Part shown: piece by piece, positions 1 to 64,000 of the stretch
Position numbering within the stretch: position 1 is the stretch's first letter
How the letters are laid out: each line of letters opens with the position of its first letter
Source: a virus
Lineage: Duplodnaviria > Heunggongvirae > Uroviricota > Caudoviricetes
Virus record (IMG/VR): IMGVR_UViG_2721755721_000001
Length of the DNA stretch: 64,000 nucleotides
Direction: 5' to 3' (one strand)
Position numbers and translations under genes: made by a program
The notes under the pieces: model-generated
Seen by the model: only the letters and a program-made list of their open reading frames with translations
Database searches by the model: none
What the model was told of the DNA's origin: nothing

Positions 1-384
1 TTATGCGCGTGGATATACTTTCCGGCTAATTCTGCAGCTTTCTGCGGCAAAAGTGCATTTTCGCTTTCCTGAGCCGCCAGCAGCTCATCAAAATCCTCAA
101 GCGTTTCTCGTCCCAGCGCAATTTCCGTGCGCAGTTTTTTCATTTCCTTTGAGACCACGCCCTGACTTTCACGAAACAGCGTGCGCCACTCCTCATTCAG
201 TGTGTTCGTCGTGGCTTCCATTTCAGCGCGACGCTGGCGGATTGTCGCAATATTATCCGCTGCCGCTTTCTGCTGACGACGTGCTTCAAGCCATGCGTTT
301 CTGGCTGTGTTCATGGTTTCCAGTGCCCGCTGCGTTACAGCCGGAAAAGTGGAAAGGTTGTTATTTACTGCGGTATTGTTCATG
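1..384 (-). CDS. hypothetical coiled-coil protein (127 aa) downstream of primase and ori
   Basis: Not in ORF track (window edge). ATG at 382-384 (minus) preceded by AGGAG; stop at 1-3; translation MNNTAVNNNLSTFPAVTQRALE... Confidence 0.5.
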
Positions 385-559
385 ACTTCTCCTGTCGGGT
401 TGGTTCGTTACGTCAATTGTGTCGTGGCTGACACAAGCACACTATCGGTGCTCAGTGTGTGGTGGCTGGCACAACGGGCGCTTGCGGTTATTCAGACGTG
501 GCTATGAAAGCCAGCCAGATAAAAATGCCCTCTGTTTCAGTCTGCTTTATGTCCCTGAT

Positions 560-755
560 GCGGTGGAACAGGTGAAACATGTGTTACAGCTTTGTTTTAT
601 AAGGCATTTATATACACTGCACCGGTGGAACATCGCGGGTAACAAGGTGAAACAGCGGATTGGCTGGCGTTACATCTGTTCCACCTCACTATTTCAGAAG
701 GTGGAACAGGTTCAGCCCTGTAAAATACGGTTGTTCCACCTGTTTCACCTGTTAC
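560..755. repeat. Iteron cluster, about 8 copies of GGTG(G/A)AACA in both orientations; putative satellite replication origin
   Basis: Repeated ggtggaaca / ggtgaaaca and inverse tgttccacc / tgtttcacc in the 400-bp gap just downstream of the primase gene; P4 ori/crr lie at the equivalent position and carry short repeats bound by alpha. Confidence 0.6.
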
Positions 756-783
756 CCTTAATAAATAAGACTCACGCAAAGCC

Positions 784-3456
784 TTAACCCGGCACCTCGC
801 TGTTGAAGACATAGAGCCTGCGGGGATTCATCTCTGGCGGGCGAATGGTTGTCTGGAGTTTGCCATCAGTGGAGGGCAGCAGGTATCCACGATCTGCGCA
901 CAGACGCGCCACCTTGCGCGGGTCAAATCCCCTGCAGATTTCTTTCCAGCCGGACGGCATGACATAGAACGTAGTGACAGCTTCCGTGCCCTGCGCGGTA
1001 CTGCCTTTCTCCACCCTTCGCCAGCCCACCATATTGCCGGGGCGGTTGCGCTCGTCATACCAGTCTGCAAAGCGGCTGTACTGATTCGCGGTAAAGAAAC
1101 TGCGAACCTGCTCCAGTGCGGCGATATCTTCCTGATTGGCGGTGTGCCCGCGATCTTTCAGCCATGCGTTCAGGCAGACGCGGGTTGCCCGCAGTGCTTC
1201 ACCCTCAGGCCAGCCGGTGATACCCAGACGGGTTGCCAGTTCACCTGCCATCGCCACCAGTGCAAAGCGGTTCACAGCCCGGCCCACCTGATTGCCTGCA
1301 TCTTTCGGAGTCAGGGCGGCAGCATATTCCTTCATCAGCGATTTTGCCTGTGCCGTTAGTCCGTTAAGATCAGCGGTCAGTGCTTTCAGCCACTCCCGGA
1401 ACGGCGAACCGTAGTAGCAGGACGTGGCCCATTCAAGATGCTCTGCCAGAGCCTTGCCGCTGTCGAAGCCGTGCAGCTCCTCAAAAACGCCAAACTTCCC
1501 GGAATCGCTGGGGATCTGGATCATCCTGACTTCCATCCCGGCAAAAGTACGCTCACCGGCCTTTGCCGCATGTTCGGTCAGAGACAATTCGCCAGTTGAA
1601 AAGAACAACAGGCGCCACTGCTTACGGGTACGCAGCTCACCGTCCGTACCGGCACGGCCCTTGCCCTGACCGTTTGCCAGCATGTAGGCGATATTGCCTG
1701 CCTCGCGTCCGTCAACTTCCCGGATCTCATCAAGCATCATGGCGGCATCGTTGCGGCGGCTGGCGCATCCCTCCAGTGCGTTGCCGGTGGCCCGCCATGT
1801 CTGCCAGTAGTCAGGCCCGCCGCAGACGGAGGTTGCTGCTTTCATGGTGGTGGTCTTACCGTCTGTCGATTCCCCTTTGAGGTGGTAGCCGCCGCCGTCC
1901 ATACCAACCAGCCGTAACAGTGGTGCAGCAAAGGCCAGGCTGACAGCAAATGCCACGCGGGAGTTGCCGGTACAGTAGCGGGATACATGCTCCCGCCATT
2001 CCTCTGTTGTGCCCGACACGCGGAAATCACGCCCCTGCACGGAAGTGGTCTGGAGAATGACACCCTCTGCACCTTCACCGCTGACCTCATCCTGCAGGAC
2101 GTAAACCTGACCATGCCAGCCAGTACGACTGACGCAGGTCACGCGGCGTTCCGGTTTACACAGTGAGATATATTCCATCAGGCGTGCGCGTGCCTCACCG
2201 GTGGTGCTGATATAAGACAGCCCGTTAACCAGCAGTACCCGGCGCAGTTCCTCACCACTGCCGCTCAGCATTTCCATCGGCATCGCCCAGCGGCGACACT
2301 CACCCCACGTATCTTCCCATTCCAGCAGTCGTCCGAAGTTACCGCCATCGGCATCGCAGGTGATTGCCGTCACGCGCAGCGGGCTGCATATTTTGACGTT
2401 CTGGATCTCCGTCTCACCGTTGCGCTGTACCTGCTTTTCATACCAGAGATATTCCTGGGTAAGACGGAACCCGTGCGGCAGTTGCGTGCGGCTTTCCCCG
2501 CAGAGTACCAGACCGTTGCGAAAGGCTTCACGGGCACGGGTAATACCGTGCTCCCGATGAAAGTCATTCCAGTCAGCCTTAATCTCTTCTGGTGGCAGCG
2601 TCATCCAGCCGCCAACAGCTTTTGCCGCCCGTTCAGCAAAGGCTCTGCCGGGATTCTCACCCCCGTCCTGAAAATCGTTATCACCGGCGATGATAATTTT
2701 TACCTCAGGCCAGCGTGCCCGCAGCGACTGCGCCACATTGGGCAGGTTGCCCGCAGATATGGCAGCCACTACGCATCCGGCAGTGAGCTGGCTTACCGTC
2801 AGCGCCGTAGCGTAACCTTCGGTAATCACCACCTGTATCGGTGGTTCAGACGGTAACGGGCTGAGCGACACAAACGCGCCTTTCATCGTGCTGCCGGGCA
2901 GTATGCTTTTTTCACCCGTCGGGGCGATAAGCTGTGCACCGGTCACGGCTCCGGTGTTGGTCGTGAGTGGTAACAGCAGGGAACCGGCAGGAAAATCCTT
3001 ACCGCTGATATGCTGTACGCTTCCGGTCAGAGAGGCCGGGTATCCGGCGAACCCTTTTCCTGTCAGATAGGCGCTTTCTCCCGTGTGGCTCTCTTTCATC
3101 AGCGCCGCCACGGTAAGACCCATGTCGCGTTTAGGGGCTTTTTGTCTGGCAGGCTTAACAGGCAGTTCCTGCATATCCGGCACATTAAGCACCTGCGCCA
3201 CCTCCTGCGCAGCCTTTCTGACGTTGTAACCGGTTACGAGCTTAACCAGATCCAGACCGTCACCATTGCCACACTGGCTGCAGATCCACGTCCCGCGCCC
3301 GTCAAGGTCATCAAGGCGAAAACGATCCTTGCCCCCACATTTCGGGCAGGGACCGTGCCTGCCGTTTTCAGGTACATCAATACGCAGCATCTGCAGAATA
3401 ACGGGCCATTTCCCCCGTGCGGCGGCTGAAACCTGCGTAACCGTCTGTATTGTCAT
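784..3456 (-). CDS. P4 alpha-like DNA primase-helicase (890 aa)
   Basis: N-terminal zinc finger CPKCGGKDRFR...CSQCG, TOPRIM-like ITEGYATALTV/IIIAGDND, Walker A GESTDGKTT in C-terminal helicase part. Confidence 0.85.
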   Translation of the reverse strand: MTIQTVTQVSAAARGKWPVILQMLRIDVPENGRHGPCPKCGGKDRFRLDDLDGRGTWICSQCGNGDGLDLVKLVTGYNVRKAAQEVAQVLNVPDMQELPVKPARQKAPKRDMGLTVAALMKESHTGESAYLTGKGFAGYPASLTGSVQHISGKDFPAGSLLLPLTTNTGAVTGAQLIAPTGEKSILPGSTMKGAFVSLSPLPSEPPIQVVITEGYATALTVSQLTAGCVVAAISAGNLPNVAQSLRARWPEVKIIIAGDNDFQDGGENPGRAFAERAAKAVGGWMTLPPEEIKADWNDFHREHGITRAREAFRNGLVLCGESRTQLPHGFRLTQEYLWYEKQVQRNGETEIQNVKICSPLRVTAITCDADGGNFGRLLEWEDTWGECRRWAMPMEMLSGSGEELRRVLLVNGLSYISTTGEARARLMEYISLCKPERRVTCVSRTGWHGQVYVLQDEVSGEGAEGVILQTTSVQGRDFRVSGTTEEWREHVSRYCTGNSRVAFAVSLAFAAPLLRLVGMDGGGYHLKGESTDGKTTTMKAATSVCGGPDYWQTWRATGNALEGCASRRNDAAMMLDEIREVDGREAGNIAYMLANGQGKGRAGTDGELRTRKQWRLLFFSTGELSLTEHAAKAGERTFAGMEVRMIQIPSDSGKFGVFEELHGFDSGKALAEHLEWATSCYYGSPFREWLKALTADLNGLTAQAKSLMKEYAAALTPKDAGNQVGRAVNRFALVAMAGELATRLGITGWPEGEALRATRVCLNAWLKDRGHTANQEDIAALEQVRSFFTANQYSRFADWYDERNRPGNMVGWRRVEKGSTAQGTEAVTTFYVMPSGWKEICRGFDPRKVARLCADRGYLLPSTDGKLQTTIRPPEMNPRRLYVFNSEVPG

Positions 3457-3836
3457 ACTTCCCCCTCATACAACGTCACACCGGTACTGCAGAAGTCATC
3501 AAATGCCGCCGGAAGCGTGCGGTACATCTCCGCCATCACTTCACAGCCGCGCGCGGTCAGTACCGGCGGCGCGGTCAGCAGTGACGGCTCCAGCATGTCA
3601 GTCAGCAGTGCCAGCGCGGCAGCGGCGCCCTGCACTTCGCCGTACTCGTTAATCAGTACGCACTCGATATGCAGCGCAATGGCCATTTCAATACGCTCCA
3701 CCGTCAGGCTGTGCGGACCATACTGATCACTGCCAGTTTCGTTCAGCATTTTCTGCCGCCATGCTGAAGCAATAGCCCGCCGGTAAAGCGCGGTGGTCAT
3801 TTCTACCGGGAAAATGGAAACCTGCGGCTGGTTCAT
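3453..3836 (-). CDS. hypothetical protein (127 aa), satellite early operon
   Basis: ORF overlaps the primase start by 4 bp (translational coupling). Confidence 0.5.
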   Translation of the reverse strand: MNQPQVSIFPVEMTTALYRRAIASAWRQKMLNETGSDQYGPHSLTVERIEMAIALHIECVLINEYGEVQGAAAALALLTDMLEPSLLTAPPVLTARGCEVMAEMYRTLPAAFDDFCSTGVTLYEGEV

Positions 3837-4117
3837 CTGGCACCTCCTTCAATCAGTGCGCAGCTGTGTGCAATATCCGTCAAATCTGCCAGCAGGTACT
3901 CCATCAGCGCGGCGACACCAGGCGCACAGCCTGCGTCCAGTGCTCCGGCCTGAGACGGGTATTCAGAAAAGAGAAGCTGGAGCATGTCGCAGGCATTTCT
4001 TGCGCGGGTCAGCTTTCCGAAACTGTCCTCTGACAACCCATAGGCAAAAGCACCGGTATTGTGTTTTTCAGGCAAAGTGTGGCCCTGAGCACCGTTGTGC
4101 CCGTTTGAAATATTCAT
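3833..4117 (-). CDS. hypothetical protein (94 aa)
   Basis: ORF overlaps downstream gene by 4 bp, same operon. Confidence 0.45.
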   Translation of the reverse strand: MNISNGHNGAQGHTLPEKHNTGAFAYGLSEDSFGKLTRARNACDMLQLLFSEYPSQAGALDAGCAPGVAALMEYLLADLTDIAHSCALIEGGAR

Positions 4118-4148
4118 CGTGGATTACTCCGTTTTCAGCGGTATTTTG

Positions 4149-4538
4149 TCAGAGAAACTTTGAATAGTGACCGTCGTCAGGCTCAGCAGAACGCCGTATG
4201 CTACGCTCCCGCCAGCGGATAAATAGCACAGACGGATGCAGTGTCAGCGGGCCGGAACCACTACCGCCAGCAGGAGCTGGTGCAGGCTTCAAGAGCGGTA
4301 CATCAAACAGGCGCGTATACCGCTGTTCAAACCATGCCAGAGGGCAGGAAGAAAGCTTGTTGTCGCTGTCATGACGTATCAGCACTTCACAGCTGAATTC
4401 AGGATTAACCAGCGCCACAGAGGGCGAGGCTTCTATTAATCGGATAATCGTGACCGTCCAGCCACGTTCATGCTGCCAGCGTTCGCCGGGGTGCGGATAA
4501 TTACGCATGTTCACCTCCGCAGGGAATGCGCCCGGCAA
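4149..4538 (-). CDS. hypothetical protein (about 120-129 aa, start uncertain)
   Basis: ORF in operon orientation; overlaps the Icd-like gene. Confidence 0.4.
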   Translation of the reverse strand: MPGAFPAEVNMRNYPHPGERWQHERGWTVTIIRLIEASPSVALVNPEFSCEVLIRHDSDNKLSSCPLAWFEQRYTRLFDVPLLKPAPAPAGGSGSGPLTLHPSVLFIRWRERSIRRSAEPDDGHYSKFL

Positions 4539-4677
4539 AGCTCAGTACATAGTCCGGGGCAAGTCTGCGCCGCGCTGATCGTTCGTTATCTGCGGTGATC
4601 CTTAACATCACAGGACGGGCATTGCGTTGACTGCGGTTGATCGCCGCAAATAACCAGGTACACTTCTGTTTAGCCAT
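4501..4677 (-). CDS. Icd-like cell-division-inhibitor family small protein
   Basis: MAKQKCTWLFAAINRSQRNARPVMLRITADNERSARRRLAPDY... resembles P4-family Icd-like proteins; start placed at the internal MAKQK. Confidence 0.55.
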   Translation of the reverse strand: MAKQKCTWLFAAINRSQRNARPVMLRITADNERSARRRLAPDYVLSFAGRIPCGGEHA

Positions 4678-4793
4678 CTTCGTTACCTCATATAACGTGC
4701 TGGTCAGACGCCTCGGTGCTGCTGCAAACACTCCGGGGCGTTGCTATTTTGTTTTTCTGTGTGTAATGTGTCATTACACATAAATACATTACA

Positions 4794-4988
4794 ATGGGTG
4801 TAATTGACGTGTCAACACACAAAAATGAAAGACGTGGGAATCCGCCATTCCAGTTCCGACTTGACCCTGAACTGCGTGAACTGATGGAACAAGCACAACA
4901 GCAGGATGGCGATGAATCGCTAGCGGCTTGGATCAAGCGCATTCTACGCAAAGAGTTACAAAGCCGAGGTTTAGAACCAAAGAATTGA
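4794..4988 (+). CDS. small hypothetical protein (64 aa), divergent from the early operon
   Basis: ORF only; basic C-terminus. Confidence 0.3.
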   Translation: MGVIDVSTHKNERRGNPPFQFRLDPELRELMEQAQQQDGDESLAAWIKRILRKELQSRGLEPKN

Positions 4989-5037
4989 TTAATACGTTGG
5001 GGAGGCTTTTTTCTCCCCAGCTTTGTTAATATTGTCA

Positions 5038-5253
5038 TTACACTACTTCCTCCAATCCTGCTGATTGAGCTTTAACCCACTGCCTAATTTCTTGTGCATC
5101 GTAAACAGATACCCGTTTTGAAATGCGTATAGATTTGGGAAATTCAGGATTGTTCTTTTCCCAGCGCCAGAGAGTAACCGTACTTATTTGCAAAAAGTCA
5201 GCAGTAGCTCGTGGGCGGGCATGTCCAGTGATAGGATAAGTTTTTAATGTCAT
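5038..5253 (-). CDS. alpA: AlpA-family phage regulatory protein (HTH)
   Basis: MTLKTYPITGHARPRATADFLQISTVTLWRWEKNNPEFPKSIRISKRVSVYDAQEIRQWV - typical AlpA/Vis-type HTH. Confidence 0.8.
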   Translation of the reverse strand: MTLKTYPITGHARPRATADFLQISTVTLWRWEKNNPEFPKSIRISKRVSVYDAQEIRQWVKAQSAGLEEVV

Positions 5254-5355
5254 GAAATTACCTGCCGTATTATGTAATGAACACGGCAGATACTATGGGG
5301 ATATCAAAATGCTGTGAAGGTAGTGTAATCAACTCTACCTGTAGATTGTTTCAGT

Positions 5356-6237
5356 CTACCCCTTTTGTTTTAATCCCGCATGATTAACCGCTAATCGTAA
5401 TTTTCTTAAGATTTCTTGTTCATTAGTGATAAATATTGGAGGTAGCTCTCCTAAATGTTTAATTATGGCGTTAGTCCACTTTTCAGGACTTATCTCTTTT
5501 CTTTCACCACGACATTCGCTTGGGTATTTTGCTAATATATATATGGCTGCATTTAATAACCCCTCCCTATTTTTTGCATGATGCTCAGCAGTGTTATTTA
5601 ATCGCTTGGGGATTTTAGGTTCAGATGAAATTCTTTTCGTAAGTAAACTTGGCATAGGAATTCCAGTTTTTACTGATTTCCATATTAACTCTAAATCTCT
5701 TCGCATGATAAGAAGATCTTCAAATGGAATCTTAATTACCTTATTTCCTTCATATGAGGCCGTTGCCATCAAAACATTATCTCGTATTTTTACCGGTTTA
5801 AGCCTGAATTCATAATCTGGATCTATAGCTAATCCATTTTTTATGTCACTTATCATATCATCGGCGTACCAAATACCACAGGCAAATCCTATAATTTGAA
5901 GCCCATTTTCAAAATGTTCAAAGGAATCATCTTTAAGGTCATACCATATTGTTGAAAATTCCATCTCTAGTGATTGATTAGTTAATACGGGATGAATTAA
6001 GTCAATTTCCATTTTCTGATTTTTATTGAGGAAATTAACATTAAATCTAACTGCAAGTCCATCCGCCTTGAATGCGATATTAAAAGCGCCTATTTCGTAT
6101 AGATGTAATAAATCATCAATCTCGCATTCTAATAGTCTTGAAGCGCGTTCAAATGAACAATATTCTAATGGTGGTATTTTTTTGTCAATCCATAGATTTC
6201 CTAAGAATATAGTTTCATTCTCTGTTGAATGCTGCAT
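5356..6237 (-). CDS. hypothetical AT-rich cargo protein (293 aa) between integrase and alpA
   Basis: Long ORF with AGAGG Shine-Dalgarno; markedly AT-rich versus flanks; no motif recognised. Confidence 0.65.
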   Translation of the reverse strand: MQHSTENETIFLGNLWIDKKIPPLEYCSFERASRLLECEIDDLLHLYEIGAFNIAFKADGLAVRFNVNFLNKNQKMEIDLIHPVLTNQSLEMEFSTIWYDLKDDSFEHFENGLQIIGFACGIWYADDMISDIKNGLAIDPDYEFRLKPVKIRDNVLMATASYEGNKVIKIPFEDLLIMRRDLELIWKSVKTGIPMPSLLTKRISSEPKIPKRLNNTAEHHAKNREGLLNAAIYILAKYPSECRGERKEISPEKWTNAIIKHLGELPPIFITNEQEILRKLRLAVNHAGLKQKG

Positions 6238-6267
6238 TATGACCTCTGTTTTAAATTATAAGAGTAT

Positions 6268-7554
6268 TTAATTGATAATGTTAATACCTGATAAGTCATA
6301 AGGAGCATGGAATTCGTCCTTATTTAGTTCCAGATAATTAGACCACCATTGCATCATTCTGCGGCGTTCCTGCATGTGCTGCGCAAGATGCACATATGCT
6401 GCCCGCACTTCGTTTCTTTCTTGGTGACTCATCTGCCGTTCAACTGCATCGCGTGACCAGAGTCCTGATTCGGTCAGTGCAGAGCAGGCCATCGCCCTGA
6501 ACCCATGCAAGCAAACATCAGTTTGAGTGTCGTAACCCATCGTTCGCAGTGCTTTATTAACTGTGTTTTCGCTCATCGGTTTATATGGGTTGCTGTCACC
6601 GGGAAAAACCAGCAGATATTCACCACTGATTTTCCTTATATCCTCCAGTACCCCGATAGCCTGACTAGATAGCGGGACATAATGAGCAGCCCCCATCTTT
6701 GCACCCCGATCTGAGAATTTAACCCCTGCGATCTCTTCACGTTGTCCTGGTATCGTCCATAGCCCATTTTCAATGTCGATCTCCTCCCATCTGGCATGTC
6801 GTAGTTCGCTGGATCGCACAAAAGTGTGCAGGGAAAAGAGAACTGCTAGGCGAGTCAATGGTCTTCCCGTGTAACTTCTCGTTTTCGCTAACAGTTCAGG
6901 TAAACGTTCGAGAGGTAGTGCGGGGCGATGTCGTACTTTGGGGGCCGTAATTGCACCTTTTAGATCGTGGGCAGGGTTGTAATCGACAATTCCACGTTGC
7001 ACGGCATAACGGAAGATGCTCGTCATAGTGGTTTTTACACGGCTCGTTGTGGCACCAATTCCTTTCTCAGTCATCTCAACCAGCATCGGCATCAAGTCAC
7101 GGGTTTTGAGCGTATCGATAGGCTTTGAACCGATGGCAGGAAAGAGGTGGTTTTCCATTTCTCGGAGAATTTTTTTACGGGTGATCTCTTTCCACTCAGG
7201 ATGCCCCATCGTTCCACTATGCCACTCTCTGGCAACACTCTCGAACGTGGGGGAAATTGGGTCTTCCTTTTTGGGTTTCTTTGCTTCGCGAGGATCACGA
7301 CCATCGGCTAGTAGTTGCCTGGCTTCATCACGCCGTTTCCGCGCTGTTGCAAGTGAGACATCTGGGTAGACCCCTAATGCCAATGTCACTTGTTTTCCAT
7401 CAAAACGATAATTCATACGCCAGTATTTTCCACCAGTCTTTCGTACCAGTAGATACAAACTCCCTCCATCGGTAAGTTTGTAATCATTGGTCTTCGGCTT
7501 GGCGTTTTCTATCTGTTTGGGGGAAAGCACATTAATGGCCATATCTGTACTCAT
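6268..7554 (-). CDS. int: P4-type tyrosine integrase (start uncertain, ORF extends to 7602)
   Basis: N-terminus LSPKQIENAKPKTNDYKLTDGGSLYLLVRKTGGKYWRMNYR typical of P4-family integrases; C-terminal catalytic region with HGFR...Y. Confidence 0.85.
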   Translation of the reverse strand: MSTDMAINVLSPKQIENAKPKTNDYKLTDGGSLYLLVRKTGGKYWRMNYRFDGKQVTLALGVYPDVSLATARKRRDEARQLLADGRDPREAKKPKKEDPISPTFESVAREWHSGTMGHPEWKEITRKKILREMENHLFPAIGSKPIDTLKTRDLMPMLVEMTEKGIGATTSRVKTTMTSIFRYAVQRGIVDYNPAHDLKGAITAPKVRHRPALPLERLPELLAKTRSYTGRPLTRLAVLFSLHTFVRSSELRHARWEEIDIENGLWTIPGQREEIAGVKFSDRGAKMGAAHYVPLSSQAIGVLEDIRKISGEYLLVFPGDSNPYKPMSENTVNKALRTMGYDTQTDVCLHGFRAMACSALTESGLWSRDAVERQMSHQERNEVRAAYVHLAQHMQERRRMMQWWSNYLELNKDEFHAPYDLSGINIIN

Positions 7555-7814
7555 TTTGGTAAATTGATGGTATCTGCATATCGAACTGGGGAATACCATC
7601 ACTTATACCATCACGAGGTTGTAATGTCATGAAATTAACTGAAATGAAAATCAGGCCGATTCGGTGATAACTTACTGTTTTTTTAAGTGGTTATGTAATG
7701 AAGTGAAATGTAGAGAAAGGTCTTTAAAGTGTCCCCTGCAGACATCTACTTGAGGCAGCAGGGGATTGATTGGAATGGTGTTTTTTAGGTGTGAGAAATA
7801 TTTTACCCGCTATT

Positions 7815-8015
7815 TTACCCATTGGCGCGGCTTAAGAGCTTATTTTTGAATTCACAATGGTCACGATATAACCATCTTGCTCGACCGTGGATAACTTTGG
7901 CTTTTGGCAGGTCGCCGGACTTAATCCGGTCGTAGATGAAGGTTTTACCAAAGCCAGTATCGGCCATGATGAATTTCAAATCAACCAGTGAATCAGGTTG
8001 TAGTTCGTGTTGCAT
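7815..8015 (-). CDS. xis: excisionase / AlpA-like HTH DNA-binding protein (66 aa)
   Basis: Small basic HTH protein directly upstream of the integrase, GGAGA Shine-Dalgarno. Confidence 0.6.
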   Translation of the reverse strand: MQHELQPDSLVDLKFIMADTGFGKTFIYDRIKSGDLPKAKVIHGRARWLYRDHCEFKNKLLSRANG

Positions 8016-8057
8016 GAGTGCTATCTCCGAATAGGGAATCGAACCTGCAAATCAGGC

Positions 8058-8090
8058 AAGAAAAAACCGCCATCAGGCGGCTTGGTGTTC
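8058..8090 (-). terminator. rho-independent terminator (minus strand)
   Basis: Minus-strand GCCGCCTGATGGCGG hairpin followed by a T-run. Confidence 0.5.
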
Positions 8091-8146
8091 TTTCAGTTCT
8101 TCAATTCGAATATTGGTTACATTGTTTTCATATATGAATAAATAAA

Positions 8147-8359
8147 TTAGCTTTTTTCGTTGCCTTCGCGTTCTTTATTAATTTTGACAAAATCGTTTTT
8201 ACCACGCTCTCCAAATGCGTCTTTAGAGTCGTTGTATCCGCAATCGCAGCACACATAATCATCAGACCATCCACGCATTGTTTTTTCTTTTGCAATATTT
8301 CCAGAACCGCATTTTGGACAAGACATATCACTACCTCCAAAGCATGAGAGAGATGACAA
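8147..8359 (-). CDS. zinc-ribbon small protein (70 aa)
   Basis: CPKCGSG...CCDCG paired Cys motifs. Confidence 0.5.
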   Translation of the reverse strand: MSSLSCFGGSDMSCPKCGSGNIAKEKTMRGWSDDYVCCDCGYNDSKDAFGERGKNDFVKINKEREGNEKS

Positions 8360-8422
8360 CGTAACATTGATTGGAGATTAACAATAGATTGCTGATGTAA
8401 AAGATATGTATAAGCTTAGCTA

Positions 8423-8797
8423 TCAAAGGGGAGGCTCTGGTAGCGGCATCCAGTGTGACGGTTTCCACGACGCACCAGGAATTATCCACCCATCATTAGC
8501 GTCAGGATGCCCCGGGATGTAAGTCGCCCATTTCATTCGCCAGTCACCTTTCCTGTCAAACTCCCTGGCAACAAGAACGGCTGTTTTGGTATCCGGCATT
8601 CGCTCACTACAGCTTATCCAACCATCAGGAGTTACCGGAGAGTTGCCGGGTTCTTTAATGTGCAAGCGAGGCTCACCATCTTTTGGCTCAGGCCACTGGC
8701 GCTCCATGTTGATCTTCAATTTATCTTCCATAGCAGCGGTAATTTCAGCATCGCTGATGCCAGCACGGCGCTGTGCATCCCACAACAGGAAATGCAT
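8423..8797 (-). CDS. lambdoid early-left hypothetical protein (DUF551-like)
   Basis: ORF in the early-left operon; separated in-frame from the upstream ORF by a single TAG. Confidence 0.5.
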   Translation of the reverse strand: MHFLLWDAQRRAGISDAEITAAMEDKLKINMERQWPEPKDGEPRLHIKEPGNSPVTPDGWISCSERMPDTKTAVLVAREFDRKGDWRMKWATYIPGHPDANDGWIIPGASWKPSHWMPLPEPPL

Positions 8798-8806
8798 ATC
8801 AGCCCA

Positions 8807-9052
8807 CTAGCTGAGATCGTCTGGTTCGGCTGCGGCTTCCAGAGCCTCTTTTGAGAGGTGTTTCAGTGGACCAATGGGGCCAACGCAGCCAAATGTGGAG
8901 TCAGACCATTTGGCATGCTCGTGGCGAATCAGTTCGCGTTCCAGTGATGCCAGTGCAATTCGTGCCAGTTCCATTTGTTCGCCACGAGTAAGCCCGTTTT
9001 CAAGCGGATTTTTAATGAACAATTCAATACGTTCTTTGGTAATAGTGGTCAT
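8807..9052 (-). CDS. hypothetical protein (81 aa)
   Basis: ORF in the early-left operon. Confidence 0.4.
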   Translation of the reverse strand: MTTITKERIELFIKNPLENGLTRGEQMELARIALASLERELIRHEHAKWSDSTFGCVGPIGPLKHLSKEALEAAAEPDDLS

Positions 9053-9062
9053 TTGTTAGTCC

Positions 9063-9818
9063 TTAAACTGCTAGTTGCAATTGCATTTCAAAGCGGTCGC
9101 GTTGTTCACAATACGCAAGAGAACCAGGGCTATTGTGTGCCTCAATCCGTTCTACCATTAATGCTGCGCGTGTCTCTTTACTTGCAGGTGCATAAGCCCC
9201 AGACCAGGCTTTATCAATACCGATGTTTCGAGCGACGTTCGTACTATCTGCGCTGGCTAAGGGTAATTTTGTGAATATCAGCGGATTTAACATGCGCAAT
9301 CCATGTAGTTTCGTAACCGGCTGACCATGCCCATCAACAATGTGACGAATCAGGTCTTTCATTCTGGCTACCGCAAGAGTTGGGCGCTTTACGTCATAGT
9401 CGCCACAACTACCGATAGCCACTCGCGGAAACTCATTGCACAAATGAATAAATCGCGCGTCACTTTCATTCATGTGCCACACTGGAACGCCAGCTAGTTT
9501 TCCGTGAGGCCACTCATTCAGAAGCGCATCATTTTCCTCCTCTCCGCCATCAATAATATCCGGGATAATGGCAAAATCGAATCCTGGGTGATTCTTCCAG
9601 CGAGCAACAAACTCGTAGTAATCGCTCCAGTCGATTTTGTTTTTGCCAGCTGCTTTCCAGGCGGTGAATGCACCGTTGTCCAGCGCGAACGACTGACAGT
9701 ATTCAGCCGCGAGATTGATCTGGCCTGAATGCGCAAAACTGATAAACGCATGTCGCCCTTTCCATGCTCTCATTGCGCACGTATCAGGAGTAATAGGCCC
9801 ACCGTGGTAGTGAATCAT
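9063..9818 (-). CDS. hypothetical protein (251 aa); weak, unverified resemblance to TGT/DpdA-like transglycosylases
   Basis: Start at MIHYHGG with AAGGAG Shine-Dalgarno, coupled to the upstream stop; DNGAF motif. Confidence 0.55.
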   Translation of the reverse strand: MIHYHGGPITPDTCAMRAWKGRHAFISFAHSGQINLAAEYCQSFALDNGAFTAWKAAGKNKIDWSDYYEFVARWKNHPGFDFAIIPDIIDGGEEENDALLNEWPHGKLAGVPVWHMNESDARFIHLCNEFPRVAIGSCGDYDVKRPTLAVARMKDLIRHIVDGHGQPVTKLHGLRMLNPLIFTKLPLASADSTNVARNIGIDKAWSGAYAPASKETRAALMVERIEAHNSPGSLAYCEQRDRFEMQLQLAV

Positions 9819-9819
9819 C

Positions 9820-10227
9820 TCACTCTCCTTTGATGCGAATGCCAGTAGCGCGGATTGCATCGATGACTTCAGAAACTTTGTATGCCATTACCGTTTGGTA
9901 ATCATCGTGAAAATCTGTTCGATGAAGCATGCTGCTACGTTCCGGGAGCAGTATTTCCCGCGCTTCCAGTTCTGCAATGCGCTTTTTTGCTGCTTCCAGT
10001 TCATCCAGTAATTCCAGCACGGTAGCCGGATTAGCCTTGGCAACAAAATCCCGGACTGGCTTACAATCAATCTCCGCAATGGGTTGATACGATGTGTAGC
10101 CATGCTGTCTTGTATAACTACCGTGACGAATAACGAAAAAATCACCATTTATTTTTTTAGCCTGCCACTTATCTTCACCGGCTTTCTCTGCCGCTTCACG
10201 CAGTGCCTGAGAGTTAATTTCGCTCAC
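9820..10227 (-). CDS. Ead/Ea22-like protein
   Basis: Position and coiled-coil C-terminus typical of Ea22-like early proteins. Confidence 0.5.
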   Translation of the reverse strand: MSEINSQALREAAEKAGEDKWQAKKINGDFFVIRHGSYTRQHGYTSYQPIAEIDCKPVRDFVAKANPATVLELLDELEAAKKRIAELEAREILLPERSSMLHRTDFHDDYQTVMAYKVSEVIDAIRATGIRIKGE

Positions 10228-10445
10228 TTCGAACCTCTCTGTTTACTGATAAGCTCCAGATCCTCCTGGCAACTTGCACAAGTCCGACAACCCTGAACGG
10301 CCAAGCGTCTTCGTTCATCTATCGGATCGCCACACTCACAACAATGAGTGGCAGATATAGCCTGGTGGTTCAGGCGGCGCATTTTTATTGCTGTGCTGCG
10401 CTGTAATTCTTCAATTTCTGATGCTGAATCAATGATGTCTGCCAT
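10224..10445 (-). CDS. TraR/DksA-family zinc-finger protein
   Basis: CCECGDPIDERRR...CRTCASC four-Cys zinc finger. Confidence 0.6.
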   Translation of the reverse strand: MADIIDSASEIEELQRSTAIKMRRLNHQAISATHCCECGDPIDERRRLAVQGCRTCASCQEDLELISKQRGSK

Positions 10446-10543
10446 CTTTCATTAATCCCTGAATTGTTGGTTAATACGCTTGAGGGTAAATGCGAGCAAT
10501 AAAAAAGGAGCCTGTAGCTCCCTGATAATTTTGTTTTTCATGT

Positions 10544-10759
10544 TCATCGTTCCTTAAAGACGCCGTTTAACATGCCGATTGCCAGGCTTAAATGAGTCGG
10601 TGTGAATCCCATCAGCGTTACCGTTTCGCGGTGCTTCTTCAGTACGCCACGGCAAATGTCATCGACGTTTTTATCCGGAAACTGCTGTCTGGCTTTTTTG
10701 ATTTCAGAATTAGCCTGACGGGCAATACTGCGAAGGGCGTTTTCTTGCTGAGGTGTCAT
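10544..10759 (-). CDS. lambda orf61-like protein
   Basis: MTPQQENALRSIARQANSEIKKARQQFPDKNVDD... matches lambda early-left small ORF as recalled. Confidence 0.55.
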   Translation of the reverse strand: MTPQQENALRSIARQANSEIKKARQQFPDKNVDDICRGVLKKHRETVTLMGFTPTHLSLAIGMLNGVFKER

Positions 10760-10835
10760 TGAACAAGCCCCATGTCGGCAAGCATAAGCACACAGAATAT
10801 GAAGCCCGCTGCCAGAAAAATGCATTCAGTGGTTG

Positions 10836-11027
10836 TCATACCTGGTCTCTCTCATCTGCTTCTGCTTTCGCCACCATCATTTCCAGCTTTTGTGAAAGGG
10901 ATGTGGCTAACGTATGAAATTCTTCGTCTGTTTCTACTGGTATTGGCACAAACCTGACTCCAATTTGAGCAAGGCTATGTGCCATCTCAATGCTCGTTCT
11001 TAACTCAACAGGAGATGCTTTGTGCAT
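10836..11027 (-). CDS. lambda orf63-like protein
   Basis: Position between orf61 and orf60a, size 63 aa. Confidence 0.5.
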   Translation of the reverse strand: MHKASPVELRTSIEMAHSLAQIGVRFVPIPVETDEEFHTLATSLSQKLEMMVAKAEADERDQV

Positions 11028-11188
11028 ACAGCCCCTCGTTTATTATTTATCTCCTCAGCCAGCCGCTGGGCTTTCAGTGGATTTTGGATAACAGAAAGGT
11101 CGGGAAATACCCAGCCTCGCTTTGTAACGGAGTAGACGAAAGTGATCGCACCTACCCGGATATTATCGTGAGGATGCTTCATCGCCAT
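11000..11188 (-). CDS. lambda orf60a-like protein
   Basis: [29 protein letters not shown]..., immediately downstream of exo. Confidence 0.5.
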
Positions 11189-11859
11189 TGCTCCCCAAAT
11201 ACAAAACCAATTTCAGCCAGTGCCTCGTCCATTTTTTCGATGAACTCCGGCACCATCTCGTCAAAACCCGCCATGTACTTTTCATCCCGCTCAACCACGA
11301 CATAATGCAGTCCTTCACGCTTCATACGCGGGTCATAGTTGGCAAAGTACCAGGCATCTTTTCGCGTCACCCACATGCTGTACTGCACCTGGGCCATGTA
11401 AGCTGACTTTATGGCCTCGAAACCACCGAGCCGGAACTTCATGAAATCCCGGGAGGTAAACGGGCATTTCAGTTCAAGGCCGTTGCCGTCACTGCATAAA
11501 CCATCTGGAGAGCAGGCGGTACGCATACTTTCGTCGCGATAGATGATCGGTGATTCAGTAACATTCACGCCGGAAGTGAACTCAAACAGGGCTCTGGCGT
11601 CGTTCTCGTACTGTTTTCCCCAGGCCAGCGCTTTAGCGTTAACTTCCGGAGCCACACCGGTGCAAACCTCAGCAAGCAGGGTGTGGAAGTAGGACATTTT
11701 CATGTCAGGCCACTTTTTTCCGGAGCGGGGTTTTGCTATTACGTTATGAACTTCTGAAGCTGTGATGACGCCGAGCCGTAATTTGTGCCACGCATCATCC
11801 CCCTGTTCGACAGCTCTCACGTCGATCCCGGTACGCTGCAGGATAATGTCCGGTGTCAT
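11179..11859 (-). CDS. exo: lambda exonuclease (Red alpha)
   Basis: 226 aa, [40 protein letters not shown]... near-identical to lambda Exo. Confidence 0.95.
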
Positions 11860-12641
11860 GCTGCCACCTTCTGCTCAGTGGCTTTCTGTTTCAGGAATCC
11901 AAGAGCTTTCACTGCTTCGGCCTGTGTCAGTTCTGACGATGCGCGAATGTCGCGGCGAAATATCTGGGAACAGAGCGGCAATAAGTCGTCATCCCATGTT
12001 TTATCCAGGGCGATTAGCAGAGTGTTAATCTCCTGCATGGTTTCATCGTTAACCGGAGTGATGTCGCGTTCCGGCTGGCGTTCTGCAGTGTATGCAGTAT
12101 TTTCGACAATGCGCTCGGCTTCATCCTTGTCATAGATACCAGCAAATCCGAAGGCCAGACGGGCACACTGAATCATGGCTTTATGCCGTAACATCCGTTT
12201 AGGATGCGACTGCCACGGCCCCGTGATTTCTCTGCCTTCGCGAGTTTTGAATGGTTCGCGGCGGCATTCATCCATCCATTCGGTAACGCAGATCGGATGA
12301 TTACGGTCCTTGCGGTAAATCCGGCATGTACAGGATTCATTGTCCTGCTCAAAGTCCATGCCATCAAACTGCTGGTTTTCATTGATGATGCGGGACCAGC
12401 CATCAACGCCCACCACCGGAACGATGCCGTTCTGCTTATCAGGGAAGGCGTAAATTTCTTTCGTCCACGGATTAAGGCCGTACTGGTTGGCGACGATCAA
12501 CAATGCGATGAACTGCGCATCGCTGGCATCGCCTTTAAATGCCGTCTGGCGAAGAGTGGCGATCAGTTCCTGTGGGTCGACAGAATCCATGCCGACACGT
12601 TCAGCCAGCTTCCCTGCCAGCGTTGCGAGTGCTGTACTCAT
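11856..12641 (-). CDS. bet: lambda Bet (Red beta) single-strand annealing protein
   Basis: 261 aa, near-identical to lambda Bet. Confidence 0.95.
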
Positions 12642-12665
12642 CCGTTTTATACCTCTGAATCAATA

Positions 12666-13064
12666 TCAACCTGGATGGTGAGCAATGGTTTCAACCATGT
12701 ACCGGATGTGTTCTGCCATGCGCTCCTGAAACTCAACATCGTCATCAAACGCACGGGTAATGGCTTTTTTGCTGGCCCCGTGGCGTTGCAAATGATCGAT
12801 GCATAGCGATTCAAACAGGTGCTGGGGCAGGCCTTTTTCCATGTCGTCTGCCAGTTCTGCCTCTTTCTCTTCACGGGCGATCTGCTGGTAGTGACGCGCC
12901 CAGCTCTGAGCCTCAAGACGATCCTGAATGTAATAAGCGTTCATGGCTGAACTCCTGAAATAGCTGTGAAAATATCGCCCGCGAAATGCCAGGCTGATTA
13001 GGAAAACAGGAAAGGGGGTTAGTGAATGCTTTTGCTTGATCTCAGTTTCAGCATTAATATCCAT
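12666..13064 (-). CDS. gam: lambda Gam, C-terminus altered by apparent 1-bp insertion
   Basis: [22 protein letters not shown]... matches lambda Gam; ends ...IAHHPG while the -1 frame (12647-12670) encodes QVDIDSEV-stop. Confidence 0.85.
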
Positions 13065-13162
13065 TTTTTATAAGCGTCGACGGCTTCACGAAACATCTTT
13101 TCATCGCCAATAAAAGTGGCGATAGTGAATTTAGTCTGGATAGCCATAAGTGTTTGATCCAT
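13019..13162 (-). CDS. kil: lambda Kil
   Basis: [36 protein letters not shown]... Confidence 0.75.
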
Positions 13163-13295
13163 TCTTTGGGACTCCTGGCTGATTAAGTATGTCGATAAGG
13201 CGTTTCCATCCGTCACGTAATTTACGGGTGATTCGTTCAAGTAAAGATTCGGAAGGGCAGCCAGCAACAGGCCACCCTGCAATGGCATATTGCAT
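13131..13295 (-). CDS. cIII: lambda CIII (FtsH inhibitor)
   Basis: [54 protein letters not shown]. Confidence 0.85.
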   Translation of the reverse strand: MQYAIAGWPVAGCPSESLLERITRKLRDGWKRLIDILNQPGVPKNGSNTYGYPD

Positions 13296-13367
13296 GGTGT
13301 GCTCCTTATTTATACATAACGAAAAACGCCTCGAGTGAAGCGTTATTGGTATGCGGTAAAGCCGCAC

Positions 13368-13736
13368 TCAGGCGGCCTTGATAGTCATATCATCTGAATC
13401 AAATATTCCTGATGTATCGATATCGGTAATTCTTATTCCTTCGCTACCATCCATTGGAGGCCATCCTTCCTGACCATTTCCATCATTCCAGTCGAACTCA
13501 CACACAACACCATATGCATTTAAGTCGCTTGAAATTGCTATAAGCAGAGCATGTTGCGCCAGCATGATTAATACAGCATTTAATACAGAGCCGTGTTTAT
13601 TGAGTCGGTATTCAGAGTCTGACCAGAAATTATTAATCTGGTGAAGTTTTTCCTCTGTCATTACGTCATGGTCGATTTCAATTTCTATTGATGCTTTCCA
13701 GTCGTAATCAATGATGTATTTTTTGATGTTTGACAT
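13368..13736 (-). CDS. ea10: lambda Ea10
   Basis: 122 aa, MSNIKKYIIDYDWKASIEIEIDHDV... Confidence 0.8.
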   Translation of the reverse strand: MSNIKKYIIDYDWKASIEIEIDHDVMTEEKLHQINNFWSDSEYRLNKHGSVLNAVLIMLAQHALLIAISSDLNAYGVVCEFDWNDGNGQEGWPPMDGSEGIRITDIDTSGIFDSDDMTIKAA

Positions 13737-13916
13737 CTGTTCATATCCTCATAGATAAAAAATCGCCCTCACACTGGAGGGCAAAGAAGATTTCCAATAA
13801 TCAGAACAAGTCGGCTCCTGTTTAGTTACGAGCGACATTGCTCCGTGTATTCACTCGTTGGAATGAATACACAGTGCTGTGTTTATTCTGTTGTTTATGC
13901 CAAAAATAAAGGCCGA

Positions 13917-14540
13917 CTATGCGGCCTCGGAAGGAAGTCCAATCATCTTATTCAAATCTTCTACCCGTAAAGCAGGAAGTGCTGTACTTGCTTTATCTGC
14001 TTCTTTTGGTAGCAATTCTTTGCTTTCAGGCCAAACTTCAATAAGTCGCTTAACTGTTGTTACTGAGTTCAAAGCAGCCCATACATTTGATTCGATATCC
14101 TTTTTCCTGGCTTCAAGTTTTTGTTGCAATGCGCAGATTTCATCAAACCTTTTTGTTATTTCGTGTTCTGCGTTAAACATGCATTTATCTCTGTTAGGAG
14201 TAGGGAGCAATATATCTTCGCCGTTACCGTCTTTTCCATATGAATACCAGCCAACCCTTCTGCCAGATACAGTCAGATAAATTGAAGTAGAACGAACATC
14301 GTATGAGTAAAATGAACATCCCATCTTTTCAAGTTCTTCACTTATAGCCATTAATCTGGATGATAACTGATCCACTTCTTCAGTTTTCTTTTTACCGCCA
14401 AACGCAACAACTCTGGCGTCAAGTGCAAGCCGGTTCTTTAACTTTGTTACTTCTTCAAGTTCGGTGAAAACCCCGGACTTAATTAAAGCGTTACGAGCGA
14501 TATCCTCTTTCATTCTCGTAGTTAAGCGGATTGATGACAT
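13917..14540 (-). CDS. hypothetical protein (about 207 aa) in the ral/sieB slot between ea10 and N
   Basis: Start at MSSIRLTTRM with GAGAGG Shine-Dalgarno; no motif recognised. Confidence 0.55.
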   Translation of the reverse strand: MSSIRLTTRMKEDIARNALIKSGVFTELEEVTKLKNRLALDARVVAFGGKKKTEEVDQLSSRLMAISEELEKMGCSFYSYDVRSTSIYLTVSGRRVGWYSYGKDGNGEDILLPTPNRDKCMFNAEHEITKRFDEICALQQKLEARKKDIESNVWAALNSVTTVKRLIEVWPESKELLPKEADKASTALPALRVEDLNKMIGLPSEAA

Positions 14541-14601
14541 ATTAATTCCTCTCAAATAAGTGGTTTGCTGCCTGATTTCATTTTCTGGTGACCAACACAA
14601 G

Positions 14602-14985
14602 TCATCTTGCTGTCAGTTGTTTTGATTTCCGGTAGCCTGCCGCGTAAATGGCTACGTTTGGAAGACATACACCAGTTTCTGGTTGCTTATGTCCAAACTC
14701 ATTCGCGTACACAATGGCCGCTCGCTCCAGATTGCGTCTGTATTCTTTCTGTTGCCAGATCACGTCCTGTGCCATGAACTTAATTGGCTTAGCGTCTTCT
14801 ATGCGCTCAGGCGTTTCGTGAGTACCTTTAGCCTGAATCTGCGCTCTGCTTAGAGTAGGGCGGTGTAATACTTCTGAACTTATTGCTTCTTCGCGGGCCA
14901 GTACGCCGTTAGCTAATGCCTTTGCCTTTAAACGCTCACGACGACGAGAACGTGAATTGCCTTTGAACTGAGTTCTGCGTGTCAT
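14602..14985 (-). CDS. N-like transcription antiterminator (arginine-rich N-terminus)
   Basis: MTRRTQFKGNSRSRRRERLKAKALANG... arginine-rich motif; first gene leftward of the immunity region. Confidence 0.6.
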   Translation of the reverse strand: MTRRTQFKGNSRSRRRERLKAKALANGVLAREEAISSEVLHRPTLSRAQIQAKGTHETPERIEDAKPIKFMAQDVIWQQKEYRRNLERAAIVYANEFGHKQPETGVCLPNVAIYAAGYRKSKQLTAR

Positions 14986-15454
14986 ATAGACCTCCTGATG
15001 AACTTTGGTGGTGTGGTAGGTGGGAGACCCATTTCGACCTGTTTCGGCCTACTTCAATTCGGCAATAGTCCCGCAGGCCTCGCCGCTTTACGTGCGACAT
15101 ATTCCCGTCCATGAACCCTTCACCACACCCCAAAGTTCACTTTGGTTATTGCGCTTTGTCAGCGCCGTAGATTCATATTCGAATCGTTGTATATTCACCG
15201 CCCTGGTGAGTAATGCGTCCTGCTGACGACGATAATAATGAACCAATAGTTCGACATTATTAAGAACTATTGGTACGAATTTTGGTGATTTATTAACTCT
15301 ACGAAGTATGATTCTGATATATAAGGAAATTTATTTTTGAAAATGTGGCTGATGAAGGTTATGCGGCAGGGATCATAACTGCATGGTTTAGCGAGTTACA
15401 TCAACAAATACAATTGGTTATGGTGTTTTTAGGTGGGGGATCGAGAGGCAAAGA

Positions 15455-15485
15455 AAACCCGGCTCGGTGGCCGGGGTTAGATTTT
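15455..15485 (-). terminator. rho-independent terminator downstream of the 341-aa gene
   Basis: Minus-strand CCCGGC-cacc-gaGCCGGG hairpin followed by TTTTCTTT, directly after the stop at 15489. Confidence 0.55.
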
Positions 15486-15488
15486 CTG

Positions 15489-16514
15489 TTATGGGCGAGT
15501 GATGGTTGATGCGTTTCCGTTTTCTATTACACCTGCTCGTATCGTGTAGCTTCCCAAGATTTTTACTGTCCTGTTTTCTTTCATTGCATCAAACAGTATG
15601 GCGATCTCGTCTTTATCATCTATGAACGACGTGTCCACCGAAACAGGGAAACTGTCTTCACTAGATGGTTCGCGGCAGCTTAGGGTTATCTTTTCCGCAG
15701 TACGCTTGATTCCATCAATGACTAATTCAAGGTTTCTTTCTTCTTTTTTTGCTTTTTCGATAGGGTTCTTGATTAGTTCGTGGATTTCTTTGTTAGACAG
15801 TTCAACTGTGCTTGCGCCTGATATGACAATTTTGTCAGCATCAGACGCGCCTTTTAATACCCCTGTATACGCTTTTGCAGTATGCTCTTGAATCCCTTCG
15901 GCGCGCTCTACTGCATCTATGCCCGCTTTAGCTCTAATCGCCTCAAGCATTCCGTCCCTTAATATCGTCATGCGCTCGTTTTCTGATTTAATCTTGGCTT
16001 CTTCGAGCTTTGTTTCTTCTTGCTTGACTTCTACTTCGGCTTTTTTCTCTAAGTATGATGTACCAACCCATGCACCGCCTATAACGGTGACAGCAAACAA
16101 GAAGCATAATGTTTTTTGGCTAGGACTCATACCGTGTGTTACCTTCTCAAAGGCTTTACCGAATGCTTCAAAAAGCTTTGTTAATGCAGCAAGTATATCA
16201 GTACAACCTTCATTAATGGTAAAGATGATCTCTGCTTCCTCTTTATCTTTACCAGTTAACCTTTGAAGGTTGTCAGTTTTATATTTTATTAGTGTGAAAA
16301 CTTTATAAATTTCAGTCTGAAATTCGCATAAACCCTGAGCTAGAGGAGATGGAAGCGTTCCGTTGTAGCGAGAAGGATCACCATAAATCTTAAAATTCAC
16401 ATTATTGAAGAGGTCTAACTTGATCCTGTCGATAGTGATCTCTTCGCCACCATCTAACCTTGCAAACAAAGATTCAATGTCGTCCAGACTTGAAACATTA
16501 ATAATATCTTTCAT
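15489..16514 (-). CDS. unassigned membrane-anchored protein (341 aa) in the rexAB position downstream of cI
   Basis: GAAGGTG Shine-Dalgarno; AT-rich; one predicted TM helix (LCFLFAVTVIGGAWVGTSYL) then K/E-rich coiled coil; no motif recognised. Confidence 0.7.
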   Translation of the reverse strand: MKDIINVSSLDDIESLFARLDGGEEITIDRIKLDLFNNVNFKIYGDPSRYNGTLPSPLAQGLCEFQTEIYKVFTLIKYKTDNLQRLTGKDKEEAEIIFTINEGCTDILAALTKLFEAFGKAFEKVTHGMSPSQKTLCFLFAVTVIGGAWVGTSYLEKKAEVEVKQEETKLEEAKIKSENERMTILRDGMLEAIRAKAGIDAVERAEGIQEHTAKAYTGVLKGASDADKIVISGASTVELSNKEIHELIKNPIEKAKKEERNLELVIDGIKRTAEKITLSCREPSSEDSFPVSVDTSFIDDKDEIAILFDAMKENRTVKILGSYTIRAGVIENGNASTITRP

Positions 16515-16594
16515 TACAACACCTTCGGCACAACCTTGCTAGTTAAATTAGTGATTATAAAAATTGGATACTTACCAGCTATGTGACGATGAAG

Positions 16595-17302
16595 TCACGA
16601 ACTTTTCAGCCACTCCCTTGCCTCGATGTCATCCAGATGGCGAGATTGCTTCAGAATACCAGCTACATACTCCACCTTTGCTACTTGATGATAAGGCAAC
16701 GTTATAGGCCTGTGATCCTGGTTAATGCTTGTAAATTGGTATTCTCCATCTCTGTCATAGCCAAGAACCTTAATCATGTTGTGTCCTTCAACGGTTCTGA
16801 CAAACACCTCATCACCCGGGAATACTTTGGTGTTAGGCTCAATGAGTACATATTCTCCTGATTTTATTCTGGGCCACATGCTGTCTCCTTTCACACGAAG
16901 ACCAAAGGCATCTGGATCATCGCTATAAATTTTGAGCCACCCATCGCGCTCTTCGGTCATCTCGATGGCACCATCAACACCAAGAATTGCCTCACCAACC
17001 ACGCGCACTAACCCTTTTTTTAATTTGCCAACAAATGAAAGAGTATCTTCATCATTCGCTCCATTTAACGAAGTGCCGTGCTGAAGCCAAACAACATCAA
17101 CGTTTAGAAATTTCGCAAGCGCATTCATTTTTTCCTGACGCGGTAAAGACTCAGCATTAAACCATTTGCTAACGCCTTTGGACGAAAGAGAAAGGGCACG
17201 GGCTATAGCCATTCCCCTACCATGTTCATCAAGACCAGCTTCTTTACAGGCTTGCGCTAGCCGCTGGGCGAATTCTTTGCGCACTTTTTCATTCTGAACC
17301 AT
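16595..17302 (-). CDS. cI: CI-type prophage repressor (HTH + S24 LexA-like peptidase)
   Basis: N-terminal HTH, C-terminal GDSMWP Ser/Lys dyad region; divergent from cro. Confidence 0.9.
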   Translation of the reverse strand: MVQNEKVRKEFAQRLAQACKEAGLDEHGRGMAIARALSLSSKGVSKWFNAESLPRQEKMNALAKFLNVDVVWLQHGTSLNGANDEDTLSFVGKLKKGLVRVVGEAILGVDGAIEMTEERDGWLKIYSDDPDAFGLRVKGDSMWPRIKSGEYVLIEPNTKVFPGDEVFVRTVEGHNMIKVLGYDRDGEYQFTSINQDHRPITLPYHQVAKVEYVAGILKQSRHLDDIEAREWLKSS

Positions 17303-17380
17303 GAGTACGATACTAAAGCACTTGCAAAAACTTTCAGTTCAACCATAATACGTACTGAAAGTACGAAAAAGGATATTCCT
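17303..17380. promoter_or_regulatory. cI-cro intergenic operator/promoter region (oR, pRM/pR analogue)
   Basis: 78-bp divergent intergenic region with partially symmetric GTACTGAAAGTAC-type elements. Confidence 0.5.
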
Positions 17381-17608
17381 ATGCAAAATCTTGATGAGCC
17401 GATTAAAGGTGTCGGCATCCCTGAAGTTGCGAAGGCTTGTGGAGTTAGCGAAAGGGCTGTCTATAAGTGGCTCAAAAACGGCTTCCTCCCTAAGACTGAG
17501 TTTTTTGGGAAAACTAAATACGCATCAAAAATCGAAGAGATTTCTGGTGGCAAATATCAAGCAAGCGAAATGCTTGAAATAAGCAAAAAGAACCTTCTGG
17601 CTGCATAA
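17381..17608 (+). CDS. cro: Cro-like HTH repressor
   Basis: 75-aa HTH protein divergent from cI. Confidence 0.7.
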   Translation: MQNLDEPIKGVGIPEVAKACGVSERAVYKWLKNGFLPKTEFFGKTKYASKIEEISGGKYQASEMLEISKKNLLAA

Positions 17609-17746
17609 GTAACACCGCTATTTTCACAATGGACATTCGTCCTACGTCGCTGACAAAGCGAGTCCCAATATATCTGACCAACTAAGGCCATATGCGTTTC
17701 CACGCATACCTTTCAACTAGCTATTCGCTATTGGAAATCTTAAGAA

Positions 17747-18043
17747 ATGGAACAAACAAGTTACAGCAAACTATCACAGCGAGAAATTGATCGCGCTGAA
17801 ACTGATTTACTCATCAACCTGTCAACGCTTACCCAGCGCGGTCTGGCAAAGATGATTGGCTGTCATGAATCGAAGATAAGCAGAACAGACTGGAGGTTTA
17901 TAGCTTCGGTCTTGTGTGCTTTTGGCATGGCATCAGACATCAGTCCGATTAGCAGAGCTTTTAAGTATGCGCTTGATGAAATCACAAAGAAAAAATCCCC
18001 GGTGGCCGCCGGGGACTCTAAGCAAATTGATATGCAATTCTGA
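17747..18043 (+). CDS. cII: CII-like transcriptional activator
   Basis: C-terminal ...KKKSPVAAGDSKQIDMQF resembles lambda CII ...KKRPAATERSEQIQMEF. Confidence 0.75.
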   Translation: MEQTSYSKLSQREIDRAETDLLINLSTLTQRGLAKMIGCHESKISRTDWRFIASVLCAFGMASDISPISRAFKYALDEITKKKSPVAAGDSKQIDMQF

Positions 18044-18075
18044 GGGAATTACTGGATCAATCCACAGGAGTCATT

Positions 18076-19014
18076 ATGACAAATACAGCAAAAATACTCA
18101 ACTTCGGCAGAGGTAACTTTGCCGAACAGGAGCGTAATGTGGCAGATCTCGATGATGGTTACGCCAGACTATCAAATATGCTGCTTGAGGCTTATTCAGG
18201 CGCAGATCTGACCAAGCGACAGTTTAAAGTGCTGCTTGCCATTCTGCGTAAAACCTATGGGTGGAATAAACCAATGGACAGAATCACCGATTCTCAACTT
18301 AGCGAGATTACAAAGTTACCCGTCAAACGGTGCAATGAAGCCAAGTTAGAACTCGTCAGAATGAATATTATCAAGCAGCAAGGCGGCATGTTTGGACCAA
18401 ATAAAAACACCTCAGAATGGTGCATCCCTCAAAACGAGGGAGGTTCCCCTAAAATGAGGGACATCCCTCAAAACGAGGGAAAATCCCCTAAAACGAGGGA
18501 TAAAACATCCCTCAAATTAGGGGATTGCTATCCCTCAAAACAGGGGGACACAAAAGACACTATTACAAAAGAAAAAAGAAAAGATTATTCGTCCGAGAAT
18601 TCTGGCGAATCCTCTGACCAGCCAGAAAACGATCTTTCTGTGGTTAAACCGGATGCTGCAATTCAGAGCGGCAGCAAGTGGGGGACAGCAGAAGACCTGA
18701 CCGCCGCAGAGTGGATGTTTGACATGGTGAAGACCATCGCGCCATCAGCCAGAAAACCGAATTTTGCAGGGTGGGCTAACGATATCCGCCTGATGCGTGA
18801 ACGTGACGGACGTAACCACCGCGACATGTGCGTGCTGTTCCGCTGGGCATGCCAGGACAACTTCTGGTCCGGTAACGTGCTTAGCCCGGCCAAACTCCGC
18901 GACAAGTGGACCCAGCTCGAAATCAACCGTAACAAGCAACAGGCAGGCGTGACAGCCAGCAAACCAAAACTCGACCTGACAAACACTGACTGGATTTACG
19001 GGGTGGATTTATGA
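18076..19014 (+). CDS. O: replication initiator O
   Basis: 312 aa with ori iterons embedded mid-gene; followed by P. Confidence 0.9.
   Translation: MTNTAKILNFGRGNFAEQERNVADLDDGYARLSNMLLEAYSGADLTKRQFKVLLAILRKTYGWNKPMDRITDSQLSEITKLPVKRCNEAKLELVRMNIIKQQGGMFGPNKNTSEWCIPQNEGGSPKMRDIPQNEGKSPKTRDKTSLKLGDCYPSKQGDTKDTITKEKRKDYSSENSGESSDQPENDLSVVKPDAAIQSGSKWGTAEDLTAAEWMFDMVKTIAPSARKPNFAGWANDIRLMRERDGRNHRDMCVLFRWACQDNFWSGNVLSPAKLRDKWTQLEINRNKQQAGVTASKPKLDLTNTDWIYGVDL
18424..18549. repeat. lambda-type ori iterons (about 6 copies of ATCCCTCAAAACGAGGGA-like 18-mers) inside O
   Basis: Direct repeats tccctcaaaacgaggga / tcccctaaaatgaggga etc. Confidence 0.85.
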
Positions 19015-19712
19015 AAAACATCGCCGCACAGATGGTTAACTTTGACCGTGAGCAGATGCGTCGGATCGCCAACAACATGCCGGAACAGTACGACGAAAAG
19101 CCGCAGGTACAGCAGGTAGCGCAGATCATCAACGGTGTGTTCAGCCAGTTACTGGCAACTTTCCCAGCGAGCCTGGCTAACCGTGACCAGAACGAACTGA
19201 ACGAAATCCGCCGCCAGTGGGTTCTGGCTTTCCGGGAAAACGGGATCACCACAATGGAACAGGTTAACGCAGGAATGCGCGTAGCCCGTCGGCAGAATCG
19301 ACCATTTCTGCCATCACCCGGGCAGTTTGTTGCATGGTGCCGGGAAGAAGCATCCGTTACCGCCGGACTGCCAAACGTCAGCGAGCTGGTTGATATGGTT
19401 TACGAGTATTGCCGGAAGCGAGGCCTGTATCCGGATGCGGAGTCTTATCCGTGGAAATCAAACGCGCACTACTGGCTGGTTACCAACCTGTATCAGAACA
19501 TGCGGGCCAATGCGCTTACTGATGCGGAATTACGGCGCAAGGCTGCCGATGAACTGACCTGTATGACAGCGCGAATTAACCGTGGTGAGACGATACCTGA
19601 ACCAGTAAAACAACTTCCTGTCATGGGCGGCAGACCTCTAAATCGTGTTCAGGCGCTGGCGAAGATTGCAGAAATTAAAGCTAAGTTCGGACTGAAAGGA
19701 GCAAGTGTATGA
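19011..19712 (+). CDS. P: lambda replication protein P (DnaB loader)
   Basis: 233 aa, matches lambda P as recalled. Confidence 0.9.
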   Translation: MKNIAAQMVNFDREQMRRIANNMPEQYDEKPQVQQVAQIINGVFSQLLATFPASLANRDQNELNEIRRQWVLAFRENGITTMEQVNAGMRVARRQNRPFLPSPGQFVAWCREEASVTAGLPNVSELVDMVYEYCRKRGLYPDAESYPWKSNAHYWLVTNLYQNMRANALTDAELRRKAADELTCMTARINRGETIPEPVKQLPVMGGRPLNRVQALAKIAEIKAKFGLKGASV

Positions 19713-19999
19713 CGGGCAAAGAGGCAATTATTCATTACCTGGGGGCGCATAATAGCTTCTGTGCGCCGGACGTTGCCGCGCTAACAGGCGCAACAGTAAC
19801 CAGCATAAATCAGGCCGCGGCTAAAATGGCACGGGCAGGTCTTCTGGTTATCGAAGGTAAGGTCTGGCGAACGGTGTATTACCGGTTCGCTACTAGGGAA
19901 GAACGGGAAGGAAAGATGAGCACGAACCTGGTTTTTAAGGAGTGTCGCCAGAGTGCCGCGATGAAACGGGTATTGGCGGTATATGGAGTTAAAAGATGA
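19709..19999 (+). CDS. ren: lambda Ren
   Basis: 96 aa, MTGKEAIIHYLGAHNSFCAPDVAALTG... Confidence 0.85.
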   Translation: MTGKEAIIHYLGAHNSFCAPDVAALTGATVTSINQAAAKMARAGLLVIEGKVWRTVYYRFATREEREGKMSTNLVFKECRQSAAMKRVLAVYGVKR

Positions 20000-20072
20000 C
20001 CATCTACATTACTGAGCTAATAACAGGCCTGCTGGTAATCGCAGGCCTTTTTATTTGGGGGAGAGGGAAGTC

Positions 20073-20513
20073 ATGAAAAAACTAACCTTTGAAATTCGAT
20101 CTCCAGCACATCAGCAAAACGCTATTCACGCAGTACAGCAAATCCTTCCAGACCCAACCAAACCAATCGTAGTAACCATTCAGGAACGCAACCGCAGCTT
20201 AGACCAAAACAGGAAGCTATGGGCCTGCTTAGGTGACGTCTCTCGTCAGGTTGAATGGCATGGTCGCTGGCTGGATGCAGAAAGCTGGAAGTGTGTGTTT
20301 ACCGCAGCATTAAAGCAGCAGGATGTTGTTCCTAACCTTGCCGGGAATGGCTTTGTGGTAATAGGCCAGTCAACCAGCAGGATGCGTGTAGGCGAATTTG
20401 CGGAGCTATTAGAGCTTATACAGGCATTCGGTACAGAGCGTGGCGTTAAGTGGTCAGACGAAGCGAGACTGGCTCTGGAGTGGAAAGCGAGATGGGGAGA
20501 TCGGGCTGCATGA
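20073..20513 (+). CDS. ninB: NinB recombination protein
   Basis: MKKLTFEIRSPAHQQNAIHAVQQILPDPTKP... Confidence 0.85.
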   Translation: MKKLTFEIRSPAHQQNAIHAVQQILPDPTKPIVVTIQERNRSLDQNRKLWACLGDVSRQVEWHGRWLDAESWKCVFTAALKQQDVVPNLAGNGFVVIGQSTSRMRVGEFAELLELIQAFGTERGVKWSDEARLALEWKARWGDRAA

Positions 20514-21037
20514 CTATCAAATCAAATACGCCAGCACACGACAAGGACTGCTGGCAAACGCCGCTTTGGCTTTTTGATGCACTGGATATTGAGTTTGGAT
20601 TCTGGCTGGATTCGGCAGCGAGCGACAAAAATGCTCTGTGTGCTCACTGGCTAACTGAGGCCGACGACGCGCTCAATTCTGAGTGGGTAAGCCACGGTGC
20701 AATCTGGAATAACCCACCGTACAGCAATATCAGGCCGTGGGTGGAAAAAGCCGCTGAGCAGTGCATACAACAGCGACAGACGGTAGTTATGCTTGTGCCA
20801 GAGGATATGTCAGTCGGATGGTTCAGCAAGGCTCTGGAGAGTGTCGACGAAGTTCGCATTATCACTGATGGACGGATTAATTTTATCGAACCATCGACAG
20901 GGCTGGAGAAGAAGGGAAACAGCAAAGGCTCCATGCTGCTGATTTGGCGACCGTTCATCAGTCCTCGACGGATGTTTACTACCGTATCCAAAGCGGCATT
21001 GATGGCGATCGGGCAGGGCGTCAGGAGGGCGGCATGA
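20510..21037 (+). CDS. phage DNA N6-adenine methyltransferase (Dam family)
   Basis: [15 protein letters not shown] and NPPYS motifs; occupies the ninC/ninD slot. Confidence 0.8.
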
Positions 21038-21216
21038 GGCGACAGCGACGAAGTTTCACCGACATAATCTGTGAAAACTGCAAATACCTTCCAACGAAAC
21101 GCTCCAGAAATAAACGCAAGCCAATCCCAAAAGAATCTGACGTAAAAACCTTCAATTACACGGCTCACCTGTGGGATATCCGGTGGCTAAGACATCGTGC
21201 GAGGAAAACAAGGTGA
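21034..21216 (+). CDS. ninE: NinE
   Basis: [40 protein letters not shown]... Confidence 0.75.
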
Positions 21217-21490
21217 TTGACGCGATGATTTATTCGGGGCTATATTCCTCACGCGCCAGCAAAATCTGGCGTCGGGATTGGCGTCCTGGATAGAGACCGC
21301 GACAGATACACGCCGCGAGCGTGTTTTTTATTGTCGTATGCACGCGCACATCTGAATTATGGTGGGCTGTGTGGGGGCGGAGAGATCCGCGCCGGTCGGT
21401 TTCCCGGTTACGCCAACCCTGCACAGTTCACCACCAGACGATTGGCGTCGTCGGTGGTGAGTTATTAAGAAACCACCAGAGGGCGTCATT

Positions 21491-22225
21491 ATGACAACTC
21501 AAATTTCTGTTGAAACTCTCTCCCCGATCACCCATAACCAGATTCCTGTTATTACCACCGAACTTTTGGCGCAGCTTTACGGCACTGAGCCGGTGCGTAT
21601 TCGCCAGAATCATCATGAGAACAAAGTACGCTTCGTTGAAGGGAAACACTTTTTCAAAGTTGTTGGTAATGACCTTAAAGAATTGCGGGTAGCTTTAAAC
21701 TACTCACAAAATTTGCGGGTTACTTTAAGTAACTCACAAAATTTGCAACCATCTTTAAGAGGGTTACAAATTTCCCCGAAAGCCCGCTCCCTCATACTCT
21801 GGACAGAACGAGGCGCAGCCCGTCACGCAAAAATGCTCGAAACTGATCAGGCGTGGGATGTGTTCGAAAAACTGGAAGACTGCTATTTCAGCCAGTGCGA
21901 GAAAAATACTGGCAAACAAGAGAAGAAGCTCAACGGGCTTTCCGCAAAAGAAACAGACAGCCTTGTATGGCTGTGGGATTATGCCAACCGCTCACAGGCA
22001 TTGTTCCGTGAGTTGTATCCCGCATTAAAACTGATTCAGTCTGGCTATTCCGGCATATGCCACGACTACGGCTATGAGTTCTCGTATATCATCGGGAGGG
22101 CGAGGGGCGTTTTAATTAATCACACGCGGGATATAGATATTTATGAGCCTGACGGGCCGACGAACCTTCTGGCATGGGAAAGGCTTAAGAACAAAGAGTT
22201 GCCGCCTTCACTGCATCGCTACTGA
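21491..22225 (+). CDS. ORF6N-domain antirepressor-like DNA-binding protein
   Basis: N-terminus [38 protein letters not shown] typical ORF6N domain; internal short repeats. Confidence 0.65.
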
Positions 22226-22293
22226 CAATTGACAACTTAACAAACCCAGCTTCGGCTGGGTTTTTTATTGCTGAATTTTCAATGTGAGAGGAC

Positions 22294-23022
22294 ATGACAA
22301 TGAATGAGCTGATAAATAGCAATGCCATCAAAATGACAAGCATTGAAATCGCTGAGTTGGTGGGAAGCCAACACGGTAATGTCAGAATATCAATAGAACG
22401 TCTGGCAAAGCGTGGGGTGATTCAACTTCCTTCAATGCAAAAAGTTGAAAATAAACAAACAATTAGCCCTAACAAATTCACAAGCGTGTATATATTCGAA
22501 GGCGAACAAGGTAAGCGAGACAGCATTATTGTCGTCGCTCAGTTGTCGCCGGAATTCACCGCTCGCCTTGTTGACCGCTGGCGAGAACTCGAAGGGGCAA
22601 CCGCGAAAATACCACAAACCTTTTCTGAGGCATTGCGCCTTGCGGCCGACCTTGAAGACCAGAAGGCTGAACTGGAGAAACAGCTTGCTCTCGCAGCACC
22701 TAAAGTTGAGTTTGCCGATCGCGTTGGCGAGGCCAGCGGAATTTTGATTGGAAACTTTGCAAAGGTTGTTGGTATTGGTCCAAACAAACTGTTTGCGTGG
22801 ATGCGCGATCACAAAATCCTTATTGCTTCAGGTGCCCGGCGCAATGTGCCAATGCAGGAATATATGGATCGCGGCTATTTCACAGTGAAAGAAACAGCGG
22901 TCAATACAAATCACGGAATACAGATATCGTTCACCACAAAAATCACCGGGCGTGGTCAACAGTGGCTGACAAGAAAGCTGCTAGATAACGGAATGCTTAA
23001 AGTAACAGGGGAGGCTGCTTAA
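22294..23022 (+). CDS. Rha-family regulator with KilAC antirepressor domain
   Basis: N-terminal [27 protein letters not shown] (Rha), C-terminal KilAC-like region. Confidence 0.7.
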
Positions 23023-23627
23023 TGGCTAAACCAGCGCGAAGGAAATGCAAAATCTGTAAGGAATGGTTTCACCCGGCATTCTCAAATCAGTGGTGGTGCA
23101 GCCCGGAACACGGAACTAAATTAGCGCTCGAACGACGAAATAAAGAACGCGAAAAGGCGGAAAAAACAGCAGAGAAGAAACGACGACGAGAGGAGCAGAA
23201 ACAGAAAGATAAACTTAAGATTCGAAAACTCGCCTTAAAGCCCCGCAGTTACTGGATTAAACAAGCCCAACAAGCCGTAAACGCCTTCATCAGAGAAAGA
23301 GACCGCGACTTACCATGTATCTCGTGCGGAACGCTCACGTCTGCTCAGTGGGATGCCGGACATTACCGGACAACTGCTGCGGCACCTCAACTCCGATTTG
23401 ATGAACGCAATATTCACAAGCAATGCGTGGTGTGCAACCAGCACAAAAGCGGAAATCTCGTTCCGTATCGCGTCGAACTGATTAGCCGCATCGGGCAGGA
23501 AGCAGTAGACGAAATCGAATCAAACCATAACCGCCATCGCTGGACTGTCGAAGAGTGCAAGGCGATCAAGGCAGAGTACCAACAGAAACTCAAAGACCTG
23601 CGAAACAGCAGAAGTGAGGCTGCATGA
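23022..23627 (+). CDS. ninG: NinG (Rap) recombination endonuclease
   Basis: [31 protein letters not shown]... Confidence 0.85.
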
Positions 23628-24289
23628 ATATCTACGAAAGAATTGATGGCAGCAAATACCGAAATATTTGGGTAGTTGGCGATCTGCACGGATGCTACAC
23701 GAACCTGATGAAAAAACTGGAGACGATAGGATTCGACACCAAAAAAGACCTGCTTATCTCGGTTGGCGATTTGGTTGATCGTGGTGCAGAGAACGTTGAA
23801 TGCCTGGAATTAATCACATTCCCCTGGTTCAGAGCTGTACGTGGAAACCATGAGCACATGATGATTGATGGCTTATCAGAGCGTGGAAACGTCAATCACT
23901 GGCTGCTTAATGGCGGTGGCTGGTTCTTTAATCTCGATTACGACAAAGAAATTCTGGCTAAAGCTCTTGCCCATAAAGCAGATGAACTTCCGTTAATCAT
24001 CGAACTGGTGAGTAAAGGAAAAAAATATGTCATCTGCCACGCCGATTATCCTTGTGATGAATACGAGTTTGGAAAGCCAGTTGATCATCAGCAGGTAATC
24101 TGGAACCGCGAACGAATCAGCAACTCACAAGACGGGATCGTGAAAGAAATCAAAGGCGCGGACACGTTCATCTTTGGTCATACGCCAGCAGTGAAACCAC
24201 TCAAGTTTGCCAACCAGATGTATATCGATACCGGCGCAGTGTTCTGCGGAAACCTCACATTGATTCAGGTACAGGGAGAAGGCGCATGA
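23624..24289 (+). CDS. lambda-type Ser/Thr protein phosphatase (NinI)
   Basis: GDLHG, GDLVDRG, GNHE metallophosphatase motifs. Confidence 0.9.
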
Positions 24290-24909
24290 GACTCGAAAGC
24301 GTAGCTAAATTTCATTCGCCAAAAAGCCCGATGATGAGCGACTCACCACGGGCTACGGCTTCTGACTCTCTTTCCGGTACTGATGTGATGGCTGCTATGG
24401 GAATGGCGCAATCACAAGCCGGATTCGGAATGGCTGCATTCTGTGGTAAGCACGAACTCAGCCAGAACGACAAACAAAAGGCTATCAACTATCTGATGCA
24501 ATTTGCACACAAGGTATCGGGGAAATACCGTGGTGTGGCAAAGCTCGAAGGAAATACTAAGGCAAAGGTACTGCAAGTGCTCGCAATATTTGCTTATGCG
24601 GATTATTGCCGTAGTGCCGCGACGCCGGGCGCAAGATGCAGAGATTGCCACGGTACAGGTCGGGCAGTTGATATAGCCAAAACAGAGCTGTGGGGGAGAG
24701 TTGTTGAGAAAGAATGCGGAAGATGCAAAGGTGTCGGCTATTCAAGAATGCCAGCAAGCGCCGCATATCGCGCTGTAACGATGCTAATCCCAAACCTTAC
24801 TCAACCCACCTGGTCACGCACTGTTAAGCCGCTGTATGACGCTCTGGTTGTGCAATGCCACAAGGAAGAGTCAATCGCAGACAACATTTTGAATGCGATC
24901 ACACGTTAG
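24286..24909 (+). CDS. Q: late antiterminator Q (lambda Q type)
   Basis: 207 aa, zinc-finger CRDCHGTG...CGRCKG; matches lambda Q. Confidence 0.9.
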
Positions 24910-24939
24910 CGCCATGATTGCCACGGATGGCAACATATT

Positions 24940-24995
24940 AACGGCATAATATTGACTTTTTGAATAACTTTGGGGAAACTTGACACCAATAATGG
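24940..24995 (+). promoter_or_regulatory. putative late promoter pR'/qut region
   Basis: attgactttttgaataactttggggaaacttgaca resembles the lambda pR' region just downstream of Q. Confidence 0.35.
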
Positions 24996-25145
24996 GCGTT
25001 TTTTACATGTCATTGATGAGCTCAATAACCTGCCGCCGAGTAGTTTTTATGCTCTGAATTGTATTTGTGTAGTAAACATGCTGACTGCAATGTAATAGAG
25101 TTTTTTTAGCCTGTAACCTCTTGACGGCATTGAATTGCTTTTGTT

Positions 25146-25904
25146 ATGAGTTGTAAGCCAATGTTATCATCTTGTATTGGGGTGGTTATGAAGGATGGTG
25201 CGCTGCTCAGGAGTTCTTCACTTTTTATTGCCTACATGGGATGCCTTGGATGGGGGAGTGCTTATTTCTATGGATGGGGTACTTCTTTTTACTACGGCTT
25301 CCCATGGTGGATTGTAGGTGCAGGTGTTGATGATGTTGCCAGAAGTTTATTTTTTGCAGTTATCGTCATTGCTATATTTCTTATCGGTTGGGGTATTGGT
25401 GTTGTATTCTTTTTCGCAGTGAAAAGAAAACATTCTATGCAAGAGCTAAATGTATTTCGCCTTTATTTTGCTGTGGAATTATTGTTTGTGCCGGCAATTA
25501 TTGAGTTTTCTATATTGAGACAGAAGATTCAGGTACCTCTTTTGCTACTGTCAGCAGCGATTGCGCTGGCGGTTACAATTTCGATAAGATCTTATGGGCG
25601 ATTTTTATCGGTATCATGCTTCTATGATAAGCCATTTATAAAAAAACATTTTTTTGAGATTGTGATGATTGCTTTTGTGGCATATTTCTGGCTTTTTTCA
25701 TTTCTGACAGGATATTACAAACCACAGTTTAAGAAAGAATATGAAATGATTAATTATAATGATGATTGGTATTATGTTCTTGCTCGTTATGATAATTGTC
25801 TGGTTTTGTCTACTTCTTTCAATGCAGGTAGTAAAAGGTTTGTCATTTATCAATCAGCACAAGATAAGAATCTTCAGGTTGATATTGTAAGGACCAGAAT
25901 TTAA
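25146..25904 (+). CDS. hypothetical multi-pass membrane protein (252 aa; start may be the internal MKDGALL)
   Basis: AT-rich ORF with 4-5 hydrophobic segments; located between Q and the lysis genes. Confidence 0.55.
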   Translation: MSCKPMLSSCIGVVMKDGALLRSSSLFIAYMGCLGWGSAYFYGWGTSFYYGFPWWIVGAGVDDVARSLFFAVIVIAIFLIGWGIGVVFFFAVKRKHSMQELNVFRLYFAVELLFVPAIIEFSILRQKIQVPLLLLSAAIALAVTISIRSYGRFLSVSCFYDKPFIKKHFFEIVMIAFVAYFWLFSFLTGYYKPQFKKEYEMINYNDDWYYVLARYDNCLVLSTSFNAGSKRFVIYQSAQDKNLQVDIVRTRI

Positions 25905-26445
25905 TTGGCTGCATAAATAATATTTTAAGTTGCAAGTTGGCTATTCGTAGGAATAGAACCTCAGGCATGCTGAATGCGTTTTCTGAACATTGTTTTATAA
26001 ACTGTGTCTGCTTGCTGTTGTGATCCTGCTTTTAGTGATGGTGATGATGGATTTCACCAGCAGGATAATGTTGGTACTGACTGATGGCGCTCTGGTCTGC
26101 GGCATTGTGGTATTGCTGTGGCCGATGATGAAAGAACAGAATGAATAATTCTTGACTTTTTTGTTTACTGTTTATTAAAAAACCAACCGCATGGTGAATC
26201 CTCCTTGGAGGGGCTAAATGATCGAGTTTTAAGGGCACGTAGCGAGTTCTGTTTGATCATTGCAGAACTTAGCGGGAGGCGCCATGCGTACATCACTAGT
26301 GTTATTCCTTTTATCATTTTCCTTGTGAGTTCTGGCTGCGCATTGCGCAGCTTTTTTTTATGACCTGCCACTGGCAGATGGTCATCCTGTGATTTGATTC
26401 CGGTTCCGGCTTTTTAACTCTGTTCCTGTACACGGGAGAAATTCG

Positions 26446-28296
26446 ATGTCGATTAAACATTACGATGTTGTCAGGGCGGCGTCGCCGTCAGACCTTGCGG
26501 AAAAGCTGACACACAAACTGAAAGAGGGCTGGCAGCCATACGGCGGACCGGTTGCCATTACGCCGTACACACTGATGCAGGCGGTGGCTATTGAAGGAGA
26601 GCCACAGGTCGGCCCTTCATCTGAGCCGGATTGGTACTACGTCATCGTACTGGCCGGGCAGTCCAATGCCATGGCTTACGGTGAAGGGCTTCCGCTGCCG
26701 GATTCATACGATGCTCCGGATCCGCGCATTAAACAGCTGGCGCGCCGCAGTACAGTGACGCCGGGCGGGGCTGCCTGCAGATATAACGATATTATTCCGG
26801 CTGACCACTGTCTGCATGATGTGCAGGATATGAGTACGCTGAATCATCCGAGGGCTGACCTGAGCAAAGGGCAGTACGGCTGTGTCGGCCAGGGTTTACA
26901 TATTGCCAAAAAACTGCTCCCGTATATCCCGAATAACGCGGGGATCCTGCTGGTACCATGCTGTCGTGGTGGTTCGGCATTTACCCAGGGCGCGGAGGGG
27001 ACATTCAGCGAGTCCACGGGGGCCAGTCAGGATTCGGCACGCTGGGGGGTGGGCAAGCCGTTATATCAGGATCTGATTTCCCGCACAAAAGCGGCATTGC
27101 AGAAAAATCCCAAAAACGTTCTGCTGGCCGTCTGCTGGATGCAGGGTGAGTTTGACATGAGCGCCGCCACCCACGCACAGCAACCTGCGCTGTTTACAGC
27201 CATGCTGACACAGTTTCGTGCTGACCTCTCCGTGTTTAACGCGCAGTGCCATGGTGGCAGCGCTGCAGATGTGCCGTGGATTTGTGGTGACACGACGTAT
27301 TACTGGAAAAATACATACGCTACCCAATACGACACCGTGTACGGCGGGTATAAAAACAGGGAGAGTGAGGGCGTTTATTTTGTGCCCTTCATGACAGACG
27401 GTAACGGCGTCAATACCGCCACTAACGCGCCGGCAGAAGATCCGGATATTCCGGCATCAGGATATTACGGTGCGGCATCGAGAACGAATGGAAACCAGGT
27501 ATCATCAAACCGCCCGACACATTTCAGTTCATGGGCGCGCAGGAGCATTATTCCGGATCGTCTGGCAACCGCTATTCTGAACGCAGCCGGGCGCACCTCA
27601 GCCTTCATCAGTGGTAAGGCACCGGAAATCAAACCCTCGCCCGGCGGCAACACACCATCGGGTCCGTCTGCAGATACGTCCGTTCGCACAATCTCCCTGC
27701 TGCCGACAGCCGGAGAGGCTGCTGCGCAGGGCTGGACCATTAAGGACGGCGGAATTCAGTTGTCGGGTGGTGTATTTAAGATCGCCAAGCAGAGCAATAA
27801 AACCTGGTCCCTGACGCATCCGGTGGATGACGCAATTACCCTGCTGACACAGGGCGGCAGACTGACCTGTAAGTTCCGCCTGTCAGGCGCACTGACCAAC
27901 AATCAGTTCGGGCTGGGGATTTATCTGTATACGGATGCTCCCGTTCCTGATGGTGTGGCGATGACGGGTACCGGTAATCCGTTCCTGATGTCGTACTTCA
28001 CTCAGACCACTGACGGCAGAGTGAATCTGATGCATCACAGGAAAGCCGGAAACACGAAGCTGGGGGAGTTCGGCGATTACGGTAACGACTGGCAGACGCT
28101 GGAGCTGGTGTTCACCGCCGGCAGTGCCACGGTTACTCCGAAACTGAATGGAGTGGCTGGCCCGGCATTCCAGGTTATAAAAGACAGTCTGACACTGGGA
28201 CTGAATGCGCTGACGCTGACGGATGTTACAAAAAATGCAGCGTATGGCGTTGAGATAGAAAGTCTGGTGCTGGAGATAAATGCACCGGCAGCATAA
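26446..28296 (+). CDS. nanS: NanS-p-like prophage sialate O-acetylesterase (DUF1737 + SGNH/SASA domain)
   Basis: N-terminal MSIKHYDVVRAASPSDLAEKLTHKLKEGWQPYGGPV, then VIVLAGQSNAMAYGEG esterase motif; classic position downstream of Q. Confidence 0.8.
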   Translation: MSIKHYDVVRAASPSDLAEKLTHKLKEGWQPYGGPVAITPYTLMQAVAIEGEPQVGPSSEPDWYYVIVLAGQSNAMAYGEGLPLPDSYDAPDPRIKQLARRSTVTPGGAACRYNDIIPADHCLHDVQDMSTLNHPRADLSKGQYGCVGQGLHIAKKLLPYIPNNAGILLVPCCRGGSAFTQGAEGTFSESTGASQDSARWGVGKPLYQDLISRTKAALQKNPKNVLLAVCWMQGEFDMSAATHAQQPALFTAMLTQFRADLSVFNAQCHGGSAADVPWICGDTTYYWKNTYATQYDTVYGGYKNRESEGVYFVPFMTDGNGVNTATNAPAEDPDIPASGYYGAASRTNGNQVSSNRPTHFSSWARRSIIPDRLATAILNAAGRTSAFISGKAPEIKPSPGGNTPSGPSADTSVRTISLLPTAGEAAAQGWTIKDGGIQLSGGVFKIAKQSNKTWSLTHPVDDAITLLTQGGRLTCKFRLSGALTNNQFGLGIYLYTDAPVPDGVAMTGTGNPFLMSYFTQTTDGRVNLMHHRKAGNTKLGEFGDYGNDWQTLELVFTAGSATVTPKLNGVAGPAFQVIKDSLTLGLNALTLTDVTKNAAYGVEIESLVLEINAPAA

Positions 28297-28743
28297 TAAA
28301 AAAAGAGCCAGCGACTGACCTGAAAGAAGACGCTGGCTAAAAGGCCTTATATGTTTGTAGAGACTTATTTTTCACAGACAGCAATGATGCCTGTCAATAT
28401 ATTATCAATATGCGGATTGTTTCAGTTACAGATGCTTTATTAAGGAAAAAAACAGCCAGCACTGACTTTCGGTGGAGAGGTGCTGGCTCAGAAGGATAGT
28501 TGGATTTCACATGATACTTATGCCTGGCGGTATATTTTCTGACAGACAGTGACGGGTGTTGTCAAGATATTGTGTCATTTATAACCTGAATCAGGGGAGG
28601 CCGGAATGTTATCTGGCATTTTTAGCAGAGCCTGAATGCCATAATCACGGCTCCCGGAGTTGGCCGTCAGTGGGTGACACTGGCGGTTTTTTTGTTTTTC
28701 TTTACTTTCATTTTCTGTCGGCGGTGACGGAGACATACATCAG

Positions 28744-28950
28744 ATGGAAAAAATCACAACGGGTGTGTCATACACCACGTCAGCGGTGGGGACGGGATAC
28801 TGGTTACTGCAGCTGCTGGACAAAGTCTCTCCGTCCCAGTGGGTGGCAATCGGTGTGCTGGGGAGTCTGCTGTTTGGCCTGCTGACGTATCTGACTAACC
28901 TTTATTTCAAGATTAAAGAAGATAAGCGTAAGGCGGCGCGGGGAGAGTAA
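28744..28950 (+). CDS. class II holin (phage-21 S-like pinholin)
   Basis: 68 aa, two TM segments, charged C-terminus [13 protein letters not shown]; precedes a SAR endolysin. Confidence 0.75.
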
Positions 28951-28954
28951 AGCG

Positions 28955-29299
28955 ATGAAGAAAAAATACGAACTGGTTGTTAAAGGGATAAATAATTACC
29001 CGGATAAGATTACTGTTACTGTGGCACTGGAAATTGGTGGGTATCCGTCACTGTTGTTGCCAAATGTGGCGATTAGTCTTGACCGTACTGAAGGTGCCAC
29101 GCTGGAGTTTTACGAAGCGGAGGCGAAAAAGCAGGCGAAGCAGTTTTTCATGGATGTTGCTGCCGGGTTATGTGAAGGGGATGGTCCGTTGCCGGAAAAG
29201 CGGCCCATCATTTTAGAGGCGCAGGATGTGTTGATAACCTACAGAGGAAAACTACCGGGAATAATTACTGGTTCTCTGAAGACTCCACCGCTGGCCTGA
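28955..29299 (+). CDS. hypothetical protein (114 aa) between holin and endolysin
   Basis: ORF only; unusual position. Confidence 0.5.
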   Translation: MKKKYELVVKGINNYPDKITVTVALEIGGYPSLLLPNVAISLDRTEGATLEFYEAEAKKQAKQFFMDVAAGLCEGDGPLPEKRPIILEAQDVLITYRGKLPGIITGSLKTPPLA

Positions 29300-29349
29300 A
29301 GACTTAACATATCCAGGGATTTGAAATCGATAAACCCTGATAAATATCC

Positions 29350-29883
29350 ATGAACACCAAAATCAAATACGGCCTGTCGGCTGCCGTTCTGGCGCTGATT
29401 GCCGCAGGTGCGCCTGCGCCTGAAATCCTCGACCAGTTTCTGGATGAAAAGGAAGGTAACCACACCACGGCATACCGTGATGGCGCGGGTATCTGGACCA
29501 TCTGCCGCGGTGCCATCCTGGTGGATGGTAAACCTGTCGTTCCGGGCATGAAGTTGTCGAAGGAAAAATGCGACCAGGTTAACGCCATTGAACGTGATAA
29601 GGCGCTGGCATGGGTGGAGAAAAACATCAAAGTGCCACTGACCGAACCCCAGAAAGCGGGGATCGCGTCATTCTGTCCGTACAACATTGGTCCCGGTAAA
29701 TGTTTCCCGTCGACGTTTTACAGACGAATTAATGCAGGTGATCGCAGGGGAGCGTGTGAGGCGATTCGCTGGTGGATTAAGGACGGTGGCAGAGACTGCC
29801 GTATTCGCTCAAATAACTGTTACGGTCAGGTATCCCGTCGCGACCAGGAGAGTGCGCTGGCGTGCTGGGGAATTGACAGATAA
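29350..29883 (+). CDS. R: SAR endolysin (T4-type lysozyme, GH24)
   Basis: N-terminal SAR segment YGLSAAVLALIAAGAPA, E-x8-D-x5-T catalytic motif (EGNHTTAYRDGAGIWT). Confidence 0.9.
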   Translation: MNTKIKYGLSAAVLALIAAGAPAPEILDQFLDEKEGNHTTAYRDGAGIWTICRGAILVDGKPVVPGMKLSKEKCDQVNAIERDKALAWVEKNIKVPLTEPQKAGIASFCPYNIGPGKCFPSTFYRRINAGDRRGACEAIRWWIKDGGRDCRIRSNNCYGQVSRRDQESALACWGIDR

Positions 29884-29972
29884 GCAGAATATTTTGCTGA
29901 AAAATGCGGTTTGCTCACACGGACGGATAACACGAAATCCTGAGAACTGACAAAAACTAAGTGAATAAAAGT

Positions 29973-30010
29973 AAAAACCCCATTTGTTGGCTGCAAGCGG
30001 GGTTTTGTGT
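29973..30010 (+). terminator. putative rho-independent terminator after the endolysin (repeated at 34865-34903)
   Basis: aaaacccc...cggggtttt stem followed by a T-rich run. Confidence 0.4.
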
Positions 30011-30181
30011 TTCCTGACTCCGGAAAAGTCAAAGGAGAAAGTGTGTTTGATTTTAGCAAACTGATTCGGGAGATTCGAGTGATGGCTGAAAAATTATCCA
30101 CCTGGAAGTTCATCCTTATCTGGCTGGTGTTTGTGATTATGGCCTCCGGTTATTTCATCGGTCAGATACGCTGGTGGTGAA

Positions 30182-30676
30182 ATGAACCGCGTACTGTGCG
30201 TGGTCATCATTGCCCTGCTGGTGGCCTGTGGTGCGCTTAGTCTGGGGCTGAATCATTACCGTGATAACGCCATAACCTACAAAGAGCAGCGCGATAAAAA
30301 AGTCAGTGAGCTGGAGCTGGCAAATGCAACCATTACTGATATGCAGCAGCGCCAGCGTGATGTTGCTGCACTTGATGCCAGATACTCGAGGGAATTAGCC
30401 GATGCGAGAGCTGAAAATGAAACTCTTCGCGCTGACGTTGCCGCTGGTCACCGCAGCCTGCGGATCAACGCCACCTGTCCAGGTCCCGTGCGTGAAGCCA
30501 CCGGCACCGCCCGCGTGGATAATGCAACCGGCCCCCAACTGGCAGACACCGTTACACGGGATTATTTCACCCTCAGAGAGCGGCTGATGACGATGCAGAA
30601 GCAACTGGAAGGGGCACAGGACTATATCCGCACTCAGTGTACTAAGCAGGCTTTTTATTATCCGGAGGATGTATGA
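30182..30676 (+). CDS. Rz: Rz i-spanin
   Basis: N-terminal TM, coiled-coil; embedded Rz1 in +1 frame. Confidence 0.8.
   Translation: MNRVLCVVIIALLVACGALSLGLNHYRDNAITYKEQRDKKVSELELANATITDMQQRQRDVAALDARYSRELADARAENETLRADVAAGHRSLRINATCPGPVREATGTARVDNATGPQLADTVTRDYFTLRERLMTMQKQLEGAQDYIRTQCTKQAFYYPEDV
30402..30587 (+). CDS. Rz1: Rz1 o-spanin lipoprotein (embedded in Rz)
   Basis: Lipobox LVTAAC, proline-rich. Confidence 0.6.
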   Translation: MRELKMKLFALTLPLVTAACGSTPPVQVPCVKPPAPPAWIMQPAPNWQTPLHGIISPSESG

Positions 30677-30897
30677 AGAAATTACAGGTAACGGTAAAAC
30701 CTTTTCAGGGAACAATTCCGTTCCGTGTTTTGCAACATGGCCGTGTTCTGCTTGAAGAGGTGTTCAGAGGTAAATGCACTGAATGTTATTCACGAACATA
30801 TGAAGTGAATGCCACGCATGAAGAATTCACCGTTGAGTGTGTGATGAATACTGATAAATGCCGAATGGTATCCGCTGAATTACAGCCAGTGTGTTGA
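30673..30897 (+). CDS. hypothetical protein (74 aa) after Rz
   Basis: ORF coupled to the Rz stop; conserved in the second copy at 35756-35980. Confidence 0.45.
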   Translation: MKKLQVTVKPFQGTIPFRVLQHGRVLLEEVFRGKCTECYSRTYEVNATHEEFTVECVMNTDKCRMVSAELQPVC

Positions 30898-31256
30898 GCG
30901 ACCTTATTATCCATGCGCGGTATTGTCGCCGTATTCCTGCATTAACAGAGACCGCAGCCCGACAGGGCGACTCCTCTGCGGGAGTGTGCGGGGATAATCA
31001 AAAACGATACACACCGGGGTTTACCGCGTAAACGGAGCGCGGCGTTCTCCCCTCATGGTCGCCCGTCCGGTGCGATGGTGGAAGAAACTGGAATCTGTTC
31101 AATAAAAAAAACTGCCGTGTTGGAGTCACAGCAGTAATGTACTGATTGGGTAGAAGATTATTATTGTTATGCTTTATTCTTATTCTATATGGCTGATTAT
31201 TTGGTAACCGGCTCATTTAAACCGTCTGGTCTGTTTCCTCCGGCTCTACAAAAATA

Positions 31257-31934
31257 ATGTCCATCATTTTTAATGGACACTATCGTATGAAACACCGGAC
31301 CTGGATCACTGAAGCTTTACGTCTTCACTTTGAAGAACATTTACCCCGGGTTGTGGCCGGGCGTCGCCTGAGTGTACCAAAATCAACAGTTTGTAGTATG
31401 TTCGTGCGCTTTCGGAGAGCTGGCCTTTCGTGGCCTTTGCCCGCAGGCATGTCGGAGCAGGAACTTGATGCCTGCCTTTACGGACAATTTTCCACGGTAC
31501 CAGTCGTACGTCCTGAAAGCACCGTTATATCCGAAGCCCCCGTGGTAAAAAAACGTCCCCGGCGGCCCAACTTCCCTTATGAGTTTAAAATCGCCTTAGT
31601 GGAGCAGTCACTACAGCCCGGAGCCTGTGTGGCGCAGATCGCCCGGGAAAACGGAATCAACGATAACCTGCTCTTCAACTGGCGCCATCAATACCGGAAA
31701 GGTGGCCTGCTGCCTTCCGGAAAAAATATGCCGGCACTGCTTCCCGTGACGTTAACGCCGGAGCCGGATAATAAAATCCCGGCCCCCGCACAGGAACCAG
31801 AGCAGATAAATACACCGTCCGACAGTCTGTGTTGTGAGCTGGTTCTGCCGGCCGGAACTCTCAGGCTTAAAGGTAAACTGACGCCGGCGTTATTACAGAC
31901 ACTTATCCGCGAAATAAAAGGGAGCAGCCACTGA
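31257..31934 (+). CDS. tnpA: IS66-family accessory protein TnpA (orf1)
   Basis: First ORF of the IS66 triad. Confidence 0.7.
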   Translation: MSIIFNGHYRMKHRTWITEALRLHFEEHLPRVVAGRRLSVPKSTVCSMFVRFRRAGLSWPLPAGMSEQELDACLYGQFSTVPVVRPESTVISEAPVVKKRPRRPNFPYEFKIALVEQSLQPGACVAQIARENGINDNLLFNWRHQYRKGGLLPSGKNMPALLPVTLTPEPDNKIPAPAQEPEQINTPSDSLCCELVLPAGTLRLKGKLTPALLQTLIREIKGSSH

Positions 31935-32281
31935 TGATATCTCTCCCTGCAGGTTCGCGTATCTGGCTGGTTGCAGGTATCACCGATATGCGAAATGGCT
32001 TTAACGGCCTGGCATCAAAAGTTCAGAACGTCCTGAAGGATGACCCGTTCTCCGGACACCTGTTCATCTTCCGCGGACGCCGGGGTGACCAGATAAAAGT
32101 GTTGTGGGCTGACAGTGACGGACTGTGCCTCTTCACCAAACGCCTGGAGCGGGGCCGCTTCGTCTGGCCAGTCACCCGTGACGGCAAGGTGCACCTTACT
32201 CCGGCTCAGTTATCCATGCTTCTTGAAGGTATCAACTGGAAGCACCCGAAACGAACGGAACGCGCTGGAATCCGCATATAA
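31934..32281 (+). CDS. tnpB: IS66-family TnpB (orf2)
   Basis: 115 aa, ATGA overlap with orf1, typical IS66 orf2. Confidence 0.8.
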   Translation: MISLPAGSRIWLVAGITDMRNGFNGLASKVQNVLKDDPFSGHLFIFRGRRGDQIKVLWADSDGLCLFTKRLERGRFVWPVTRDGKVHLTPAQLSMLLEGINWKHPKRTERAGIRI

Positions 32282-32300
32282 CCCGTTGTAAAGTGAGGAT

Positions 32301-33872
32301 ATGGACACCTCACTTGCTCATGAGAACGCCCGCCTGCGGGCACTGTTGCAGACGCAACAGGACACCATCCGCCAGATGGCTGAATACAACCGCCTGCTCT
32401 CACAGCGGGTGGCGGCTTATGCTTCCGAAATCAACCGGCTGAAGGCGCTGGTTGCGAAACTGCAACGTATGCAGTTCGGTAAAAGCTCAGAAAAACTTCG
32501 TGCAAAAACCGAACGGCAGATACAGGAAGCACAGGAGCGAATCAGCGCACTTCAGGAAGAAATGGCGGAAACGCTGGGTGAGCAATATGACCCGGTACTG
32601 CCATCCGCCCTGCGCCAGTCTTCAGCCCGTAAACCGTTACCGGCCTCACTTCCCCGTGAAACCCGGGTTATCCGGCCGGAAGAGGAATGCTGTCCTGCCT
32701 GTGGTGGTGAACTCAGTTCTCTGGGATGTGATGTGTCAGAGCAACTGGAGCTTATCAGCAGCGCCTTTAAGGTTATCGAAACACAACGTCCGAAACAGGC
32801 CTGTTGCCGGTGCGACCATATCGTGCAGGCACCAGTACCTTCAAAACCCATTGCACGCAGTTATGCCGGAGCGGGGCTTCTGGCCCATGTTGTCACCGGG
32901 AAATATGCAGACCATCTGCCGTTATACCGCCAGTCAGAAATATACCGTCGTCAGGGAGTGGAGCTGAGCCGTGCCACACTGGGGCGCTGGACAGGTGCTG
33001 TTGCTGAACTGCTGGAGCCGCTGTATGACGTCCTGCGCCAGTATGTGCTGATGCCCGGTAAAGTCCATGCTGATGATATCCCCGTCCCGGTCCAGGAGCC
33101 GGGCAGCGGTAAAACCCGGACAGCCCGGCTGTGGGTCTACGTCCGTGATGACCGTAACGCCGGTTCACAGATGCCCCCGGCGGTCTGGTTCGCGTACAGT
33201 CCGGACCGGAAAGGTATCCATCCACAAAATCACCTGGCCGGTTACAGCGGTGTGCTTCAGGCCGATGCTTACGGTGGTTACCGGGCGTTATACGAATCCG
33301 GCAGAATAACGGAAGCCGCGTGTATGGCTCATGCCCGGAGAAAAATCCACGATGTGCATGCAAGAGCGCCCACCTACATCACCACGGAAGCCCTGCAGCG
33401 TATCGGTGAACTGTATGCCATCGAGGCAGAGGTCCGGGGCTGTTCAGCAGAACAGCGTCTGGCGGCAAGAAAAGCCAGAGCCGCGCCACTGATGCAGTCA
33501 CTGTATGACTGGATACAGCAACAGATGAAAACACTGTCGCGTCACTCAGATACGGCAAAAGCGTTCGCATACCTGCTGAAACAGTGGGATGCACTGAACG
33601 TGTACTGCAGTAATGGCTGGGTGGAAATCGACAACAACATCGCAGAGAACGCCTTACGGGGAGTGGCCGTAGGCCGGAAAAACTGGATGTTCGCGGGTTC
33701 CGACAGCGGTGGTGAACATGCGGCGGTGTTGTACTCGCTGATCGGCACATGCCGTCTGAACAATGTGGAGCCAGAAAAGTGGCTGCGTTACGTCATTGAA
33801 CATATCCAGGACTGGCCGGCAAACCGGGTACGCGATCTGTTGCCCTGGAAAGTTGATCTGAGCTCTCAGTAA
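32301..33872 (+). CDS. tnpC: IS66-family transposase (TnpC)
   Basis: 523 aa; leucine-zipper N-terminus, CPACGG/CCRCDH zinc-finger region, DDE-type core. Confidence 0.9.
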
Positions 33873-33902
33873 ATATCAATACGGTTCTGACGAGTCGCTT
33901 AC

Positions 33903-34193
33903 ATTACTGTTACTGTGGCACTGGAAATTGGTGGGTATCCGTCACTGTTGTTGCCTGATGTGGCGATTAGTCTTGACCGTACTGAAGGAGCCACGCTGGA
34001 GTTTTACGAAGCTGAGGCGAAAAAGCAGGCGAAGCAGTTTTTCATGGATGTTGCTGCCGGGTTATGTGAAGGGGATGGTCCGTTGCCGGAAAAGCGGCCC
34101 ATCATTTTAGAGGCGCAGGATGTGTTGATAACCTACAGAGGAAAACTACCGGGAATAATTACTGGTTCTCTGAAGACTCCACCGCTGGCCTGA
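33903..34193 (+). pseudogene. 5'-truncated second copy of the 114-aa holin-endolysin intergenic gene
   Basis: Homology to copy A resumes at 29009 = 33903, mid-gene, immediately after the IS66 right end. Confidence 0.7.
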
Positions 34194-34243
34194 AGACTTA
34201 ACATATCCAGGGATTTGAAATCGATAAACCCTGATAAATATCC

Positions 34244-34777
34244 ATGAACACCAAAATCAGATACGGCCTGTCGGCTGCCGTTCTGGCGCTGATTGCCGCA
34301 GGTGCGCCTGCGCCTGAAATCCTCGACCAGTTTCTGGATGAAAAGGAAGGTAACCACACCACGGCATACCGTGATGGCGCGGGTATCTGGACCATCTGCC
34401 GCGGTGCCATTCTGGTGGATAGTAAACCTGTCGTCCCGGGCATGAAGTTGTCGAAGGAGAAATGCGACCAGGTTAACGCCATTGAACGTGATAAGGCGCT
34501 GGCATGGGTGGAGAAAAACATCAAAGTGCCACTGACCGAACCCCAGAAAGCGGGGATCGCGTCATTCTGTCCGTACAACATTGGTCCCGGTAAGTGTTTC
34601 CCGTCGACGTTTTATAAACGAATTAATGCAGGTGATCGCAGGGGAGCGTGTGAGGCGATTCGCTGGTGGATTAAGGACGGTGGCAGAGACTGCCGTATTC
34701 GTTCAAACAACTGCTACGGTCAGGTATCCCGTCGTGACCAGGAGAGCGCGCTGGCGTGCTGGGGTATCGACAGATAA
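34244..34777 (+). CDS. R: SAR endolysin, second (divergent) copy
   Basis: 177 aa, 3 substitutions versus copy A. Confidence 0.85.
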   Translation: MNTKIRYGLSAAVLALIAAGAPAPEILDQFLDEKEGNHTTAYRDGAGIWTICRGAILVDSKPVVPGMKLSKEKCDQVNAIERDKALAWVEKNIKVPLTEPQKAGIASFCPYNIGPGKCFPSTFYKRINAGDRRGACEAIRWWIKDGGRDCRIRSNNCYGQVSRRDQESALACWGIDR

Positions 34778-35258
34778 GCAGAATATTTTGCTGAAAAATA
34801 AAGCATGGCCACGCGGGCGGATAACATGAAATCCTGCGAACTGGCGAAACGTAAGTGAATAAAAGTAAAAACCCCGTTTGTTGGCACCAAGCGGGGTTTT
34901 GTGTTTCTGACCTTGAGTAAGGCAAGGGAGAACATGGCGAAGTATAAACGAATTCTGTTGAGGTTGACCATGAAAAACGGCCTTGAACTGAAAGCGCCTG
35001 TAACTGATGACATCAGCAGAGCACTGGCTTTTGCCATTAAGTGGGTGGCGGTCGGTGTTGCTGTGTCCCCGATGCTGTATGGGCTGGCAAAACTGGTCAT
35101 TGCGTTGAAATCGTGAAGGGAGGATTAAGCATGTCAGACAAACTCATAACGCTGGCGAAGATCCTCTGTGTAATTGTCGGCATTTCATTTTCACTAATGC
35201 TGGTTGCTCTTTTTCTTTCCATGGCCTGGATGATGTTGTCTTCGTCGGGGCTGCTGGG

Positions 35259-35759
35259 GTGAACATAAACCGAATGCTTTCCGCGTTTATCGTTATTCTG
35301 CTGGTGGCCTGTGGTGCGCTGTGGATGGCAACAGACCATTACCGTGATAACGCGATTACCTACAAAGCGCAGCGCGATAACAAAGCCAGTGAACTGAAGC
35401 TGGCGAACGCAACCATTACTGATATGCAGGTGCGCCAGCGCGATGTTGCTGCGCTCGATGCAAAATACTCGAGGGAATTAGCCGATGCGAGAGCTGAAAA
35501 TGAAACTCTTCGCGCTGACGTTGCCGCTGGTCGTAAGCGCCTGCGGATCAACGCCACCTGTCCAGGCTCCGTGCGTGAAGCCCCCACCACCTCCGGCGTG
35601 GATAATGCAACCGGCCCCCGACTGGCAGACACCGCTGAACGGGATTATTTCATCCTCAGAGAACGGTTGATGACAATGCAGAAGCAGCTGGAAGGGGCGC
35701 AGGAATATATCCGCACTCAGTGCACTAAGCTGGCTTTTTATTATCCGGAGGATATATGA
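35259..35759 (+). CDS. Rz: Rz i-spanin, second copy (divergent N-terminus)
   Basis: 166 aa; embedded Rz1 at 35485-35670. Confidence 0.8.
35485..35670 (+). CDS. Rz1: Rz1 o-spanin lipoprotein, second copy
   Basis: Lipobox LVVSAC, Pro-rich. Confidence 0.6.
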
Positions 35760-35980
35760 AGAAATTACTGGTAACCGTAAAGCCTTTTCAGGGAACAATT
35801 CTGTTCCGTATTTTGCAGCGTGGTCGTGTTCTTGTTGAAGGTTCGTTCAGTGGTAAATGTACGCAATTACACTCCCGGACCTTTCAGGTGAATGCCACGA
35901 ATGAAGAGCTAACCGTTGAGTGTACGATGAATGCCGCTAAATGCCGCATGGTATCCGCTGCATTACAGCCAGTGTGTTGA
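35756..35980 (+). CDS. hypothetical protein (74 aa), second copy
   Basis: Paralogue of 30673-30897. Confidence 0.45.
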
Positions 35981-36312
35981 GCGACCTTATTATCCATGCG
36001 CGGTATTGTCGCCGTATTCCCGCATTAACAGAGACCGCAGCCCGACCGGGAGACTCCTCTTCGCGAGTGTGCGGGGATAATCAAAAACGATACACACCGG
36101 GGTTTACCGCGTTAACGGAGCGCGGCGTTGCCCCTCATAGTCGCCTGTCCGGTGCGATGGTGGAAGAAGCCGGACGATGTGTTACCTCGCAAGCCCTGTT
36201 ATGTGTCTGATTTGTGATTTAAGTCGGATAATTGTCGTTGCCATCAAGCAGAGGATTGATGACCGACAGGGTGGCATTGTTAGAATAAGACTTATTCTTA
36301 TCTGTGCCGGGA

Positions 36313-36645
36313 ATGAAAATGAAAAGAAATCTTCCGTTAATTATTTTGTTGTCTTCTCTGGTTATGGGCTGTACGCAACATAAAACAGATATGCCCCGAC
36401 AATTGGTGAAGGCATTACCACAATATCCGGCCTATGCAGCGGCAAATTATATAAAGGGACGGGTTGATGTGAAGTTTGATATTGGTGCTGATGGTACTGT
36501 CACCCGAATTGAGTTTATCCGTTCAGAGCCGCACCATCTGTTTGATGAGCAGGTTGTAAAGGCGATGGCAAAATGGCGATTTGAGAAGGACAGGCCGCGT
36601 AAAGGCGTGAAGAAAACGTTTATCTTTAGTCCTTCTGCACCCTGA
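36313..36645 (+). CDS. lipoprotein with TonB C-terminal-like domain
   Basis: Signal peptide plus lipobox LVMGC; YPAYAAANYIKGRVDVKFDIGADGTVTRIEFIRSEP...FDEQVVKAMAKWRFE resembles the TonB_C fold motif. Confidence 0.6.
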   Translation: MKMKRNLPLIILLSSLVMGCTQHKTDMPRQLVKALPQYPAYAAANYIKGRVDVKFDIGADGTVTRIEFIRSEPHHLFDEQVVKAMAKWRFEKDRPRKGVKKTFIFSPSAP

Positions 36646-36776
36646 TTATTTCATCAGAAATTAATTATCACTCTGTTGTTATTCTGTACATCCCGGCTGG
36701 GTAAGTCTTGTTCCGCCGGGTATGAAGATGAAATATTGTTGGAGGACAGTGGGTACCTGCTCCTGTAACCGAACGT

Positions 36777-36977
36777 TCATTTCTCGTTATTTGTCATGCT
36801 GGCCGTACGCAGATGCGTTGCATCTGTTGCCAGCCTTCTCCTGCAGGCTTCAATAACCCACGCTGAAAAGTTACCGGACCCTTTATGCTCAAGGGCGATG
36901 TTGATCTGTTCAATCATCTGGTTTGGAAATCGGATGTTGCGGGTTGTTGTTCTGCGGGGCCGGTTTTTCGATGACAT
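36777..36977 (-). CDS. ylcI: YlcI/YnfO-family prophage protein
   Basis: MSSKNRPRRTTTRNIRFPNQMIEQINIALEHKGSGNFSAWVIEACRRRL. Confidence 0.7.
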   Translation of the reverse strand: MSSKNRPRRTTTRNIRFPNQMIEQINIALEHKGSGNFSAWVIEACRRRLATDATHLRTASMTNNEK

Positions 36978-37018
36978 TTTCTTTCCTCTGGTGACAAGCT
37001 ATATGGCGAGGATTTTAC

Positions 37019-37384
37019 ATGGCTGTGCTTCGTACGTTACCGGGCAGAATCAAAACTCTGAACACCCGGCGGGTGAATGTCCTGAAGGGTGAACAGCGTC
37101 GTGTCAGTGGCAGTGCACGTGTTTCCCTCAAGCGTCATATCTGGCTCAGGGATGCCGGGCAGTGCTGTCTCTGTGGTCGTGTGGTTGACCTCTGTGACAG
37201 TGAACTCGATCACCGAATTGCACTTCAGTTCGGTGGTGGTAATGAGGAGACGAATCTCTGGACGCTCTGTACCGAATGCCATCGACAAAAGTCTGCTCGT
37301 GAAGCGGCGGGTGGTATGCCGGACCCGACGCTGCCGGAGGTGTCCGGAGGTCATGGCAGGGCAGACGATATCATCGGACTGTGA
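37019..37384 (+). CDS. HNH endonuclease (terminase-associated)
   Basis: CCLCG...DHRIALQFGG...NLWTLCTECHRQK HNH motif; upstream of terS. Confidence 0.8.
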   Translation: MAVLRTLPGRIKTLNTRRVNVLKGEQRRVSGSARVSLKRHIWLRDAGQCCLCGRVVDLCDSELDHRIALQFGGGNEETNLWTLCTECHRQKSAREAAGGMPDPTLPEVSGGHGRADDIIGL

Positions 37385-37476
37385 CCCGCCCCGGGGGGGG
37401 GATCATCCGGCGAAAAAAACGATCGCTCCGGACACCGCCCCCCCTCTCATGCAGAGAAAAAATTCCTGTTTCAGGG

Positions 37477-37604
37477 CAGTTAACATGTTAACTGGCTGCC
37501 CGGGCATTTTTGCGGTTTTTATCTTTATTATTCAGTTTGTTGTGCGAAAAAAATGTTAACTGGCTTTTTCAGCAAATGTTAACCAAGCAGCAGTTAACAT
37601 TTGC
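37477..37604. repeat. cluster of TGTTAAC-centred palindromes in the HNH-terS intergenic region (putative cos/terminase recognition)
   Basis: cagttaacatgttaactg (18-bp perfect palindrome), aaatgttaactggc, gcaaatgttaac-N9-gttaacatttgc; a G9 tract lies at 37393-37401. Confidence 0.5.
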
Positions 37605-37674
37605 GGCATGAGACGCCGGGAAAAATGGGCTGAACCATACCCGGCTGAGTGCGTTCTGGACCCGGGAGGAGGCT

Positions 37675-38238
37675 GTGCTGACAACGCAAAAACGAAAATT
37701 TGCGCTGGCGCTCATGTCCGGGAAAAACAAAACAGCGTCAGCCATTGCCGCCGGTTATTCGGCGAAGACCGCCAGGGTTAAAGGCTCGCAGCTGGCAAAA
37801 GATCCGGAGGTGCTCGCGTTTATAGCCCGTAAACAGTGCGAGACGGTGGAGGTGGATGAGGTTCCTGTTTACCGGCAGAAAAAATCAGAGCAGGAGGATA
37901 AACCCCGTCGCCGTGAGGTGGCTGCAATACCACAGCCGGACGAAAACAATCCGGAGATGCCACCGTCCGCGGTGATGTCTCCTGGTATTGAATATATGGA
38001 GGATGGTCTTCCCGATCCGGTGAAAGCCATGGGGCGGATCCTGGTGGAAAACCTCTGCATTGATCCGAAACTGGCACTGGATGCGGCCTGGCGTCTGGCG
38101 CAGTTCACGCACCATAAAAAAGGCGATGCCGGTAAAAAATCGGCAAAAGGTGATGCCGCGAAAAAAGCGGCTAACCGTTTTGCGGTGCCACCACCTCCCC
38201 GGCTGGTGGTGAATAACCAGAATGAGGAAAGCGGATGA
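37675..38238 (+). CDS. terminase small subunit (P27/HK97-like)
   Basis: MLTTQKRKFALALMSGKNKTASAIAAGYSAKTARVKGSQLAK... Confidence 0.8.
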   Translation: MLTTQKRKFALALMSGKNKTASAIAAGYSAKTARVKGSQLAKDPEVLAFIARKQCETVEVDEVPVYRQKKSEQEDKPRRREVAAIPQPDENNPEMPPSAVMSPGIEYMEDGLPDPVKAMGRILVENLCIDPKLALDAAWRLAQFTHHKKGDAGKKSAKGDAAKKAANRFAVPPPPRLVVNNQNEESG

Positions 38239-39896
38239 TACCTGTATGGAGCACGGCATGTCCGGACTGGGCAGAGCGCCTGCAAAAGGGACTGTCGATT
38301 ATTCCGGCTCCGATTTATCCGGACCAGGCTGCACATGCCCTGGCGATTTTTAAACAACTGCGGATTGTGGATGCACCGGGTAGCCCGACGTTCGGGGAGT
38401 CCTGCGCACCGTGGGTGTTTGACCTGGTGGCGGCCCTGTTTGGCTCCTATGATGCGCAGACCGGTGTACGCCATATCAAGGAAGTGTTTATCCTTATCCC
38501 CAAGAAAAACAGTAAGTCCACGCTGGCCGCGGGGATCATGATGACGGCGCTGTTACTGAACTGGCGGCAGGCGGCGGGCTACACCATTCTGGCCCCGACC
38601 GTGGAGGTGGCGGCCAACGCCTTCAACCCTGCCAGGGATATGGTGCGACGGGACGATGATCTGGATGACCTCTGTCAGGTGCAGACACATATCCGGACCA
38701 TCACCCATCGGGTGACGGACACCACCCTGAAGGTGGTGGCAGCCGATCCGAATACGGTGTCCGGTATCAAGTCCGTGGGGACACTGATTGATGAACTGTG
38801 GCTGTTTGGCAAGCAGTACAAAGCGGAAGACATGCTACGTGAAGCCATCGGCGGGCTTGCCTCCCGTCCGGAAGGATTTGTGGTGTACACAACCACCCAG
38901 TCGAATGAGCCGCCAGCCGGGGTGTTCAGACAGAAACTGCAGTACGCCCGGGATGTCCGTGACGGCAAAATTCATGATCCGCACTTTCTGCCGGTGATAT
39001 TTGAACACCCTCCTGAAATGGTGGAAAGCGGGGCTCACCTGCTGATGGAAAACCTCGCCATGGTTAACCCGAATCTCGGTTATTCGGTGGATGAGGCTTT
39101 TCTGTACCGGGAGTACCGTAAAGCCCGGGAGGCTGGTGAGGAAGCATTTCGTGGCTTCATGTCAAAACACGCCAATGTGGAAATCGGTCTTGCCCTGCGT
39201 TCTGACCGCTGGGCGGGCGCGGATTTCTGGGAGCAGCAGGGCAGGCGCGTCAGCCTGGACGATATCCTGCAGCGCGCTGATGTGGTGACGGTGGGGATTG
39301 ACGGCGGGGGCCTGGATGATCTGCTGGGAATGTACGTGACTGGCCGTGACAGGGAAACCCGCGAATGGCTGGGCTGGGGCCATGCCTGGGTGCATGAAAC
39401 CGCGGTGGTCAGACGGAAGAGTGAGGCATCCCGGTTTCAGGATTTTGTGGCCTGTGGAGACATGACGATTGTCCGTCGGGTCGGGGATGACACGGCGGAA
39501 GTGGCGGAGTATGTGCGTCGTATTCATGAGGCTGAGTTACTGGACCATATCGGTATTGACCCGTCAGGGGTGGGGCAGATTCTGGATTCACTGGCGGAAG
39601 CCGGGATCCCCGATGAGAGTGTGGTGGGGATAAGCCAGGGCTGGAAGCTGGGCGGGGCCATCAAAACCACCGAGCGCAAACTGGCTGAAGGGGTGCTGAT
39701 TCACGGTGATCAGCCCCTGATGGCCTGGTGTGTCGGTAATGCCCGGGTGGAGCCTAAAGGTAACGCCATTCTTATCACCAAACAGGCCAGCGGACGGGGA
39801 AAAATTGACCCGCTGATGGCGCTCTTCAATGCGGTGTCCCTGATGTCCCTTAACCCGGAACCGAAAAAGAAAGCGTATGAGGTTTTTTTCATATAA
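38235..39896 (+). CDS. terminase large subunit (complete copy)
   Basis: 553 aa, ATGA-coupled to terS; ATPase and nuclease regions. Confidence 0.9.
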   Translation: MIPVWSTACPDWAERLQKGLSIIPAPIYPDQAAHALAIFKQLRIVDAPGSPTFGESCAPWVFDLVAALFGSYDAQTGVRHIKEVFILIPKKNSKSTLAAGIMMTALLLNWRQAAGYTILAPTVEVAANAFNPARDMVRRDDDLDDLCQVQTHIRTITHRVTDTTLKVVAADPNTVSGIKSVGTLIDELWLFGKQYKAEDMLREAIGGLASRPEGFVVYTTTQSNEPPAGVFRQKLQYARDVRDGKIHDPHFLPVIFEHPPEMVESGAHLLMENLAMVNPNLGYSVDEAFLYREYRKAREAGEEAFRGFMSKHANVEIGLALRSDRWAGADFWEQQGRRVSLDDILQRADVVTVGIDGGGLDDLLGMYVTGRDRETREWLGWGHAWVHETAVVRRKSEASRFQDFVACGDMTIVRRVGDDTAEVAEYVRRIHEAELLDHIGIDPSGVGQILDSLAEAGIPDESVVGISQGWKLGGAIKTTERKLAEGVLIHGDQPLMAWCVGNARVEPKGNAILITKQASGRGKIDPLMALFNAVSLMSLNPEPKKKAYEVFFI

Positions 39897-39920
39897 CCCT
39901 GCTCACCCTGTAACCATCAT

Positions 39921-39945
39921 GAACCGCTGCGGCGGTTTTTTTATT
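39921..39945 (+). terminator. hairpin plus T-run after terL (repeated at about 41750-41775)
   Basis: accgctgcggcggtttttttatttt. Confidence 0.45.
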
Positions 39946-39959
39946 TTCAGGAGGCTGAT

Positions 39960-40544
39960 GTGACTCTTAAACGGGCCTGTTCCCTGCTGACGGTGAAATC
40001 CTTCAGTGAGGATGAGCGGGTGATCACCGGGATTGCGTCAACGCCTTCTCCGGATCGGGATGGTGACATCCTGGAGCCGGAGGGCGCGGAGTTTGGCAGT
40101 GCGATCCCGTTTCTCTGGCAGCATGACCATTCCCGCCCGGTGGGGCAGTGTACGGTGCGCCGGGTCAGCGAAGGGCTGGAAATCACGGCAACACTGGCGA
40201 AGCCCGTGCCGGATATGCCATCGCAACTGGTTGCCCGGCTGGATGAGGCCTGGGCGGCCATTAAGACCGGGCTGGTCAGGGGGCTTTCCGTGGGCTTCCG
40301 TCCCCATGAATACACCTTTCTGGACGGAGGCGGACTGCATTTTCTGCGCTGGGAACTGATGGAGGTGTCTGCCGTCACCGTGCCCGCGAATGCGGAATGC
40401 ACCATCCGGACCATTAAATCTTACGACCGCCCGTTTTCTGCACTAACGCCTTCAACCCTGCCAGGGATATGGTACGACGGGACGATGATCTGGATGACCT
40501 CTGTCAGGTGCAGACACATATCCGGACCATCACCCATCGGGTGA
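39960..40544 (+). pseudogene. truncated prohead protease fragment (first copy), broken at the duplication junction near 40443
   Basis: First about 160 aa match the N-terminus of the 645-aa protease-capsid protein; the reading frame then runs into the duplicated terL segment. Confidence 0.7.
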
Positions 40545-41725
40545 CGGACACCACCCTGAAGGTGGTGGCAGCCGATCCGAATACGGTGTCCGGTATCAAG
40601 TCCGTGGGGACACTGATTGATGAACTGTGGCTGTTTGGCAAGCAGTACAAAGCGGAAGACATGCTACGTGAAGCCATCGGCGGGCTTGCCTCCCGTCCGG
40701 AAGGATTTGTGGTGTACACAACCACCCAGTCGAATGAACCGCCTGCCGGGGTGTTCAGACAGAAACTGCAGTACGCCCGGGATGTCCGTGACGGCAAAAT
40801 TCATGATCCGCACTTTCTGCCGGTGATATTTGAACACCCTCCTGAAATGGTGGAAAGCGGGGCTCACCTGCTGATGGAAAACCTCGCCATGGTCAATCCG
40901 AATCTCGGTTATTCGGTGGATGAGGCTTTTCTGTACCGGGAGTACCGTAAAGCCCGGGAGGCTGGTGAGGAAGCATTTCGTGGCTTCATGTCAAAACACG
41001 CCAATGTGGAAATCGGTCTTGCCCTGCGTTCTGACCGCTGGGCGGGCGCGGATTTCTGGGAGCAGCAGGGCCGTTGTATCAGCCTGGACGATATCCTGCG
41101 TCGTGCTGATGTGGTGACGGTGGGGATTGACGGCGGAGGGCTGGATGATCTGCTGGGAATGTACGTGATTGGGCGTGACCGGGAGACCCGCGAATGGCTG
41201 GGCTGGGGCCATGCCTGGGCGCATGAAACCGCGGTGGTCCGACGGAAGAGCGAGGCGTCCCGGTTTCAGGATCTTGTTGCCTGTGGAGATATGACCATTG
41301 TCCGGCGTGTCGGGGATGACACGGCGGAAGTGGCGGAATATGTGCGTCGCATTCATGAGGCTGAGTTACTGGACCATATCGGTATTGACCCGTCAGGGGT
41401 GGGGCAGATTCTGGATTCACTGGCGGAAGCCGGGATCCCCGACGGAATTGTGGTGGGGATAAGCCAGGGCTGGAAACTGGGCGGGGCCATCAAAACCACC
41501 GAGCGCAAACTGGCTGAAGGGGTGCTGATTCACGGTGATCAGCCCCTGATGGCCTGGTGTGTCGGTAATGCCCGGGTGGAGCCTAAAGGTAACGCCATTC
41601 TTATCACCAAACAGGCCAGCGGACGGGGAAAAATTGACCCGCTGATGGCGCTCTTCAATGCGGTGTCCCTGATGTCCCTGAATCCGGAACCGAAAAAGAA
41701 AGCGTATGAGGTTTTTTTCATATAA
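40469..41725 (+). pseudogene. partial second copy of terL (C-terminal 418 aa, no N-terminal ATPase start)
   Basis: About 95% identical to terL residues from about 129 to the end; begins at the junction. Confidence 0.7.
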
Positions 41726-41788
41726 CCCTGCTCACCCTGTAACCATCATGAACCGCTGCGGCGGTTTTTTTATTTTCAGGAGGCTGAT

Positions 41789-43726
41789 GTGACTCTTAAA
41801 CGGGCCTGTTCCCTGCTGACGGTGAAATCCTTCAGTGAGGATGAACGGGTGATCACCGGGATTGCGTCAACGCCTTCTCCGGATCGGGATGGTGACATCC
41901 TGGAGCCGGAGGGGGCTGAGTTTGGCAGTACGATCCCGTTTCTCTGGCAGCATGACCATTCCCGCCCTGTAGGACAGTGTACGGTGCGTCGGGTCAGGGA
42001 AGGGCTGGAAATCACGGCAATGCTGGTGAAGCCGGAGCCGGGGATGCCCTCCCAGATGGCAGCCCGGCTGGATGAGGCCTGGGCTGCCATTAAGACCGGG
42101 CTGGTCAGGGGGCTTTCTGTGGGCTTCCGGCCCCATGAATACACTTATCTGGACGGAGGCGGACTGCATTTTCTGCGCTGGGAGCTGATGGAGGTGTCTG
42201 CCGTCACCGTGCCCGCGAATGCGGAATGCACCATCCGGACCATTAAATATTTCGACCGCCCGTTTTCTGCCGCGTCCGGCAACCGGAAACCGGTGGTGAA
42301 AATCGCATCTTCTGCCGGCGCTGCGGCACAGTCAATAACCTCTTTTCATAAGGAAAAGTCAGCAATGAATACTGGTGAACAGATTAAAAGTTTTGAAAAC
42401 AAGCGTGCGGCGCTGGCAGCCTCCCTTGAGGAGATCATGAACAAAGCCGCAGAGGAAGGCCGCACACTGGATGTGGAAGAGGAAGAGCACTACGACAACA
42501 CCGCAGCGGAAATCCGTCAGGTGGATGCGCACCTGAAGCGTCTGCGTGAACTGGAAACCAGTAAGGCCGCCACGGCACAGCCGGTGAAACAGGCCGGTAA
42601 CGGGAATGTGGCCACGGTGGCTTCAGCGCCGGTGATCCGTGTTGAGCAGAAACTGGAGAAGGGGATTGGTTTCGCCCGCTTTGCCAAATCACTGGCCGCG
42701 GCTAAAGGTGTCCGCTCTGAAGCCCTGGAAGTGGCCCGTCGTCAGTATCCGGATGACAGCCGTCTGCATCATGTCCTGAAATCGGCGGTGGGGGCAGGGA
42801 CCACCACGGACCCACAGTGGGCAGGCAGCCTGTCTGAATATCAGGAATATGCGCAGGACTTTATTGATTACCTGCGTCCGCAGACCATTATCGGGCGATT
42901 TGGTCAGGGCGGGATCCCTGCACTTCGTCAGGTGCCGTTCAATATCCGCGTGCATGCCCAGGTGTCCGGCGGTGCTGCCAGCTGGGTGGGGGAGGGTAAG
43001 GCCAGACCCCTGACGAAGTTTGATTTTGAGTCCATCACCTTCAGTCATGCGAAGGTGTCGGCCATTGCGGTACTGACGGAAGAGCTGATCCGTTTTTCCA
43101 GTCCGGCAGCTGATGCGCTGGTCCGTAATGCGCTGGCAGAAGCGGTGGTGGCGCGTCTGGACACAGACTTTGTGGACCCGAAAAAAGCCGCAGTGGCAGA
43201 TGTCTCCCCGGCGTCCATCACCCATGATGTGAAGGGCACGGCATCAACCGGTAACCCGGATGCGGATGCCGAGGCGGCGTTTGGCCAGTTTGTGGCAGCA
43301 AACCTGCAGCCCACCGGTGCGGTCTGGCTGATGTCCAGCACCAATGCCCTGGCACTGTCCATGCGTAAAAATGCGCTGGGTCAGAAGGAATACCCGGACA
43401 TGACCCTGCTGGGTGGCTCCTTCCAGGGGCTGCCGGTGATTGTCTCCCAGTACGTGGGTGACCAGCTGGTGCTGGTGAATGCCCCGGATATTTATCTGGC
43501 GGATGACGGCGGTGTGGCAGTGGATATGTCCCGTGAAGCGTCACTGGAAATGCAGTCTGAGCCGGGCGGCGACAGCACCACACCGTCGCCGGTGGAGCTG
43601 GTTTCCATGTTCCAGACCGGCAGCGTGGCCATCCGTGCGGAGCGCTGGATCAACTGGCGTCGTCGCCGTACTGCGGCGGTGGCTGTGATCACCGGTGTGA
43701 ACTACGGCAGTGCGTCCGGCGGCTGA
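41789..43726 (+). CDS. HK97-family prohead protease fused to major capsid protein (645 aa)
   Basis: N-terminal protease domain, linker, C-terminal HK97-fold capsid region. Confidence 0.8.
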   Translation: MTLKRACSLLTVKSFSEDERVITGIASTPSPDRDGDILEPEGAEFGSTIPFLWQHDHSRPVGQCTVRRVREGLEITAMLVKPEPGMPSQMAARLDEAWAAIKTGLVRGLSVGFRPHEYTYLDGGGLHFLRWELMEVSAVTVPANAECTIRTIKYFDRPFSAASGNRKPVVKIASSAGAAAQSITSFHKEKSAMNTGEQIKSFENKRAALAASLEEIMNKAAEEGRTLDVEEEEHYDNTAAEIRQVDAHLKRLRELETSKAATAQPVKQAGNGNVATVASAPVIRVEQKLEKGIGFARFAKSLAAAKGVRSEALEVARRQYPDDSRLHHVLKSAVGAGTTTDPQWAGSLSEYQEYAQDFIDYLRPQTIIGRFGQGGIPALRQVPFNIRVHAQVSGGAASWVGEGKARPLTKFDFESITFSHAKVSAIAVLTEELIRFSSPAADALVRNALAEAVVARLDTDFVDPKKAAVADVSPASITHDVKGTASTGNPDADAEAAFGQFVAANLQPTGAVWLMSSTNALALSMRKNALGQKEYPDMTLLGGSFQGLPVIVSQYVGDQLVLVNAPDIYLADDGGVAVDMSREASLEMQSEPGGDSTTPSPVELVSMFQTGSVAIRAERWINWRRRRTAAVAVITGVNYGSASGG

Positions 43727-43937
43727 GTCTGATGAGGAGGGCGGGAGGTAAGAGCGTCCCGCAGTAACTGATGGCAAAAATCCGATATCTGCAGGGTACA
43801 CATGATGCCCGGCCCGGGGATATCCGGGATGTCGCACAGCCGTGTGCGGAGGTGCTGGTTCGCCTGAGGAAGGCGGAGTACATCACAGTGCGACGTCCGG
43901 CAGGTCAGAAAAAGAAACGTGATGCGGAGCATGGCGA

Positions 43938-45302
43938 ATGTGGAACCTTTTGCGGCGAACCCGAAAAAACCAGAAATCAGGACGTGACGTAAGAGAAGTG
44001 GGCTGGCGGTCCCTGTTTCAGGCGGTGGCTGAGCCTTTTGCCGGTGCCTGGCAGCAGGGTGTGAAAGCCGATCCGGAAACCGTTTTGTCCTTTCACGCGG
44101 TGTTTTCATGCATTTCGCTGATATCCCAGGATATTGCCAAAATGCGGCTTCGCCTGATGCAGACTGATGTACAGGGAATACGCCGGGAAAAGCGGCAGGG
44201 AGATACTGCCCGTCTCTGTCGTCGTCCTAATGCACAGCAGAATCGCATCCAGTTTTTTGAACTGTGGCTGAATTCCAAATTGCGTCACGGCAATACGGTG
44301 GTGCTGAAAATCCGCAACCACCGGGGGCAGATCAAAGAACTGCGTATTCTGGACTGGAGCCGGGTTGAACCTCTGGTGGCGGATGACGGCGACGTGTTCT
44401 ACCGCATCACGCCGGACCGGAACTGTGGGATCACGGAGGCGGTGACGGTGCCTGCCCGGGAGGTGATCCACGACCGTTTTAACTGTTTTTTTCATCCGCT
44501 TGTGGGGCTGCCGCCGGTGTATGCCGCAGGACTGGCCGCCATGCAGGGGCATCATATTCAGGCAAATTCGACGTATTTTTTCAGAAATGGCGGGCGACCA
44601 TCAGGCGTGATTGAGGTCCCCGGCAGTATTACGGAAGAAAACGCGAAAAAACTGAAGGGGAACTGGGACAGCGGATATACGGGCGAAAATGCGGGGAAAA
44701 CGGCCATACTGAGCAACGGGGCAAAATACAGCCCTACGACGTTTTCACCGGTGGATGCGCAGACGGTGGAACAACTGAAAATGACGGCTGAAATTGTCTG
44801 TTCGGTGTTCCGTGTCCCGGCCTACAAGATTGGCGTTGGCCACCCGCCTTCCAGTGACAACGTGGAGGCGCTGGAGCAGCAGTATTATTCCCAGTGTCTG
44901 CAGACGCTGATTGAGTCCATTGAGCTGTTACTGGATGAGGCGCTGGAAACGGGGGAAAACGAGAGCACGGAGTTTGACGTCACCACGCTGCTGAGAATGG
45001 ACAGCGAACGGCGCATGAAAACACTGGGTGAATCGGTGAAAAATACGCTTCTCACGCCCAATGAGGCCCGTAAACGTGAGAACCTGCCGCCCCTTGCGGG
45101 AGGTGATGCACTGTATCTTCAGCAGCAGAACTACAGTCTGGAGGCGCTGTCCCGTCGTGATGCCCGTGAAGATCCGTTTGCGTCGTCCGGGAAAAGAGTT
45201 TCAGCCCAACTGCCTGACGGCGCATCTGACGGTAATAAGGCAATCAGTGAAACAGAGCATGGTGCGTTGAAAGCGATGTTGAGGGGGATACTGCGAAAAT
45301 GA
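43938..45302 (+). CDS. phage portal protein (start uncertain)
   Basis: 454-aa ORF with portal-like central region; position after the capsid gene. Confidence 0.65.
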   Translation: MWNLLRRTRKNQKSGRDVREVGWRSLFQAVAEPFAGAWQQGVKADPETVLSFHAVFSCISLISQDIAKMRLRLMQTDVQGIRREKRQGDTARLCRRPNAQQNRIQFFELWLNSKLRHGNTVVLKIRNHRGQIKELRILDWSRVEPLVADDGDVFYRITPDRNCGITEAVTVPAREVIHDRFNCFFHPLVGLPPVYAAGLAAMQGHHIQANSTYFFRNGGRPSGVIEVPGSITEENAKKLKGNWDSGYTGENAGKTAILSNGAKYSPTTFSPVDAQTVEQLKMTAEIVCSVFRVPAYKIGVGHPPSSDNVEALEQQYYSQCLQTLIESIELLLDEALETGENESTEFDVTTLLRMDSERRMKTLGESVKNTLLTPNEARKRENLPPLAGGDALYLQQQNYSLEALSRRDAREDPFASSGKRVSAQLPDGASDGNKAISETEHGALKAMLRGILRK

Positions 45303-46036
45303 CGGAACGGGAACTGTCCATTATTCGTGCACTGGGCGAAGAATTCGCCACGGTGCTGGCGGATTTACAGCACACATTTGAGGAGAAGATGGCCGCGCAG
45401 GCACAAGCGTTTGAAGAGAAACTGGCTTCCCTGTCGGCGGTATTACAGAAGCATGTGACGGTGGATGAGGTACATCCGGTTCTGCAGGCGATGGTGGATG
45501 ACGCTGTGGGGGCCATTTCGGTACCGCGTGATGGTCGTGACTACGATCCCGATGTTCTGCGGAAGGCGGTTCTGGAGGCGGTGAATGCCCTTCCGGCTCC
45601 GCAGGACGGGCGTGATGCCACGGCACTGGAAGTGCTCCCCGCTATTGACGATCAAAAATCCTTTCCCCGGGGCACGTATGCCACACACCTGGGTGGACTC
45701 TGGCGGGCGTATGAAAAAACGCACGGGATGCGGGGATGGGAATGCCTGGTTGACGGGGTGGCGGATATCGACGTCAGCATGACGGATGAGCGGTTGTTCT
45801 CTGTGGTGATCCGGCAGAGCAGTGGCCAGTGTACGGAAAAAACATTTTCCCTGCCGGTGATGCTCTACCGCGGTGTGTTCAGAGCCGGTGAAACCTACCA
45901 CCCCGGCGATACGGTGACGTGGGGGGGCTCGCTGTGGCACTGCAACAGTATGACCGGTGATAAACCCGGAGAAGCTCATTCATCAGGCTGGACCCTGGCT
46001 GCAAAACGTGGACGGGATGCAGGAGGCGGAAAATGA
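45299..46036 (+). CDS. hypothetical head-associated protein (245 aa)
   Basis: ORF coupled to the portal gene. Confidence 0.5.
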   Translation: MTERELSIIRALGEEFATVLADLQHTFEEKMAAQAQAFEEKLASLSAVLQKHVTVDEVHPVLQAMVDDAVGAISVPRDGRDYDPDVLRKAVLEAVNALPAPQDGRDATALEVLPAIDDQKSFPRGTYATHLGGLWRAYEKTHGMRGWECLVDGVADIDVSMTDERLFSVVIRQSSGQCTEKTFSLPVMLYRGVFRAGETYHPGDTVTWGGSLWHCNSMTGDKPGEAHSSGWTLAAKRGRDAGGGK

Positions 46037-46359
46037 CGGCATTACTGACACTGGAAGAGATCAAGGCACATCTGCGTGTTGACCATGACGCGGATGATGA
46101 CATGCTGATGGACAAGGTTCGTCAGGCTACCGCCGTGCTGCTGGCCTACATTCAGGGTAGCCGGGATAAAGTGATTCGTGAGGACGGTGAGCTGATCCCG
46201 GGCGAGGCATTAACCCGGATGAAGGGGGCTGCCATGCGACTGACCGGGATGCTGTACCGGAATCCGGATCTTGCTGAGCGGGAAGACCTCGTGCAGGGGG
46301 AACTGCCGTTTTCTGTGTCCGTGCTGATTTACGATTTGCGTTGTCCGACGGTGTTATGA
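46033..46359 (+). CDS. head-tail connector (gp6-like)
   Basis: MTALLTLEEIKAHLRVDHDADDDMLMDKV... typical gp6-like N-terminus. Confidence 0.7.
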   Translation: MTALLTLEEIKAHLRVDHDADDDMLMDKVRQATAVLLAYIQGSRDKVIREDGELIPGEALTRMKGAAMRLTGMLYRNPDLAEREDLVQGELPFSVSVLIYDLRCPTVL

Positions 46360-46369
46360 GGAGGGAGGA

Positions 46370-46720
46370 ATGGCAATATCTGCAGGTCGTCTGACACAGA
46401 TGATAAGTGTTCTGAAGCCGGTGTTAACCCGTAATGCTGCCGGAGAAATGACGGAAGAATGGGTGTCATGCGGGAAAATTCATGCGGATATCCGTGGCAG
46501 GAGCAGCCGGGAGCGGATGCAGTCCGGTGCGGAAATGGCGCAGGCGGAAATCCGCATCTGGGTGCGCGGTCAGTCCGGTCGGGAAATCACGGCAGCGTCA
46601 CGACTTCATGTGCTGAGTGGTCCCTGGCGTGACCGGATCCTGAACGTTGTCGGGCTGCCCGTGCCGGATGCGACCGGTGGGCGTCTGGAAATTCTCTGTC
46701 GGCTGGGAGGGGAAAAATGA
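46370..46720 (+). CDS. head closure / head-tail adaptor protein
   Basis: Size and position. Confidence 0.6.
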   Translation: MAISAGRLTQMISVLKPVLTRNAAGEMTEEWVSCGKIHADIRGRSSRERMQSGAEMAQAEIRIWVRGQSGREITAASRLHVLSGPWRDRILNVVGLPVPDATGGRLEILCRLGGEK

Positions 46721-47163
46721 TCGAAACCCTGCTGGATTTTTCGGGGCTGGAGGACATCAGCCGCGATTTGCAGCTTCTGAGTGGTGCAGAAAATAACCGG
46801 GTGCTGCGTGAGGCAACCCGTGCGGGTGCGAATGTGCTGAAAGAAGAAGTGGTGTCACGGGCACCGGTACGCAGGGGAAAACTGCGCCGCAATGTGGTGG
46901 TCCTTTCCCGGCGCTCCCGCGATGGCGGGATGGAATCCGGTGTCCATATCCGTGGTGTTAATCCGGACACCGGTAACAGCGATAACACCATGAAGGCGGA
47001 TAACCCGCGCAATGCTTTCTACTGGCGGTTTGTGGAAATGGGGACCGTGAATATGCCACCGCACCCGTTTGTGCGCCCGGCATTTGATGTGCGCAGTGAA
47101 CAGGCAGCTCAGGTGGCGATTGCGCGGATGAACCGGGCCATTGATGAGGTACTGAGACGATGA
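46717..47163 (+). CDS. HK97 gp10-family tail-completion protein
   Basis: Size and position. Confidence 0.6.
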   Translation: MIETLLDFSGLEDISRDLQLLSGAENNRVLREATRAGANVLKEEVVSRAPVRRGKLRRNVVVLSRRSRDGGMESGVHIRGVNPDTGNSDNTMKADNPRNAFYWRFVEMGTVNMPPHPFVRPAFDVRSEQAAQVAIARMNRAIDEVLRR

Positions 47164-47504
47164 CGGAGGCGGATTTGTATCCTCATCTGGCACATCTTGC
47201 CGGCGGGCAGGTGTACCCGTATGTGGTCCCCCTGCTGGATGGCAGGCCGTCGGTGGCGCTTCCGTGGGTGGTTTTCAGCCTGATTTCATCGGTGTCTGCG
47301 GACGTGATGGGCGGGCAGGCGGAGTCCTCAGTGTCGGTGCAGATCGACGTTTATGCCGGGACTGTGACGCAGGCGCGTCAGATACGTCAGGACGCCCGTG
47401 AAGCCATAATGCTGCTGGCCCCGGGATCCGTCAGTGAAATGCAGGACTATATTCCGGAAAACCGCTGTTACCGTGCAACCCTGGAGTTTCAGGTCACGGT
47501 GTGA
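47160..47504 (+). CDS. tail-terminator-like protein (114 aa)
   Basis: Position before the major tail gene. Confidence 0.5.
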   Translation: MTEADLYPHLAHLAGGQVYPYVVPLLDGRPSVALPWVVFSLISSVSADVMGGQAESSVSVQIDVYAGTVTQARQIRQDAREAIMLLAPGSVSEMQDYIPENRCYRATLEFQVTV

Positions 47505-47570
47505 CTTTTTCTTTTTTTCTACAAAACCCATACCCCGCCGCGAGCGGGTTTTTTATTATCAGGAGGCAGA

Positions 47571-48287
47571 ATGTCTGCTTTGTATGAACGCTCACAGCTG
47601 ACGCAGGTGATGATTTCATCTGCCCCGGCGACTGCTGAAACCATGGATAAGGCGGAATATCTGCGCCTGGACTGCACCATCAAGGAAGTCCAGTTCACCG
47701 CCGGTCAGAAACAGGATATTGATGTGACCACGCTCTGCTCCACAGAGCAGGAGAACATCAACGGTCTGGGGGCGTCGTCCGAGATTTCCATGTCGGGTAA
47801 TTTTTATCTGAATCAGGCCCAGAACGCCCTGCGTGATGCCTATGACAATGACACGGTGTATGCGTTTAAGGTGCAGTTTCCGTCCGGTAAGGGCTTTAAG
47901 TTCCTGGCGGAAGTGCGTCAGCACACCTGGTCATCCGGTACCAACGGCGTGGTGGCTGCAACGTTCTCACTTCGCCTGAAGGGTAAACCGGTGTCCTATG
48001 TGGTACCGCTGGCGTTTGTGAAAAATCCGGAGAAGACACTTACCGTGAATACCGGTGCGCTGCTGACAATGTCAGTCAGTGTCAACGGGGGAACGCCGCC
48101 TTATAAACACGCCTGGAAGAAGGATGGTCAGCCGGTAGAGGGACAGACTACTGACACTTTCAGTAAAGCCAATGCGCAGTCAGGTGATAAGGGGGCTTAT
48201 ACCTGCGAGGTAACGGATTCTGCAGAACAGCCGCAGAGCATTACCTCTGATGCGTGTACAGTAACGGTTAATGGTGCGGGCGGATAA
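47571..48287 (+). CDS. major tail protein with C-terminal Ig-like domain
   Basis: Position before the chaperone/tape-measure genes; Ig-like C-terminus. Confidence 0.7.
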   Translation: MSALYERSQLTQVMISSAPATAETMDKAEYLRLDCTIKEVQFTAGQKQDIDVTTLCSTEQENINGLGASSEISMSGNFYLNQAQNALRDAYDNDTVYAFKVQFPSGKGFKFLAEVRQHTWSSGTNGVVAATFSLRLKGKPVSYVVPLAFVKNPEKTLTVNTGALLTMSVSVNGGTPPYKHAWKKDGQPVEGQTTDTFSKANAQSGDKGAYTCEVTDSAEQPQSITSDACTVTVNGAGG

Positions 48288-48292
48288 GGCTT

Positions 48293-48667
48293 ATGGCAAA
48301 AGATCTGAAAACACTGGCGCTGGCCAGACTGTCGGGGTTCCGTCATAAAACGGTGAAGGTGCCGGAATGGGGAAATGTCAGCGTGGTGCTGCGGGAGCCT
48401 TCGGCAGAGGCCTGGTATCTGTGGCAGGAAGTGCTCAATGGTGATGGAGAGGATGACGATACCCTGTCGGTGGTGGCGAAAACCCGCCGTAACCTGGAAG
48501 CGGATGTGACGCTGTTCTGCGATGTCCTGTGTGATACGGACCTGCAACGGGTGTTCACTCCGGACGACCGTGAGCAGGTGCTGGCCGTCTATGGTCCGGT
48601 ACATGCCCGGTTGCTGCGTCAGGCACTGGAACTGATCGCTGATGCAGAGTCGGCCAGAAAAAAGTAG
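48293..48667 (+). CDS. tail assembly chaperone (G-like)
   Basis: Position immediately upstream of the tape measure, with a following T-like ORF. Confidence 0.6.
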   Translation: MAKDLKTLALARLSGFRHKTVKVPEWGNVSVVLREPSAEAWYLWQEVLNGDGEDDDTLSVVAKTRRNLEADVTLFCDVLCDTDLQRVFTPDDREQVLAVYGPVHARLLRQALELIADAESARKK

Positions 48668-48690
48668 CCCGCCCGGAAATTCGCTTTCTG

Positions 48691-48972
48691 ATGCGACTTG
48701 CGCTCCGTCTGGGGCGCACCTTATCCGAACTGCGGCACAGCCTGAGTGCGAGCGAGGCGATGATGTGGATGGAGTTCGACAGGGTATCCCCGCTGGGTGA
48801 TGAGCGCGGGGATATCCGTAATGCACAGATCGTGAAAGCGGTTTTCGGGGCACAGGGGATGAATGTTGCACTGAAGGACGCCATGCTCTGCTGGGGCGAG
48901 GATGAGGATAAGCCGGAGGTGGATCCGTTTGCGGCGCTGGAAGACGCGCTGAGCTTTGCAGCACAGTCATGA
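48691..48972 (+). CDS. tail assembly protein T-like (probable frameshift extension partner)
   Basis: Small ORF between G-like and tape-measure genes. Confidence 0.45.
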   Translation: MRLALRLGRTLSELRHSLSASEAMMWMEFDRVSPLGDERGDIRNAQIVKAVFGAQGMNVALKDAMLCWGEDEDKPEVDPFAALEDALSFAAQS

Positions 48973-48980
48973 ATGATGAG

Positions 48981-49001
48981 AACCGCTGAGGCGGTTTTTT
49001 T
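48981..49001 (+). terminator. hairpin plus T-run between the T-like gene and the tape measure
   Basis: aaccgctgaggcggttttttt. Confidence 0.4.
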
Positions 49002-49019
49002 ACGCCCGGAGAAAGGTGA

Positions 49020-52000
49020 ATGGCGACGTTACGTGAACTGATTATCAAAATTTCGGCAAATTCACAGTCATTCCAGTCGGAGATCCAGCGGGCTTCCCGT
49101 ATGGGCAGTGAATATTACCGGACCCTGCAGAATGGCGGGCGTCAGGCCGCTGCGGCAGCCCGGGAGCAGCGACGTGCCCTGGCAGAACTGAACAGCCAGT
49201 TGACGGAAATCCGCGCTTCGGCTGTCGGAATGGCTGGCGCATTTGCCGGTGCCTTTGCCACCGGACACCTGATTTCACTGGCTGATGAGTGGAGTTCCGT
49301 GAATGCCCGTCTGAAACAGGCATCACAGTCATCCGATGAATTTTCGTCATCACAGAAAGTGCTGATGGATATCAGTCAGCGGACAGGTACCGCTTTTTCG
49401 GATAATGCGGCCCTGTTTGCCCGTTCGGCTGCCTCGATGCGTGAATATGGTTACAGTGCCGGTGATGTACTGAAGGTGACGGAGGCCATTTCCACGGGGC
49501 TGAAAATCTCCGGTGCCAGTACGGCTGAGGCGGGTTCGGTGATCACCCAGTTCAGCCAGGCGCTGGCACAGGGTGTGTTGCGCGGTGAGGAATTTAATTC
49601 GGTCAATGAAAGTGGTGACCGGATCATTCGTGCACTGGCTGCAGGCATGGGCGTGGCCCGTAAAGATCTGAAGGCGATGGCGGACGATGGTCAACTGACG
49701 GCGGATAAAGTCGTGCCCGCGTTAATCAGCCAGCTGGGGACATTGCGTGATGAATATGCCGCCATGCCAGAAACGGTCTCTGACGGGATCACAAAGGTGG
49801 AAAACGCCTTTATGGCCTGGGTGGGCGGTGCGAATGAGGCCAGCGGAGCGACGAAAACGCTCTCCGGCGTGCTGAACGGTGTTGCCGGTAATATTGATAA
49901 TGTGGCAACAGCCGCGGGGGCGCTGGTTGCCGTCGGGGTTGCCCGGTACTTTGGCAATATGGCCTCCGGAGCGATGTCTGCCACGGCAGGACTTGTGACG
50001 GCTGCACGTAATGAAGTTGCACTGGCGGAAGCACAGTTCAGGGGAACGCAGATTGCCACGGCGCGGGCAAGGGCAGCCGTGTACCGTGCTCAGCAGGCCG
50101 TGGCGGCAGCCCGCGGGACGGAGATGCAGATTGCTGCAGAGGCCCGTCTGGTGGCCACACAGGAACGCCTGAACAGAAATATTGCTGCCAGAAGCGCCGC
50201 CCAGAATGCGCTGAACAGTACAACGGCGGTGGGCTCACGTCTGATGAGCGGTGCGCTGGGGCTGGTTGGTGGCGTACCCGGACTGGTGATGCTGGGGGCT
50301 GCAGCATGGTACACGCTGTACCAGAATCAGGAGCAGGCCAGGGAGTCTGCGCGCCAGTATGCACTGACGATAGATGAAATCGCGCATAAAACGCCGTCAA
50401 TGTCTTTGCCTGAAGCCTCAGATAATGAAGGACGAACACGGGCGGCTCTGGCAGAGCAGAACCGGCTGATTGATGAACAGGCCAGCCGGGTGAAATCCCT
50501 GCAGGAAAAAATCGCTGGATATCAGTATGTTCTGGCTAACCCTGGCTGGACAACCGGTGACGGATTCATGATAAACCATCTGACCTCGGTGAAGACCGTA
50601 ACGGAAGGGCTTTCTCAGGCAACAGAGCAGCTTGCCGTTGAGCAGTCCCGTCTGGCACAGATGCAGGAAAAAGCGCAGTCCATTCAGGATGTGCTTGCCG
50701 GGCTGGAAGACCGTCGTGTGGCGTTAATTCGTCAGCAGGCGGCAGAGCAGAATAAGGTGTACCAGTCCATGCTGGTTATGAACGGTCAGTATACGGAATT
50801 CAACCGTCTGCTGGGGCTGGGGAATGAACTGCTTCAGCAGCGGCAGGGACTGGTGAATGTGCCGTTACGGCTGCCACAGGCCACTCTGGATGATAAACAG
50901 CAGAGTGCCCTGACAAAAACAGAGCGTGAGCTGGCCCTGTCCAGACTGAAAGGGGAAGAAAAAGAGCGCGTCCGGCTGGGGTATGCGGCGGATGACCTCG
51001 GTTTTGTGGGTGAACCGTATCAGGAGGCGAGACAACGTTATATCAGTAATGCCCTGGAAGCCTGGCGCAATAACGAGGCGAATAAACCCAAATCCCGGGG
51101 TGGAAAATCAGAGACGGAAAAAGCGGAAGACAGTTTTTCCCGGCTGCTGAAGCAGCAGAAAGAGCAACTGGCACTTGCGGGGCAGAATACAGAGCTGGCG
51201 AAGCTGAAATACCAGACTGCGCAGGGCGAACTGAAAACCCTGACGGAGATGCAGAAGCAGGAACTGCTGCGCAATGCGGCCCTGATTGACCAGCAAAAAA
51301 TCCGGGAACAGTTGCGGTCCCGGGAAGAGACCCTGAAGAATGATAATGTGGCTGCGCGTGCATCAAATGAAGCGGAACTGCTGGGGTACGGGCAGGGAGA
51401 GCGGCTCCGTGAACGCATGCGGGAGTTGCAGCAGATCCGCGACAGTTTCCGCCAGAAGGATGCGGACCTTCAGTCTCAGTATCAGACCGGGGATATCAGT
51501 GAGGATTTTTACAGACAGGCGCTGGCACAGAACGCGCAGTATCTGAGTGAACGTCTGAAAGAGCAGGAAGCCTTTTATGCCGAATCGGATGTGCAGCGTG
51601 CGGACTGGCAGAAAGGGCTGCAGGAGGGATTCAGTAACTGGGTGGATAATGCGTCCGATTACGCCTCACAGGCAGCACAGCTTGCGACGGAGGGTATCTC
51701 AGGGATGGTGAATAACATCACGGAGATGCTGAACGGAAATAAAGTGGAATGGCGCAGCTGGGCCTCATCAGTGCTGCAGGAAATATCAAAAGTTCTTATG
51801 AATGCCGCGATTGTCAACGGAATTAAGACGGCGGCAAACGGTATGTCCGGTGCGGGAGGATTTCTCGGCAGCATTGGTGACTGGCTGGGCGGGGCGGTGG
51901 CCAATGCAAAAGGCGGCGTGTATACCTCGGCAAACCTGAGTGCGTACAGCAACAGTATTGTGGATACGCCCACGTACTTTGCCTTTGCAAAAGGGGCGGG

Positions 52001-52262
52001 ACTGATGGGGGAGGCCGGACCTGAAGCCATTATGCCTCTGACGCGGGCGGCGGATGGCTCGCTGGGTGTGCGAGCGGTGGGCAGTATGTACGGCAGTGCG
52101 GGTCTGGTGTATTCCCCGGTCTACCATATCGCCATTCAGAATGACGGGACTAATGGCCAGATAGGGCCGGAGGCGGCAGGCAGCCTTGTGCAACTGATTG
52201 ACCAGCGGGTGCAGGCGGTGATGCTGTCCATGCGACGTGACGGAGGAATGCTGAGTGGCTGA
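49020..52262 (+). CDS. tail tape measure protein (1080 aa)
   Basis: Long Ala/Gln-rich coiled-coil protein. Confidence 0.9.
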   Translation: MATLRELIIKISANSQSFQSEIQRASRMGSEYYRTLQNGGRQAAAAAREQRRALAELNSQLTEIRASAVGMAGAFAGAFATGHLISLADEWSSVNARLKQASQSSDEFSSSQKVLMDISQRTGTAFSDNAALFARSAASMREYGYSAGDVLKVTEAISTGLKISGASTAEAGSVITQFSQALAQGVLRGEEFNSVNESGDRIIRALAAGMGVARKDLKAMADDGQLTADKVVPALISQLGTLRDEYAAMPETVSDGITKVENAFMAWVGGANEASGATKTLSGVLNGVAGNIDNVATAAGALVAVGVARYFGNMASGAMSATAGLVTAARNEVALAEAQFRGTQIATARARAAVYRAQQAVAAARGTEMQIAAEARLVATQERLNRNIAARSAAQNALNSTTAVGSRLMSGALGLVGGVPGLVMLGAAAWYTLYQNQEQARESARQYALTIDEIAHKTPSMSLPEASDNEGRTRAALAEQNRLIDEQASRVKSLQEKIAGYQYVLANPGWTTGDGFMINHLTSVKTVTEGLSQATEQLAVEQSRLAQMQEKAQSIQDVLAGLEDRRVALIRQQAAEQNKVYQSMLVMNGQYTEFNRLLGLGNELLQQRQGLVNVPLRLPQATLDDKQQSALTKTERELALSRLKGEEKERVRLGYAADDLGFVGEPYQEARQRYISNALEAWRNNEANKPKSRGGKSETEKAEDSFSRLLKQQKEQLALAGQNTELAKLKYQTAQGELKTLTEMQKQELLRNAALIDQQKIREQLRSREETLKNDNVAARASNEAELLGYGQGERLRERMRELQQIRDSFRQKDADLQSQYQTGDISEDFYRQALAQNAQYLSERLKEQEAFYAESDVQRADWQKGLQEGFSNWVDNASDYASQAAQLATEGISGMVNNITEMLNGNKVEWRSWASSVLQEISKVLMNAAIVNGIKTAANGMSGAGGFLGSIGDWLGGAVANAKGGVYTSANLSAYSNSIVDTPTYFAFAKGAGLMGEAGPEAIMPLTRAADGSLGVRAVGSMYGSAGLVYSPVYHIAIQNDGTNGQIGPEAAGSLVQLIDQRVQAVMLSMRRDGGMLSG

Positions 52263-52596
52263 GATAAAAACGCTGCATCTGGTCCCGCGTGAAGGGATGC
52301 AGGTGAGTGAGAAGCCGTCGGTGGTGAGGGTGCGGTTTGGTGACGGTTATGAACAGCGCCGCCCCACAGGGCTGAATCCTCAACTGAAGACGTTTCAGGC
52401 GGTGTTCCGGGTGACGGATGAGTCAACCCGGCGCTGGCTGGAAGAGTTTTTATCGTGGCATGGTGGTTACCGTGCCTTTTTGTGGCGACCGCCGAAACAT
52501 AACCGGACGGTGAGGGTTGTGTGCCGTGAGTGGAGTGTCACGGATAATGCCCGGTACAGTGATTTCAGTTGCACGATAGAGCAGGTGGTGAACTGA
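52255..52596 (+). CDS. M: minor tail protein M
   Basis: VRFGDGYEQRRPTGLNPQLKTF... resembles lambda M. Confidence 0.85.
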   Translation: MAEIKTLHLVPREGMQVSEKPSVVRVRFGDGYEQRRPTGLNPQLKTFQAVFRVTDESTRRWLEEFLSWHGGYRAFLWRPPKHNRTVRVVCREWSVTDNARYSDFSCTIEQVVN

Positions 52597-53294
52597 TGCA
52601 GGATATTCACGAAGAAAGCCTGAACGAGTCGGTTAAATCAGAGCAGTCACCGCGGGTGGTACTCTGGGAAATCGACCTGACGGTACAGGGCGGTGAGCGG
52701 TATTTTTTCTGCAATGAGCTGAATGAAAAAGGGGAGCCGGTGACCTGGCAGGGGCGGAAGTACCAGGCATACCCGATTGACGGCAGTGGCTTTGAGATGA
52801 ACGGGAAGGGCAGCAGTGCCCGCCCGTCGCTGACGGTGTCGAATCTGTTTGGTCTGGTCACCGGGATGGCGGAGGACCTGCAGAGCCTGGTGGGGGCCAC
52901 GGTGGTCCGCCGCCGGGTGTATGCCCGTTTTCTGGATGCGGTGAATTTTGTGGCAGGCAATCCGGAAGCGGACCCGGAGCAGGAGCTGAGCGACCGCTGG
53001 GTGGTGGAGCAGATGTCATCGCTGACGGCCATGACGGCCTCGTTTGTGCTGGCGACACCGACGGAGACGGACGGGGCGCTGTTTCCCGGTCGCATCATGC
53101 TGGCGAATACCTGTATGTGGACCTACCGCTCTGATGAGTGTGGTTACACGGGCGGGGCTGTGGCGGATGGGTTCGATAAACCCACCACCGATATCCGTAA
53201 GGACAGATGCAGCAAGTGCATGCGCGGGTGTGAGATGCGCGGCATGGTGGCTAATTTTGGCGGTTTCCTTTCCATTAATAAACTTTCGCAGTAA
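52596..53294 (+). CDS. L: minor tail protein L
   Basis: MQDIHEESLNES...VVLWEIDLT...; ATGA overlap with M. Confidence 0.85.
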   Translation: MQDIHEESLNESVKSEQSPRVVLWEIDLTVQGGERYFFCNELNEKGEPVTWQGRKYQAYPIDGSGFEMNGKGSSARPSLTVSNLFGLVTGMAEDLQSLVGATVVRRRVYARFLDAVNFVAGNPEADPEQELSDRWVVEQMSSLTAMTASFVLATPTETDGALFPGRIMLANTCMWTYRSDECGYTGGAVADGFDKPTTDIRKDRCSKCMRGCEMRGMVANFGGFLSINKLSQ

Positions 53295-53304
53295 ATCCCG
53301 GTTT

Positions 53305-54048
53305 ATGACACAGACTGAATCAGCGATTCTGGCGCATGCCCGGCGGTGTGCGCCTGCGGAGTCGTGCGGCTTCGTGATAAGCACGCCGGAGGGGGAGCGG
53401 TATATCCCTTGTGTGAATATTTCCGCAGAGCCGGAGGCGTATTTTCGTATCGCACCGGAAGACTGGCTGCGGGCAGAGATGCAGGGGGAGATTGTGGCAC
53501 TGGTCCACAGTCATCCCGGTGGGCTGCCCTGGCTGAGCGAGGCTGACCGGCGGCTGCAGATAAAAAGTGCACTGTCCTGGTGGCTGGTCTGCCGGGGGGA
53601 AATTCACAAATTCCGCTGCGTGCCGCACCTGACCGGGCGTCGTTTTGAGCACGGGGTGACGGACTGTTACACCCTGTTCCGGGATGCCTACCATCTGGCG
53701 GGGATAACGCTGCCGGATTTTGTGCGTGAGGATGACTGGTGGCGCAACGGTCAGAACCTTTACCTGGACAATATGGCGGTCACCGGCTTTTACCGGGTGC
53801 CCCTGTCCTCTGCACAGGCGGGCGATATCCTGCTGTGCTGCTTTGGCGCATCGGTGGCCAATCATGCCGCCATTTACTGCGGCAACGGTGAACTGCTTCA
53901 CCATCTGCCTGAACAACTGAGTAAACGGGAGAGGTATTCCGAAAAATGGCAACGACGAACGCATTCTGTCTGGCGTCACCGCCACTGGCACGCATCTGCC
54001 TTCACGGGGATTTACAACGATTTGGCCGCCGCCTCAGCCTGTACGTGA
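53305..54048 (+). CDS. K: tail tip assembly protein K (JAB/MPN + NlpC/P60-like)
   Basis: MTQTESAILAHARRCAPAESCGFV...HSHPGG; 3' end overlaps I by about 100 bp, so the true end is uncertain. Confidence 0.75.
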   Translation: MTQTESAILAHARRCAPAESCGFVISTPEGERYIPCVNISAEPEAYFRIAPEDWLRAEMQGEIVALVHSHPGGLPWLSEADRRLQIKSALSWWLVCRGEIHKFRCVPHLTGRRFEHGVTDCYTLFRDAYHLAGITLPDFVREDDWWRNGQNLYLDNMAVTGFYRVPLSSAQAGDILLCCFGASVANHAAIYCGNGELLHHLPEQLSKRERYSEKWQRRTHSVWRHRHWHASAFTGIYNDLAAASACT

Positions 54049-54626
54049 ACACGGCAGCGGAAGCCATCCGGGCGCTGTCGTTACAGGTGCCGGGATTCCG
54101 CCGTCAGATGAACGAAGGCTGGTACCAGATACGTATTCGCGGTGAGGACACGGCACCGGAGGCGGTGTACGCCCGTCTTCACGAACCTCTGGGTGAGGGG
54201 GCGGTCATCCATATTGTGCCGCGACTGGCCGGAGCCGGAAAGGGCGGACTGCGGATTGTGCTGGGGGCGGCAGCCATCGTGGGCTCTTTCTTCACTGCCG
54301 GAGGCTCGATGGCGTTATGGGGTACAGCCCTGAGTGCCGGTGGTTTTTCTGCCACCACGATGCTGTTTTCACTGGGTGCCAGCATGATTCTGGGTGGTGT
54401 GGCCCAGATGCTGGCACCGAAGGCAAAAACACCGGATTACCGCGCAACGGATAACGGTAAACAGAACACGTATTTTTCGTCACTGGACAATATGATTGCC
54501 CAGGGTAACCCGATGCCGGTGCCTTACGGGGAAATGCTGGTTGGTTCACGACGGATATCCCAGGACATCAGCACCCGTGATGAAGGCGGGGGCGGAAAGG
54601 TCGTGGTTATCGGGCGGCAGGGGTAA
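53946..54626 (+). CDS. I: tail tip assembly protein I
   Basis: ...ARICLHGDLQRFGRR... resembles lambda I. Confidence 0.8.
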   Translation: MATTNAFCLASPPLARICLHGDLQRFGRRLSLYVNTAAEAIRALSLQVPGFRRQMNEGWYQIRIRGEDTAPEAVYARLHEPLGEGAVIHIVPRLAGAGKGGLRIVLGAAAIVGSFFTAGGSMALWGTALSAGGFSATTMLFSLGASMILGGVAQMLAPKAKTPDYRATDNGKQNTYFSSLDNMIAQGNPMPVPYGEMLVGSRRISQDISTRDEGGGGKVVVIGRQG

Positions 54627-54861
54627 AAAGAATAAAAAAATCCCGCAGAGTTGCGGAACTGAGGGAGCGTTACGAAGATTAAGTGTAAGGAATTATTCTT
54701 ATGTCACGACAAAAAACATTAACGCAGAGAAATTATTAGCACCACAGTCAGTTTGTAAAAATGTGAAGATATTCAGAAGTTTTATTCAGTGATGATACAG
54801 GCATCCTCAGGGATGCCTGTTGTTTTTGTGCGTAACAGTTATCACAGTAAAGGGTGAGACA

Positions 54862-56754
54862 ATGGGCAAAGGTGGCGGCAAGGCGCACACACCGCGCGAG
54901 GCGAAGGACAATCTCAAATCCACGCAGATGATGAGTGTGATTGATGCGATTGGTGAGGGACCGATAGAAGGCCCGGTGAAAGGCCTGCAGAGTATTCTGG
55001 TGAACAAAACCCCGCTGACGGACACGGACGGTAATCCCGTGATACACGGTGTGACGGCGGTCTGGCGCGCCGGGGAGCAGGAGCAGACACCACCGGAAGG
55101 CTTTGAGTCCTCCGGAGCTGAAACCGGACTGGGCGTGGAAGTGACGAAGGCAAAACCGGTGACGCGCACCATTACGTCTGCGAACATTGACCGCCTGCGG
55201 GTTACCTTCGGGGTGCAGTCACTGGTGCAGACCACGTCAAAGGGCGACCGTAATCCTTCCTCTGTCCGGATTCTGATTCAGTTACAGCGTAATGGCCGCT
55301 GGGTGACGGAAAAGGACGTCACCATTAACGGCAAGACCACCTCACAGTTCCTGGCCTCGGTGATTCTGGAGAATCTGCCTCCCCGGCCCTTTAACATCCG
55401 GATGGTCAGGGAGACGGCGGACAGCACCACGGACCAGCTGCAGAATAAGACGCTCTGGTCGTCATACACCGAAATCATCGATGTGAAACAGTGCTACCCG
55501 AACACGGCCATTGTGGGGCTGCAGGTGGATGCGGAGCAGTTCGGCGGCCAGCAGATGACGGTGAACTACCATATCCGCGGTCGCATCATTCAGGTACCGT
55601 CAAACTATGACCCGGAAAAACGCACGTACAGCGGCATCTGGGACGGCAGCCTGAAACCGGCATACAGCAACAACCCGGCCTGGTGCCTGTGGGACATGCT
55701 GACTCACCCGCGCTACGGCATGGGAAAACGCCTGGGGGCCGCGGATGTGGACAAGTGGGCGCTGTATGCCATCGGGCAGTACTGTGACCAGCGTGTCCCG
55801 GACGGCTTCGGAGGGACAGAGCCGCGGATGACCTTTAATGCGTACCTGTCACAACAGCGTAAGGCGTGGGACGTTCTCAGTGATTTCTGCTCGGCGATGC
55901 GCTGTATGCCGGTATGGAACGGCCAGACGCTGACGTTCGTTCAGGACCGCCCGTCGGATGTGGTGTGGCCGTACACCAACAGCGATGTGGTGGTGGATGA
56001 TAACGGCGTGGGGTTCCGCTACAGCTTCAGCGCCCTGAAGGACCGCCACACGGCGGTGGAGGTGAATTACACCGACCCGCAGAACGGCTGGCAGACCTCC
56101 ACGGAACTGGTGGAAGACCCGGAAGCCATACTGCGCTACGGGCGCAACCTGCTGAAGATGGATGCGTTCGGTTGCACCAGTCGCGGTCAGGCCCACCGTG
56201 CCGGGCTGTGGGTGATAAAGACCGGACTGCTGGAAACGCAGACGGTGGATTTCACGCTCGGGTCACAGGGGCTGCGTCACACACCCGGTGACATTATTGA
56301 AATCTGTGATAACGACTATGCCGGGACCATGACCGGCGGACGTATCCTGTCCATCGATGCCGCCAGCCGCACCCTGACACTGGACCGTGAGGTGACCCTG
56401 CCGGAGACCGGTGCCGCCACGGTGAACCTGATTAACGGCAGCGGTAAGCCGGTGAGTGTGGACATCACCGCACACCCCGCGCCGGACCGGATACAGGTCA
56501 GCACCCTGCCTGATGGTGTGGAGACATACGGTGTATGGGGACTATCCCTGCCGTCACTGCGCCGTCGCCTGTTCCGCTGTGTCTCCGTCCGGGAAAACAC
56601 GGACGGCACCTTTGCCATCACGGCGGTGCAGCACGTACCGGAAAAAGAAGCCATCGTGGATAACGGTGCCCGCTTTGAGCCGCAGTCAGGCACCCTGAAC
56701 AGCGTCATCCCTCCGGCAGGTGCAGCACCTGACGGTGGAGGTGAGCGCAGCTGA
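54862..56754 (+). CDS. J: host specificity protein J, N-terminal part (frameshifted)
   Basis: [22 protein letters not shown]... resembles lambda J; frame ends shortly after ...SVIPPA. Confidence 0.8.
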
Positions 56755-58336
56755 CGGCCAGTATCTGGCGCAGGTGAAATGGGACACGCCGCGGGTGGTG
56801 AAGGGCGTGCGCTTCAGTCTGCGCCTGACCAGTGGAAGCGGTCAGGACAGCCGTCTGGTGACCACCGCCATCACCGCGGATACAGAGCACCGTTTCAGCG
56901 GTCTGCCGCCGGGGGAATACACCCTGACGGTCAGGGCGATTAACAGTTATGGCCAGCAGGGGGAACCGGCCACCACCACGTTCAGGATTAATGCACCTGC
57001 GGTACCCGCCACGATTGAGCTGACACCGGGCTATTTTCAGATAACAGCGGTCCCGCGTCTTGCGGTGTATGACCCGACGGTACAGTTTGAGTTCTGGTTT
57101 TCGGAGACAAAAATCGCAGATACATCTCAGGTGGAAACCTCTGCCCGTTATCTGGGGACCGGCAGTCAGTGGAGTGTATCCGGCCCGCACATTAAGCCCG
57201 GGAAGGATTTCTGGTTTTACGTGCGCAGCGTCAACCTGGTGGGGAAATCTGCTTTTGTGGAAGCCAGTGGCCGGGCCAGCAATGATGCAGAAGGGTATCT
57301 GGGGCTGTTTCGGGAAAAAATAGGAAAACTGCATCTGGCTCAGGGGCTGTGGGAGCTGATAGACAACAGCCAGCTTGCGGATGAGATGGCGGAGATGAAG
57401 ACCACCATCACAGAAACCCGCAATGAAATCACGCAGACGGTCAGTAAAACCCTGGAAGACCAGAGTGCCACCATACAGCAGATACAGCGGGTGCAGACAG
57501 ACACAAATAACGACCTGGCTGCGCTGTATATGCTGAAGGTGCAGAAAACGAAAAACGGCATTCCGTATGTTGCCGGTATAGGTGCGGGGATTGAGGATGC
57601 TGATGGCCAGCCCCTGAGCAATATTCTGCTGCAGGCAGACCGTATCGCGATGATTAACCCGGAGGACGGCAACAGCACGCCGTTATTTGTGGCGCAGGGG
57701 AATCAGTTGTTCATGAACGATGTGTTCCTGAAGCGGCTGTTTGCGGTGAGTATCACCTCGTCCGGCAATCCCCCGACGTTTTCCCTGACGCCGGAGGGCA
57801 GGCTGACCGCAAGAAATGCTGATATCAGCGGTAACGTGAATGCGAATTCCGGGACGCTCAACAACGTCACGATTAACGAGAACTGTCGGGTTCTGGGAAA
57901 ACTGTCCGCGAACCAGATTGAAGGCGATCTCGTTAAAACAGTGGGCAAAGCTTTCCCCCGGGATTCCCGTGCACCGGAGCGGTGGCCATCAGGGACCATT
58001 ACCGTCAGGGTTTATGACGATCAGCCGTTTGACCGGCAAATTGTTATTCCGGCGGTGGCATTCAGCGGCGCTAAACATGAGAGAGAGCATACTGATATTT
58101 ACTCCTCATGCCGTCTGATAGTGCGGAAAAACGGTGCTGAAATTTATAACCGTACCGCGCTGGATAATACGCTGATTTACAGTGGCGTTATTGATATGCC
58201 TGCCGGTCACGGTCACATGACGCTGGAGTTTTCGGTGTCAGCATGGCTGGTAAATGACTGGTATCCCACAGCAAGTATCAGCGATTTGCTGGTTGTGGTG
58301 ATGAAGAAAGCCACCGCAGGCATCAGTATCAGCTGA
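56720..58336 (+). CDS. J: host specificity protein J, C-terminal part (continues in another frame)
   Basis: [28 protein letters not shown]... continues lambda J homology to a conserved C-terminus. Confidence 0.8.
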
Positions 58337-58403
58337 ATTTTATAACCCATATACGGGCGCCAGAAATGGCGCCTTTTTTATTGCAGAAAAGCGAGAGGTA
58401 ATT

Positions 58404-59003
58404 ATGCGTAAACTTTATGCCGCCATTTTGTCCGCAGCCATTTGTCTGGCCGTATCCGGTGCGCCTGCATGGGCGTCTGAACATCAGTCCACGCTGAGCG
58501 CGGGGTATCTTCATGTCTCGACGAACGTTCCTGGCAGCGATAATCTTAACGGGATTAACGTGAAATACCGTTATGAATTCACGGACACGCTGGGGCTGGT
58601 GACGTCATTCAGCTATGCAGGAGACAGGAATCGCCAGCTGACCCGTTACAGCGATACCCGCTGGCATGAAGATTCCGTTCGTAACCGCTGGTTCAGCGTG
58701 ATGGCGGGGCCCTCTGTGCGCGTGAATGAATGGTTCAGTGCGTATGCGATGGCGGGCGTGGCTTACAGCCGTGTGTCGACTTTTTCCGGGGATTATCTCC
58801 GCGTAACTGACAACAAGGGGAAAACGCATGATGTGCTGACCGGAAGTGATGACGGTCGCCACAGCAACACGTCTCTGGCGTGGGGAGCTGGCGTGCAGTT
58901 TAACCCGATCGAATCCGTGGCCATTGATATTGCTTATGAAGGCTCCGGCAGTGGCGACTGGCGCACTGACGGGTTCATCGTGGGTGTCGGTTATAAGTTC
59001 TGA
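58404..59003 (+). CDS. lom: Lom/Ail-family outer membrane protein
   Basis: Signal peptide, beta-barrel pattern, C-terminal ...GVGYKF. Confidence 0.85.
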   Translation: MRKLYAAILSAAICLAVSGAPAWASEHQSTLSAGYLHVSTNVPGSDNLNGINVKYRYEFTDTLGLVTSFSYAGDRNRQLTRYSDTRWHEDSVRNRWFSVMAGPSVRVNEWFSAYAMAGVAYSRVSTFSGDYLRVTDNKGKTHDVLTGSDDGRHSNTSLAWGAGVQFNPIESVAIDIAYEGSGSGDWRTDGFIVGVGYKF

Positions 59004-59061
59004 TTAGCCAGGTAACACAGTGTTATGACAGCCCGCCGGTTCAGGCGGGCTTTTTTGTGGG

Positions 59062-60381
59062 GTGAATATGGCAGTAAAGATTTCAGGTGTACTGAAAGAC
59101 GGCACAGGAAAACCGGTAGAGAACTGCACCATTCAACTGAAAGCCAGACGGACCAGCAGCACGGTGGTGGTGAACACGGTGGCCTCTGAAAATCCGGATG
59201 AAGCCGGTCGTTACAGCATGGACGTTGAGTACGGTCAGTACAGCGTCATTCTGTTGGTGGAGGGCTTCCCGCCGTCACATGCCGGGACCATCACCGTGTA
59301 TGAAGATTCTCAACCCGGTACGCTGAATGATTTTCTCGGTGCCATGTCGGAGGATGACGTCCGGCCGGAGGCACTGCGCCGTTTTGAACTGATGGTGGAA
59401 GAGGTGGCGCGTCACGCCGGGGAGGCGAAGAAGAATGCCGGAGAAGCAGAGACGTCCGCGAGGAATGCCGGCATATCAGCCAGTAAGGCAGAAGAGAGCG
59501 CTGCACATGCTGACACTTCAGCAGGGGATGCATCGGAGTCAGCCCGGCAGGCGGCAGAAAGTGCAGCCGCTGCAAAGAAGTCAGAGGAAGCGTCCTCGTC
59601 CTCGGCCTCTGAGGCCGCTCAAAAAGCCAGTGAGTCATTACAAAGTGCAGCAGATGCTGAGTTGTCAAAAAAGACGGCAGAAAGTGCAGCCGGTAATGCA
59701 GCCAGGGATGCAACGACCGCAACAGAAAAAGCCCGGGAGTCAGCAGAAAGCGCACAGTCAGCGGAACAAAGCAGGATAGCGGCGGAAGAGGCCGTAAACC
59801 GAATCCCCACCGTGGTGGGACCTCCCGGGCCAAAGGGGGAACCGGGGCCCGTGGGTCCTCAGGGGCCGAAGGGTGATAAGGGAGAGCGCGGTGACACCGG
59901 CCCTGTCGGGGCAACCGGCGAACGGGGACCGGCAGGTGATGCTGGTCCGGCAGGCCCGCAGGGGCCGAAAGGCGACAGGGGAGAGCGGGGAGAGACCGGG
60001 CTGACAGGAAGTACAGGTCCACAGGGGCCAAAGGGAGATACCGGGGCAACAGGCCCGGCAGGCCCACAGGGACCGAAAGGAGAAACAGGTGCGGCTGGCC
60101 CGGTGGGGGCAACCGGACCTCAGGGACCAAAGGGCGACCCGGGGGAGACACAAATCCGTTTTCGTCTGGGGCCGGGAAACATTATTGAGACAAACAGCAA
60201 TGGCTGGTTCCCGGATACAGATGGTGCGCTCATCACCGGACTGACCTTTCTTGACCCCAAAGATGCCACACAGGTTCAGGGGCTGTTTCAGCATTTGCAG
60301 GTCAGATTTGGTGACGGGCCGTGGCAGGATGTTAAGGGGCTGGATGAAGTGGGCAGTGATACAGGCAGAACAGGAGAATGA
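59062..60381 (+). CDS. stf: side tail fiber protein with collagen-like G-X-Y repeats
   Basis: N-terminus [27 protein letters not shown] like lambda Stf; about 35 consecutive G-X-Y triplets. Confidence 0.8.
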
Positions 60382-60382
60382 C

Positions 60383-60652
60383 ATGAATATACTAAAAAAA
60401 CTTATGCAGCGTCTGTGTGGTTGCGGAAAGCATGATGACCGTGAACACGGGGAGTTACTTACAGCACAGCTGCGGCTGGGACCGGCAGACATTCTGGAGT
60501 CAGATGAGAATGGCATTATCCCGGAGCAGGCCAGGGTAATCACGCAGGTGGTGATACTGGATGCGGATAAAAAGCAGATACAGTGCGTGGTAAGACCGCT
60601 GCAAATCCTGCGTGCTGACGGGACGTGGGAAAATATTGGCGGAATGAAATAG
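60383..60652 (+). CDS. hypothetical small protein (about 89 aa) after the tail fiber gene
   Basis: CAGGAG Shine-Dalgarno, followed by a strong terminator. Confidence 0.5.
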   Translation: MNILKKLMQRLCGCGKHDDREHGELLTAQLRLGPADILESDENGIIPEQARVITQVVILDADKKQIQCVVRPLQILRADGTWENIGGMK

Positions 60653-60665
60653 CCGACAGCTTCAC

Positions 60666-60693
60666 AAAAACCGGAGTCCGGCTCCGGTTTTTT
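60666..60693 (+). terminator. rho-independent terminator
   Basis: ccggagtccggctccgg hairpin followed by TTTTTT. Confidence 0.7.
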
Positions 60694-60911
60694 GTTGTCA
60701 TGTCAGGTGGATGTTTGTTAGGAATGTTCAGACAGGTTTATTTTGAATTTACACAGAATCCTAAACAGGTTCTAGAATTAAGAAAGAGGTTGTATGTTTA
60801 GCATAAGAACCCTACTACCTATTAGCGCCAGTGTATCAGTTCCGACAAAACAATCTCGTAATGCTGCCAACTTACTGATTTAGTGTATGATGGTGATTTT
60901 AAGGTGCTTGC

Positions 60912-64000: not shown

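Follow-up and report, generated by a model that had tools for sequence, protein, structure and literature searches.

A candidate iteron origin of replication beside the DUF927 primase-helicase gene of a P4-like phage satellite

Positions 562-758 of the window (the whole 64,000-nt stretch of viral DNA analyzed here) very probably constitute the cognate replication origin of the DUF927 initiator-helicase, which is encoded next to them in a P4-like phage satellite. We based this assignment, made from sequence comparison and by analogy with known replicons, on the clustering of 9-bp iterons in this region, the retention of their position despite words that differ between lineages, their linkage to only the helicase half of the protein, and the kinship of that half with the Rep proteins of staphylococcal pathogenicity islands (SaPIs). 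The best reading of the module as a whole is a Rep-plus-iteron origin of the SaPI/PICI type, fused to a P4-type primase and residing inside a P4-like satellite. An iteron origin beside an initiator gene is an ordinary and expected feature of a satellite; in the searchable literature, we came across no account of where the Toprim-DUF927 replicons of enterobacterial satellites have their origin. The analysis places a probable origin in a widespread family of enterobacterial satellites, with sister modules in ST131 and in other genera.

The satellite, its intergenic gap and the iteron cluster

The gap that follows the primase-helicase gene is 100% identical to a stretch of Escherichia coli Z1322HEC0003. 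Of 5426 complete E. coli genomes, 326 contain it at an identity of at least 90%, and it is annotated in none of them. The gene order in E. coli Z1322HEC0003 is integrase, a hypothetical gene, AlpA, an Icd-like gene, three small genes (one of them DUF5375), primase-helicase, the gap, a Sid homologue, Psu, an Ogr/Delta-like protein and two unannotated genes. This locus contains the gene set of a P4-like satellite (sid, psu, delta, an alpA-type regulator, an integrase and a primase/replicase), and its Sid homologue shares 24% identity with P4 Sid (E 1e-12) and matches phrog_6165, the Sid/Psu PHROG. Therefore, as judged from the gene set and the Sid homology, the element is a P4-like phage satellite of 11-12 kb in an E. 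coli-type chromosome.

The satellite (window 1-7542; locus L001 7300-19400) has a PICI-like one-directional layout, unlike P4, and includes orf293 after int. The sole plus-strand gene in this otherwise one-directional element is a 64-aa ORF at window 4794-4988 (+), a RefSeq hypothetical located between alpA and the icd-like gene, which might regulate the early operon. What follows delta differs between elements: this slot contains two unannotated proteins without PHROG matches in this element (L001 8377-9946), a retron St85 effector in E. coli AMSCJX03 (L048 1-811), and sce7725/sce7726 in the ST131 element (L042 3774-5627), and it looks like a defence hotspot. The integrase end of the satellite is adjoined by a lambdoid prophage (from window position ~7815 on; L001 19432-24400), which starts with torI, followed by anti-RecBCD, ERF, kil and cIII genes. 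The other flank of the satellite and prophage contains a dsdX remnant and the csc sucrose genes, and the arrangement suggests a tandem insertion of the two elements at the argW/dsd region.

The gap comprises 400 bp (384-783), from the stop of the primase-helicase gene to the ATG, at position 383, of the next gene on the minus strand. According to the preliminary description, repeats fill this gap; the iterons in fact take only its primase-proximal half (562-758), and the other half holds a Psid-like promoter. The promoter region (418-473) contains two TGT-N12-ACA dyads that are strictly kept among close relatives, the proximal one being 35 nt upstream of the sid ATG. As late promoters that depend on Ogr/Delta have the consensus TGT-N12-ACA (PMC3931495), this region is a predicted Psid-like late promoter of the Delta/Ogr type for sid-psu-delta. 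Between the promoter and the iterons, we found a conserved box, TTTTTATCTGGCTGGC, of the general form TYTGGNNGGC after a T-run. The box is located 265-281 nt past the helicase stop in all Enterobacterales relatives (L003-L025 and L042), regardless of the next gene; it sits outside the iteron cluster, beyond the last iteron at a constant distance. In the gap itself there are no DnaA boxes, and neither a sigma-70 consensus promoter nor an intrinsic terminator was called there; no RNA families from Rfam were detected in positions 1-9000 of the window. Two ORFs that overlap the gap, at 419-787 (+) and 597-812 (-), were judged non-coding because relatives show 1-bp indels there.

The iteron cluster contains eight exact copies of GGTGRAACA within 188 bp (562-749), of which five are on the plus strand (starting at 562, 571, 624, 646 and 700) and three on the minus strand (677, 732 and 741). 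The preliminary description, which had counted about eight copies of GGTG(G/A)AACA in direct and inverted orientation, was accurate in this respect. It had also proposed motif counting against a shuffled background: the entire 64-kb window contains 10 copies versus 1.42 expected, and none of 100 shuffles reached 10. A repeat search also recovered the direct and inverted families and reported the tandem doublets 562-579 and 732-749 as an 18-nt inverted pair. Together with the exact copies, which occur on both strands, there are four degenerate iterons (580-588, 636-644, 668-676 and 750-758), and relatives have full iterons at the same places.

Counting from the primase-helicase stop, the order of elements in the window is a triple, an inverted single, a doublet, an inverted triple, the AT-rich spacer and an inverted triple. 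The stop is separated from the first iteron by 26 nt (758 versus 784). The G+C content of the gap has its minimum, 0.30-0.33 in 40-nt windows, at 570-619, and iterons lie on either side of the AT-rich region (562-588 versus 624-758). The iterons directly flanking the spacer (562-579 and 624-654) are oriented in the same direction. Opposed iterons are found at 732-758, the primase-proximal triple being inverted with respect to 562-579, and also at 677-685; they are more distant from the spacer, on the side of 624-654. The coordinates of all features are given in Table 1.

Table 1. Features of the replication module and the adjacent sid region (window coordinates)
Feature	Position	Strand	Remarks
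sid homologue (capsid-size determination gene), 5' part	1..383	-	leaves the window; identified from the annotation of the identical E. coli locus
Psid-like late promoter (predicted)	418..473	-	two TGT-N12-ACA dyads, 456-473 and 418-435, 38 bp apart
Conserved box TTTTTATCTGGCTGGC	510..525	-	general form TYTGGNNGGC after T-run
Tandem exact iterons GGTGGAACA and GGTGAAACA (GGTGAACA-like)	562..579	+	9-bp spacing; sid-proximal arm; in all same-class relatives
Degenerate iteron TGTGTTACA	580..588	+	third of the sid-proximal triple; third copy here in relatives
AT-rich spacer, candidate DNA-unwinding region	589..623		low G+C; 35-50 bp AT-rich gap at the same place in relatives
Iterons GGTGGAACA (624-632) and GGTGAAACA (646-654)	624..654	+	degenerate CGGGTAACA (636-644) in between
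Iteron GGTGGAACA (677-685), then degenerate GATGTAACG (668-676)	668..685	-	GATGTAACG is a full GGTGGAACG in relatives
Lone iteron GGTGGAACA	700..708	+	
Primase-proximal triple: AGGGTAACA (750-758), GGTGAAACA (741-749), GGTGGAACA (732-740)	732..758	-	AGGGTAACA degenerate
Primase-helicase (putative initiator), 890 aa	784..3456	-	Zn-ribbon aa 32-68, Toprim aa 209-304, DUF927 helicase aa 330-612, Walker A motif (GKT) at ~aa 533-535
C-terminus of the primase-helicase			helical region and predicted winged helix at ~aa 834-890; SaPI Rep / SCCmec Cch-like

The primase-helicase and the cluster in related loci

The primase-helicase, named 'TOPRIM and DUF927 domain-containing protein' in RefSeq, has Pfam matches to Zn_Ribbon_Prim, Toprim_3 and DUF927. 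Its similarity to P4 alpha is limited to aa 5-322 (38% identity, E 2e-48 in BLASTP). Homology to the P4 protein across the whole length was rejected, as the BLASTP alignment ends at aa 322 and the Pfam architectures differ. The 'alpha primase' of the preliminary description is thus an appropriate name for the P4-alpha-like primase part of the protein, but not for the helicase and DNA-binding part, which is of the DUF927 / SaPI-Rep-like type. In a phmmer search against PDB sequences, the protein matched SaPIbov1 Rep (8tch, 4.6e-15) and SCCmec Cch (5dgk, 2.9e-13).

The 280-residue tail (aa 613-890) has no named Pfam domain; HTH_56, the 'Cch helix-turn-helix domain', gives a weak match in distant homologues of the tail only. 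The AlphaFold model that covers the C-terminal 251 residues (pLDDT 86) matches both 8tch and 5dgk over ~200 columns with E values from 1.4e-5 to 4e-4, the Foldseek match to 8tch having E 1.4e-5. The model of the last 100 residues (pLDDT 87, pTM 0.78) superimposes on the C-terminal domain of 8tch with a TM score of 0.64 and an rmsd of 2.9 A, the second-best fold match being to a winged-helix protein in complex with oriT DNA. The predicted secondary structure of the C-terminus consists of two helices and two wing strands. The origin-binding domain of P4 is outside the 50 best fold matches of the C-terminal model. By these sequence and model comparisons, the helicase half is a DUF927 helicase with a predicted C-terminal winged helix, homologous to SaPI Rep and Cch.

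By scanning one genome per species, we identified 39 loci that encode relatives of the protein (36-99% identity), of which 38 have enough downstream sequence for analysis. In 29 of the 38, the commonest 8-mer within 320 bp after the stop is present in 5-11 copies; the same 8-mer has 0-2 copies in the remaining 5-8 kb of each locus, and shuffles give at most 2-5. The other nine loci contain no cluster within 320 bp, some of these genes being truncated and some clusters being located farther off. Enterobacterales relatives share a common layout, which comprises a triple, a single, a doublet, two to three inverted copies, the AT-rich spacer and an inverted triple. The placement of an iteron origin right after the primase-helicase gene, as proposed in the preliminary description, is strongly supported by the presence of the cluster in 29 of 38 related loci and its tie to the helicase half; the question raised there of whether the repeats are conserved in related elements is answered in the affirmative by the same count and by the identical layout in Enterobacterales.

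The iteron word differs between lineages, and every copy in a locus switches together, as expected for sites that one co-evolving protein reads. The word GGTG(G/A)AACA occurs in Shigella, Citrobacter, Enterobacter and Pseudocitrobacter as well as in one copy from Pantoea stewartii; GGTGTAACA is found in other Pantoea, in Yersinia, in one Xenorhabdus and in Proteus terrae; cTGGTAACA in other Xenorhabdus, among them X. anantnagensis; and GGGTAACA in Proteus vulgaris. More distant proteobacterial genomes possess the words TGGGGACA, GGTGTTACA, GGGGAACC and GCGTTACAG. Among eight sequences of the same class, variable columns amount to 5 of 72 in the iterons versus 33 of 117 in the spacers (Fisher p = 3e-4), and the changes within iterons are mostly the tolerated G/A at position 5. 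The iterons are also retained in a 92%-identical E. coli variant.

The genomic context of the cluster is variable. The gene 3' of it can be sid, delta or an unrelated gene, and the cluster persists in loci that lack upstream genes, several of which lack even the primase domain. All cluster-bearing loci have just one part in common, the helicase half (aa 323-890); neither sid nor the primase domain is shared by all of them. Two more E. coli island types (L042 and L043) have an iteron cluster after the DUF927 gene; one is located at argW in ST131 and contains delta and a P2-type capsid gene, and the other is located at ssrA. Copies of the primase-helicase gene in Shigella, Citrobacter, Enterobacter, Pseudocitrobacter and Pantoea have 97-99% identity, and such near-identical copies in five genera point to recent transfer.

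The same arrangement of helicase gene and cluster occurs in a PICI-like circular sequence of 12,152 bp that was deposited as a plasmid (NZ_CP148430.1, L047). It encodes an integrase, AntA/B, an Icd-like protein, Toprim-DUF927 and PerC. Directly after its helicase gene, three GTTGGTTCA iterons and three inverted copies flank an AT-rich stretch. It may represent a satellite that has been excised and replicates on its own. A Salmonella 'plasmid' of 6,989 bp, whose gene is 74% identical, was discounted as evidence for autonomous replication, being a linear contig from a fragmented assembly.

We compared closely related proteins that are associated with different words. Between Xenorhabdus BG5, which has GGTGTAACA, and four other Xenorhabdus, 5 of 10 differences in the helicase half fall into the last 57 residues (~1 expected); between Proteus terrae and P. 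vulgaris, 4 of 6 do so (~1 expected). The differing positions (846, 850, 866/867, 870, 883 and 887) are on the predicted recognition helix and wing, and Arg866 accompanies cTGGTAACA in two separate lineages. The C-terminal region also differs between some proteins with the same word (L003 versus L004, L008 versus L006). We therefore downgraded the C-terminal enrichment as proof of the reading head, since some same-iteron pairs are equally enriched, and the covariation is only suggestive of the winged helix as the reader of the iteron word because some same-word pairs also differ mostly in the C-terminal region.

It can be tentatively speculated, with more doubt than confidence, that the iteron word and the winged-helix head form a fast-switching specificity pair, in which a few substitutions (e.g. 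at 846, 866/867, 870 and 887) retarget the initiator. Retargeting would convert GGTGTAACA to cTGGTAACA or GGGTAACA, with all 8-12 iterons changing together. If true, such pairs would define incompatibility groups of replicons, with several satellites sharing one cell, and would provide a natural read-out of the DNA-recognition code in initiators of the SaPI-Rep type. Lineage-specific words combined with nearly identical proteins are in any case material for studying how these initiators read DNA.

Proposed function and alternative readings

From homology with SaPI Rep, we infer binding, melting, self-loading and priming as follows. The 890-aa protein would be produced once the early operon of the satellite turns on, and its C-terminal winged helix would recognize the 9-bp GGTG(G/A)AACA iterons. 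The putative origin would have tandem triples at both ends, inverted to each other, with singles and doublets between them. Multimers assembled on the iterons would open the 35-44-bp AT-rich spacer (~580-623), where the SaPI Rep / Cch-like DUF927 ring helicase would load itself, and the fused Toprim primase of the P4 type would make primers for the host polymerase. One cluster would thereby stand in for both P4 sites, ori and crr. The gene (784-3456) together with the gap (384-783) represents a candidate minimal replicon.

The position of the cluster could also be read by analogy with P4, which needs both ori and crr, the latter being the region right after alpha. The cluster would then be a crr-like, cis-acting accessory site (an enhancer, a copy-number or a handcuffing site) bound by the initiator, with replication starting elsewhere, and the conserved box at 510-525, outside the iterons, can be taken as a hint that the functional region extends further. 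We consider this reading quite unlikely: no second GGTGRAACA cluster, even with one mismatch allowed, was detected in the 24 kb around the element, and no second iteron cluster in any related locus; moreover, the cluster has an AT-rich spacer of its own, and SaPI and PICI replicons with such a helicase use one origin at this place (PMC9371898, PMC6092414). It is hardly credible that the repeats are operators of AlpA, Delta or another small protein, with a non-replicative role in the control of sid-psu-delta or in ending the early operon, although the cluster is located upstream of sid, beside the Delta-type promoter, and no intrinsic terminator was called between the primase-helicase gene and sid. 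A cluster follows the helicase gene also in loci without sid, psu, delta, alpA, DUF5375 and other upstream genes, and the motif of the Delta sites (TGT-N12-ACA) is distinct from the iterons and has another shape.

A cluster with the form of an origin could also be a fossil, in that replication has ceased in this copy or in the element as a whole. Chromosomal satellites are often defective, and neither a P4-type cos in the source locus nor a recognizable epsilon/ash homologue in the element was found, which leaves room for doubt. Nevertheless, the ORF of 890 aa is intact, 239 E. coli genomes have the gap at an identity of 99% or more, the gene is nearly identical across the five genera, and the iteron columns are more constrained than the spacers, so that a fossil origin seems very improbable. 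The intact gene, the constrained iterons and the near-identical copies favour a satellite copy that still replicates, in line with the replication competence suggested in the preliminary description.

Comparison with P4 and with SaPI and PICI replicons

In phage P4, crr (4291-4590) is located directly after alpha, and the ori repeats (9310-9413) are ~80-90 bp upstream of the Psid dyads, according to the P4 annotation. P4 alpha binds type 1 repeats, and all 11 of these octamers (GGTGAACA / TGTTCACC) are within ori and crr. The cluster of the satellite follows the primase-helicase gene as crr does, and it is situated 80-90 bp upstream of the Psid dyads as ori is. The alpha-type gene and sid are adjacent here; therefore the single gap holds the positions of both crr and ori. 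The preliminary description had equated this place with ori/crr of P4: the place does correspond to both sites, but there is one cluster instead of two regions 4.5 kb apart, and the exact P4 octamer GGTGAACA / TGTTCACC does not occur in 384-783. The words are nearly alike, GGTG(G/A)AACA having one extra base compared with GGTGAACA.

Further likenesses to P4 include the homologous Zn-ribbon/Toprim primase domain (38% identity, aa 5-322), the layout of Psid (P4 dyads at 9494-9511 and 9531-9548, ATG at 9583) and a similar TTTTCCTGGC box at 9462-9476 of P4, between the iterons and Psid. On the other hand, alpha combines a D5_N/DUF5906 helicase with a Pox_D5 domain for origin binding; according to Pfam, the present protein has neither of them. 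The gene order differs as well, as sid-delta-psu of P4 are divergent from the alpha operon, with the integrase located at the opposite end. A P4-type origin was rejected on the basis of the missing octamer, the single cluster and a DNA-binding domain of another family.

Iterons in SaPIs are recognized by the C-terminal winged helix of Rep, and some SaPIs, such as SaPI5, have the primase fused to Rep (PMC9371898). SaPI origins consist of 6-12 iterons immediately downstream of rep with an AT-rich region among them, at least two iterons being located on each side of this region in opposite directions (PMC9371898). The satellite resembles the SaPIs (SaPIbov1, SaPI1 and SaPI5) in the helicase core and the C-terminal domain, which are homologous by sequence and fold, and in the origin, which is located directly 3' of the initiator gene and consists of short iterons enclosing an AT-rich stretch. 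The iterons of SaPIs are 5-6 bp long, whereas those of the satellite have 9 bp. The AT-rich spacer of the satellite is off-centre with iterons of the same direction on both sides; thus, the geometry is not identical to that of SaPIs because the iterons directly flanking the spacer share direction. Also in contrast to SaPIs, the satellite has a fused Zn-ribbon/Toprim primase of the P4 type, a Gram-negative host and the P4 hijacking genes sid-psu-delta.

The PICIs of Gram-negative bacteria have the same organization, and the pri-rep-ori region from EcCICFT073 is a working replicon (PMC6092414). EcCICFT073 shares with the satellite the one-directional order of int, alpA, an icd-like gene, small genes, primase/initiator, origin and hijacking genes, as well as the location of iterons directly after the initiator gene. 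It differs in its iterons (GGTAGACAG) and in the presence of capsid genes in place of sid-psu-delta. The Pri-Rep protein of EcCICFT073 (L045 10241-12283, E. coli CFT073) has a helicase of the P4-alpha type, with D5_N, DUF5906 and Pox_D5. Since the P4-like satellite contains a helicase and an origin of the SaPI-Rep type and the model PICI EcCICFT073 the P4-alpha type, satellite families have evidently exchanged replication modules. By these sequence comparisons, the replication module of the satellite is nearer to those of staphylococcal pathogenicity islands than to that of P4.

What the first reader, a model, noticed from the sequence alone, without database searches (positions are those of the whole stretch)
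5356..6237. AT-rich 293-aa cargo gene between the satellite integrase and alpA
The module int - cargo - alpA - Icd-like - primase - ori is a P4/CP4-57-like architecture, and integrase-proximal slots in such elements are known hot spots for anti-phage cargo. The 293-aa ORF is much more AT-rich than the flanking integrase and alpA, has a good Shine-Dalgarno, and has no motif I can assign. Candidate single-gene defence or accessory system.
Basis: partly seen in the sequence, partly recalled or inferred. Interest (0 to 1): 0.75.

Follow-up and report, generated by a model that had tools for sequence, protein, structure and literature searches.

The report
Hypervariable orphan gene guarding alpA switch
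The AT-rich 293-aa gene is real, but it is not swappable cargo: it belongs to an uncharacterised, fast-evolving protein family that always sits between the integrase and the alpA master switch of enterobacterial phage satellites, and it always comes with a conserved RNA hairpin in front of alpA, so it is probably part of how these satellites control their activation.

Summary
There is a 293-aa ORF at 5356-6237, on the minus strand, with GC 0.33 against 0.48 for int and 0.42 for alpA. It has a GAGG Shine-Dalgarno and a near-consensus promoter of its own, and no Pfam, NCBIfam or PADLOC hit. The element is a genuine P4-like satellite integrated at argW.

The "cargo" reading is only partly right. 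The protein ("X") belongs to a large unannotated family (565 cluster representatives), named so far only from Enterobacterales. In 16 of 16 contexts examined it lies int->X->alpA on one strand, across four integration sites and several satellite backbones. It is absent from 50,697 phage genomes.

X is under purifying selection (dN/dS about 0.2) yet hypervariable: 26-27% identity where int is 76-94% and primase 98%. Every member examined is AT-rich.

The model (pLDDT 71) shows an N-terminal MerR/Xis-like winged helix, a variable beta-rich middle and a near-invariant C-terminal helical module. No enzymatic or membrane motif was recognised.

A covarying hairpin covering the alpA ribosome-binding region occurs in 16 of 16 X-bearing elements and in 0 of 5 X-less ones.

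Best reading (confidence about 0.4): a sensor-regulator, expressed while the element is integrated, that is coupled to the alpA switch. Main rival (about 0.25): an anti-phage or exclusion protein. Function is untested.

The parts
5356..6237 (-). X: 293-aa protein-coding gene (stop codon 5356-5358), member of an uncharacterised family locked between int and alpA
   Evidence: ORF. Homologues. dN/dS 0.11-0.20. RefSeq WP_001164861.1 'hypothetical protein'.
6255..6284 (-). Promoter-like site for X (TTAACA-18 nt-TATAAT, 11 of 12), inside the 3' end of int and the 30-nt int-X spacer
   Evidence: Consensus scan and sequence. The same TATAAT is kept in the Salmonella copy L022. Function not shown.
6243..6246 (-). 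Shine-Dalgarno GAGG, 5 nt before the ATG of X
   Evidence: Read directly from the sequence.
6028..6168 (-). Codons about 24-70: N-terminal winged helix-turn-helix-like domain, the best-conserved segment across the whole family (consensus PLEYCxLxRAAxLLxCExxDLxHxAxIGxIxLC)
5647..6027 (-). Codons about 71-197: variable, beta-rich middle region. Carries the family's few conserved motifs outside the termini (GLW at G121; DLxI(T) at I177) and most of the length variation
   Evidence: Highest dN/dS of the three regions (0.16-0.31). Five 316-320 aa relatives (P0006, P0008, P0009, P0011, P0012) match the query by BLASTP only over the C-terminal ~25% (55-67% identity) although the profile alignment spans the full length.
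5590..5646 (-). Codons about 198-216: low-confidence, probably disordered linker
   Evidence: AF2 pLDDT below 50 for residues 198-216.
5359..5589 (-). Codons about 217-293: near-invariant C-terminal helical module (AEHHAKNRE...YPSECRGERKEISPEKW...PP...ITNE..IL..LR.AVN)
   Evidence: 22 of the 35 invariant columns of A1 lie at residues 218-254 and 28 at residue 218 onward. dN/dS 0.07-0.09. The module recurs with other or shorter middles (P0027, P0032, P0037, P0040, P0047). No Pfam or PDB match.
5318..5359 (-). Two small stem-loops directly after the X stop codon. The second (5319-5339) is a GGTA-N13-TACC dyad that abuts the -35 of the alpA promoter-like site: weak terminator or operator
   Evidence: The dyad recurs in L022, L017, L015 and L002 but not in the other groups; background is 1 per 3,728 nt. 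Role unresolved.
5290..5318 (-). Promoter-like site for alpA (TTCACA-17 nt-TAGTAT, 9 of 12). Its -10 overlaps the first bases of the hairpin's 5' arm
   Evidence: A TAnnnT hexamer lies within -3 to +2 nt of the stem start in 8 of 15 loci. Inferred, not shown.
5259..5292 (-). alpA-leader hairpin: 13-bp stem, 8-nt loop, dG -17 kcal/mol. The 3' arm contains the alpA Shine-Dalgarno (AGGT) and ends 5 nt before the ATG
   Evidence: Present in 16 of 16 X-bearing loci and 0 of 5 X-less alpA leaders. 7 of 8 core pairs show compensatory changes, 100% of cells paired, 0 of 500 shuffles reach the covariation score. G.U pairs are only valid on this strand. No Rfam match.
5038..5253 (-). alpA (71 aa), AlpA-family regulator, the gene immediately downstream of X
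   Evidence: Pfam PF05930 at E 1.6e-7. Role as master activator of Gram-negative PICIs taken from PMC6092414 and PMC11773190.
6268..7542 (-). P4-type tyrosine integrase (424 aa from the RefSeq start; the longest ORF runs to 7602), the gene immediately upstream of X. Integrates at tRNA-Arg (argW)
   Evidence: Pfam Arm-DNA-bind_3, Phage_int_M and Phage_integrase. RefSeq start. The same int abuts tRNA-Arg in L016, L025 and L022.

Best explanation
X is a DNA-binding (possibly nucleic-acid-binding) sensor-regulator that belongs to the int-alpA control module of a subset of enterobacterial phage satellites (P4-like and PICI-like). It is not interchangeable cargo.

Proposed mechanism:
1. X is transcribed from its own strong promoter while the satellite is integrated and quiescent.
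2. Its conserved N-terminal winged helix binds nucleic acid in the int-X-alpA region.
3. Its fast-evolving middle domain recognises a variable partner, most plausibly a helper-phage protein.
4. Its invariant C-terminal module contacts something conserved, such as self, Int, AlpA or host machinery.
5. Because no strong terminator separates X from alpA, the alpA ribosome-binding region is locked in a hairpin on read-through RNA. AlpA, which triggers excision and replication, would be made only from transcripts that start at the alpA promoter inside the hairpin's 5' arm, or when the hairpin is opened.

Shown here: the gene is real and under purifying selection; position and orientation are strictly conserved; the gene is hypervariable, alleles are replaced and all members are AT-rich; the domain layout; and the covarying hairpin that co-occurs with X.

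Inferred, not shown: DNA binding, the identity of the partner, which way X regulates alpA, and what the hairpin does.
For: Position lock: 16 of 16 contexts have P4-type int -> X -> AlpA/HTH_17 on one strand. These span att sites argW, yicC, der and a citrate-lyase-side site, and backbones with DUF927, D5_N/DUF5906 or Pox_D5 primases, with or without sid/psu.

Same family in the sister backbone: the EC1515 slot protein is a family member (hhalign probability 100%, E 5e-40) at 24-27% identity, while alpA is 88%, primase 98% and Icd identical.

The N-terminal wHTH-like segment is the best-conserved part of the family, is modelled confidently and resembles MerR-type winged helices weakly.

Variable middle with conserved ends: dN/dS is 0.25-0.31 in the middle against 0.07-0.09 in the C-terminal module in comparisons with the window gene, the pattern expected for a sensor facing a changing partner.

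No nuclease, NTPase, TIR/SIR2 or transmembrane motif was recognised, and there is no Pfam, PADLOC or PDB match.

Own promoter at 11 of 12 matches, and no consensus terminator on the minus strand before alpA.

Hairpin over the alpA ribosome-binding region in 16 of 16 X-bearing and 0 of 5 X-less elements, with compensatory changes. This ties X to the alpA switch.

The literature states that no repressor or sensor is known for Gram-negative PICIs and that the helper-encoded inducer of alpA was still being sought in 2018 (PMC6092414).
Against: No experiment supports the model.

The best-studied Gram-negative PICIs (EcCICFT073, EcCIMP1) have no X, yet their alpA is still induced by helpers (PMC6092414, PMC11773190). 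X is therefore not generally required for induction.

Three related elements (L002, L007, L010) already carry the P4-type C4/isrK immunity RNAs, so X is not needed there as the sole repressor.

X reads in the same direction as alpA, unlike Stl-type repressors.

No operator motif is shared by all loci; the GGTA...TACC dyad occurs in only three independent lineages.

Two of 63 E. coli copies have X broken by IS1 and the element is still present.

AT-richness, allele swapping and expression from its own promoter fit an anti-phage moron equally well.

The hairpin statistics rest on related loci and on arms that I registered by hand.
Confidence: 0.4

Rival explanations
1. X is a single-gene anti-phage, exclusion or interference protein (a moron) carried by the satellite. 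It would be expressed from its own promoter in the integrated state, its variable middle domain would recognise an invading or helper phage component, and it would block that phage by binding rather than by enzymatic attack.
For: The location is at the int-proximal 5' end of satellites, where PICI immune systems have been reported (PMC11364771; accessory genes between integrase and regulator in PMC10085698). X is strongly AT-rich compared with its flanks in every locus. It is hypervariable and alleles are replaced by recombination (dS 1.15 against 0.28 for the primase), as expected under an arms race. It has its own near-consensus promoter. It is dispensable for keeping the element, given the IS1 knock-outs. 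The int-alpA slot can hold unrelated genes or nothing in other elements: yfjH in CP4-57, a 76-aa ORF in STEC306, empty in EcCIMP1 and KY172.
Against: No PADLOC model matches. No enzymatic, TIR/SIR2, nuclease, NTPase or membrane motif was recognised. One homologous family monopolises the slot in 16 of 16 contexts, instead of the mix of unrelated systems that defines P2/P4 hotspots (PMC9122126, PMC13586616). The known P4 hotspot is int-psu, not int-alpA. Where a recognisable defence-type gene is seen in a related element (the TIR gene in W284) it sits after alpA, not in this slot. The co-inherited alpA-leader hairpin is not explained by a free-standing moron, except as insulation.
Confidence: 0.25
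2. X is a helper-directed or host-directed accessory regulator. It would not control the satellite's own switch but would reprogramme the helper prophage or host genes (compare antirepressors, or PerC in EcCIMP1), with the middle domain tuned to the local helper or host.
For: The layout is a wHTH-like N-terminus plus non-enzymatic domains. Satellites of this type carry several helper-manipulating regulators (AntA, Bro-N, Ash, PerC). EcCIMP1 regulators act on other elements (PMC11773190). X is absent from phage genomes.
Against: This does not explain the strict position next to alpA or the X-linked hairpin. No target is known. The idea is not distinguishable from the main explanation by sequence alone.
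Confidence: 0.15
3. X is an accessory factor of the adjacent integrase: an architectural or directionality protein with an Xis-like winged helix that binds att arms and biases integration against excision.
For: X is immediately downstream of int and possibly co-transcribed with it (30-nt spacer). Its N-terminal domain has the same general fold class as Xis, TorI and AlpA excisionases.
Against: X diverges far faster than int and does not track it: int 94% against X 26% (L007 and L026), int 82% against X 34% (L002 and L010). AlpA plus Int suffice for excision in EcCICFT073 (PMC6092414). Closely related ints work without X, and elements with IS1-disrupted X remain integrated at argW. At 293 aa it is much larger than known directionality factors.
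Confidence: 0.08

Closest known systems
SaPI Stl / Gram-positive PICI Rpr master repressors
   Same: Satellite-encoded and next to int. HTH at the N-terminus with a highly divergent remainder. The proposed logic is also the same: a variable domain senses a helper-phage protein and so releases the satellite cycle.
   Different: No sequence or fold similarity was detected. X reads in the same direction as the regulator it precedes, whereas stl is divergent. Repression and helper binding are untested. Well-studied Gram-negative PICIs work without X.
MerR / Xis / AlpA (HTH_17) winged-helix DNA-binding domains
   Different: Below every family threshold (best HTH_17 E=0.16; hhalign probability 9%). 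There is no MerR-type coiled-coil dimerisation helix. About 230 further residues have no counterpart.
P2/P4 and PICI defence hotspots (Rousset et al. 2022, PMC9122126; PMC13586616; PMC11364771)
   Same: An AT-rich, rapidly exchanged gene with its own promoter in a fixed slot of a phage satellite, near int.
   Different: Hotspots hold many unrelated systems, whereas this slot holds one homologous family in all 16 contexts. The documented P4 hotspot is int-psu, with a minor one between the primase and an att site (PMC13586616), not int-alpA. No known defence model matches.
CP4-57 YfjH (E. coli K-12 b2623), the gene between intA and alpA
   Same: Same slot (between a P4-type int and alpA), similar size (318 aa) and uncharacterised.
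   Different: Not homologous (BLASTP E 1.5; hhalign probability 0.3%). It is on the opposite strand, and the CP4-57 alpA leader has no hairpin.
Rfam RF02996 'int-alpA RNA' motif
   Same: A conserved structured RNA in the same int-alpA interval. In six related elements it lies in the int->X spacer and ends about 18 nt before the X start in L010, L012, L020 and L021.
   Different: Absent from the window (no Rfam match at E<=1), where the int-X spacer is only 30 nt. It is a different element from the alpA-leader hairpin described here, which lies downstream of X and is not in Rfam.
phrog_7144 (PHROGs v4, unknown function)
   Same: 28 of 84 family members match it, with best E 4.7e-78, so part of this family is already clustered there.
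   Different: The window protein itself does not reach E 1e-3 against it. The PHROG carries no annotation, and no family member was found in 50,697 deposited phage genomes.

Membership tests
P4-like satellite (the element that carries X) | P4-type integrase next to a tRNA att site | tested here: met
   Pfam Arm-DNA-bind_3, Phage_int_M and Phage_integrase. The same int abuts tRNA-Arg in L016, L025 and L022.
P4-like satellite (the element that carries X) | alpha-type primase(-helicase) | tested here: met
   890-aa protein with Zn_Ribbon_Prim, Toprim_3 and DUF927 at 784-3456.
P4-like satellite (the element that carries X) | sid / psu / delta helper-subversion genes | tested here: met
   Outside the window, but present in the 100%-identical genome copy L001 (sid-like, psu, ogr/delta) and in L022 and L023 (Psu, Psu, Ogr_Delta Pfam hits). 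The order alpha->sid->psu->delta on the same strand as int differs from canonical P4 (PMC8628076).
P4-like satellite (the element that carries X) | alpA/vis regulator and epsilon/ash | tested here: inconclusive
   alpA is present. No ash/epsilon was called in the window or in L001, and no C4/CI immunity RNA was found in 1-8200, unlike L002, L007 and L010.
Known anti-phage defence systems (PADLOC-DB 2.0) | Match to any defence-protein model | tested here: not met
   0 families at E<=1 for X and for its small neighbours.
Known anti-phage defence systems (functional definition) | Protection against phage when expressed | not testable with these tools
   Requires phage challenge of strains with and without X.
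MerR / HTH_17 / AlpA winged-helix family | Profile match above the curated threshold | tested here: not met
   No Pfam hit for X or for 84 relatives at E<=0.01. Best on isolated N-terminal domains is HTH_17 at E=0.16, 12.7 bits against a cut-off of 27.
MerR / HTH_17 / AlpA winged-helix family | Winged helix-turn-helix fold | tested here: inconclusive
Stl/Rpr-type satellite master repressor | Encoded next to int and divergent from the genes it represses | tested here: not met
   X is next to int but reads the same way as alpA in all 16 contexts (for example).
Stl/Rpr-type satellite master repressor | Binds operators in the regulatory spacer and is inactivated by a helper-phage protein | not testable with these tools
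   Only a partial candidate dyad (GGTA...TACC, 5319-5339) was seen, in three independent lineages.
CP4-57 YfjH family | Sequence homology to YfjH | tested here: not met
   BLASTP E=1.5; hhalign probability 0.3%.
X family as defined here (int-alpA-locked orphan family; overlaps phrog_7144) | Full-length profile homology, with the N-terminal PLEYC..RAA.LL.CE..DL.H motif, GLW, DLxI(T) and the C-terminal ERHA.NRE / EC..G...SPEKW module | tested here: met
   The window protein seeded the profile. 565 representatives at E<=1e-3 and 176 at E<=1e-10. The motifs are present in the window protein.
X family as defined here (int-alpA-locked orphan family; overlaps phrog_7144) | Position int -> X -> alpA on one strand, low GC, and a hairpin over the alpA ribosome-binding region | tested here: met
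   Window. Family: 16 of 16 contexts; GC 0.32-0.38 in the 9 genes measured; hairpin in 16 of 16.
Rfam RF02996 int-alpA RNA | Covariance-model match in the int-alpA interval | tested here: not met
   No match at E<=1 in window 1-8200. Matches of 47.6-66 bits in L010, L012, L018, L019, L020 and L021.

The most novel reading that the evidence does not exclude
X is the missing helper-phage sensor of Gram-negative satellites, a functional analogue of SaPI Stl built on an unrelated fold. Its hypervariable middle domain would bind a helper-phage protein, and through its winged helix and the co-inherited alpA-leader hairpin it would gate production of the master activator AlpA. The X-hairpin-alpA unit would then be a previously unrecognised protein-plus-RNA switch module, and the many X alleles would define which helpers can induce which satellites.
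Probability: 0.2. Interest if true: 0.85.

Novelty: new variant of a known kind. Interest (0 to 1): 0.6.

Why it matters
How Gram-negative satellites (PICIs and P4-like elements) sense their helper phage and switch on alpA is an acknowledged open question. [quoted passage not shown]

This work identifies a widespread but unannotated gene family, and a covarying RNA hairpin not in Rfam, that sit exactly at that switch and are inherited together. That turns the question into simple experiments: delete X, mutate the hairpin, and test binding.

If X instead proves to be an anti-phage protein, it would be a new non-enzymatic defence family with an unusually rich natural allele series. The three alleles tested here occur in about 2% of complete E. 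coli genomes, and a Klebsiella pneumoniae allele forms a cluster of 170 sequences.

Either way, the result warns against calling every AT-rich orphan near an integrase "cargo": here the position is conserved while the sequence is not.

Tried and rejected
1. CP4-57 yfjH as a homologue (a lead from memory): rejected. It is unrelated and on the opposite strand.
2. Pfam, NCBIfam, PADLOC and PHROGs on X: nothing usable. Pfam on 84 relatives and on isolated N- and C-terminal domains: nothing above noise.
3. PDB by sequence profile: only spurious EF-hand and LRR hits.
5. The search for related loci with the broad alignment A2 failed because it has no conserved stretch. With A1 the scan of one genome per species returned only 3 loci, so a systematic census was not possible. 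Context rests on 16 places examined individually.
6. The second and third indexed protein searches returned few new proteins. Every source name is an Enterobacterales taxon, but the 565 representatives carry no names, so the range is not proven.
7. MAFFT could not put the hairpin arms in register. I used real 8-nt arms joined by a fixed AAAA spacer, which biases pair counts towards pairing. The slid-partner control (29-41% paired) and the background of ORF starts (7.6% with stems of at least 8 bp) limit that concern but do not remove it.
8. The GGTA...TACC dyad as a universal X operator: rejected as universal, since it is present in only three independent lineages.
9. hhalign of the X N-terminus against AlpA/TorI: in register but only 9% probability.
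10. The hairpin as an intrinsic terminator: unlikely, because most copies lack a U-tract.
11. Literature: the Weinberg 2017 supplement describing int-alpA RNA is not held, and the Cell 2022 paper on PICI immune systems is not held.
12. Plus-strand ORFs inside 5356-6237 (51, 74 and 81 aa): treated as spurious, because the conservation and dN/dS signal lie in the minus-strand frame.
Full report
OBSERVATION. The ORF is real. It runs from an ATG at 6237 to a stop codon at 5356-5358 on the minus strand and encodes 293 aa. GC is 0.333 (GC3 0.245), against 0.476 for the integrase, 0.421 for alpA and 0.518 for the whole window. A GAGG Shine-Dalgarno lies 5 nt before the ATG. The consensus scan places a TTAACA-18-TATAAT site (11 of 12 matches) at 6284-6255 on the same strand. 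Pfam, NCBIfam and PADLOC give no hit, and PHROGs gives only E=0.11. RefSeq annotates the identical protein as WP_001164861.1, "hypothetical protein".

THE ELEMENT. On the minus strand the order is:
- P4-type integrase (6268-7542 from the RefSeq start)
- X
- alpA (5038-5253)
- a small plus-strand YlcI/YnfO/Arc-like gene (4794-4988)
- an Icd-like gene and three small ORFs (phrog_30862, phrog_14861, DUF5375)
- an 890-aa Toprim/DUF927 primase (784-3456)

The window cuts the element after the primase. In a 100%-identical genome copy it continues with sid-like, psu and ogr/delta genes and two hypothetical genes (L001; also L022 and L023). So it is a genuine P4-like satellite, although all modules read in one direction, unlike canonical P4 (PMC8628076).

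The same int abuts tRNA-Arg (argW) in other strains. In the window argW has been displaced by a lambdoid prophage whose torI-like excisionase lies at 7815-8015; ARAGORN finds no tRNA in the window.

X IS NOT AN ISOLATED ORPHAN. A first search found 14 clusters. A profile search of 1.84 billion representatives found 565 proteins at E<=1e-3 and 176 at E<=1e-10. Nearly all are 260-350 aa and matched over most of their length. None of 84 sampled members has a Pfam domain, and the profile finds no solved structure. Twenty-eight of the 84 fall in phrog_7144, which has no known function. Every source name is an Enterobacterales taxon: Escherichia, Salmonella, Klebsiella, Yersinia, Serratia, Pantoea, Morganella, Providencia, Xenorhabdus, Photorhabdus, Pluralibacter, Intestinirhabdus and Tatumella. 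No member occurs in 50,697 deposited phage genomes. Three alleles tested by DNA occur in 63, 41 and 10 of 5,426 complete E. coli genomes.

POSITION LOCK. Every context I could read shows a P4-type int, then X, then an AlpA/HTH_17 gene, all on one strand:
- E. coli, argW site: window, L001 and L015
- Salmonella (L022) and two metagenomic or MAG copies (L017, L023) at argW
- E. coli, yicC site (L002)
- Yersinia (L012), Morganella (L010), Xenorhabdus (L020) and Photorhabdus (L021, with a decayed int), all at yicC
- Klebsiella michiganensis (L007) and K. pneumoniae (L026), at der
- Providencia, next to citrate-lyase genes (L028)
- Intestinirhabdus and Tatumella (L018, L019)
- a K. pneumoniae circular copy (L029)

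. The backbones differ: DUF927, D5_N/DUF5906 or Pox_D5 primases, with sid/psu or with AntA/Bro-N/Ash.

The slot is not always filled by X. CP4-57 has the unrelated, opposite-strand yfjH. STEC306 has a 76-aa ORF. EcCIMP1 and KY172 have nothing. W284 has int abutting alpA, with a TIR-domain gene after alpA. EcCICFT073 has alpA as its second ORF (PMC6092414).

HYPERVARIABLE YET CONSTRAINED. Between the window and EC1515, both at argW, protein identities are int 76%, X 27%, AlpA 88%, the three small ORFs 87-91% and primase 98%; Icd is the same protein. The EC1515 protein is nonetheless a clear family member (hhalign probability 100%, E 5e-40). Between the two der-site Klebsiella elements the figures are int 94%, X 26%, AlpA 56%, orf143 82% and AntA 89%.

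Against closer orthologues X is under purifying selection. dN/dS is 0.20 (Salmonella, 86% identity) and 0.11-0.17 for more distant pairs. In comparisons with the window gene it is lowest in the C-terminal module (0.08-0.09) and highest in the middle (0.24-0.31). In the window-L023 pair the synonymous divergence of X (1.15) is four times that of the primase (0.28), which indicates allele replacement by recombination rather than drift alone.

All nine family genes measured have GC 0.32-0.38 and GC3 0.23-0.35, in loci of 39-54% GC and next to int genes of 42-54% GC. Two of the 63 E. coli copies carry independent IS1 insertions in X, so X is dispensable for retaining the element.

ARCHITECTURE OF THE PROTEIN. 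The alignments show three regions:
1. A conserved N-terminal segment (consensus PLEYCxLxRAAxLLxCExxDLxHxAxIGxIxLC).
2. A middle of variable length with only GLW and DLxI(T) conserved.
3. A C-terminal module that is nearly invariant within the closer subfamily (AEHHAKNRE...YPxECRGERKEISPEKW...PPL.ITNE..IL..LR.AVN).

Five 316-320 aa relatives (P0006, P0008, P0009, P0011, P0012) match the query by BLASTP only over the C-terminal ~25% (55-67% identity), although the profile alignment spans their full length. The module also occurs with other or shorter middles.

The AlphaFold2 model, built from a 29-sequence alignment, has mean pLDDT 70.9. It shows a strand-helix-turn-helix-hairpin unit at residues 26-69, two helices, a beta-rich domain (95-178), a helix, a disordered linker (198-216) and a four-helix C-terminal domain.

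I therefore treat the winged helix as probable, not established. I recognised no nuclease, NTPase, TIR/SIR2 or membrane-spanning motif.

A HAIRPIN THAT TRAVELS WITH X. Comparing the X-alpA spacers showed that each ends in an inverted repeat directly before the alpA start codon. In the window it is 5259-5292 on the minus strand: a 13-bp stem, an 8-nt loop and dG -17 kcal/mol. The 3' arm contains the Shine-Dalgarno (AGGT) and ends 5 nt before the ATG.

Across 15 loci the stems are 8-14 bp, dG is -10.6 to -22.8 kcal/mol, and the 3' arm ends 0-6 nt before the ATG. The Shine-Dalgarno lies inside the arm or at the loop-arm junction. The arm sequences differ but remain complementary: TGCCGTGT/ACACGGCA, CCCGTAAC/GTTACGGG, CCCATAAC/GTTATGGG, CCCCTAAC/GTTAGGGG, TGCCTAGC/GCTAGGCA, CCCTGTAAC/GTTACAGGG and GTGTATGAC/GTCATACAC.

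On a loop-trimmed alignment of the real 8-nt arms, 100% of 72 cells pair, 7 of 8 pairs show changes on both sides, and the covariation score is 0.98 against 0.38 for shuffles (0 of 500 reach it). Sliding the partner by 1-3 columns drops pairing to 29-41%. The G.U pairs (for example L023, CTGTCGTG/CATGGCAG) are valid only on the alpA-sense strand, which favours an RNA structure over a DNA palindrome.

Only 7.6% of 105 background ORF starts in the window have a comparable stem of at least 8 bp. The hairpin is present in 16 of 16 X-bearing elements (including L029) and in none of five X-less alpA leaders: EcCIMP1, CP4-57, W284, STEC306 and KY172, where the best stems are at most 7 bp and dG is -6.0 or weaker. 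Rfam has no match there.

Caveats: the loci are related, I registered the arms by hand, and the X-less set is small.

OTHER SIGNALS. Directly after the X stop codon are two small stem-loops (5318-5359). The second is a GGTA-N13-TACC dyad that abuts the -35 of a TTCACA-17-TAGTAT promoter-like site (5318-5290), whose -10 overlaps the start of the hairpin's 5' arm. A TAnnnT hexamer lies within -3 to +2 nt of the stem start in 8 of 15 loci. A transcript initiated there would lack part of the 5' arm. The scan finds no terminator on the minus strand between X and alpA. The dyad recurs in only three independent lineages, so it cannot be a universal operator.

In six related elements the Rfam family RF02996 ("int-alpA RNA") occupies the int-X spacer just upstream of X, ending about 18 nt before the X start in L010, L012, L020 and L021; it is absent from the window. 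Three related elements (L002, L007, L010) also carry the P4-type C4/isrK immunity RNAs; the window element shows none in 1-8200.

INTERPRETATION. The facts fit a gene that belongs to the int-alpA control module better than they fit free cargo:
- One homologous family holds a fixed place and orientation across many backbones.
- Its best-conserved part is a probable nucleic-acid-binding domain.
- Its middle is variable between conserved ends.
- No effector chemistry was recognised.
- An RNA structure over the ribosome-binding region of the master activator is inherited with it.

My preferred model (confidence about 0.4) is a sensor-regulator expressed in the integrated state. Its variable domain would read a changing partner, most plausibly a helper-phage protein. 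The hairpin would keep alpA silent on read-through RNA from X. This would speak to an open question: PMC6092414 states that a global repressor in Gram-negative PICIs is unclear and that the helper-encoded inducer of alpA was still under study, and PMC11773190 confirms helper-specific alpA induction in another element.

Against the model: EcCICFT073 and EcCIMP1 are induced without X, some X-bearing elements already have C4 immunity RNAs, the winged helix is weakly supported, X is co-directional with alpA, and IS1 knock-outs persist.

It is supported by AT-richness, allele swapping, an independent promoter, and literature that places immune genes at the 5' end of PICIs (PMC11364771, PMC10085698). 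It is weakened by the absence of any defence-model match, by one family monopolising the slot, and by the fact that the documented P4 hotspot is int-psu (PMC9122126, PMC13586616, PMC8628076).

Lesser rivals are a helper- or host-directed regulator (about 0.15) and an integrase accessory factor (about 0.08). The latter is disfavoured because X does not co-vary with int.

NOVELTY AND VERDICT. The family is known to databases only as "hypothetical protein" and, in part, as an unannotated PHROG. I found no paper that addresses it. Its architecture has no detectable relative, and the alpA-leader hairpin is not in Rfam. The kind of thing, a satellite-encoded regulatory or accessory protein, is known, so I rate it a new variant of a known kind.

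There is an outside chance (about 0.2) that it is the missing helper sensor of Gram-negative satellites, working with an RNA gate. Interest is 0.6: no phenotype is known, but the anatomy is unusual, widespread and directly testable.

Noticed in passing
window 5259-5292 (minus strand); also L002, L007, L010, L012, L015, L017-L023, L026, L028, L029: A covarying RNA hairpin covers the alpA ribosome-binding region. It is present in all 16 X-bearing elements and in none of 5 X-less alpA leaders, and it is not in Rfam. It may be a new cis-regulatory RNA.
   Followed up: yes
L010 4916-4983, L012 4913-4979, L020 4915-4983, L021 4917-4983, L018 3332-3397, L019 3328-3392: The Rfam 'int-alpA RNA' (RF02996, listed as a candidate sRNA) lies in the int->X spacer in these loci. 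In L010, L012, L020 and L021 it ends about 18 nt before the X start codon, so it may be a 5' leader of X or an int 3'-end structure rather than a free sRNA. It is absent from the window element.
   Followed up: partly
window 1-8200, compared with L002 8006-8231, L007 7836-8076 and L010 7992-8220: The yicC- and der-type relatives L002, L007 and L010 carry the P4-type immunity RNAs (C4, isrK, c4-a1b1). The window's P4-like element shows none at E<=1, and no ash/epsilon gene was called. What keeps it quiescent is unknown.
   Followed up: partly
window 4794-4988 (+) and 4996-5021: A 64-aa YlcI/YnfO/Arc-like gene lies antisense between alpA and the Icd-like gene, followed by a strong hairpin plus T-run that could terminate transcription from both directions. 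Related copies occur on many E. coli chromosomes and plasmids.
   Followed up: no
window 7543-8015 and rightwards to at least 13000: Two elements are integrated in tandem at argW. The satellite's int promoter side abuts a lambdoid prophage that starts with a torI-like excisionase (7815-8015) and carries an exonuclease/RecT-like pair at 11179-12641. The tRNA itself is not in the window. Short direct repeats (ATACCATCAC twice at 7593-7614; TATTTTACCC twice at 7799-7820) lie at the junction.
   Followed up: partly
L024 (E. coli E41) 1057-2490 and L025 (E. coli CE0021a) 1057-2715: Independent IS1A and IS1B insertions split X in two of the 63 E. coli genomes that carry this allele. This may reflect IS1's preference for AT-rich DNA or selection against X.
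   Followed up: partly
L029 (K. pneumoniae 'plasmid' NZ_CP033626.1, 22,859 bp): This record is an approximately 18-kb int->X->alpA->...->primase satellite assembled as a circle with a 4.6-kb terminal overlap (genes at 213-4559 repeat at 18417-22763). It is probably an excised, replicating satellite deposited as a plasmid. Two further 21-22 kb Klebsiella records also gave hits.
   Followed up: partly
L030 (E. coli W284) 2892-3767: In a related int-alpA element without X, a TIR-domain gene sits immediately after alpA. That suggests the true swappable cargo slot in these elements is downstream of alpA.
   Followed up: no
L001 4161-5730 (outside the window, beyond delta): Two hypothetical genes (234 and 282 aa) lie between ogr/delta and the far end of the satellite, which is the classical P4 int-psu/cos defence hotspot once the element is circular. 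The same pair is in the Salmonella copy L022 (16910-18479). They were not analysed.
   Followed up: no
window 13400-14600 and 15489-16600: Further AT-rich stretches (GC 0.36-0.40) inside the lambdoid prophage hold minus-strand ORFs of 227 and 341 aa with no obvious function. They are possible prophage morons.
   Followed up: no
window 6268-7602: The longest int ORF (444 aa, GTG at 7602) is probably too long. RefSeq and the Salmonella orthologue start at MAINVLSPKQ, 424 aa, at window 7542.
   Followed up: yes

Follow-up and report, generated by a model that had tools for sequence, protein, structure and literature searches.

Very probable tandem arrangement of a P4-like satellite and a lambdoid prophage at argW, with a hybrid att core between an excisionase gene and an integrase gene

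Described systems related to the locus

Tandem accretion at one tRNA gene is known for genomic islands, prophage arrays and associations of the CIME-ICE type, and the integration site of P4 is leuX. In the int-xis cassette of lambda, the excisionase gene is located directly upstream of the integrase gene, on the same strand and at the end of the PL operon, and attP lies beyond the 3' end of int. P4-like satellites have been described by Moura de Sousa and Rocha (2021, PMC8628076), and the recombination module shared by KplE1 (CPS-53), HK620 and Sf6 by Panis, Mejean and Ansaldi (PMC2951348, PMC3509656). A 16-nt core, CTGCAGGGGACACCAT, is present in duplicate at the borders of KplE1 (PMC2951348), a prophage whose gene series begins with intS and ends with torI (PMC3509656). 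Arm-type sites of IntS are located in the attL region and overlap the intS promoter (PMC2951348). The two papers together describe conservation of the module among argW-integrating phages, which include HK620, Sf6, and CUS-3 (PMC2951348, PMC3509656). The annotation of the HK620 record places the attP core between int and hkaC (equal to TorI), with attP repeats on both sides. Since attP lies between int and the RDF (excisionase) gene in the free phage, the two genes come to lie at opposite ends of the prophage.

Here, we analysed a window of 64,000 nt, by which we mean the whole stretch of DNA. An earlier note had placed a P4-type integrase between an AlpA/primase module on its 3' side and an xis-like gene with a lambda-like early-left operon on its 5' side. 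This layout was borne out by the ORF map and domain scans, with all of these genes on the minus strand. The best explanation, which we consider correct with a probability of roughly 92%, is that two independent integrative elements lie in tandem at the 3' end of argW, encoding tRNA-Arg(CCU): a P4-like satellite at 1-7741 and a lambdoid prophage extending from 7742 to beyond 64000. As in described cases of tandem accretion, one attB would be common to two elements, and the middle one of three att copies would have one arm from each. The locus differs from those cases in that the two integrases are only 30% identical, and in that the segments of identity overlap by 13 nt and diverge in opposite directions, on the ATG side for IntS and on the GAATCGAA side for the satellite. 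The right end of the array, namely argW and the argW-proximal att copy, lies outside the window and was inferred from relatives.

A P4-like satellite with its own integrase and AlpA

Positions 1-7741 are the argW-proximal (integrase-proximal) two-thirds of a P4-like satellite with its own integrase and AlpA. They were 100% identical to positions 8001-15741 of a locus from strain Z1323HEC0108 (L001), where the satellite is present alone and directly adjoins a tRNA-Arg gene followed by yfdC. The anticodon of this tRNA gene predicted by ARAGORN is CCT, which identifies it as argW. The gene order of the satellite in L001 is two cargo genes, an ogr/Delta-like gene, psu, a sid-like gene, the primase gene, small genes, AlpA, a 293-aa ORF, and the integrase gene, which ends the series 187 nt from the 3' end of argW. 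In this and two other loci (L001, L002, and L004), RefSeq names a 'phage polarity suppression protein' and an 'ogr/Delta-like zinc finger'; these names are annotation only and refer to genes beyond the window start. Of the capsid-hijacking genes psu, delta, and sid, only the first 383 nt of the sid-like gene are within the window. This 5' part (1-383, minus strand), cut by the window start, is covered by a CDS at 7640-8383 in L001, is called 'septation initiation protein' or 'phage polarity suppression protein' in RefSeq, and matched no Pfam family. The satellite would be expected to continue upstream of position 1 with the remainder of the sid-like gene, psu, delta, and cargo, followed by TGGTGTCCC(C)TGCAGGAATCGAA next to csc or dsd genes.

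The replication protein of the P4 alpha type (784-3456, minus strand) combines the Pfam domains Zn_Ribbon_Prim, Toprim_3, and DUF927, and was assigned to PHROG 1139, DNA primase (E = 1.8e-183). Next to it are a DUF5375 gene (3453-3836), recognized by Pfam, PHROG families, and the RefSeq annotation of the identical gene, as well as two hypothetical satellite genes (3833-4117 and 4149-4508) and an Icd-like gene (4501-4677) recognized by PHROG families and RefSeq, all on the minus strand. The AlpA-family regulator (5038-5253, minus strand; Pfam PF05930 Phage_AlpA, E = 1.6e-7) is a candidate for the satellite's own excision regulator or RDF. Between int and alpA lies an orphan ORF of 293 aa (5356-6237, minus strand) in a stretch of 36% G+C. 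It had zero matches in Pfam, NCBIfam, PHROGs, and PADLOC, and is satellite cargo.

The gene content thus resembles that of P4-like satellites in having a P4-type integrase gene by a tRNA gene, alpA, and an alpha-type primase gene, whose product is 38% identical to P4 alpha over its N-terminal third (37.7% over residues 6-322). Furthermore, genes annotated as psu, delta-like, and sid-like occur just past the window start in relatives whose shared part is identical to the window. On the other hand, the C-terminal half of the primase is DUF927 and gave no alignment with P4 alpha, the integration site here is argW, orphan cargo separates int from alpA, and no Rfam-known RNA was found in positions 1-9000 at permissive thresholds.

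The integrase ORF (6268-7602, minus strand) has the P4-type architecture of Arm-DNA-bind_3, Phage_int_M, and Phage_integrase domains in Pfam. The 444-aa integrase proposed earlier was retained as an ORF open to GTG 7602, but its start was revised. Translation from ATG 7542 (6268-7542, 424 aa) appears more likely because RefSeq annotates the identical gene in this way, and because residue 5 of the 424-aa form is where its alignment with IntS starts. Given that the gene lies inside the block 1-7741 and is found beside argW without the lambdoid in many genomes, its sequence context assigns it to the P4-like satellite. Searches with tblastn recovered no third integrase in the window.

The integrase-proximal att arm of the satellite (7543-7728) contains three copies of ATACCATCA, at 7565-7573 (minus strand), 7593-7601 (plus strand), and 7605-7613 (plus strand). 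No other match is present in the 64-kb window, for which the expected number was 0.42. Two further copies of the form TACCATCA are found 55-75 nt inside the distal end of the satellite in L001, L002, and L004. The repeats of the satellite arm probably represent arm-type binding sites, and the arm presumably also holds the integrase promoter. A sigma-70 consensus scan of 7500-8200 detected no promoter-like site, and neither the integrase nor the torI promoter was located by this means.

The hybrid att core and the lambdoid prophage

When window positions 1-12000 were compared by megablast with 5426 complete E. coli genomes, many genomes matched 1-7741 and ended there, and a few matched 1-8120. 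The satellite matches had 99-100% identity to the window and ended exactly at 7741, where the window and satellite-only sequence part after TGTCCCCTGCAG, which is the 3' end of the tRNA gene. We then used a 301-nt junction probe (7590-7890) against the same 5426 genomes. It was matched in full by 10 of them, which therefore have the same hybrid junction; K-12 MG1655 and most other genomes matched 7729-7890 only, which is annotated as torI; and satellite-only genomes matched 7590-7741 only, annotated as tRNA-Arg. The two blocks of identity overlap exactly at 7729-7741. According to a four-way alignment, the DNA to the left of these 13 nt is that of the satellite, and the DNA to the right is argW in satellite-only sequence and the attR arm of KplE1 in K-12, in the window, and in strain 44.

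These 13 nt, GTGTCCCCTGCAG, are the 3' end of argW, form the boundary of both elements, and make up a hybrid att core. In the 16-nt core of KplE1 they account for 13 nt, and in the 21-nt repeat of the satellite for the leftmost 13. Compared with the canonical 16-nt core, the core in the window (7726-7741) is identical at 14 of 16 positions, 13 of them contiguous, and the differing bases are at the outer edge. The segment of identity between satellite and attB is approximately 21 nt (GTGTCCCCTGCAGGAATCGAA) and reaches into the tRNA body, and the IntS core ATGGTGTCCCCTGCAG reaches the opposite way, into the CCA end, so that the 13 nt are common to both; the right half of the satellite core is GAATCGAA. 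In satellite-only genomes, (TG)GTGTCCC(C)TGCAGGAATCGAA is present at both ends of the satellite. Only the integrase-proximal copy is in the window, truncated to 13 nt.

The earlier note had found no tRNA gene, which agrees with our ARAGORN search of the whole window. It had also seen no convincing att repeats in 7603-7815, where an att fragment is in fact present at 7729-7741; ARAGORN and Rfam missed it because 13 nt are too short to be called as a tRNA. The suggested att site at the 3' end of the integrase gene did not hold either, as the core is located upstream of its 5' end. The search for direct repeats, including the candidate region 62376-62842, returned GTGTCCCCTGCAG at 7729-7741 as the sole exact copy in the window. 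The only other near-match was a 13-mer with one mismatch on the opposite strand (43789-43801), inside structural genes, and was taken as a chance occurrence.

The repeats on each side of the core are element-specific, with the satellite arm on one side and a TorI-side arm of the lambdoid, carrying repeats of the IntS type, on the other. The latter, the TorI-proximal attR arm (7742-7814), is 98% identical to the K-12 KplE1 attR and to the HK620 attP, and over 7729-8060, 19 phage genomes, with HK620, Sf6, and Kapi1 among them, share 97-98.5% identity with the window. The motif TATTTTACCC occurs at 7799-7808 and 7811-7820, the second copy entering the 3' end of torI. An attP repeat is annotated at the equivalent place in the HK620 record, and three copies of the motif are located upstream of intS in L003, L005, and L006 (K-12). 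We infer that the motif is the reported arm-type site of IntS.

The protein encoded by the xis-like gene (7815-8015, minus strand, 66 aa) is identical at 66/66 residues to PDB 1Z4H, 'Tor inhibition protein', and the gene is called torI in RefSeq. On sequence grounds, it is the TorI of a separate lambdoid with the recombination module of the KplE1/HK620/Sf6 type. The region upstream of torI (8022-8087, minus strand) contains a terminator-like hairpin at 8064-8083 and is conserved in K-12; it includes a stretch for which the HK620 annotation gives a cII-activated promoter ('phage integration') and in which 16 nt (8035-8050) copy the argW T-arm exactly. Farther upstream, an early-left (PL-type) operon (8128-14985, minus strand) is transcribed toward torI. 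Pfam matches to N_peptide, Gam, RecT, YqaJ, Ead_Ea22, and DUF551 were obtained for this operon, with genes for an Ea22-like protein (9820-10227), Exo/YqaJ (11179-11859), Bet/RecT (11856-12641), Gam (12666-13064), and N (14602-14985), all on the minus strand.

The lambdoid's own integrase gene, intS (62843-64000, minus strand, 385 aa), is at the other end of the window, with its ATG as the last three bases, and its product is identical to K-12 IntS at 381/385 residues (99%). The intS promoter, attL arm, and argW are beyond the window end. In L003, L005, and L006, intS is followed 161 nt on by tRNA-Arg(CCU) and then by yfdC, and the IntS-side 16-nt core is complete; this distance of 161 nt from intS to argW was found in every relative examined. 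The lambdoid in L003 has the tail region of this window together with the intS end, adjoining argW. The xis-like gene is thus seen without its integrase gene because IntS is encoded at the other prophage end. The apparent xis-int cassette arises because the hybrid junction has the same hkaC-attP-int order as the free phage, but with a different integrase. It resembles the lambda cassette in gene order, strand, and position at the end of the PL operon, but here two elements are involved and the att core is between the genes.

The lambdoid agrees with the KplE1/HK620/Sf6 module in the sequences of TorI (100%) and IntS (99%) relative to K-12, in a core derived from the 3' end of argW, and in having its int and RDF genes at opposite prophage ends. 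However, the module here is found in a large lambda-like phage whose tail region is of the J/Lom/tail-fibre type and whose early-left operon is N-gam-bet-exo, whereas KplE1 is reduced to a 10-kb remnant, and the podoviruses HK620 and Sf6 are P22-like. In addition, the outer flank of its attR is satellite DNA rather than chromosome, and the core has kept 14/16 positions. None of the 5426 genomes has this exact lambdoid; the best match covered 68% of window 7000-31000, in mosaic pieces.

Assembly of the array, alternative explanations, and significance

The outer limits of the array were examined by joining the satellite's outer flank, the core, and argW into a reconstructed empty attB. This sequence was found with 100% identity over all 604 nt, and a single match covered at least 80% of it in 1415 of the 5426 genomes. 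As the empty site exists, the outer limits of the array are precise. One of the 10 genomes with the same hybrid junction, the complete chromosome of strain 44, has the whole array, in the order csc, satellite, hybrid att, torI, a P22-like prophage, intS, tRNA-Arg, and yfdC.

We propose that the satellite would have integrated first, its own core copy reconstituting the 3' end of argW, and that the lambdoid would then have entered the rebuilt argW by a crossover inside GTGTCCCCTGCAG. Judging from the biochemistry of K-12 and HK620, IntS, TorI, and IHF would recombine 7729-7741 with the argW-proximal core approximately 160 nt past the window end. Beyond 64000, the IntS arm would be expected to have three TTTTACCC motifs, followed by ATGGTGTCCCCTGCAG leading into argW and then by yfdC. 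Excision of the lambdoid would restore the satellite-argW junction CTTTAAAGTGTCCCCTGCAGGAATCGAACC, and its attP would then read CTGATAAATGGTGTCCCCTGCAGACATCTAC. The lambdoid is predicted to excise, but its competence may be less than full, as the core in the window has retained only 14/16 positions. The satellite integrase would act on the satellite's own arms, for which the right half-core GAATCGAA would now be approximately 56 kb away.

The same architecture could have the opposite history, in which the lambdoid was resident and the satellite later entered the distal attR copy of the core. Integration order is unreadable from the junctions alone because both orders predict identical junction sequences, and in L007, the argW side of intS is occupied by another island, indicating accretion in the other order. 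Three observations nevertheless make the opposite history improbable for this locus. With a resident lambdoid, the full 21-nt target GTGTCCCCTGCAGGAATCGAA would be available only at the argW-proximal junction, the distal attR offering 13 nt, and integration there would result in another gene order. The same satellite with its distal junction (a CCC variant) occurs both alone and with at least three different lambdoids or P22-like phages, which fits a resident satellite and incoming phages. Finally, a junction of the intS arm, core, and distal satellite arm was found at coverage of at least 80% in 0 of 5426 genomes, compared with 10 for the observed junction. Partial matches to this reverse junction trace to the different island in L007.

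The first of two alternatives raised earlier was that the lambdoid uses this int/xis pair, with the satellite module as a neighbouring or tandem element. The tandem satellite was confirmed, and the shared use of int and xis was contradicted. A single composite element, in which the lambdoid would use the 6268-7602 integrase and the 7815-8015 xis in the lambda style and AlpA/primase would be cargo or a neighbour, could be argued from the adjacency of the two same-strand genes, which no predicted terminator separates, and from the cooperation of the two protein families in other elements. It is nonetheless very improbable, because across the 5426 genomes a sharp breakpoint falls between the two genes at 7729-7741, and the att core is upstream of the integrase gene rather than at its 3' end. 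Moreover, the cognate IntS of TorI is intact at 62843-64000, the satellite integrase travels with the satellite in genomes without the lambdoid, and xis occurs without this integrase in K-12, HK620, and Sf6. The second alternative, in which the integrase is part of the satellite and that of the lambdoid has been lost, was correct in its first part only. A stranded lambdoid remnant, with the satellite integrase as the sole recombinase of the region, has a negligible probability, as the full-length intS at 62843-64000 encodes a 385-aa protein 99% identical to the biochemically characterised K-12 enzyme and no point in its favour was left after testing.

The array at argW may also couple the two elements functionally, by read-through and by locking of the satellite, although we regard such coupling as doubtful. 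The satellite integrase gene is located 273 nt downstream of torI on the same strand, and both torI and the N-antiterminated operon point at it. A consensus scan, the only method used for this purpose, revealed no terminator-like site between the two genes. If coupling exists, lambdoid induction could transcribe the satellite integrase gene by read-through, mimicking the hkaC-attP-int transcript, and loss of the half-core GAATCGAA may lock the satellite until the lambdoid excises, resulting in hierarchical excision.

Both elements belong to well-described families, tandem accretion at tRNA genes is common, and 10 public genomes already have the hybrid junction. What has been resolved is therefore an ambiguity of annotation, and no new system is involved. 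It implies no new biology, and the idea of read-through and a locked satellite is a modest hypothesis. For annotation, an excisionase-like gene directly upstream of a same-strand integrase gene is not proof of a cassette, and in phages of the KplE1/HK620/Sf6 type, the cognate integrase should be looked for at the other prophage end. As illustrated by the 13-nt hybrid core, tandem arrays at tRNA genes conceal boundaries from tRNA finders, and correct boundaries matter for censuses of prophages and satellites and for predicting which element can excise.

argW-matching sequence at the junctions

Upstream of the lambdoid excisionase gene torI (7815-8015, minus strand) lies a second stretch matching argW, the tRNA-Arg(CCU) gene whose 3' end forms the att core (7729-7741). 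The copy, GGAATCGAACCTGCAA (8035-8050, within the context 8022-8087), matches argW exactly over 16 nt, and the matched part of the tRNA gene comes immediately after the core. Together, the core and the copy amount to 29 contiguous nt of argW, interrupted by a 293-nt segment comprising torI and the att arm. The copy follows a terminator-like hairpin (8064-8083, minus strand) and is separated from the torI ATG, downstream of it, by 20 nt; it is kept in the K-12 prophage KplE1 as well. In phage HK620, which has a related recombination module, the equivalent stretch is annotated as a cII-activated 'phage integration' promoter. The copy could be a remnant of a longer tRNA homology, or it could be a chance overlap with the promoter.

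The distal att repeat of the P4-like satellite was located in three E. coli loci (L001, 4129-4150; L002, 4313-4334; L004, 2129-2150). It has CCC in place of the CCCC of argW and of the empty site, and this variant is identical in tandem and satellite-only genomes. It derives either from the satellite attP or from a single common ancestral integration.

In E. coli S1-NGR-02-A (L007, 7119-32363), the same locus carries an array in the reversed order. A P22-like remnant with intS, the lambdoid integrase gene, is full of IS elements and adjoins a truncated dsdX. On the far side of intS is a CP4-44-like island with YeeU antitoxin, antirestriction, Ag43 and GTPase genes, and this island has the first 28 nt of the satellite distal arm in common. 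The L007 stretch covered stops short of argW.

Other features of the lambdoid prophage

A cargo region (60800-62842) is flanked by tail fibre genes on one side and intS on the other, and includes an ORF for an IS1 transposase at 61106-61609 and one for an NleH/OspG-like effector kinase at 61785-62375. The earlier note had suspected 62376-62842 as an att region; it carries no copy of the core, and the lambdoid relative at argW (L003) shows only pseudogene fragments there. In the early-left operon, immediately downstream of N, a gene on the minus strand (13917-14600) encodes a 227-aa protein with nucleotide modification associated domain 5 (Nmad5; E = 1e-71). At 25001-26000, G+C falls sharply to 36%, and GC and AT skew shift strongly.

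Replication and candidate cargo genes of the satellite

The satellite replication protein (784-3456, minus strand) resembles P4 alpha only over residues 6-322 (37.7% identity), while the matches of its C-terminal DUF927 half are to primase-helicases from unrelated phages and from small Pseudomonas elements. A 293-aa ORF (5356-6237, minus strand), flanked by the satellite integrase gene and alpA and lying in a stretch of 36% G+C, had no match in Pfam, NCBIfam, PHROGs or PADLOC. Most accessory genes of P4-like satellites occupy the int-psu and sid-alpA intervals (PMC8628076), whereas this ORF, which may be cargo of the satellite such as a defence gene, lies outside both.

Follow-up and report, generated by a model that had tools for sequence, protein, structure and literature searches.

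A DpdA1-related protein encoded without preQ0 pathway genes in a lambda-like Escherichia coli prophage

Introduction

DpdA proteins are treated in the literature as paralogues of tRNA-guanine transglycosylases (TGT) (PMC6884629, PMC10164549). In phages, they represent a known enzyme type that exchanges guanines of the DNA for 7-deazaguanine bases, by which restriction is evaded. In the virulent Queuovirinae phages CAjan, 9g and Bas24, a DpdA1 is required for the presence of dPreQ0 or dG+ in the phage DNA. Escherichia phage CAjan modifies about 30% of its G, and its DNA loses dPreQ0 when the dpdA gene is deleted (PMC6884629). The CAjan gene is located inside a FolE-QueD-YhhQ-QueC-QueE cluster.

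A different situation was described for the phages of group 3 of Hutinet et al. (2019), which comprises 76 phages that carry a DpdA and no G+ or preQ0 biosynthesis protein (PMC6884629). Salmonella phages SPN3UB and 7-11, Enterobacteria phage SfI and Vibrio phage Athena1 are listed in the DpdA column of Supplementary Data 1 of that study without pathway proteins (PMC6884629). The DpdAs of pathway-less phages, which include a gamma-proteobacterial cluster, cluster separately and may have diverged in function, and their role was left open by the authors (PMC6884629). The DNA of phage 7-11, a virulent 90-kb podovirus that has a DpdA without pathway genes and is the only enterobacterial DpdA-alone phage assayed, contained just 50 dADG per million nucleotides. 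For mycobacteriophage Orion, which has a DpdA only and the host of which is without preQ0, no modification was found (PMC6884629). In our survey of the literature, we found no published assay of any lambdoid DpdA.

The DpdA2 enzymes of the Vibrio phages nt-1, VH7D and KVP40, for which the same chemistry is proposed, provide a precedent for a DpdA that works without pathway genes. They consist of about 460 amino acids and are reported to be without a conserved histidine (PMC6884629). When expressed alone in E. coli, DpdA2 enzymes use preQ0 or preQ1 of the host in a queD-dependent manner. With nt-1 DpdA2 alone, plasmids from wild-type E. coli contained 926-1607 dPreQ0 per million nucleotides, and those from a queD mutant contained none (PMC10516641). 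The bacterial DpdA of S. Montevideo (PDB 7UI4), which belongs to the Dpd restriction-modification system, forms a TIM barrel, in which Gedara et al. showed Asp95 to be the general acid/base, with Phe99 four residues further on, and Asp256 to be the nucleophile (PMC10164549). Asp130 and His181 recognize the base in this enzyme, which also involves a CxCx2Cx22H zinc site (PMC10164549).

Here, we analyzed a DNA stretch of 64,000 nucleotides (IMG/VR record IMGVR_UViG_2721755721_000001; in the following called the window), which is a lambda-like prophage of E. coli with a relationship to Stx phages. A sequence-only reading of this DNA had described a 251-amino-acid protein in the early left region and had guessed, with low confidence, that it might recall TGT/DpdA-type transglycosylases.

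Results

The dpdA-like gene and its translation signals

The positions of the gene, of its conserved motifs and of the relevant neighboring features are compiled in Table 1. Reading the minus strand directly, we found that the gene runs from an ATG at 9818-9816 to a TAA at 9065-9063. It lies on the same strand as xis/int and exo/bet and is placed between both pairs, which bears out its early-left assignment. The strong Shine-Dalgarno sequence and the coupling to the upstream stop codon that the sequence-only reading had reported could both be recovered, and the dpdA-like gene is translationally coupled to the Ead/Ea22-like gene through the sequence TGAGATG. An alternative reading of the frame (265 amino acids) starts with an ATG at 9860 and would overlap the upstream gene. 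All of the 21 aligned homologues begin with MIHYHGG or a near variant of this sequence, and therefore translation starts at the ATG at 9818. A word-indexed search retrieved more than 7,700 homologues at E<=1e-3, and an exhaustive search sorted the homologue diversity into 1,501 clusters at 50% identity. Judged from the number and the diversity of these sequences, the open reading frame is a real gene.

Table 1. Location of the dpdA-like gene, its sequence motifs and neighboring features in the 64,000-nucleotide window
Feature	Position	Strand	Remarks
Integrase gene (int)	6268-7602	minus	
TorI-like excisionase gene (xis)	7815-8015	minus	
dpdA-like CDS	9063-9818	minus	251 amino acids plus stop; from ORF list and translation
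D191-S192 (SADST)	9243-9248	minus	End of strand beta8; both invariant; aligns to CAjan SCDSS
H172 (KLHGLR)	9303-9305	minus	Strand beta7; invariant; aligns to CAjan KLHAFG
H115 (PVWH)	9474-9476	minus	End of strand beta5; 99% conserved, invariant with CAjan DpdA
D87 (IIPD)	9558-9560	minus	Just after strand beta4; 99% conserved in 138 relatives
DNGAF, residues 47-51	9666-9680	minus	C-terminal end of strand beta3; aligns to CAjan LDSGAF
TGA stop of upstream Ead/Ea22-like gene	9820-9822	minus	One nucleotide before the dpdA-like ATG (TGAGATG)
Shine-Dalgarno AAGGAG	9825-9830	minus	Six nucleotides 5' of the ATG; read directly
Ead/Ea22-like gene, PF13935	9820-10227	minus	Directly upstream of the dpdA-like gene
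exo and bet	11179-12641	minus	
Nmad5 protein gene	13917-14600		

Genomic neighborhood and distribution

The dpdA-like gene is surrounded by Ead/Ea22, TraR/DksA and PF04447/DUF551 genes. A simple scan of the minus strand from the dpdA-like gene to about 14.2 kb detected no promoter-like site. We infer that the gene is expressed from the N-antiterminated leftward early operon once a cell has been infected or the prophage has been induced. Neither a DpdB ATPase partner nor a dpd cluster was found near the gene. Two genes were considered as functional partners and were rejected. The downstream PF04447 gene does not qualify as an obligate partner, since no more than about 20 of 78 close relatives have it next to the dpdA-like gene and since its reading frame is interrupted by an in-frame amber stop in the window. 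The Nmad5 protein co-occurs with the dpdA-like gene in a single one of 80 related loci.

Among 5,426 complete E. coli genomes, 204 carry the gene and 188 of these copies are at least 99% identical. The window protein shares 98.4% of its residues with a protein of an unannotated Stx1a phage and 92.4% with SPN3UB protein YP_007011024. Its degree of identity amounts to about 67% with the DpdAs of SfI and Athena1 and to 35% with that of phage 7-11. The DpdAs of pathway-less temperate phages (SPN3UB, SfI, HK106, Athena1) resemble the window protein in clade, length, kind of phage and lack of pathway genes. At the protein level, there is essentially no difference from these DpdAs, but the gene position differs. 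The location varies among lambdoid phages, and the gene is found in the leftward early region in the window, while in SPN3UB it follows the replication genes. The 2019 catalogue already contained near-identical proteins as DpdA, and RefSeq phage records annotate them in this way, so that the assignment is known as a prediction. PGAP labels the window protein itself a hypothetical protein (WP_000582233.1).

Family assignment by sequence comparison

Pfam, NCBIfam, PADLOC and PDB sequence searches with the window protein did not yield any match, and this includes the bacterial DpdA models of PADLOC and NCBIfam. Pfam and PDB searches with a family profile of 61 sequences gave nothing meaningful, and none of the 61 relatives had a Pfam match. 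However, the Pfam result is uninformative because the genetically validated DpdA of CAjan (YP_009196829, taken from the CAjan record) does not match any Pfam family either. In contrast, the window protein was assigned to phrog_887 (queuine tRNA-ribosyltransferase) with an E-value of 2.6e-101. PHROGs are built by remote-homology clustering, and the same family contains CAjan DpdA (E 8e-96) and the DpdA of phage 7-11.

When the 61-sequence profile was aligned with CAjan DpdA by hhalign, a probability of 98.9% was obtained (E 1.1e-17, 173 columns), and a repeat with a 138-sequence profile gave similar values (98.6%, E 9e-16). In the alignment with the 61-sequence profile, LDNGAF was paired with LDSGAF, KLHGLR with KLHAFG and SADST with SCDSS of the CAjan enzyme. 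The two proteins share a homologous catalytic core, the PHROG family and the LD[SN]GAF, KLH and SxDS elements, but they are only about 21% identical and CAjan DpdA is 55 amino acids longer owing to N- and C-terminal extensions. In tblastn, CAjan DpdA directly matched 29 of 80 distant relatives of the window protein, and a scan for relatives of CAjan DpdA retrieved only seven close loci.

The corresponding hhalign probabilities were 0.8% (61-sequence profile) and 1.2% (138-sequence profile) for a single E. coli TGT sequence and 0.2% for KVP40 DpdA2 (NP_899370). When compared with the high score for CAjan DpdA, the values of 0.8% for TGT and 0.2% for DpdA2 indicate that the match is specific for the DpdA1 type. 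Membership in DpdA2 was rejected on the basis of the KVP40 value and of His172, which is invariant in the window family, whereas DpdA2 is reported to be without this histidine. Taken together, four independent computed lines, namely the PHROG assignment, the CAjan profile alignment, the structural matches and the linkage of distant relatives to que genes (the latter two described below), turn the earlier DpdA guess into a supported assignment. The window protein is DpdA1-related and, judged from its identity to the listed DpdAs of SPN3UB, SfI and Athena1 and from the lack of pathway genes, belongs to the group of DpdAs without pathway genes found in temperate phages of enterobacteria and vibrios. 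Neither Pfam PF01702 nor hhalign to E. coli TGT nor the top 50 Foldseek matches in the PDB provided a link to cellular TGT.

Predicted structure

The AlphaFold2 model, which was calculated from the 61-sequence alignment, had a pLDDT of 92.2 and a pTM of 0.89. It consists of eight beta-alpha units and thus represents a TIM barrel, which is the fold common to TGT and DpdA and not an unrelated one. Foldseek searches of the PDB returned neither a TGT nor a DpdA among the top 50 matches. Only generic TIM barrels such as tryptophan synthase alpha and dehydroquinase were found, with E-values of about 1e-3 and TM-scores of 0.4-0.5. When the predicted viral structures of BFVD were searched, the best matches (E 1e-19 to 1e-4, TM-score up to 0.79) were DpdA-like proteins of phages. 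Some of them are uncharacterised and others carry the name queuine tRNA-ribosyltransferase, and the latter gave E-values of 3e-9 to 1e-4 and TM-scores up to 0.70. Phages of Arthrobacter, Microbacterium and Mycobacterium as well as Dinoroseobacter phage R5C were the sources of these matches. Both R5C and Mycobacterium phage Bella96, which was also among the matches, are included in the published DpdA list. Weaker BFVD matches involved proteins of Vibrio phage nt-1 and Cellulophaga phage phiST. The possibility of a TrpA-like enzyme was rejected since the TIM-barrel matches in the PDB were about a million-fold weaker than those to viral DpdAs.

The similarity in size that the sequence-only reading had invoked is loose, because the 251 amino acids of the window protein compare with 375 in TGT and 306 in CAjan DpdA. 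The PDB chain of bacterial DpdA comprises 436 amino acids and includes the large Ins8 insertion and the zinc site, both of which are missing from the window protein. In fact, the window protein ends 60 amino acids past Asp191, which leaves no room for Ins8. Its cysteines (residues 14, 41, 127, 138 and 237) do not form a zinc-type cluster, and no zinc-binding cysteine cluster was found in CAjan DpdA. E. coli TGT carries TDSGGF (D89), FDEC (D143) and DMFDC (D264) in an order similar to that of LDNGAF, IIPD and SADST in the window protein. However, the zinc site of TGT (CDCYTC at 302 in the E. coli enzyme), its N-terminal beta-sheet lid and its tRNA-binding insertions are missing in the window protein. 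DNA is the expected substrate of the window protein, unlike TGT.

Candidate catalytic residues

Among 138 diverse relatives, Asp47, His172, Asp191 and Ser192 are invariant, and Asp87 and His115 are conserved to 99%. In the model, all six residues are located at C-terminal strand ends. The DNGAF motif highlighted by the sequence-only reading corresponds to residues 47-51 and is invariant among close relatives. The roles discussed below were assigned by analogy to Asp95, Asp130, His181 and Asp256 of bacterial DpdA, and this analogy considers sequence pattern and topology rather than a computed alignment.

The D-x3-F pattern of bacterial DpdA is formed in the window protein by Asp47 and Phe51, and these residues are candidates for the general acid/base and for base stacking, respectively. 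Asp191 may function as covalent nucleophile, since its place matches that of the beta8-end nucleophile Asp256 of the bacterial enzyme. His172 is a candidate base-recognition histidine. Asp87 is the candidate base-recognition aspartate, and in the comparison with CAjan DpdA, MAFFT paired it with an aspartate, while the register was shifted by three residues in hhalign. Family members with neighboring pathway genes and those without them do not differ in the candidate residues for catalysis and base recognition.

Linkage to the preQ0 pathway

The surroundings of the gene were searched by tblastn with the FolE, QueD, QueC, QueE and YhhQ proteins of CAjan and with QueD of Caulobacter phage DMCA. 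Neither the 64-kb window nor the 10 kb around the gene in 80 close relatives, which share at least 67% identity with the window protein, contained a homologue of FolE, QueD, QueE, QueC or YhhQ. Thus, unlike CAjan, the window phage does not carry the genes of this cluster, and the lambdoid clade is genuinely without a preQ0 pathway. Another picture emerged for 80 distant relatives, which are 31-46% identical to the window protein and the loci of which were found with a 7-sequence alignment. In 34 of them, a homologue of QueD, QueE, QueC or of a YhhQ-type preQ0 transporter is encoded at a distance of up to 1 kb and in the same orientation, and in Caulobacter phage DMCA the QueD gene abuts the dpdA-like copy. 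This linkage provides an independent indication that precursors of 7-deazaguanine are handled by the family.

Discussion

The window protein is homologous to a genetically validated DpdA, and in our view it probably inserts preQ0 or preQ1 made by the host sparsely into replicating phage DNA. The homology, the fold, the conservation of catalytic-type residues, the linkage of relatives to the pathway and the absence of pathway genes in this phage were established here, and the roles of single residues, the inserted base, the modification level, the timing of expression and the anti-restriction benefit are inferred from them. The most likely course would be as follows. As a product of the leftward early operon, the enzyme would appear during lytic growth. 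The small TIM-barrel protein would flip selected guanines out of the duplex phage DNA and a covalent intermediate between Asp191 and deoxyribose would be formed, with Asp47 serving as acid/base. Asp47 may then help N9 of the free 7-deazaguanine base to attack this intermediate, so that 2'-deoxy-preQ0, dPreQ1 or a derivative would be left in the DNA. Since the phage does not encode FolE, QueD, QueE, QueC or a transporter, the base would have to be supplied by the queuosine pathway of the host. A host-supplied base is feasible because nt-1 DpdA2 alone modifies plasmids in wild-type E. coli but not in a queD mutant. The outcome would be a sparse and probably motif-specific modification, which might blunt some restriction systems and confer partial protection.

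The chemistry may be that of a true DpdA and the substrate may nevertheless have changed in the pathway-less clade. The target might be tRNA or another RNA or the host chromosome, or the enzyme might insert or remove a different base, for example as a plain glycosylase. We consider this scenario unlikely. The separate clustering of the pathway-less DpdAs suggests possible functional divergence, and the lack of modification in Orion and the mere traces in 7-11 point in the same direction (PMC6884629). Moreover, the clade is without the insertions and the zinc module by which the binding of nucleic acids is shaped in TGT and in the bacterial enzyme. However, the same HMM-level family includes members coupled to QueD, QueE, QueC or YhhQ genes, and members with and without such neighbors agree in their candidate residues for catalysis and base recognition. 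The result for Orion is explained by a host that is without preQ0 (PMC6884629).

A related and distinctly improbable idea is that the lambdoid DpdA is not a simple preQ0 inserter. It might introduce another host-derived base, set an epigenetic mark for regulation or packaging at few sites, or target host DNA or RNA at induction. Such a shift in function is conceivable because these are temperate phages without a pathway of their own. If it applied, there would be an unrecognised layer of base exchange in lambda-like and Stx-type phages.

We give little credence to the view that the gene is a neutral or decaying accessory of a mosaic early region and leaves the phage DNA in E. coli unaffected. 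In favor of this view, the amber stop in the neighboring PF04447/DUF551 gene implies that the region tolerates decay, and the gene is present in just 204 of 5,426 complete E. coli genomes and at positions that vary among lambdoid phages. On the other hand, its reading frame is intact, it is preceded by a strong ribosome-binding site, and 188 of the 204 copies in E. coli share at least 99% identity. When compared with the 1,501 clusters at 50% identity, all candidate catalytic residues have been kept, which argues for selection on activity.

That the protein is an unrelated TIM-barrel enzyme and its DpdA label an annotation artefact is hardly credible, because the absence of Pfam, NCBIfam, PADLOC and PDB sequence matches, the tryptophan synthase alpha and dehydroquinase structures at the top of the Foldseek PDB search and the hhalign value of 0.8% for E. 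coli TGT are outweighed by the motif-for-motif alignment with validated CAjan DpdA (E 1e-17), by viral DpdA matches that exceed the PDB TIM-barrel matches a million-fold in strength and by relatives linked to queuosine-precursor genes, and the negative Pfam result, which CAjan DpdA shares, carries no weight.

If the window DpdA is active as a sparse inserter of preQ0 or preQ1, 7-deazaguanine DNA that draws on queuosine precursors of the host would be packaged by some lambda-like prophages in E. coli and Salmonella, among them relatives of Shiga-toxin phages. The sensitivity of such phages to restriction enzymes would be altered, and they could be exposed to GrwAB, Dag1 and other defences that recognize 7-deazaguanine in DNA. 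Weighing against the main reading is the fact that only 50 dADG per million nucleotides were present in 7-11 DNA and no modification in Orion. The lack of a detected link to cellular TGT, bacterial DpdA or DpdA2, the generic TIM barrels returned from the PDB, the missing zinc site and the divergent registers for Asp87 also count against it. The remaining interest lies in the biochemistry of DpdAs in temperate coliphages without the pathway. A genetically tractable lambdoid prophage combined with E. coli K-12-type hosts and que mutants would be a convenient system for defining the role of a pathway-less DpdA. At the level of databases, the label "hypothetical protein" in RefSeq E. coli genomes is stale, and the annotation of the gene can be improved in the 204 complete genomes that carry it.

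Partial precursor gene sets next to distant relatives

Among the 80 viral-contig loci that carry distant relatives of the dpdA-like gene (L086-L165; 31-46% identical to its protein), the full preQ0 pathway was not the partner set in many cases. Here, we found that the partner genes encoded either only QueD and QueE or only a YhhQ-type transporter, and three such loci are included in the table below. These partial gene sets therefore imply that many phages with distant dpdA-like genes depend partly on host enzymes or on salvage.

Other genes of the prophage and its surroundings

Immediately after the dpdA-like gene comes the PF04447/DUF551 gene, which an in-frame TAG (8807-8809) breaks into open reading frames of 81 and 124 amino acids. 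Its counterpart in E. coli JB2 carries GAG at this position and encodes an intact 262-aa protein. The interruption is a nonsense mutation rather than a frameshift. Of 78 close relatives, about 20 have a homologue of this gene at the same place, next to the dpdA-like gene on its downstream side. For the zinc-ribbon protein encoded one gene further downstream, weak Pfam matches to the Lar restriction-alleviation family and to other zinc-ribbon families were obtained, all of them below the cut-off.

The leftward early side holds both the dpdA-like gene and a gene for an Nmad5 protein (Pfam 'nucleotide modification associated domain 5'; the corresponding phrog_1965 is annotated as unknown function). 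The two genes occurred together in only one of 80 related loci, and therefore no conserved partnership is seen. Recent work (PMC11846954) points to an involvement of Nmad5 in sensing by Tmn, a defence system.

No toxin-sized open reading frame was seen behind the Q-like antiterminator (region 24286-28296), a place that corresponds roughly to the position of the toxin genes in Stx phages. The 616-aa protein encoded in this region looks like the NanS-p esterase of these phages.

Features of the window and of three example loci (L numbers; positions on their own contigs)
Feature	Position	Strand	Remarks
Primase-helicase, 890 aa	784-3456	(-)	zinc-ribbon primase + Toprim + DUF927; left of prophage integrase
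293-aa protein	5356-6237	(-)	left of prophage integrase
Zinc-ribbon protein, 70 aa	8147-8359	(-)	two genes downstream of dpdA-like gene
PF04447 + DUF551 gene	8423-9052	(-)	dATP/dGTP pyrophosphohydrolase; directly downstream of dpdA-like gene
Nmad5 protein, 227 aa	13917-14600	(-)	Pfam Nmad5, E 1e-71; phrog_1965
Q-like antiterminator	24286-24909	(+)	phrog_127
252-aa protein	25146-25904	(+)	phrog_1521, function unknown; downstream of Q-like antiterminator
DUF1737 + SASA esterase + DUF6645 protein, 616 aa	within 24286-28296	(+)	after phrog_1521 protein
Second tyrosine integrase	62843-64000	(-)	right edge of window
L100	9693-11292		partial preQ0 gene set
L104	8832-10296		partial preQ0 gene set
L127	9443-11327		partial preQ0 gene set

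The family search gave no match for the 293-aa protein, and the primase-helicase resembles the P4 alpha protein. Together with the second integrase, these two genes suggest that more integrative elements flank the lambdoid prophage.

Follow-up and report, generated by a model that had tools for sequence, protein, structure and literature searches.

An orphan Nmad5-family gene between N and ea10 of a lambdoid phage as a candidate counter-defence gene

What does a lambdoid phage carry between the antiterminator gene N and ea10, and what might the product do? In lambda, sieB sits in this interval. The DNA analysed here (64,000 nucleotides of the Caudoviricetes record IMGVR_UViG_2721755721_000001; the window) has there a gene of 207 codons, for which a sequence-only reading had suggested a counter-defence or exclusion function from position. 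The features to which the argument refers are as follows.

13368-13736, minus strand: Ea10-like gene (DUF2528, PF10800, E 1.8e-47), the next gene downstream; Ea10/ssb in the 933W annotation
13763-13784, minus strand: second terminator-like hairpin, in the interval between the cassette and ea10 (-13.0 kcal/mol, z -2.2)
13900-13928, minus strand: intrinsic-terminator-like hairpin, a 7-bp GC-rich stem followed by UUUAUUUUU, overlapping the stop codon of the Nmad5 gene (fold -13.2 kcal/mol)
13917-14540, minus strand: Nmad5-family coding sequence (207 aa, 23.3 kDa, pI 7.6), supported by the ORF listing, Pfam PF18757, PHROG 1965, dN/dS and GC content
14548-14553, minus strand: Shine-Dalgarno sequence GAGAGG, 7 nt 5' of the ATG, read directly from the sequence
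14552-14605, minus strand: 17-codon remnant MTCVGHQKMKSGSKPLI (then a stop) from the 3'-terminal part of a lambda-type N, located where the H-19B-type N meets the cassette
14602-14985, minus strand: antiterminator N of the H-19B/933W type, upstream gene of the same predicted transcript; N in the annotations of 933W and PhiR12, with 97-99% DNA identity
14986-15475, minus strand: region with a 933W-type tM-like terminator (15458-15475, terminator scan), OL/pL and nutL, 98% identical to 933W

The open reading frame is as it had been read: the ORF listing gives 207 codons on the minus strand, from the ATG at 14540 to the stop codon at 13917-13919, with a good Shine-Dalgarno sequence in front, and the gene lies between the Ea10-like gene and N. 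A longer form starting with TTG (227 aa) was dropped, as homologues across many genera begin with MSS(I/V)RLT. Among 88 close copies, which correspond to 68 distinct alleles, dN/dS is 0.29 (dN 0.021, dS 0.073). Because this ratio is low and about uniform over the length of the gene in these alleles, the ORF is a genuine conserved gene under purifying selection. Its GC content is 39.9% versus 51.8% for the window, a difference that acquired accessory cassettes typically show. No transmembrane segment was found by the Kyte-Doolittle method with 19-residue windows (maximum mean 0.61), in agreement with the sequence-only reading.

That reading had also described the protein as unassigned and without a recognisable motif, which was wrong. 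In Pfam, the model PF18757 (Nmad5, "nucleotide modification associated domain 5") aligns with residues 4-203 along its full length (positions 1-206 of 206), with an E-value of 7.6e-72 and a score of 242.1 bits against a gathering cut-off of 27, and PHROG 1965 ("unknown function") matches with an E-value of 2e-81. The protein also has the conserved residues and the single domain of about 200 aa that we derived from the family alignment as marks of membership. Thus, membership in the Nmad5 family is secure, and as a sequence feature the gene is already known in Pfam, PHROG and RefSeq, where the product of close copies is named "Nmad5 family putative nucleotide modification protein". In mEp235, HK542 and Stx1a-converting phages, near-identical copies are labelled "hypothetical protein", an identical protein is encoded on another IMG/VR contig (L003), and of 5426 complete E. 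coli genomes, 211 (about 4%) have a copy with 96% identity. When 1.84 billion cluster representatives were searched with a profile, 2304 clusters, at 50% identity, matched with E <= 1e-3, and 696 matched with E <= 1e-10. Almost all of the best 150 representatives are 190-220 aa long, all of 104 diverse members contain Nmad5 as their only domain, and a profile search restricted to the C-terminal motif, meant to reveal fused domains, gave Nmad5 fragments only.

Searches of other collections with the window protein gave little. NCBIfam returned an insignificant match only (E 0.42, well under its cut-off), and PADLOC-DB 2.0, searched for defence components, returned 0 families at E <= 1. The family is named and has no characterised member, so that the searches brought up no characterised homologue of unrelated role to contradict the sequence-only reading. 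Nmad domains were reportedly first described by Iyer et al. in NAR in 2013; a search of the literature found no mention of PF18757 or phrog_1965. The "nucleotide modification associated domain" listed among defence systems by DefensePredictor (Science 2026) is Nmad2 (PF18753) according to its supplements, and is irrelevant to Nmad5.

AlphaFold2 predicted the structure of the window protein with a pLDDT of 85.7 and a pTM of 0.71 from 30 sequences, and with a pLDDT of 91.4 and a pTM of 0.82 from 104 sequences, and the two runs agree. The predicted helices are at residues 8-22, 24-47, 50-72 and 127-158 (the long one), with short ones within 163-184, and a beta-hairpin is predicted at 86-100. In the model, helices 24-47, 50-72 and 127-158 form a three-helix coiled-coil stalk; the hairpin and short strands form a small beta-sheet, followed by a small C-terminal helical part and a tail (181-207) that is poorly ordered (pLDDT about 60). 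The predicted fold is confident and without a solved relative: Foldseek against the PDB gave nothing at E <= 1e-3 (best E 0.23, flagellin-like helices), PDB sequence profiles gave no solved relative, and fold matches in BFVD were only to Nmad5-like uncharacterised phage proteins. Comparison of the family profile by hhalign with Siphovirus Gp157 and with 933W L0079 revealed no relationship.

The tail and the helices preceding it are the most conserved stretch of the family, with the pattern TxK[KR]LxExWPExxELLP ... LPAxxVxDLNxxIGLP and the conserved positions W170-P171-E172, L176, P178, L196-N197, G201 and P203. Over the whole protein, G48, P178 and N197 are invariant in the 104 diverse members, and R5, R43, G93, T162, W170-P171-E172, L196, G201 and P203 are conserved in at least 90% of them; the window protein has all of these. 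Because the terminal peptide is conserved but poorly ordered in the model, it may be a docking or oligomerisation motif. The conserved polar residues are R5, R43, T162, E172 and N197, and we found no catalytic-type set (a constellation of Cys, His, Asp, Ser or Lys) in the family alignment.

When would the gene be expressed? The counterpart of 14986-15475 in 933W has annotated nutL and tM. Because this upstream region with its tM-like, OL/pL and nutL elements is 98% identical to that of 933W, N and the Nmad5 gene are predicted to be read from pL. In the 61-nt spacer between the two genes, no promoter-like site and no stable fold were found, and a consensus terminator scan gave no terminator-like structure between N and the Nmad5 gene. 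The tL1 terminator of lambda lies just downstream of N, whereas in the window the first terminator-like site falls past the Nmad5 gene; for this reason the immediate-early pL transcript probably comprises N and the Nmad5 gene, a reading that rests on the consensus terminator scan. The hairpin motif overlapping the stop codon was found with the gene at no fewer than 61 of the 80 related loci. Shine-Dalgarno sequence, gene and terminator-like hairpin make up a self-contained cassette of low GC content.

The gene in front of the cassette varies among related loci. An intact lambda-type N ending in ...GVTCVGRQKMKLGSKPLI lies 11 nt ahead of the Nmad5 ATG in 24 loci, which have the junction stop-GAGGAATTAAT-ATG; the gap is 61 nt after H-19B-type N (14 loci, the arrangement of the window), 36 nt after Ral (10 loci) and 136 nt after HK022-type Nun (7 loci). 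In the window, the 17-codon remnant of the lambda-type N is a putative recombination scar, by which the H-19B-type N and the Nmad5 cassette would have been joined.

In related lambdoid phages, the cassette follows N or Nun directly, or follows ral where ral exists. The order along the transcript is fixed: N or Nun, ral, nmad5, L0079, p98, gp17, ea10 and then cc322, p138 or gad1, where every member after N or Nun may be missing. We examined 71 viral loci with essentially identical N and scored the first downstream ORF of at least 60 aa, which is not always the direct neighbour of N. At least 12 clusters of first ORFs follow the identical N, some of them longer members of the array: a 933W L0079-like protein (32 loci), a 75-aa ORF (12), Nmad5 (9), Ral (4; PF11058, E 1.6e-48) and eight further clusters, mostly unrelated, one of which is Ea10. 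Conversely, in 80 loci anchored on Nmad5 the companions are cc322 (15), Ral (10), Ea10 (9), L0079-like (8), p98 (6), p138 (5), P22 gp17 (PF17420; 4) and Gad1 (1; PF25705, E 5.7e-67). An initial count of 13 loci with Gad1 downstream of Nmad5 was rejected as a single-linkage artefact, caused by an upstream leader, MSLVTKQEPTCSDYWKS, that is common to three different proteins; strict tblastn gave the 1 of 80. Homologues with 38-40% identity in other prophages (a Logan contig and Photorhabdus) were again found in early-left position, shortly after N or the repressor.

The sequence-only reading had located ral in this interval, and Ral was indeed found here in sister phages with the same N. It had further seen the interval as occupied by a single unrelated ORF, but the gene is not simply a stand-in for ral: ral and nmad5 adjoin in 10 of the 80 loci. 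The "ral/sieB slot" is thus a row of cassettes, each of them optional. An IS3-family (IS629-like) element interrupts the Nmad5 gene of a Stx2a-converting phage near codon 35, and other Stx2a records have the same split match; since the element interrupts it, the gene is dispensable in the Stx2a phage.

By position, then, the gene belongs to a variable locus that in related genomes has known anti-defence genes (Ral, gp17 and Gad1). This positional evidence is suggestive only, because most neighbours in the array are without known function. The L0079-like, p98, p138 and cc322 proteins, a 237-aa protein, a 149-aa protein with a transmembrane segment and the protein of a 341-aa ORF had no PADLOC match where tested, and their best PHROG is of "unknown function"; most of the neighbouring cassettes and the 341-aa ORF were also without a match in Pfam.

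The likeness of Nmad5 to these and other early proteins lies in placement and timing. Lambda Ral (PF11058) is likewise a small accessory protein made from pL, encoded by an optional, N-proximal cassette in the same operon region. However, Ral is a Cys-rich protein of 66 aa with no similarity to Nmad5 in sequence or size, it was absent from the Pfam matches of the window protein at E <= 1, and the two genes are not alleles of one slot because they occur in tandem, Ral-36 nt-Nmad5. Gad1 (Gabija anti-defence 1) and P22 gp17 are alternative or additional cassettes of the same N-to-cIII array in sister phages, but they are unrelated to Nmad5 in sequence, absent from the window and rare companions (1 and 4 of the 80 loci, respectively). 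DNA mimics of the T7 Ocr and ArdA type are first-expressed anti-restriction proteins, and Nmad5 is likewise predicted to be expressed as the lytic programme begins. Unlike them, the window protein has no acidic bias (33 Lys and Arg versus 32 Asp and Glu) and no HMM or fold match to these proteins. Because of its pI of 7.6, we rejected the idea that it is a DNA mimic.

The only genetic data on the family concern Dhillonvirus Nmad5 (PhiSMS22 CDS6, PhiSMA8 CDS7, BF9 gp17). This protein matches the full length of the same Pfam model (E 1.3e-54) and is 33% identical to the window protein across the C-terminal 100 residues. In contrast to the window protein, it is 254 aa (BF9) or longer, its N-terminal half has diverged beyond BLASTP, and its gene, in a virulent phage, sits among head genes but on the other strand. 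Escape from the Tmn defence system maps to Lys-to-Glu substitutions in Dhillonvirus Nmad5, K216E in PhiSMA8 and K296E in PhiSMS22, whereas deletion of the gene gives no escape, and the gene resisted cloning and was apparently toxic (PMC11846954). A conference report on Tmn and Nmad5 summarises this result only. The authors proposed altered DNA modification as the explanation of escape (PMC11846954). The result can also be read as Nmad5 being the trigger that is sensed. The abstract of a 2026 preprint reports that Tmn recognises a phage protein, T2 RIIB. K215-K216 of BF9 correspond in the alignment to K164-R165 of the window protein, which belong to the conserved TxK[KR]LxExWPE motif. We take the published K216 of PhiSMA8 to be K216 of BF9, assuming that the numbering is shared. 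The escape allele in the conserved motif is gain-of-function-like.

Tentatively, and with less than even confidence, we propose that the window protein is a non-enzymatic protein made at the onset of lytic growth that would bind a component of the host or of a defence system through its C-terminal motif, in counter-defence or host takeover. It would be made alongside N once pL fires, at infection or induction, and would be silent in the lysogen. It would act by binding, not by catalysis, and would dock through the conserved C-terminal motif onto a macromolecule of the host or of a defence system; its role would most likely be counter-defence or host takeover in lytic growth, and in the window phage it would be neither a base-modifying enzyme nor a prophage exclusion factor. 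We favour this reading because of the position of the gene, its predicted timing, its behaviour as a cassette, its company (Ral, gp17 and Gad1) and the lack of a catalytic signature, as well as the cloning toxicity in Dhillonvirus and the Tmn escape allele in the conserved motif.

The name of the family points elsewhere. It is possible, though in our view unlikely, that Nmad5 is an accessory factor, probably without catalysis of its own, in the metabolism of DNA or nucleotides, for example a DNA-binding or regulatory partner of enzymes acting on thymidine or uracil nucleotides or on DNA bases. This is the main rival of our proposal, and the contexts of the gene in other phages support it. In YuA, the genes of the two-part 5-hmdU DNA kinase (gp13/gp14) and of the dU hydroxymethylase flank that of gp15 (Nmad5), and the genome note of SN1 places Nmad5 within the thymidine-hypermodification cassette of the M6-like phages SN1 and M6 (PMC9476957). 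In three divergent N4-like genomes the order DUF6378-ThyX-Nmad5-PD-(D/E)XK nuclease-primase-AAA_24 is kept. In P22-like nin regions the gene adjoins NinH, PapB and dUTPase, and in one of them a dGTP diphosphohydrolase-like gene precedes it by two genes. R5, R43 and the Lys or Arg residues at 164-165 could touch phosphate groups. YuA gp15 and SN1_019 (PF18757, PHROG 1965) resemble the window protein in their full-length HMM match, length, single domain and possession of all conserved residues, and its predicted fold is that of the Nmad5 models in BFVD.

However, the window gene is an orphan, placed in the pL operon of a lambdoid phage, and the window lacks the associated 5-hmdU DNA kinase, aGPT-Pplase and pyrimidine hydroxymethylase: a tblastn search of the 64 kb with YuA gp12-gp18, SP154 ThyX and the PD-(D/E)XK nuclease matched the Nmad5 gene alone, and Pfam found no modification enzyme in the left arm among ten ORFs (eight upstream, some of them in an adjacent element, ea10 and the 341-aa ORF). 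In such a phage, Nmad5 would have to act on host enzymes. Ral acts in that way, by stimulating host type I methylation. By organism name, moreover, YuA-like phages of Pseudomonas and Bordetella make up only about 66 of the 379 phage records with an Nmad5 match; in Dhillonvirus BF9 and Vibrio phage P23 the gene is an opposite-strand insert among head genes; the term Nmad occurs 0 times in a paper on thymidine hypermodification pathways; and the family alignment lacks a catalytic-type residue set.

It is quite improbable that Nmad5 is a replication or recombination accessory, such as a factor that assists or regulates an exonuclease or one that shields DNA ends, produced along with Red and Gam of the pL operon. 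The gene does share its operon with gam, bet and exo, it recurs in early-left operons with RecT/YqaJ, and in N4-like phages the PD-(D/E)XK nuclease gene directly follows it in the replication module. However, ea10, cIII and kil stand between Nmad5 and the Rec module, and the presence of Nmad5 is independent of Rec type, as the Rec module of its phage may be Bet/Exo, Erf-like or RecT. In 41 of the 80 loci, N, Ea10, the ORF of the cIII/kil region, Gam, Bet, Exo, orf341 and cI of the window are all missing. Nmad5 is also absent from a survey of DNA-transaction proteins of lambdoid early-left regions (PMC12315714), its model has no fold similarity to solved recombination proteins, and the gene is disrupted by an insertion sequence in at least one Stx2a phage, with the same split match in other Stx2a records.

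SieB-type exclusion proteins are membrane proteins that have their own promoter and are expressed in the lysogen. A sieB-like superinfection-exclusion or defence protein expressed from the prophage, which the place of sieB in lambda and the low GC content and cassette-like structure typical of morons might suggest, is very improbable here, as the protein has no transmembrane segment (19-residue maximum 0.61), no Pfam SieB match and no PADLOC match, the gene is downstream of the repressed pL without a promoter-like site in the 61-nt spacer, N is only 11 nt away in 24 loci, and the virulent N4-like, Dhillonvirus and YuA-like phages carry Nmad5 too.

With respect to the two functions suggested from position, exclusion is thus disfavoured, by the lack of a transmembrane segment and of an own promoter in a spacer of 11-61 nt and by the place of the gene in the repressed pL operon, and counter-defence has circumstantial support from the Ral/gp17/Gad1 array, the apparent co-transcription with N and the Tmn escape. 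Some points weigh against counter-defence as well. Ral, gp17 and Gad1 accompany the gene in 10, 4 and 1 of 80 loci, which is a modest link to known anti-defence genes, the DNA-metabolism modules in which the gene is found elsewhere (N4-like, P22-like, YuA) fit a nucleic-acid or nucleotide role at least as well, and the gene is dispensable in the IS-split Stx2a phage. From its sequence and context, the gene is a reasonable counter-defence candidate.

Rather more doubtfully, the proposal of a binding protein in counter-defence or host takeover might be extended to the whole family: Nmad5 proteins might be a large and structurally new family of immediate-early counter-defence or host-takeover proteins that neutralise an immune or housekeeping target in the host through the WPE...DLNxxIGLP motif, the label "nucleotide modification" being a by-product of the members noticed first, and the Lys-to-Glu substitution would then be a retargeted surface.

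The present analysis adds a sharper, testable hypothesis for Nmad5 and a description of the N-proximal cassette array. The family is widespread, from temperate lambdoids to virulent N4-like, YuA-like and Dhillonvirus phages, and confirmation of the hypothesis would reassign its presumed role. In lambdoid phages, the N-proximal array would then also deserve mining as an anti-defence locus, in which the L0079-like, p98, p138 and cc322 genes are equally uncharacterised. Because of its apparent co-transcription with N, its place in the array with Ral, gp17 and Gad1, and a family whose only genetic data are on Tmn escape, the Nmad5 gene of the window is a concrete and cheap candidate for anti-defence screens in a genetically tractable phage.

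The H-19B-type N gene, which lies beside Nmad5 (the 207-aa PF18757 gene) in the pL operon, is followed immediately past its stop codon by the end of a second N gene:

14552-14605, minus strand, 17-codon remnant of the 3' end of a lambda-type N

The same junction recurs in 14 viral loci. The remnant is a recombination scar, and shows that the N gene has been exchanged ahead of the Nmad5 cassette.

The genes downstream vary among related loci. In 32 of 71 viral loci with essentially identical N (within L095-L173), the first ORF to reach 60 aa past the H-19B-type N encodes a 156-aa protein like L0079 of 933W, making this the most frequent product at that place; it matched PHROG 1636, and had no match in Pfam or PADLOC. 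The L0079-like protein is also found behind Nmad5 in some loci. The 'Ea10/ssb' gene, carried by only 9 of the 80 Nmad5-anchored loci, is an optional cassette too.

933W (L002) 3588-4058, L0079
13368-13736, minus strand, 'Ea10/ssb' gene (Pfam DUF2528)

In one viral locus, L005 (IMGVR_UViG_3300045988_127283), a homologue of Gad1 (Gabija anti-defence 1) lies immediately 3' of Nmad5, inside a lambdoid pL operon:

L005 ~6700-7770, Gad1 homologue (PF25705, E 5.7e-67)

Gad1 shares its upstream leader sequence with two other downstream proteins, a coiled-coil protein of 322 aa and one of 138 aa; the sharing of this leader by three distinct proteins suggests a common recombination junction.

Nmad5 itself is interrupted in the Stx2a-converting phage LC616058.1 (L174, 10900-13500), where the gene is broken at about codon 35 by an insertion element of the IS3 family (IS629-like) that carries orfA and orfB. 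A split Nmad5 match (aa 1-36 and aa 34-207) was also found in other Stx2a records, the insertion itself having been inspected in LC616058.1 alone.

Two genes on the left side of the prophage integrase look like part of an element in its own right, P4-like or of satellite type, adjoining the prophage:

784-3456, minus strand, 890-aa primase-like protein (Zn-ribbon, Toprim, DUF927)
6268-7602, minus strand, DUF5375 protein

Between N/pL and cI, the place held in lambda by rexAB and in 933W by stk, is a further ORF, followed by a terminator:

15489-16514, minus strand, 341-aa ORF
15458-15475, tM-like terminator

The ORF had no Pfam or PADLOC match; its PHROG match is 6191 (unknown function), and its annotation in PhiR12_1 reads 'T2SS GspM containing protein'. 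It is a candidate for a defence or exclusion gene that would be expressed in the lysogen.

Among the Nmad5 family and loci L003-L173, early-left operon proteins frequently end in -AA. For Nmad5 itself this holds in 15 of 30 enterobacterial members and in 17 of 104 diverse ones; the other proteins with this end include Ral, Ea10, Bet, gp17 and an Erf-like protein. Such ends occur in 10 of 107 ORF clusters, against ~0.6% expected by chance. They resemble the ssrA-like C-terminal signal that ClpXP recognises, and might limit the lifetime of early-left operon proteins.
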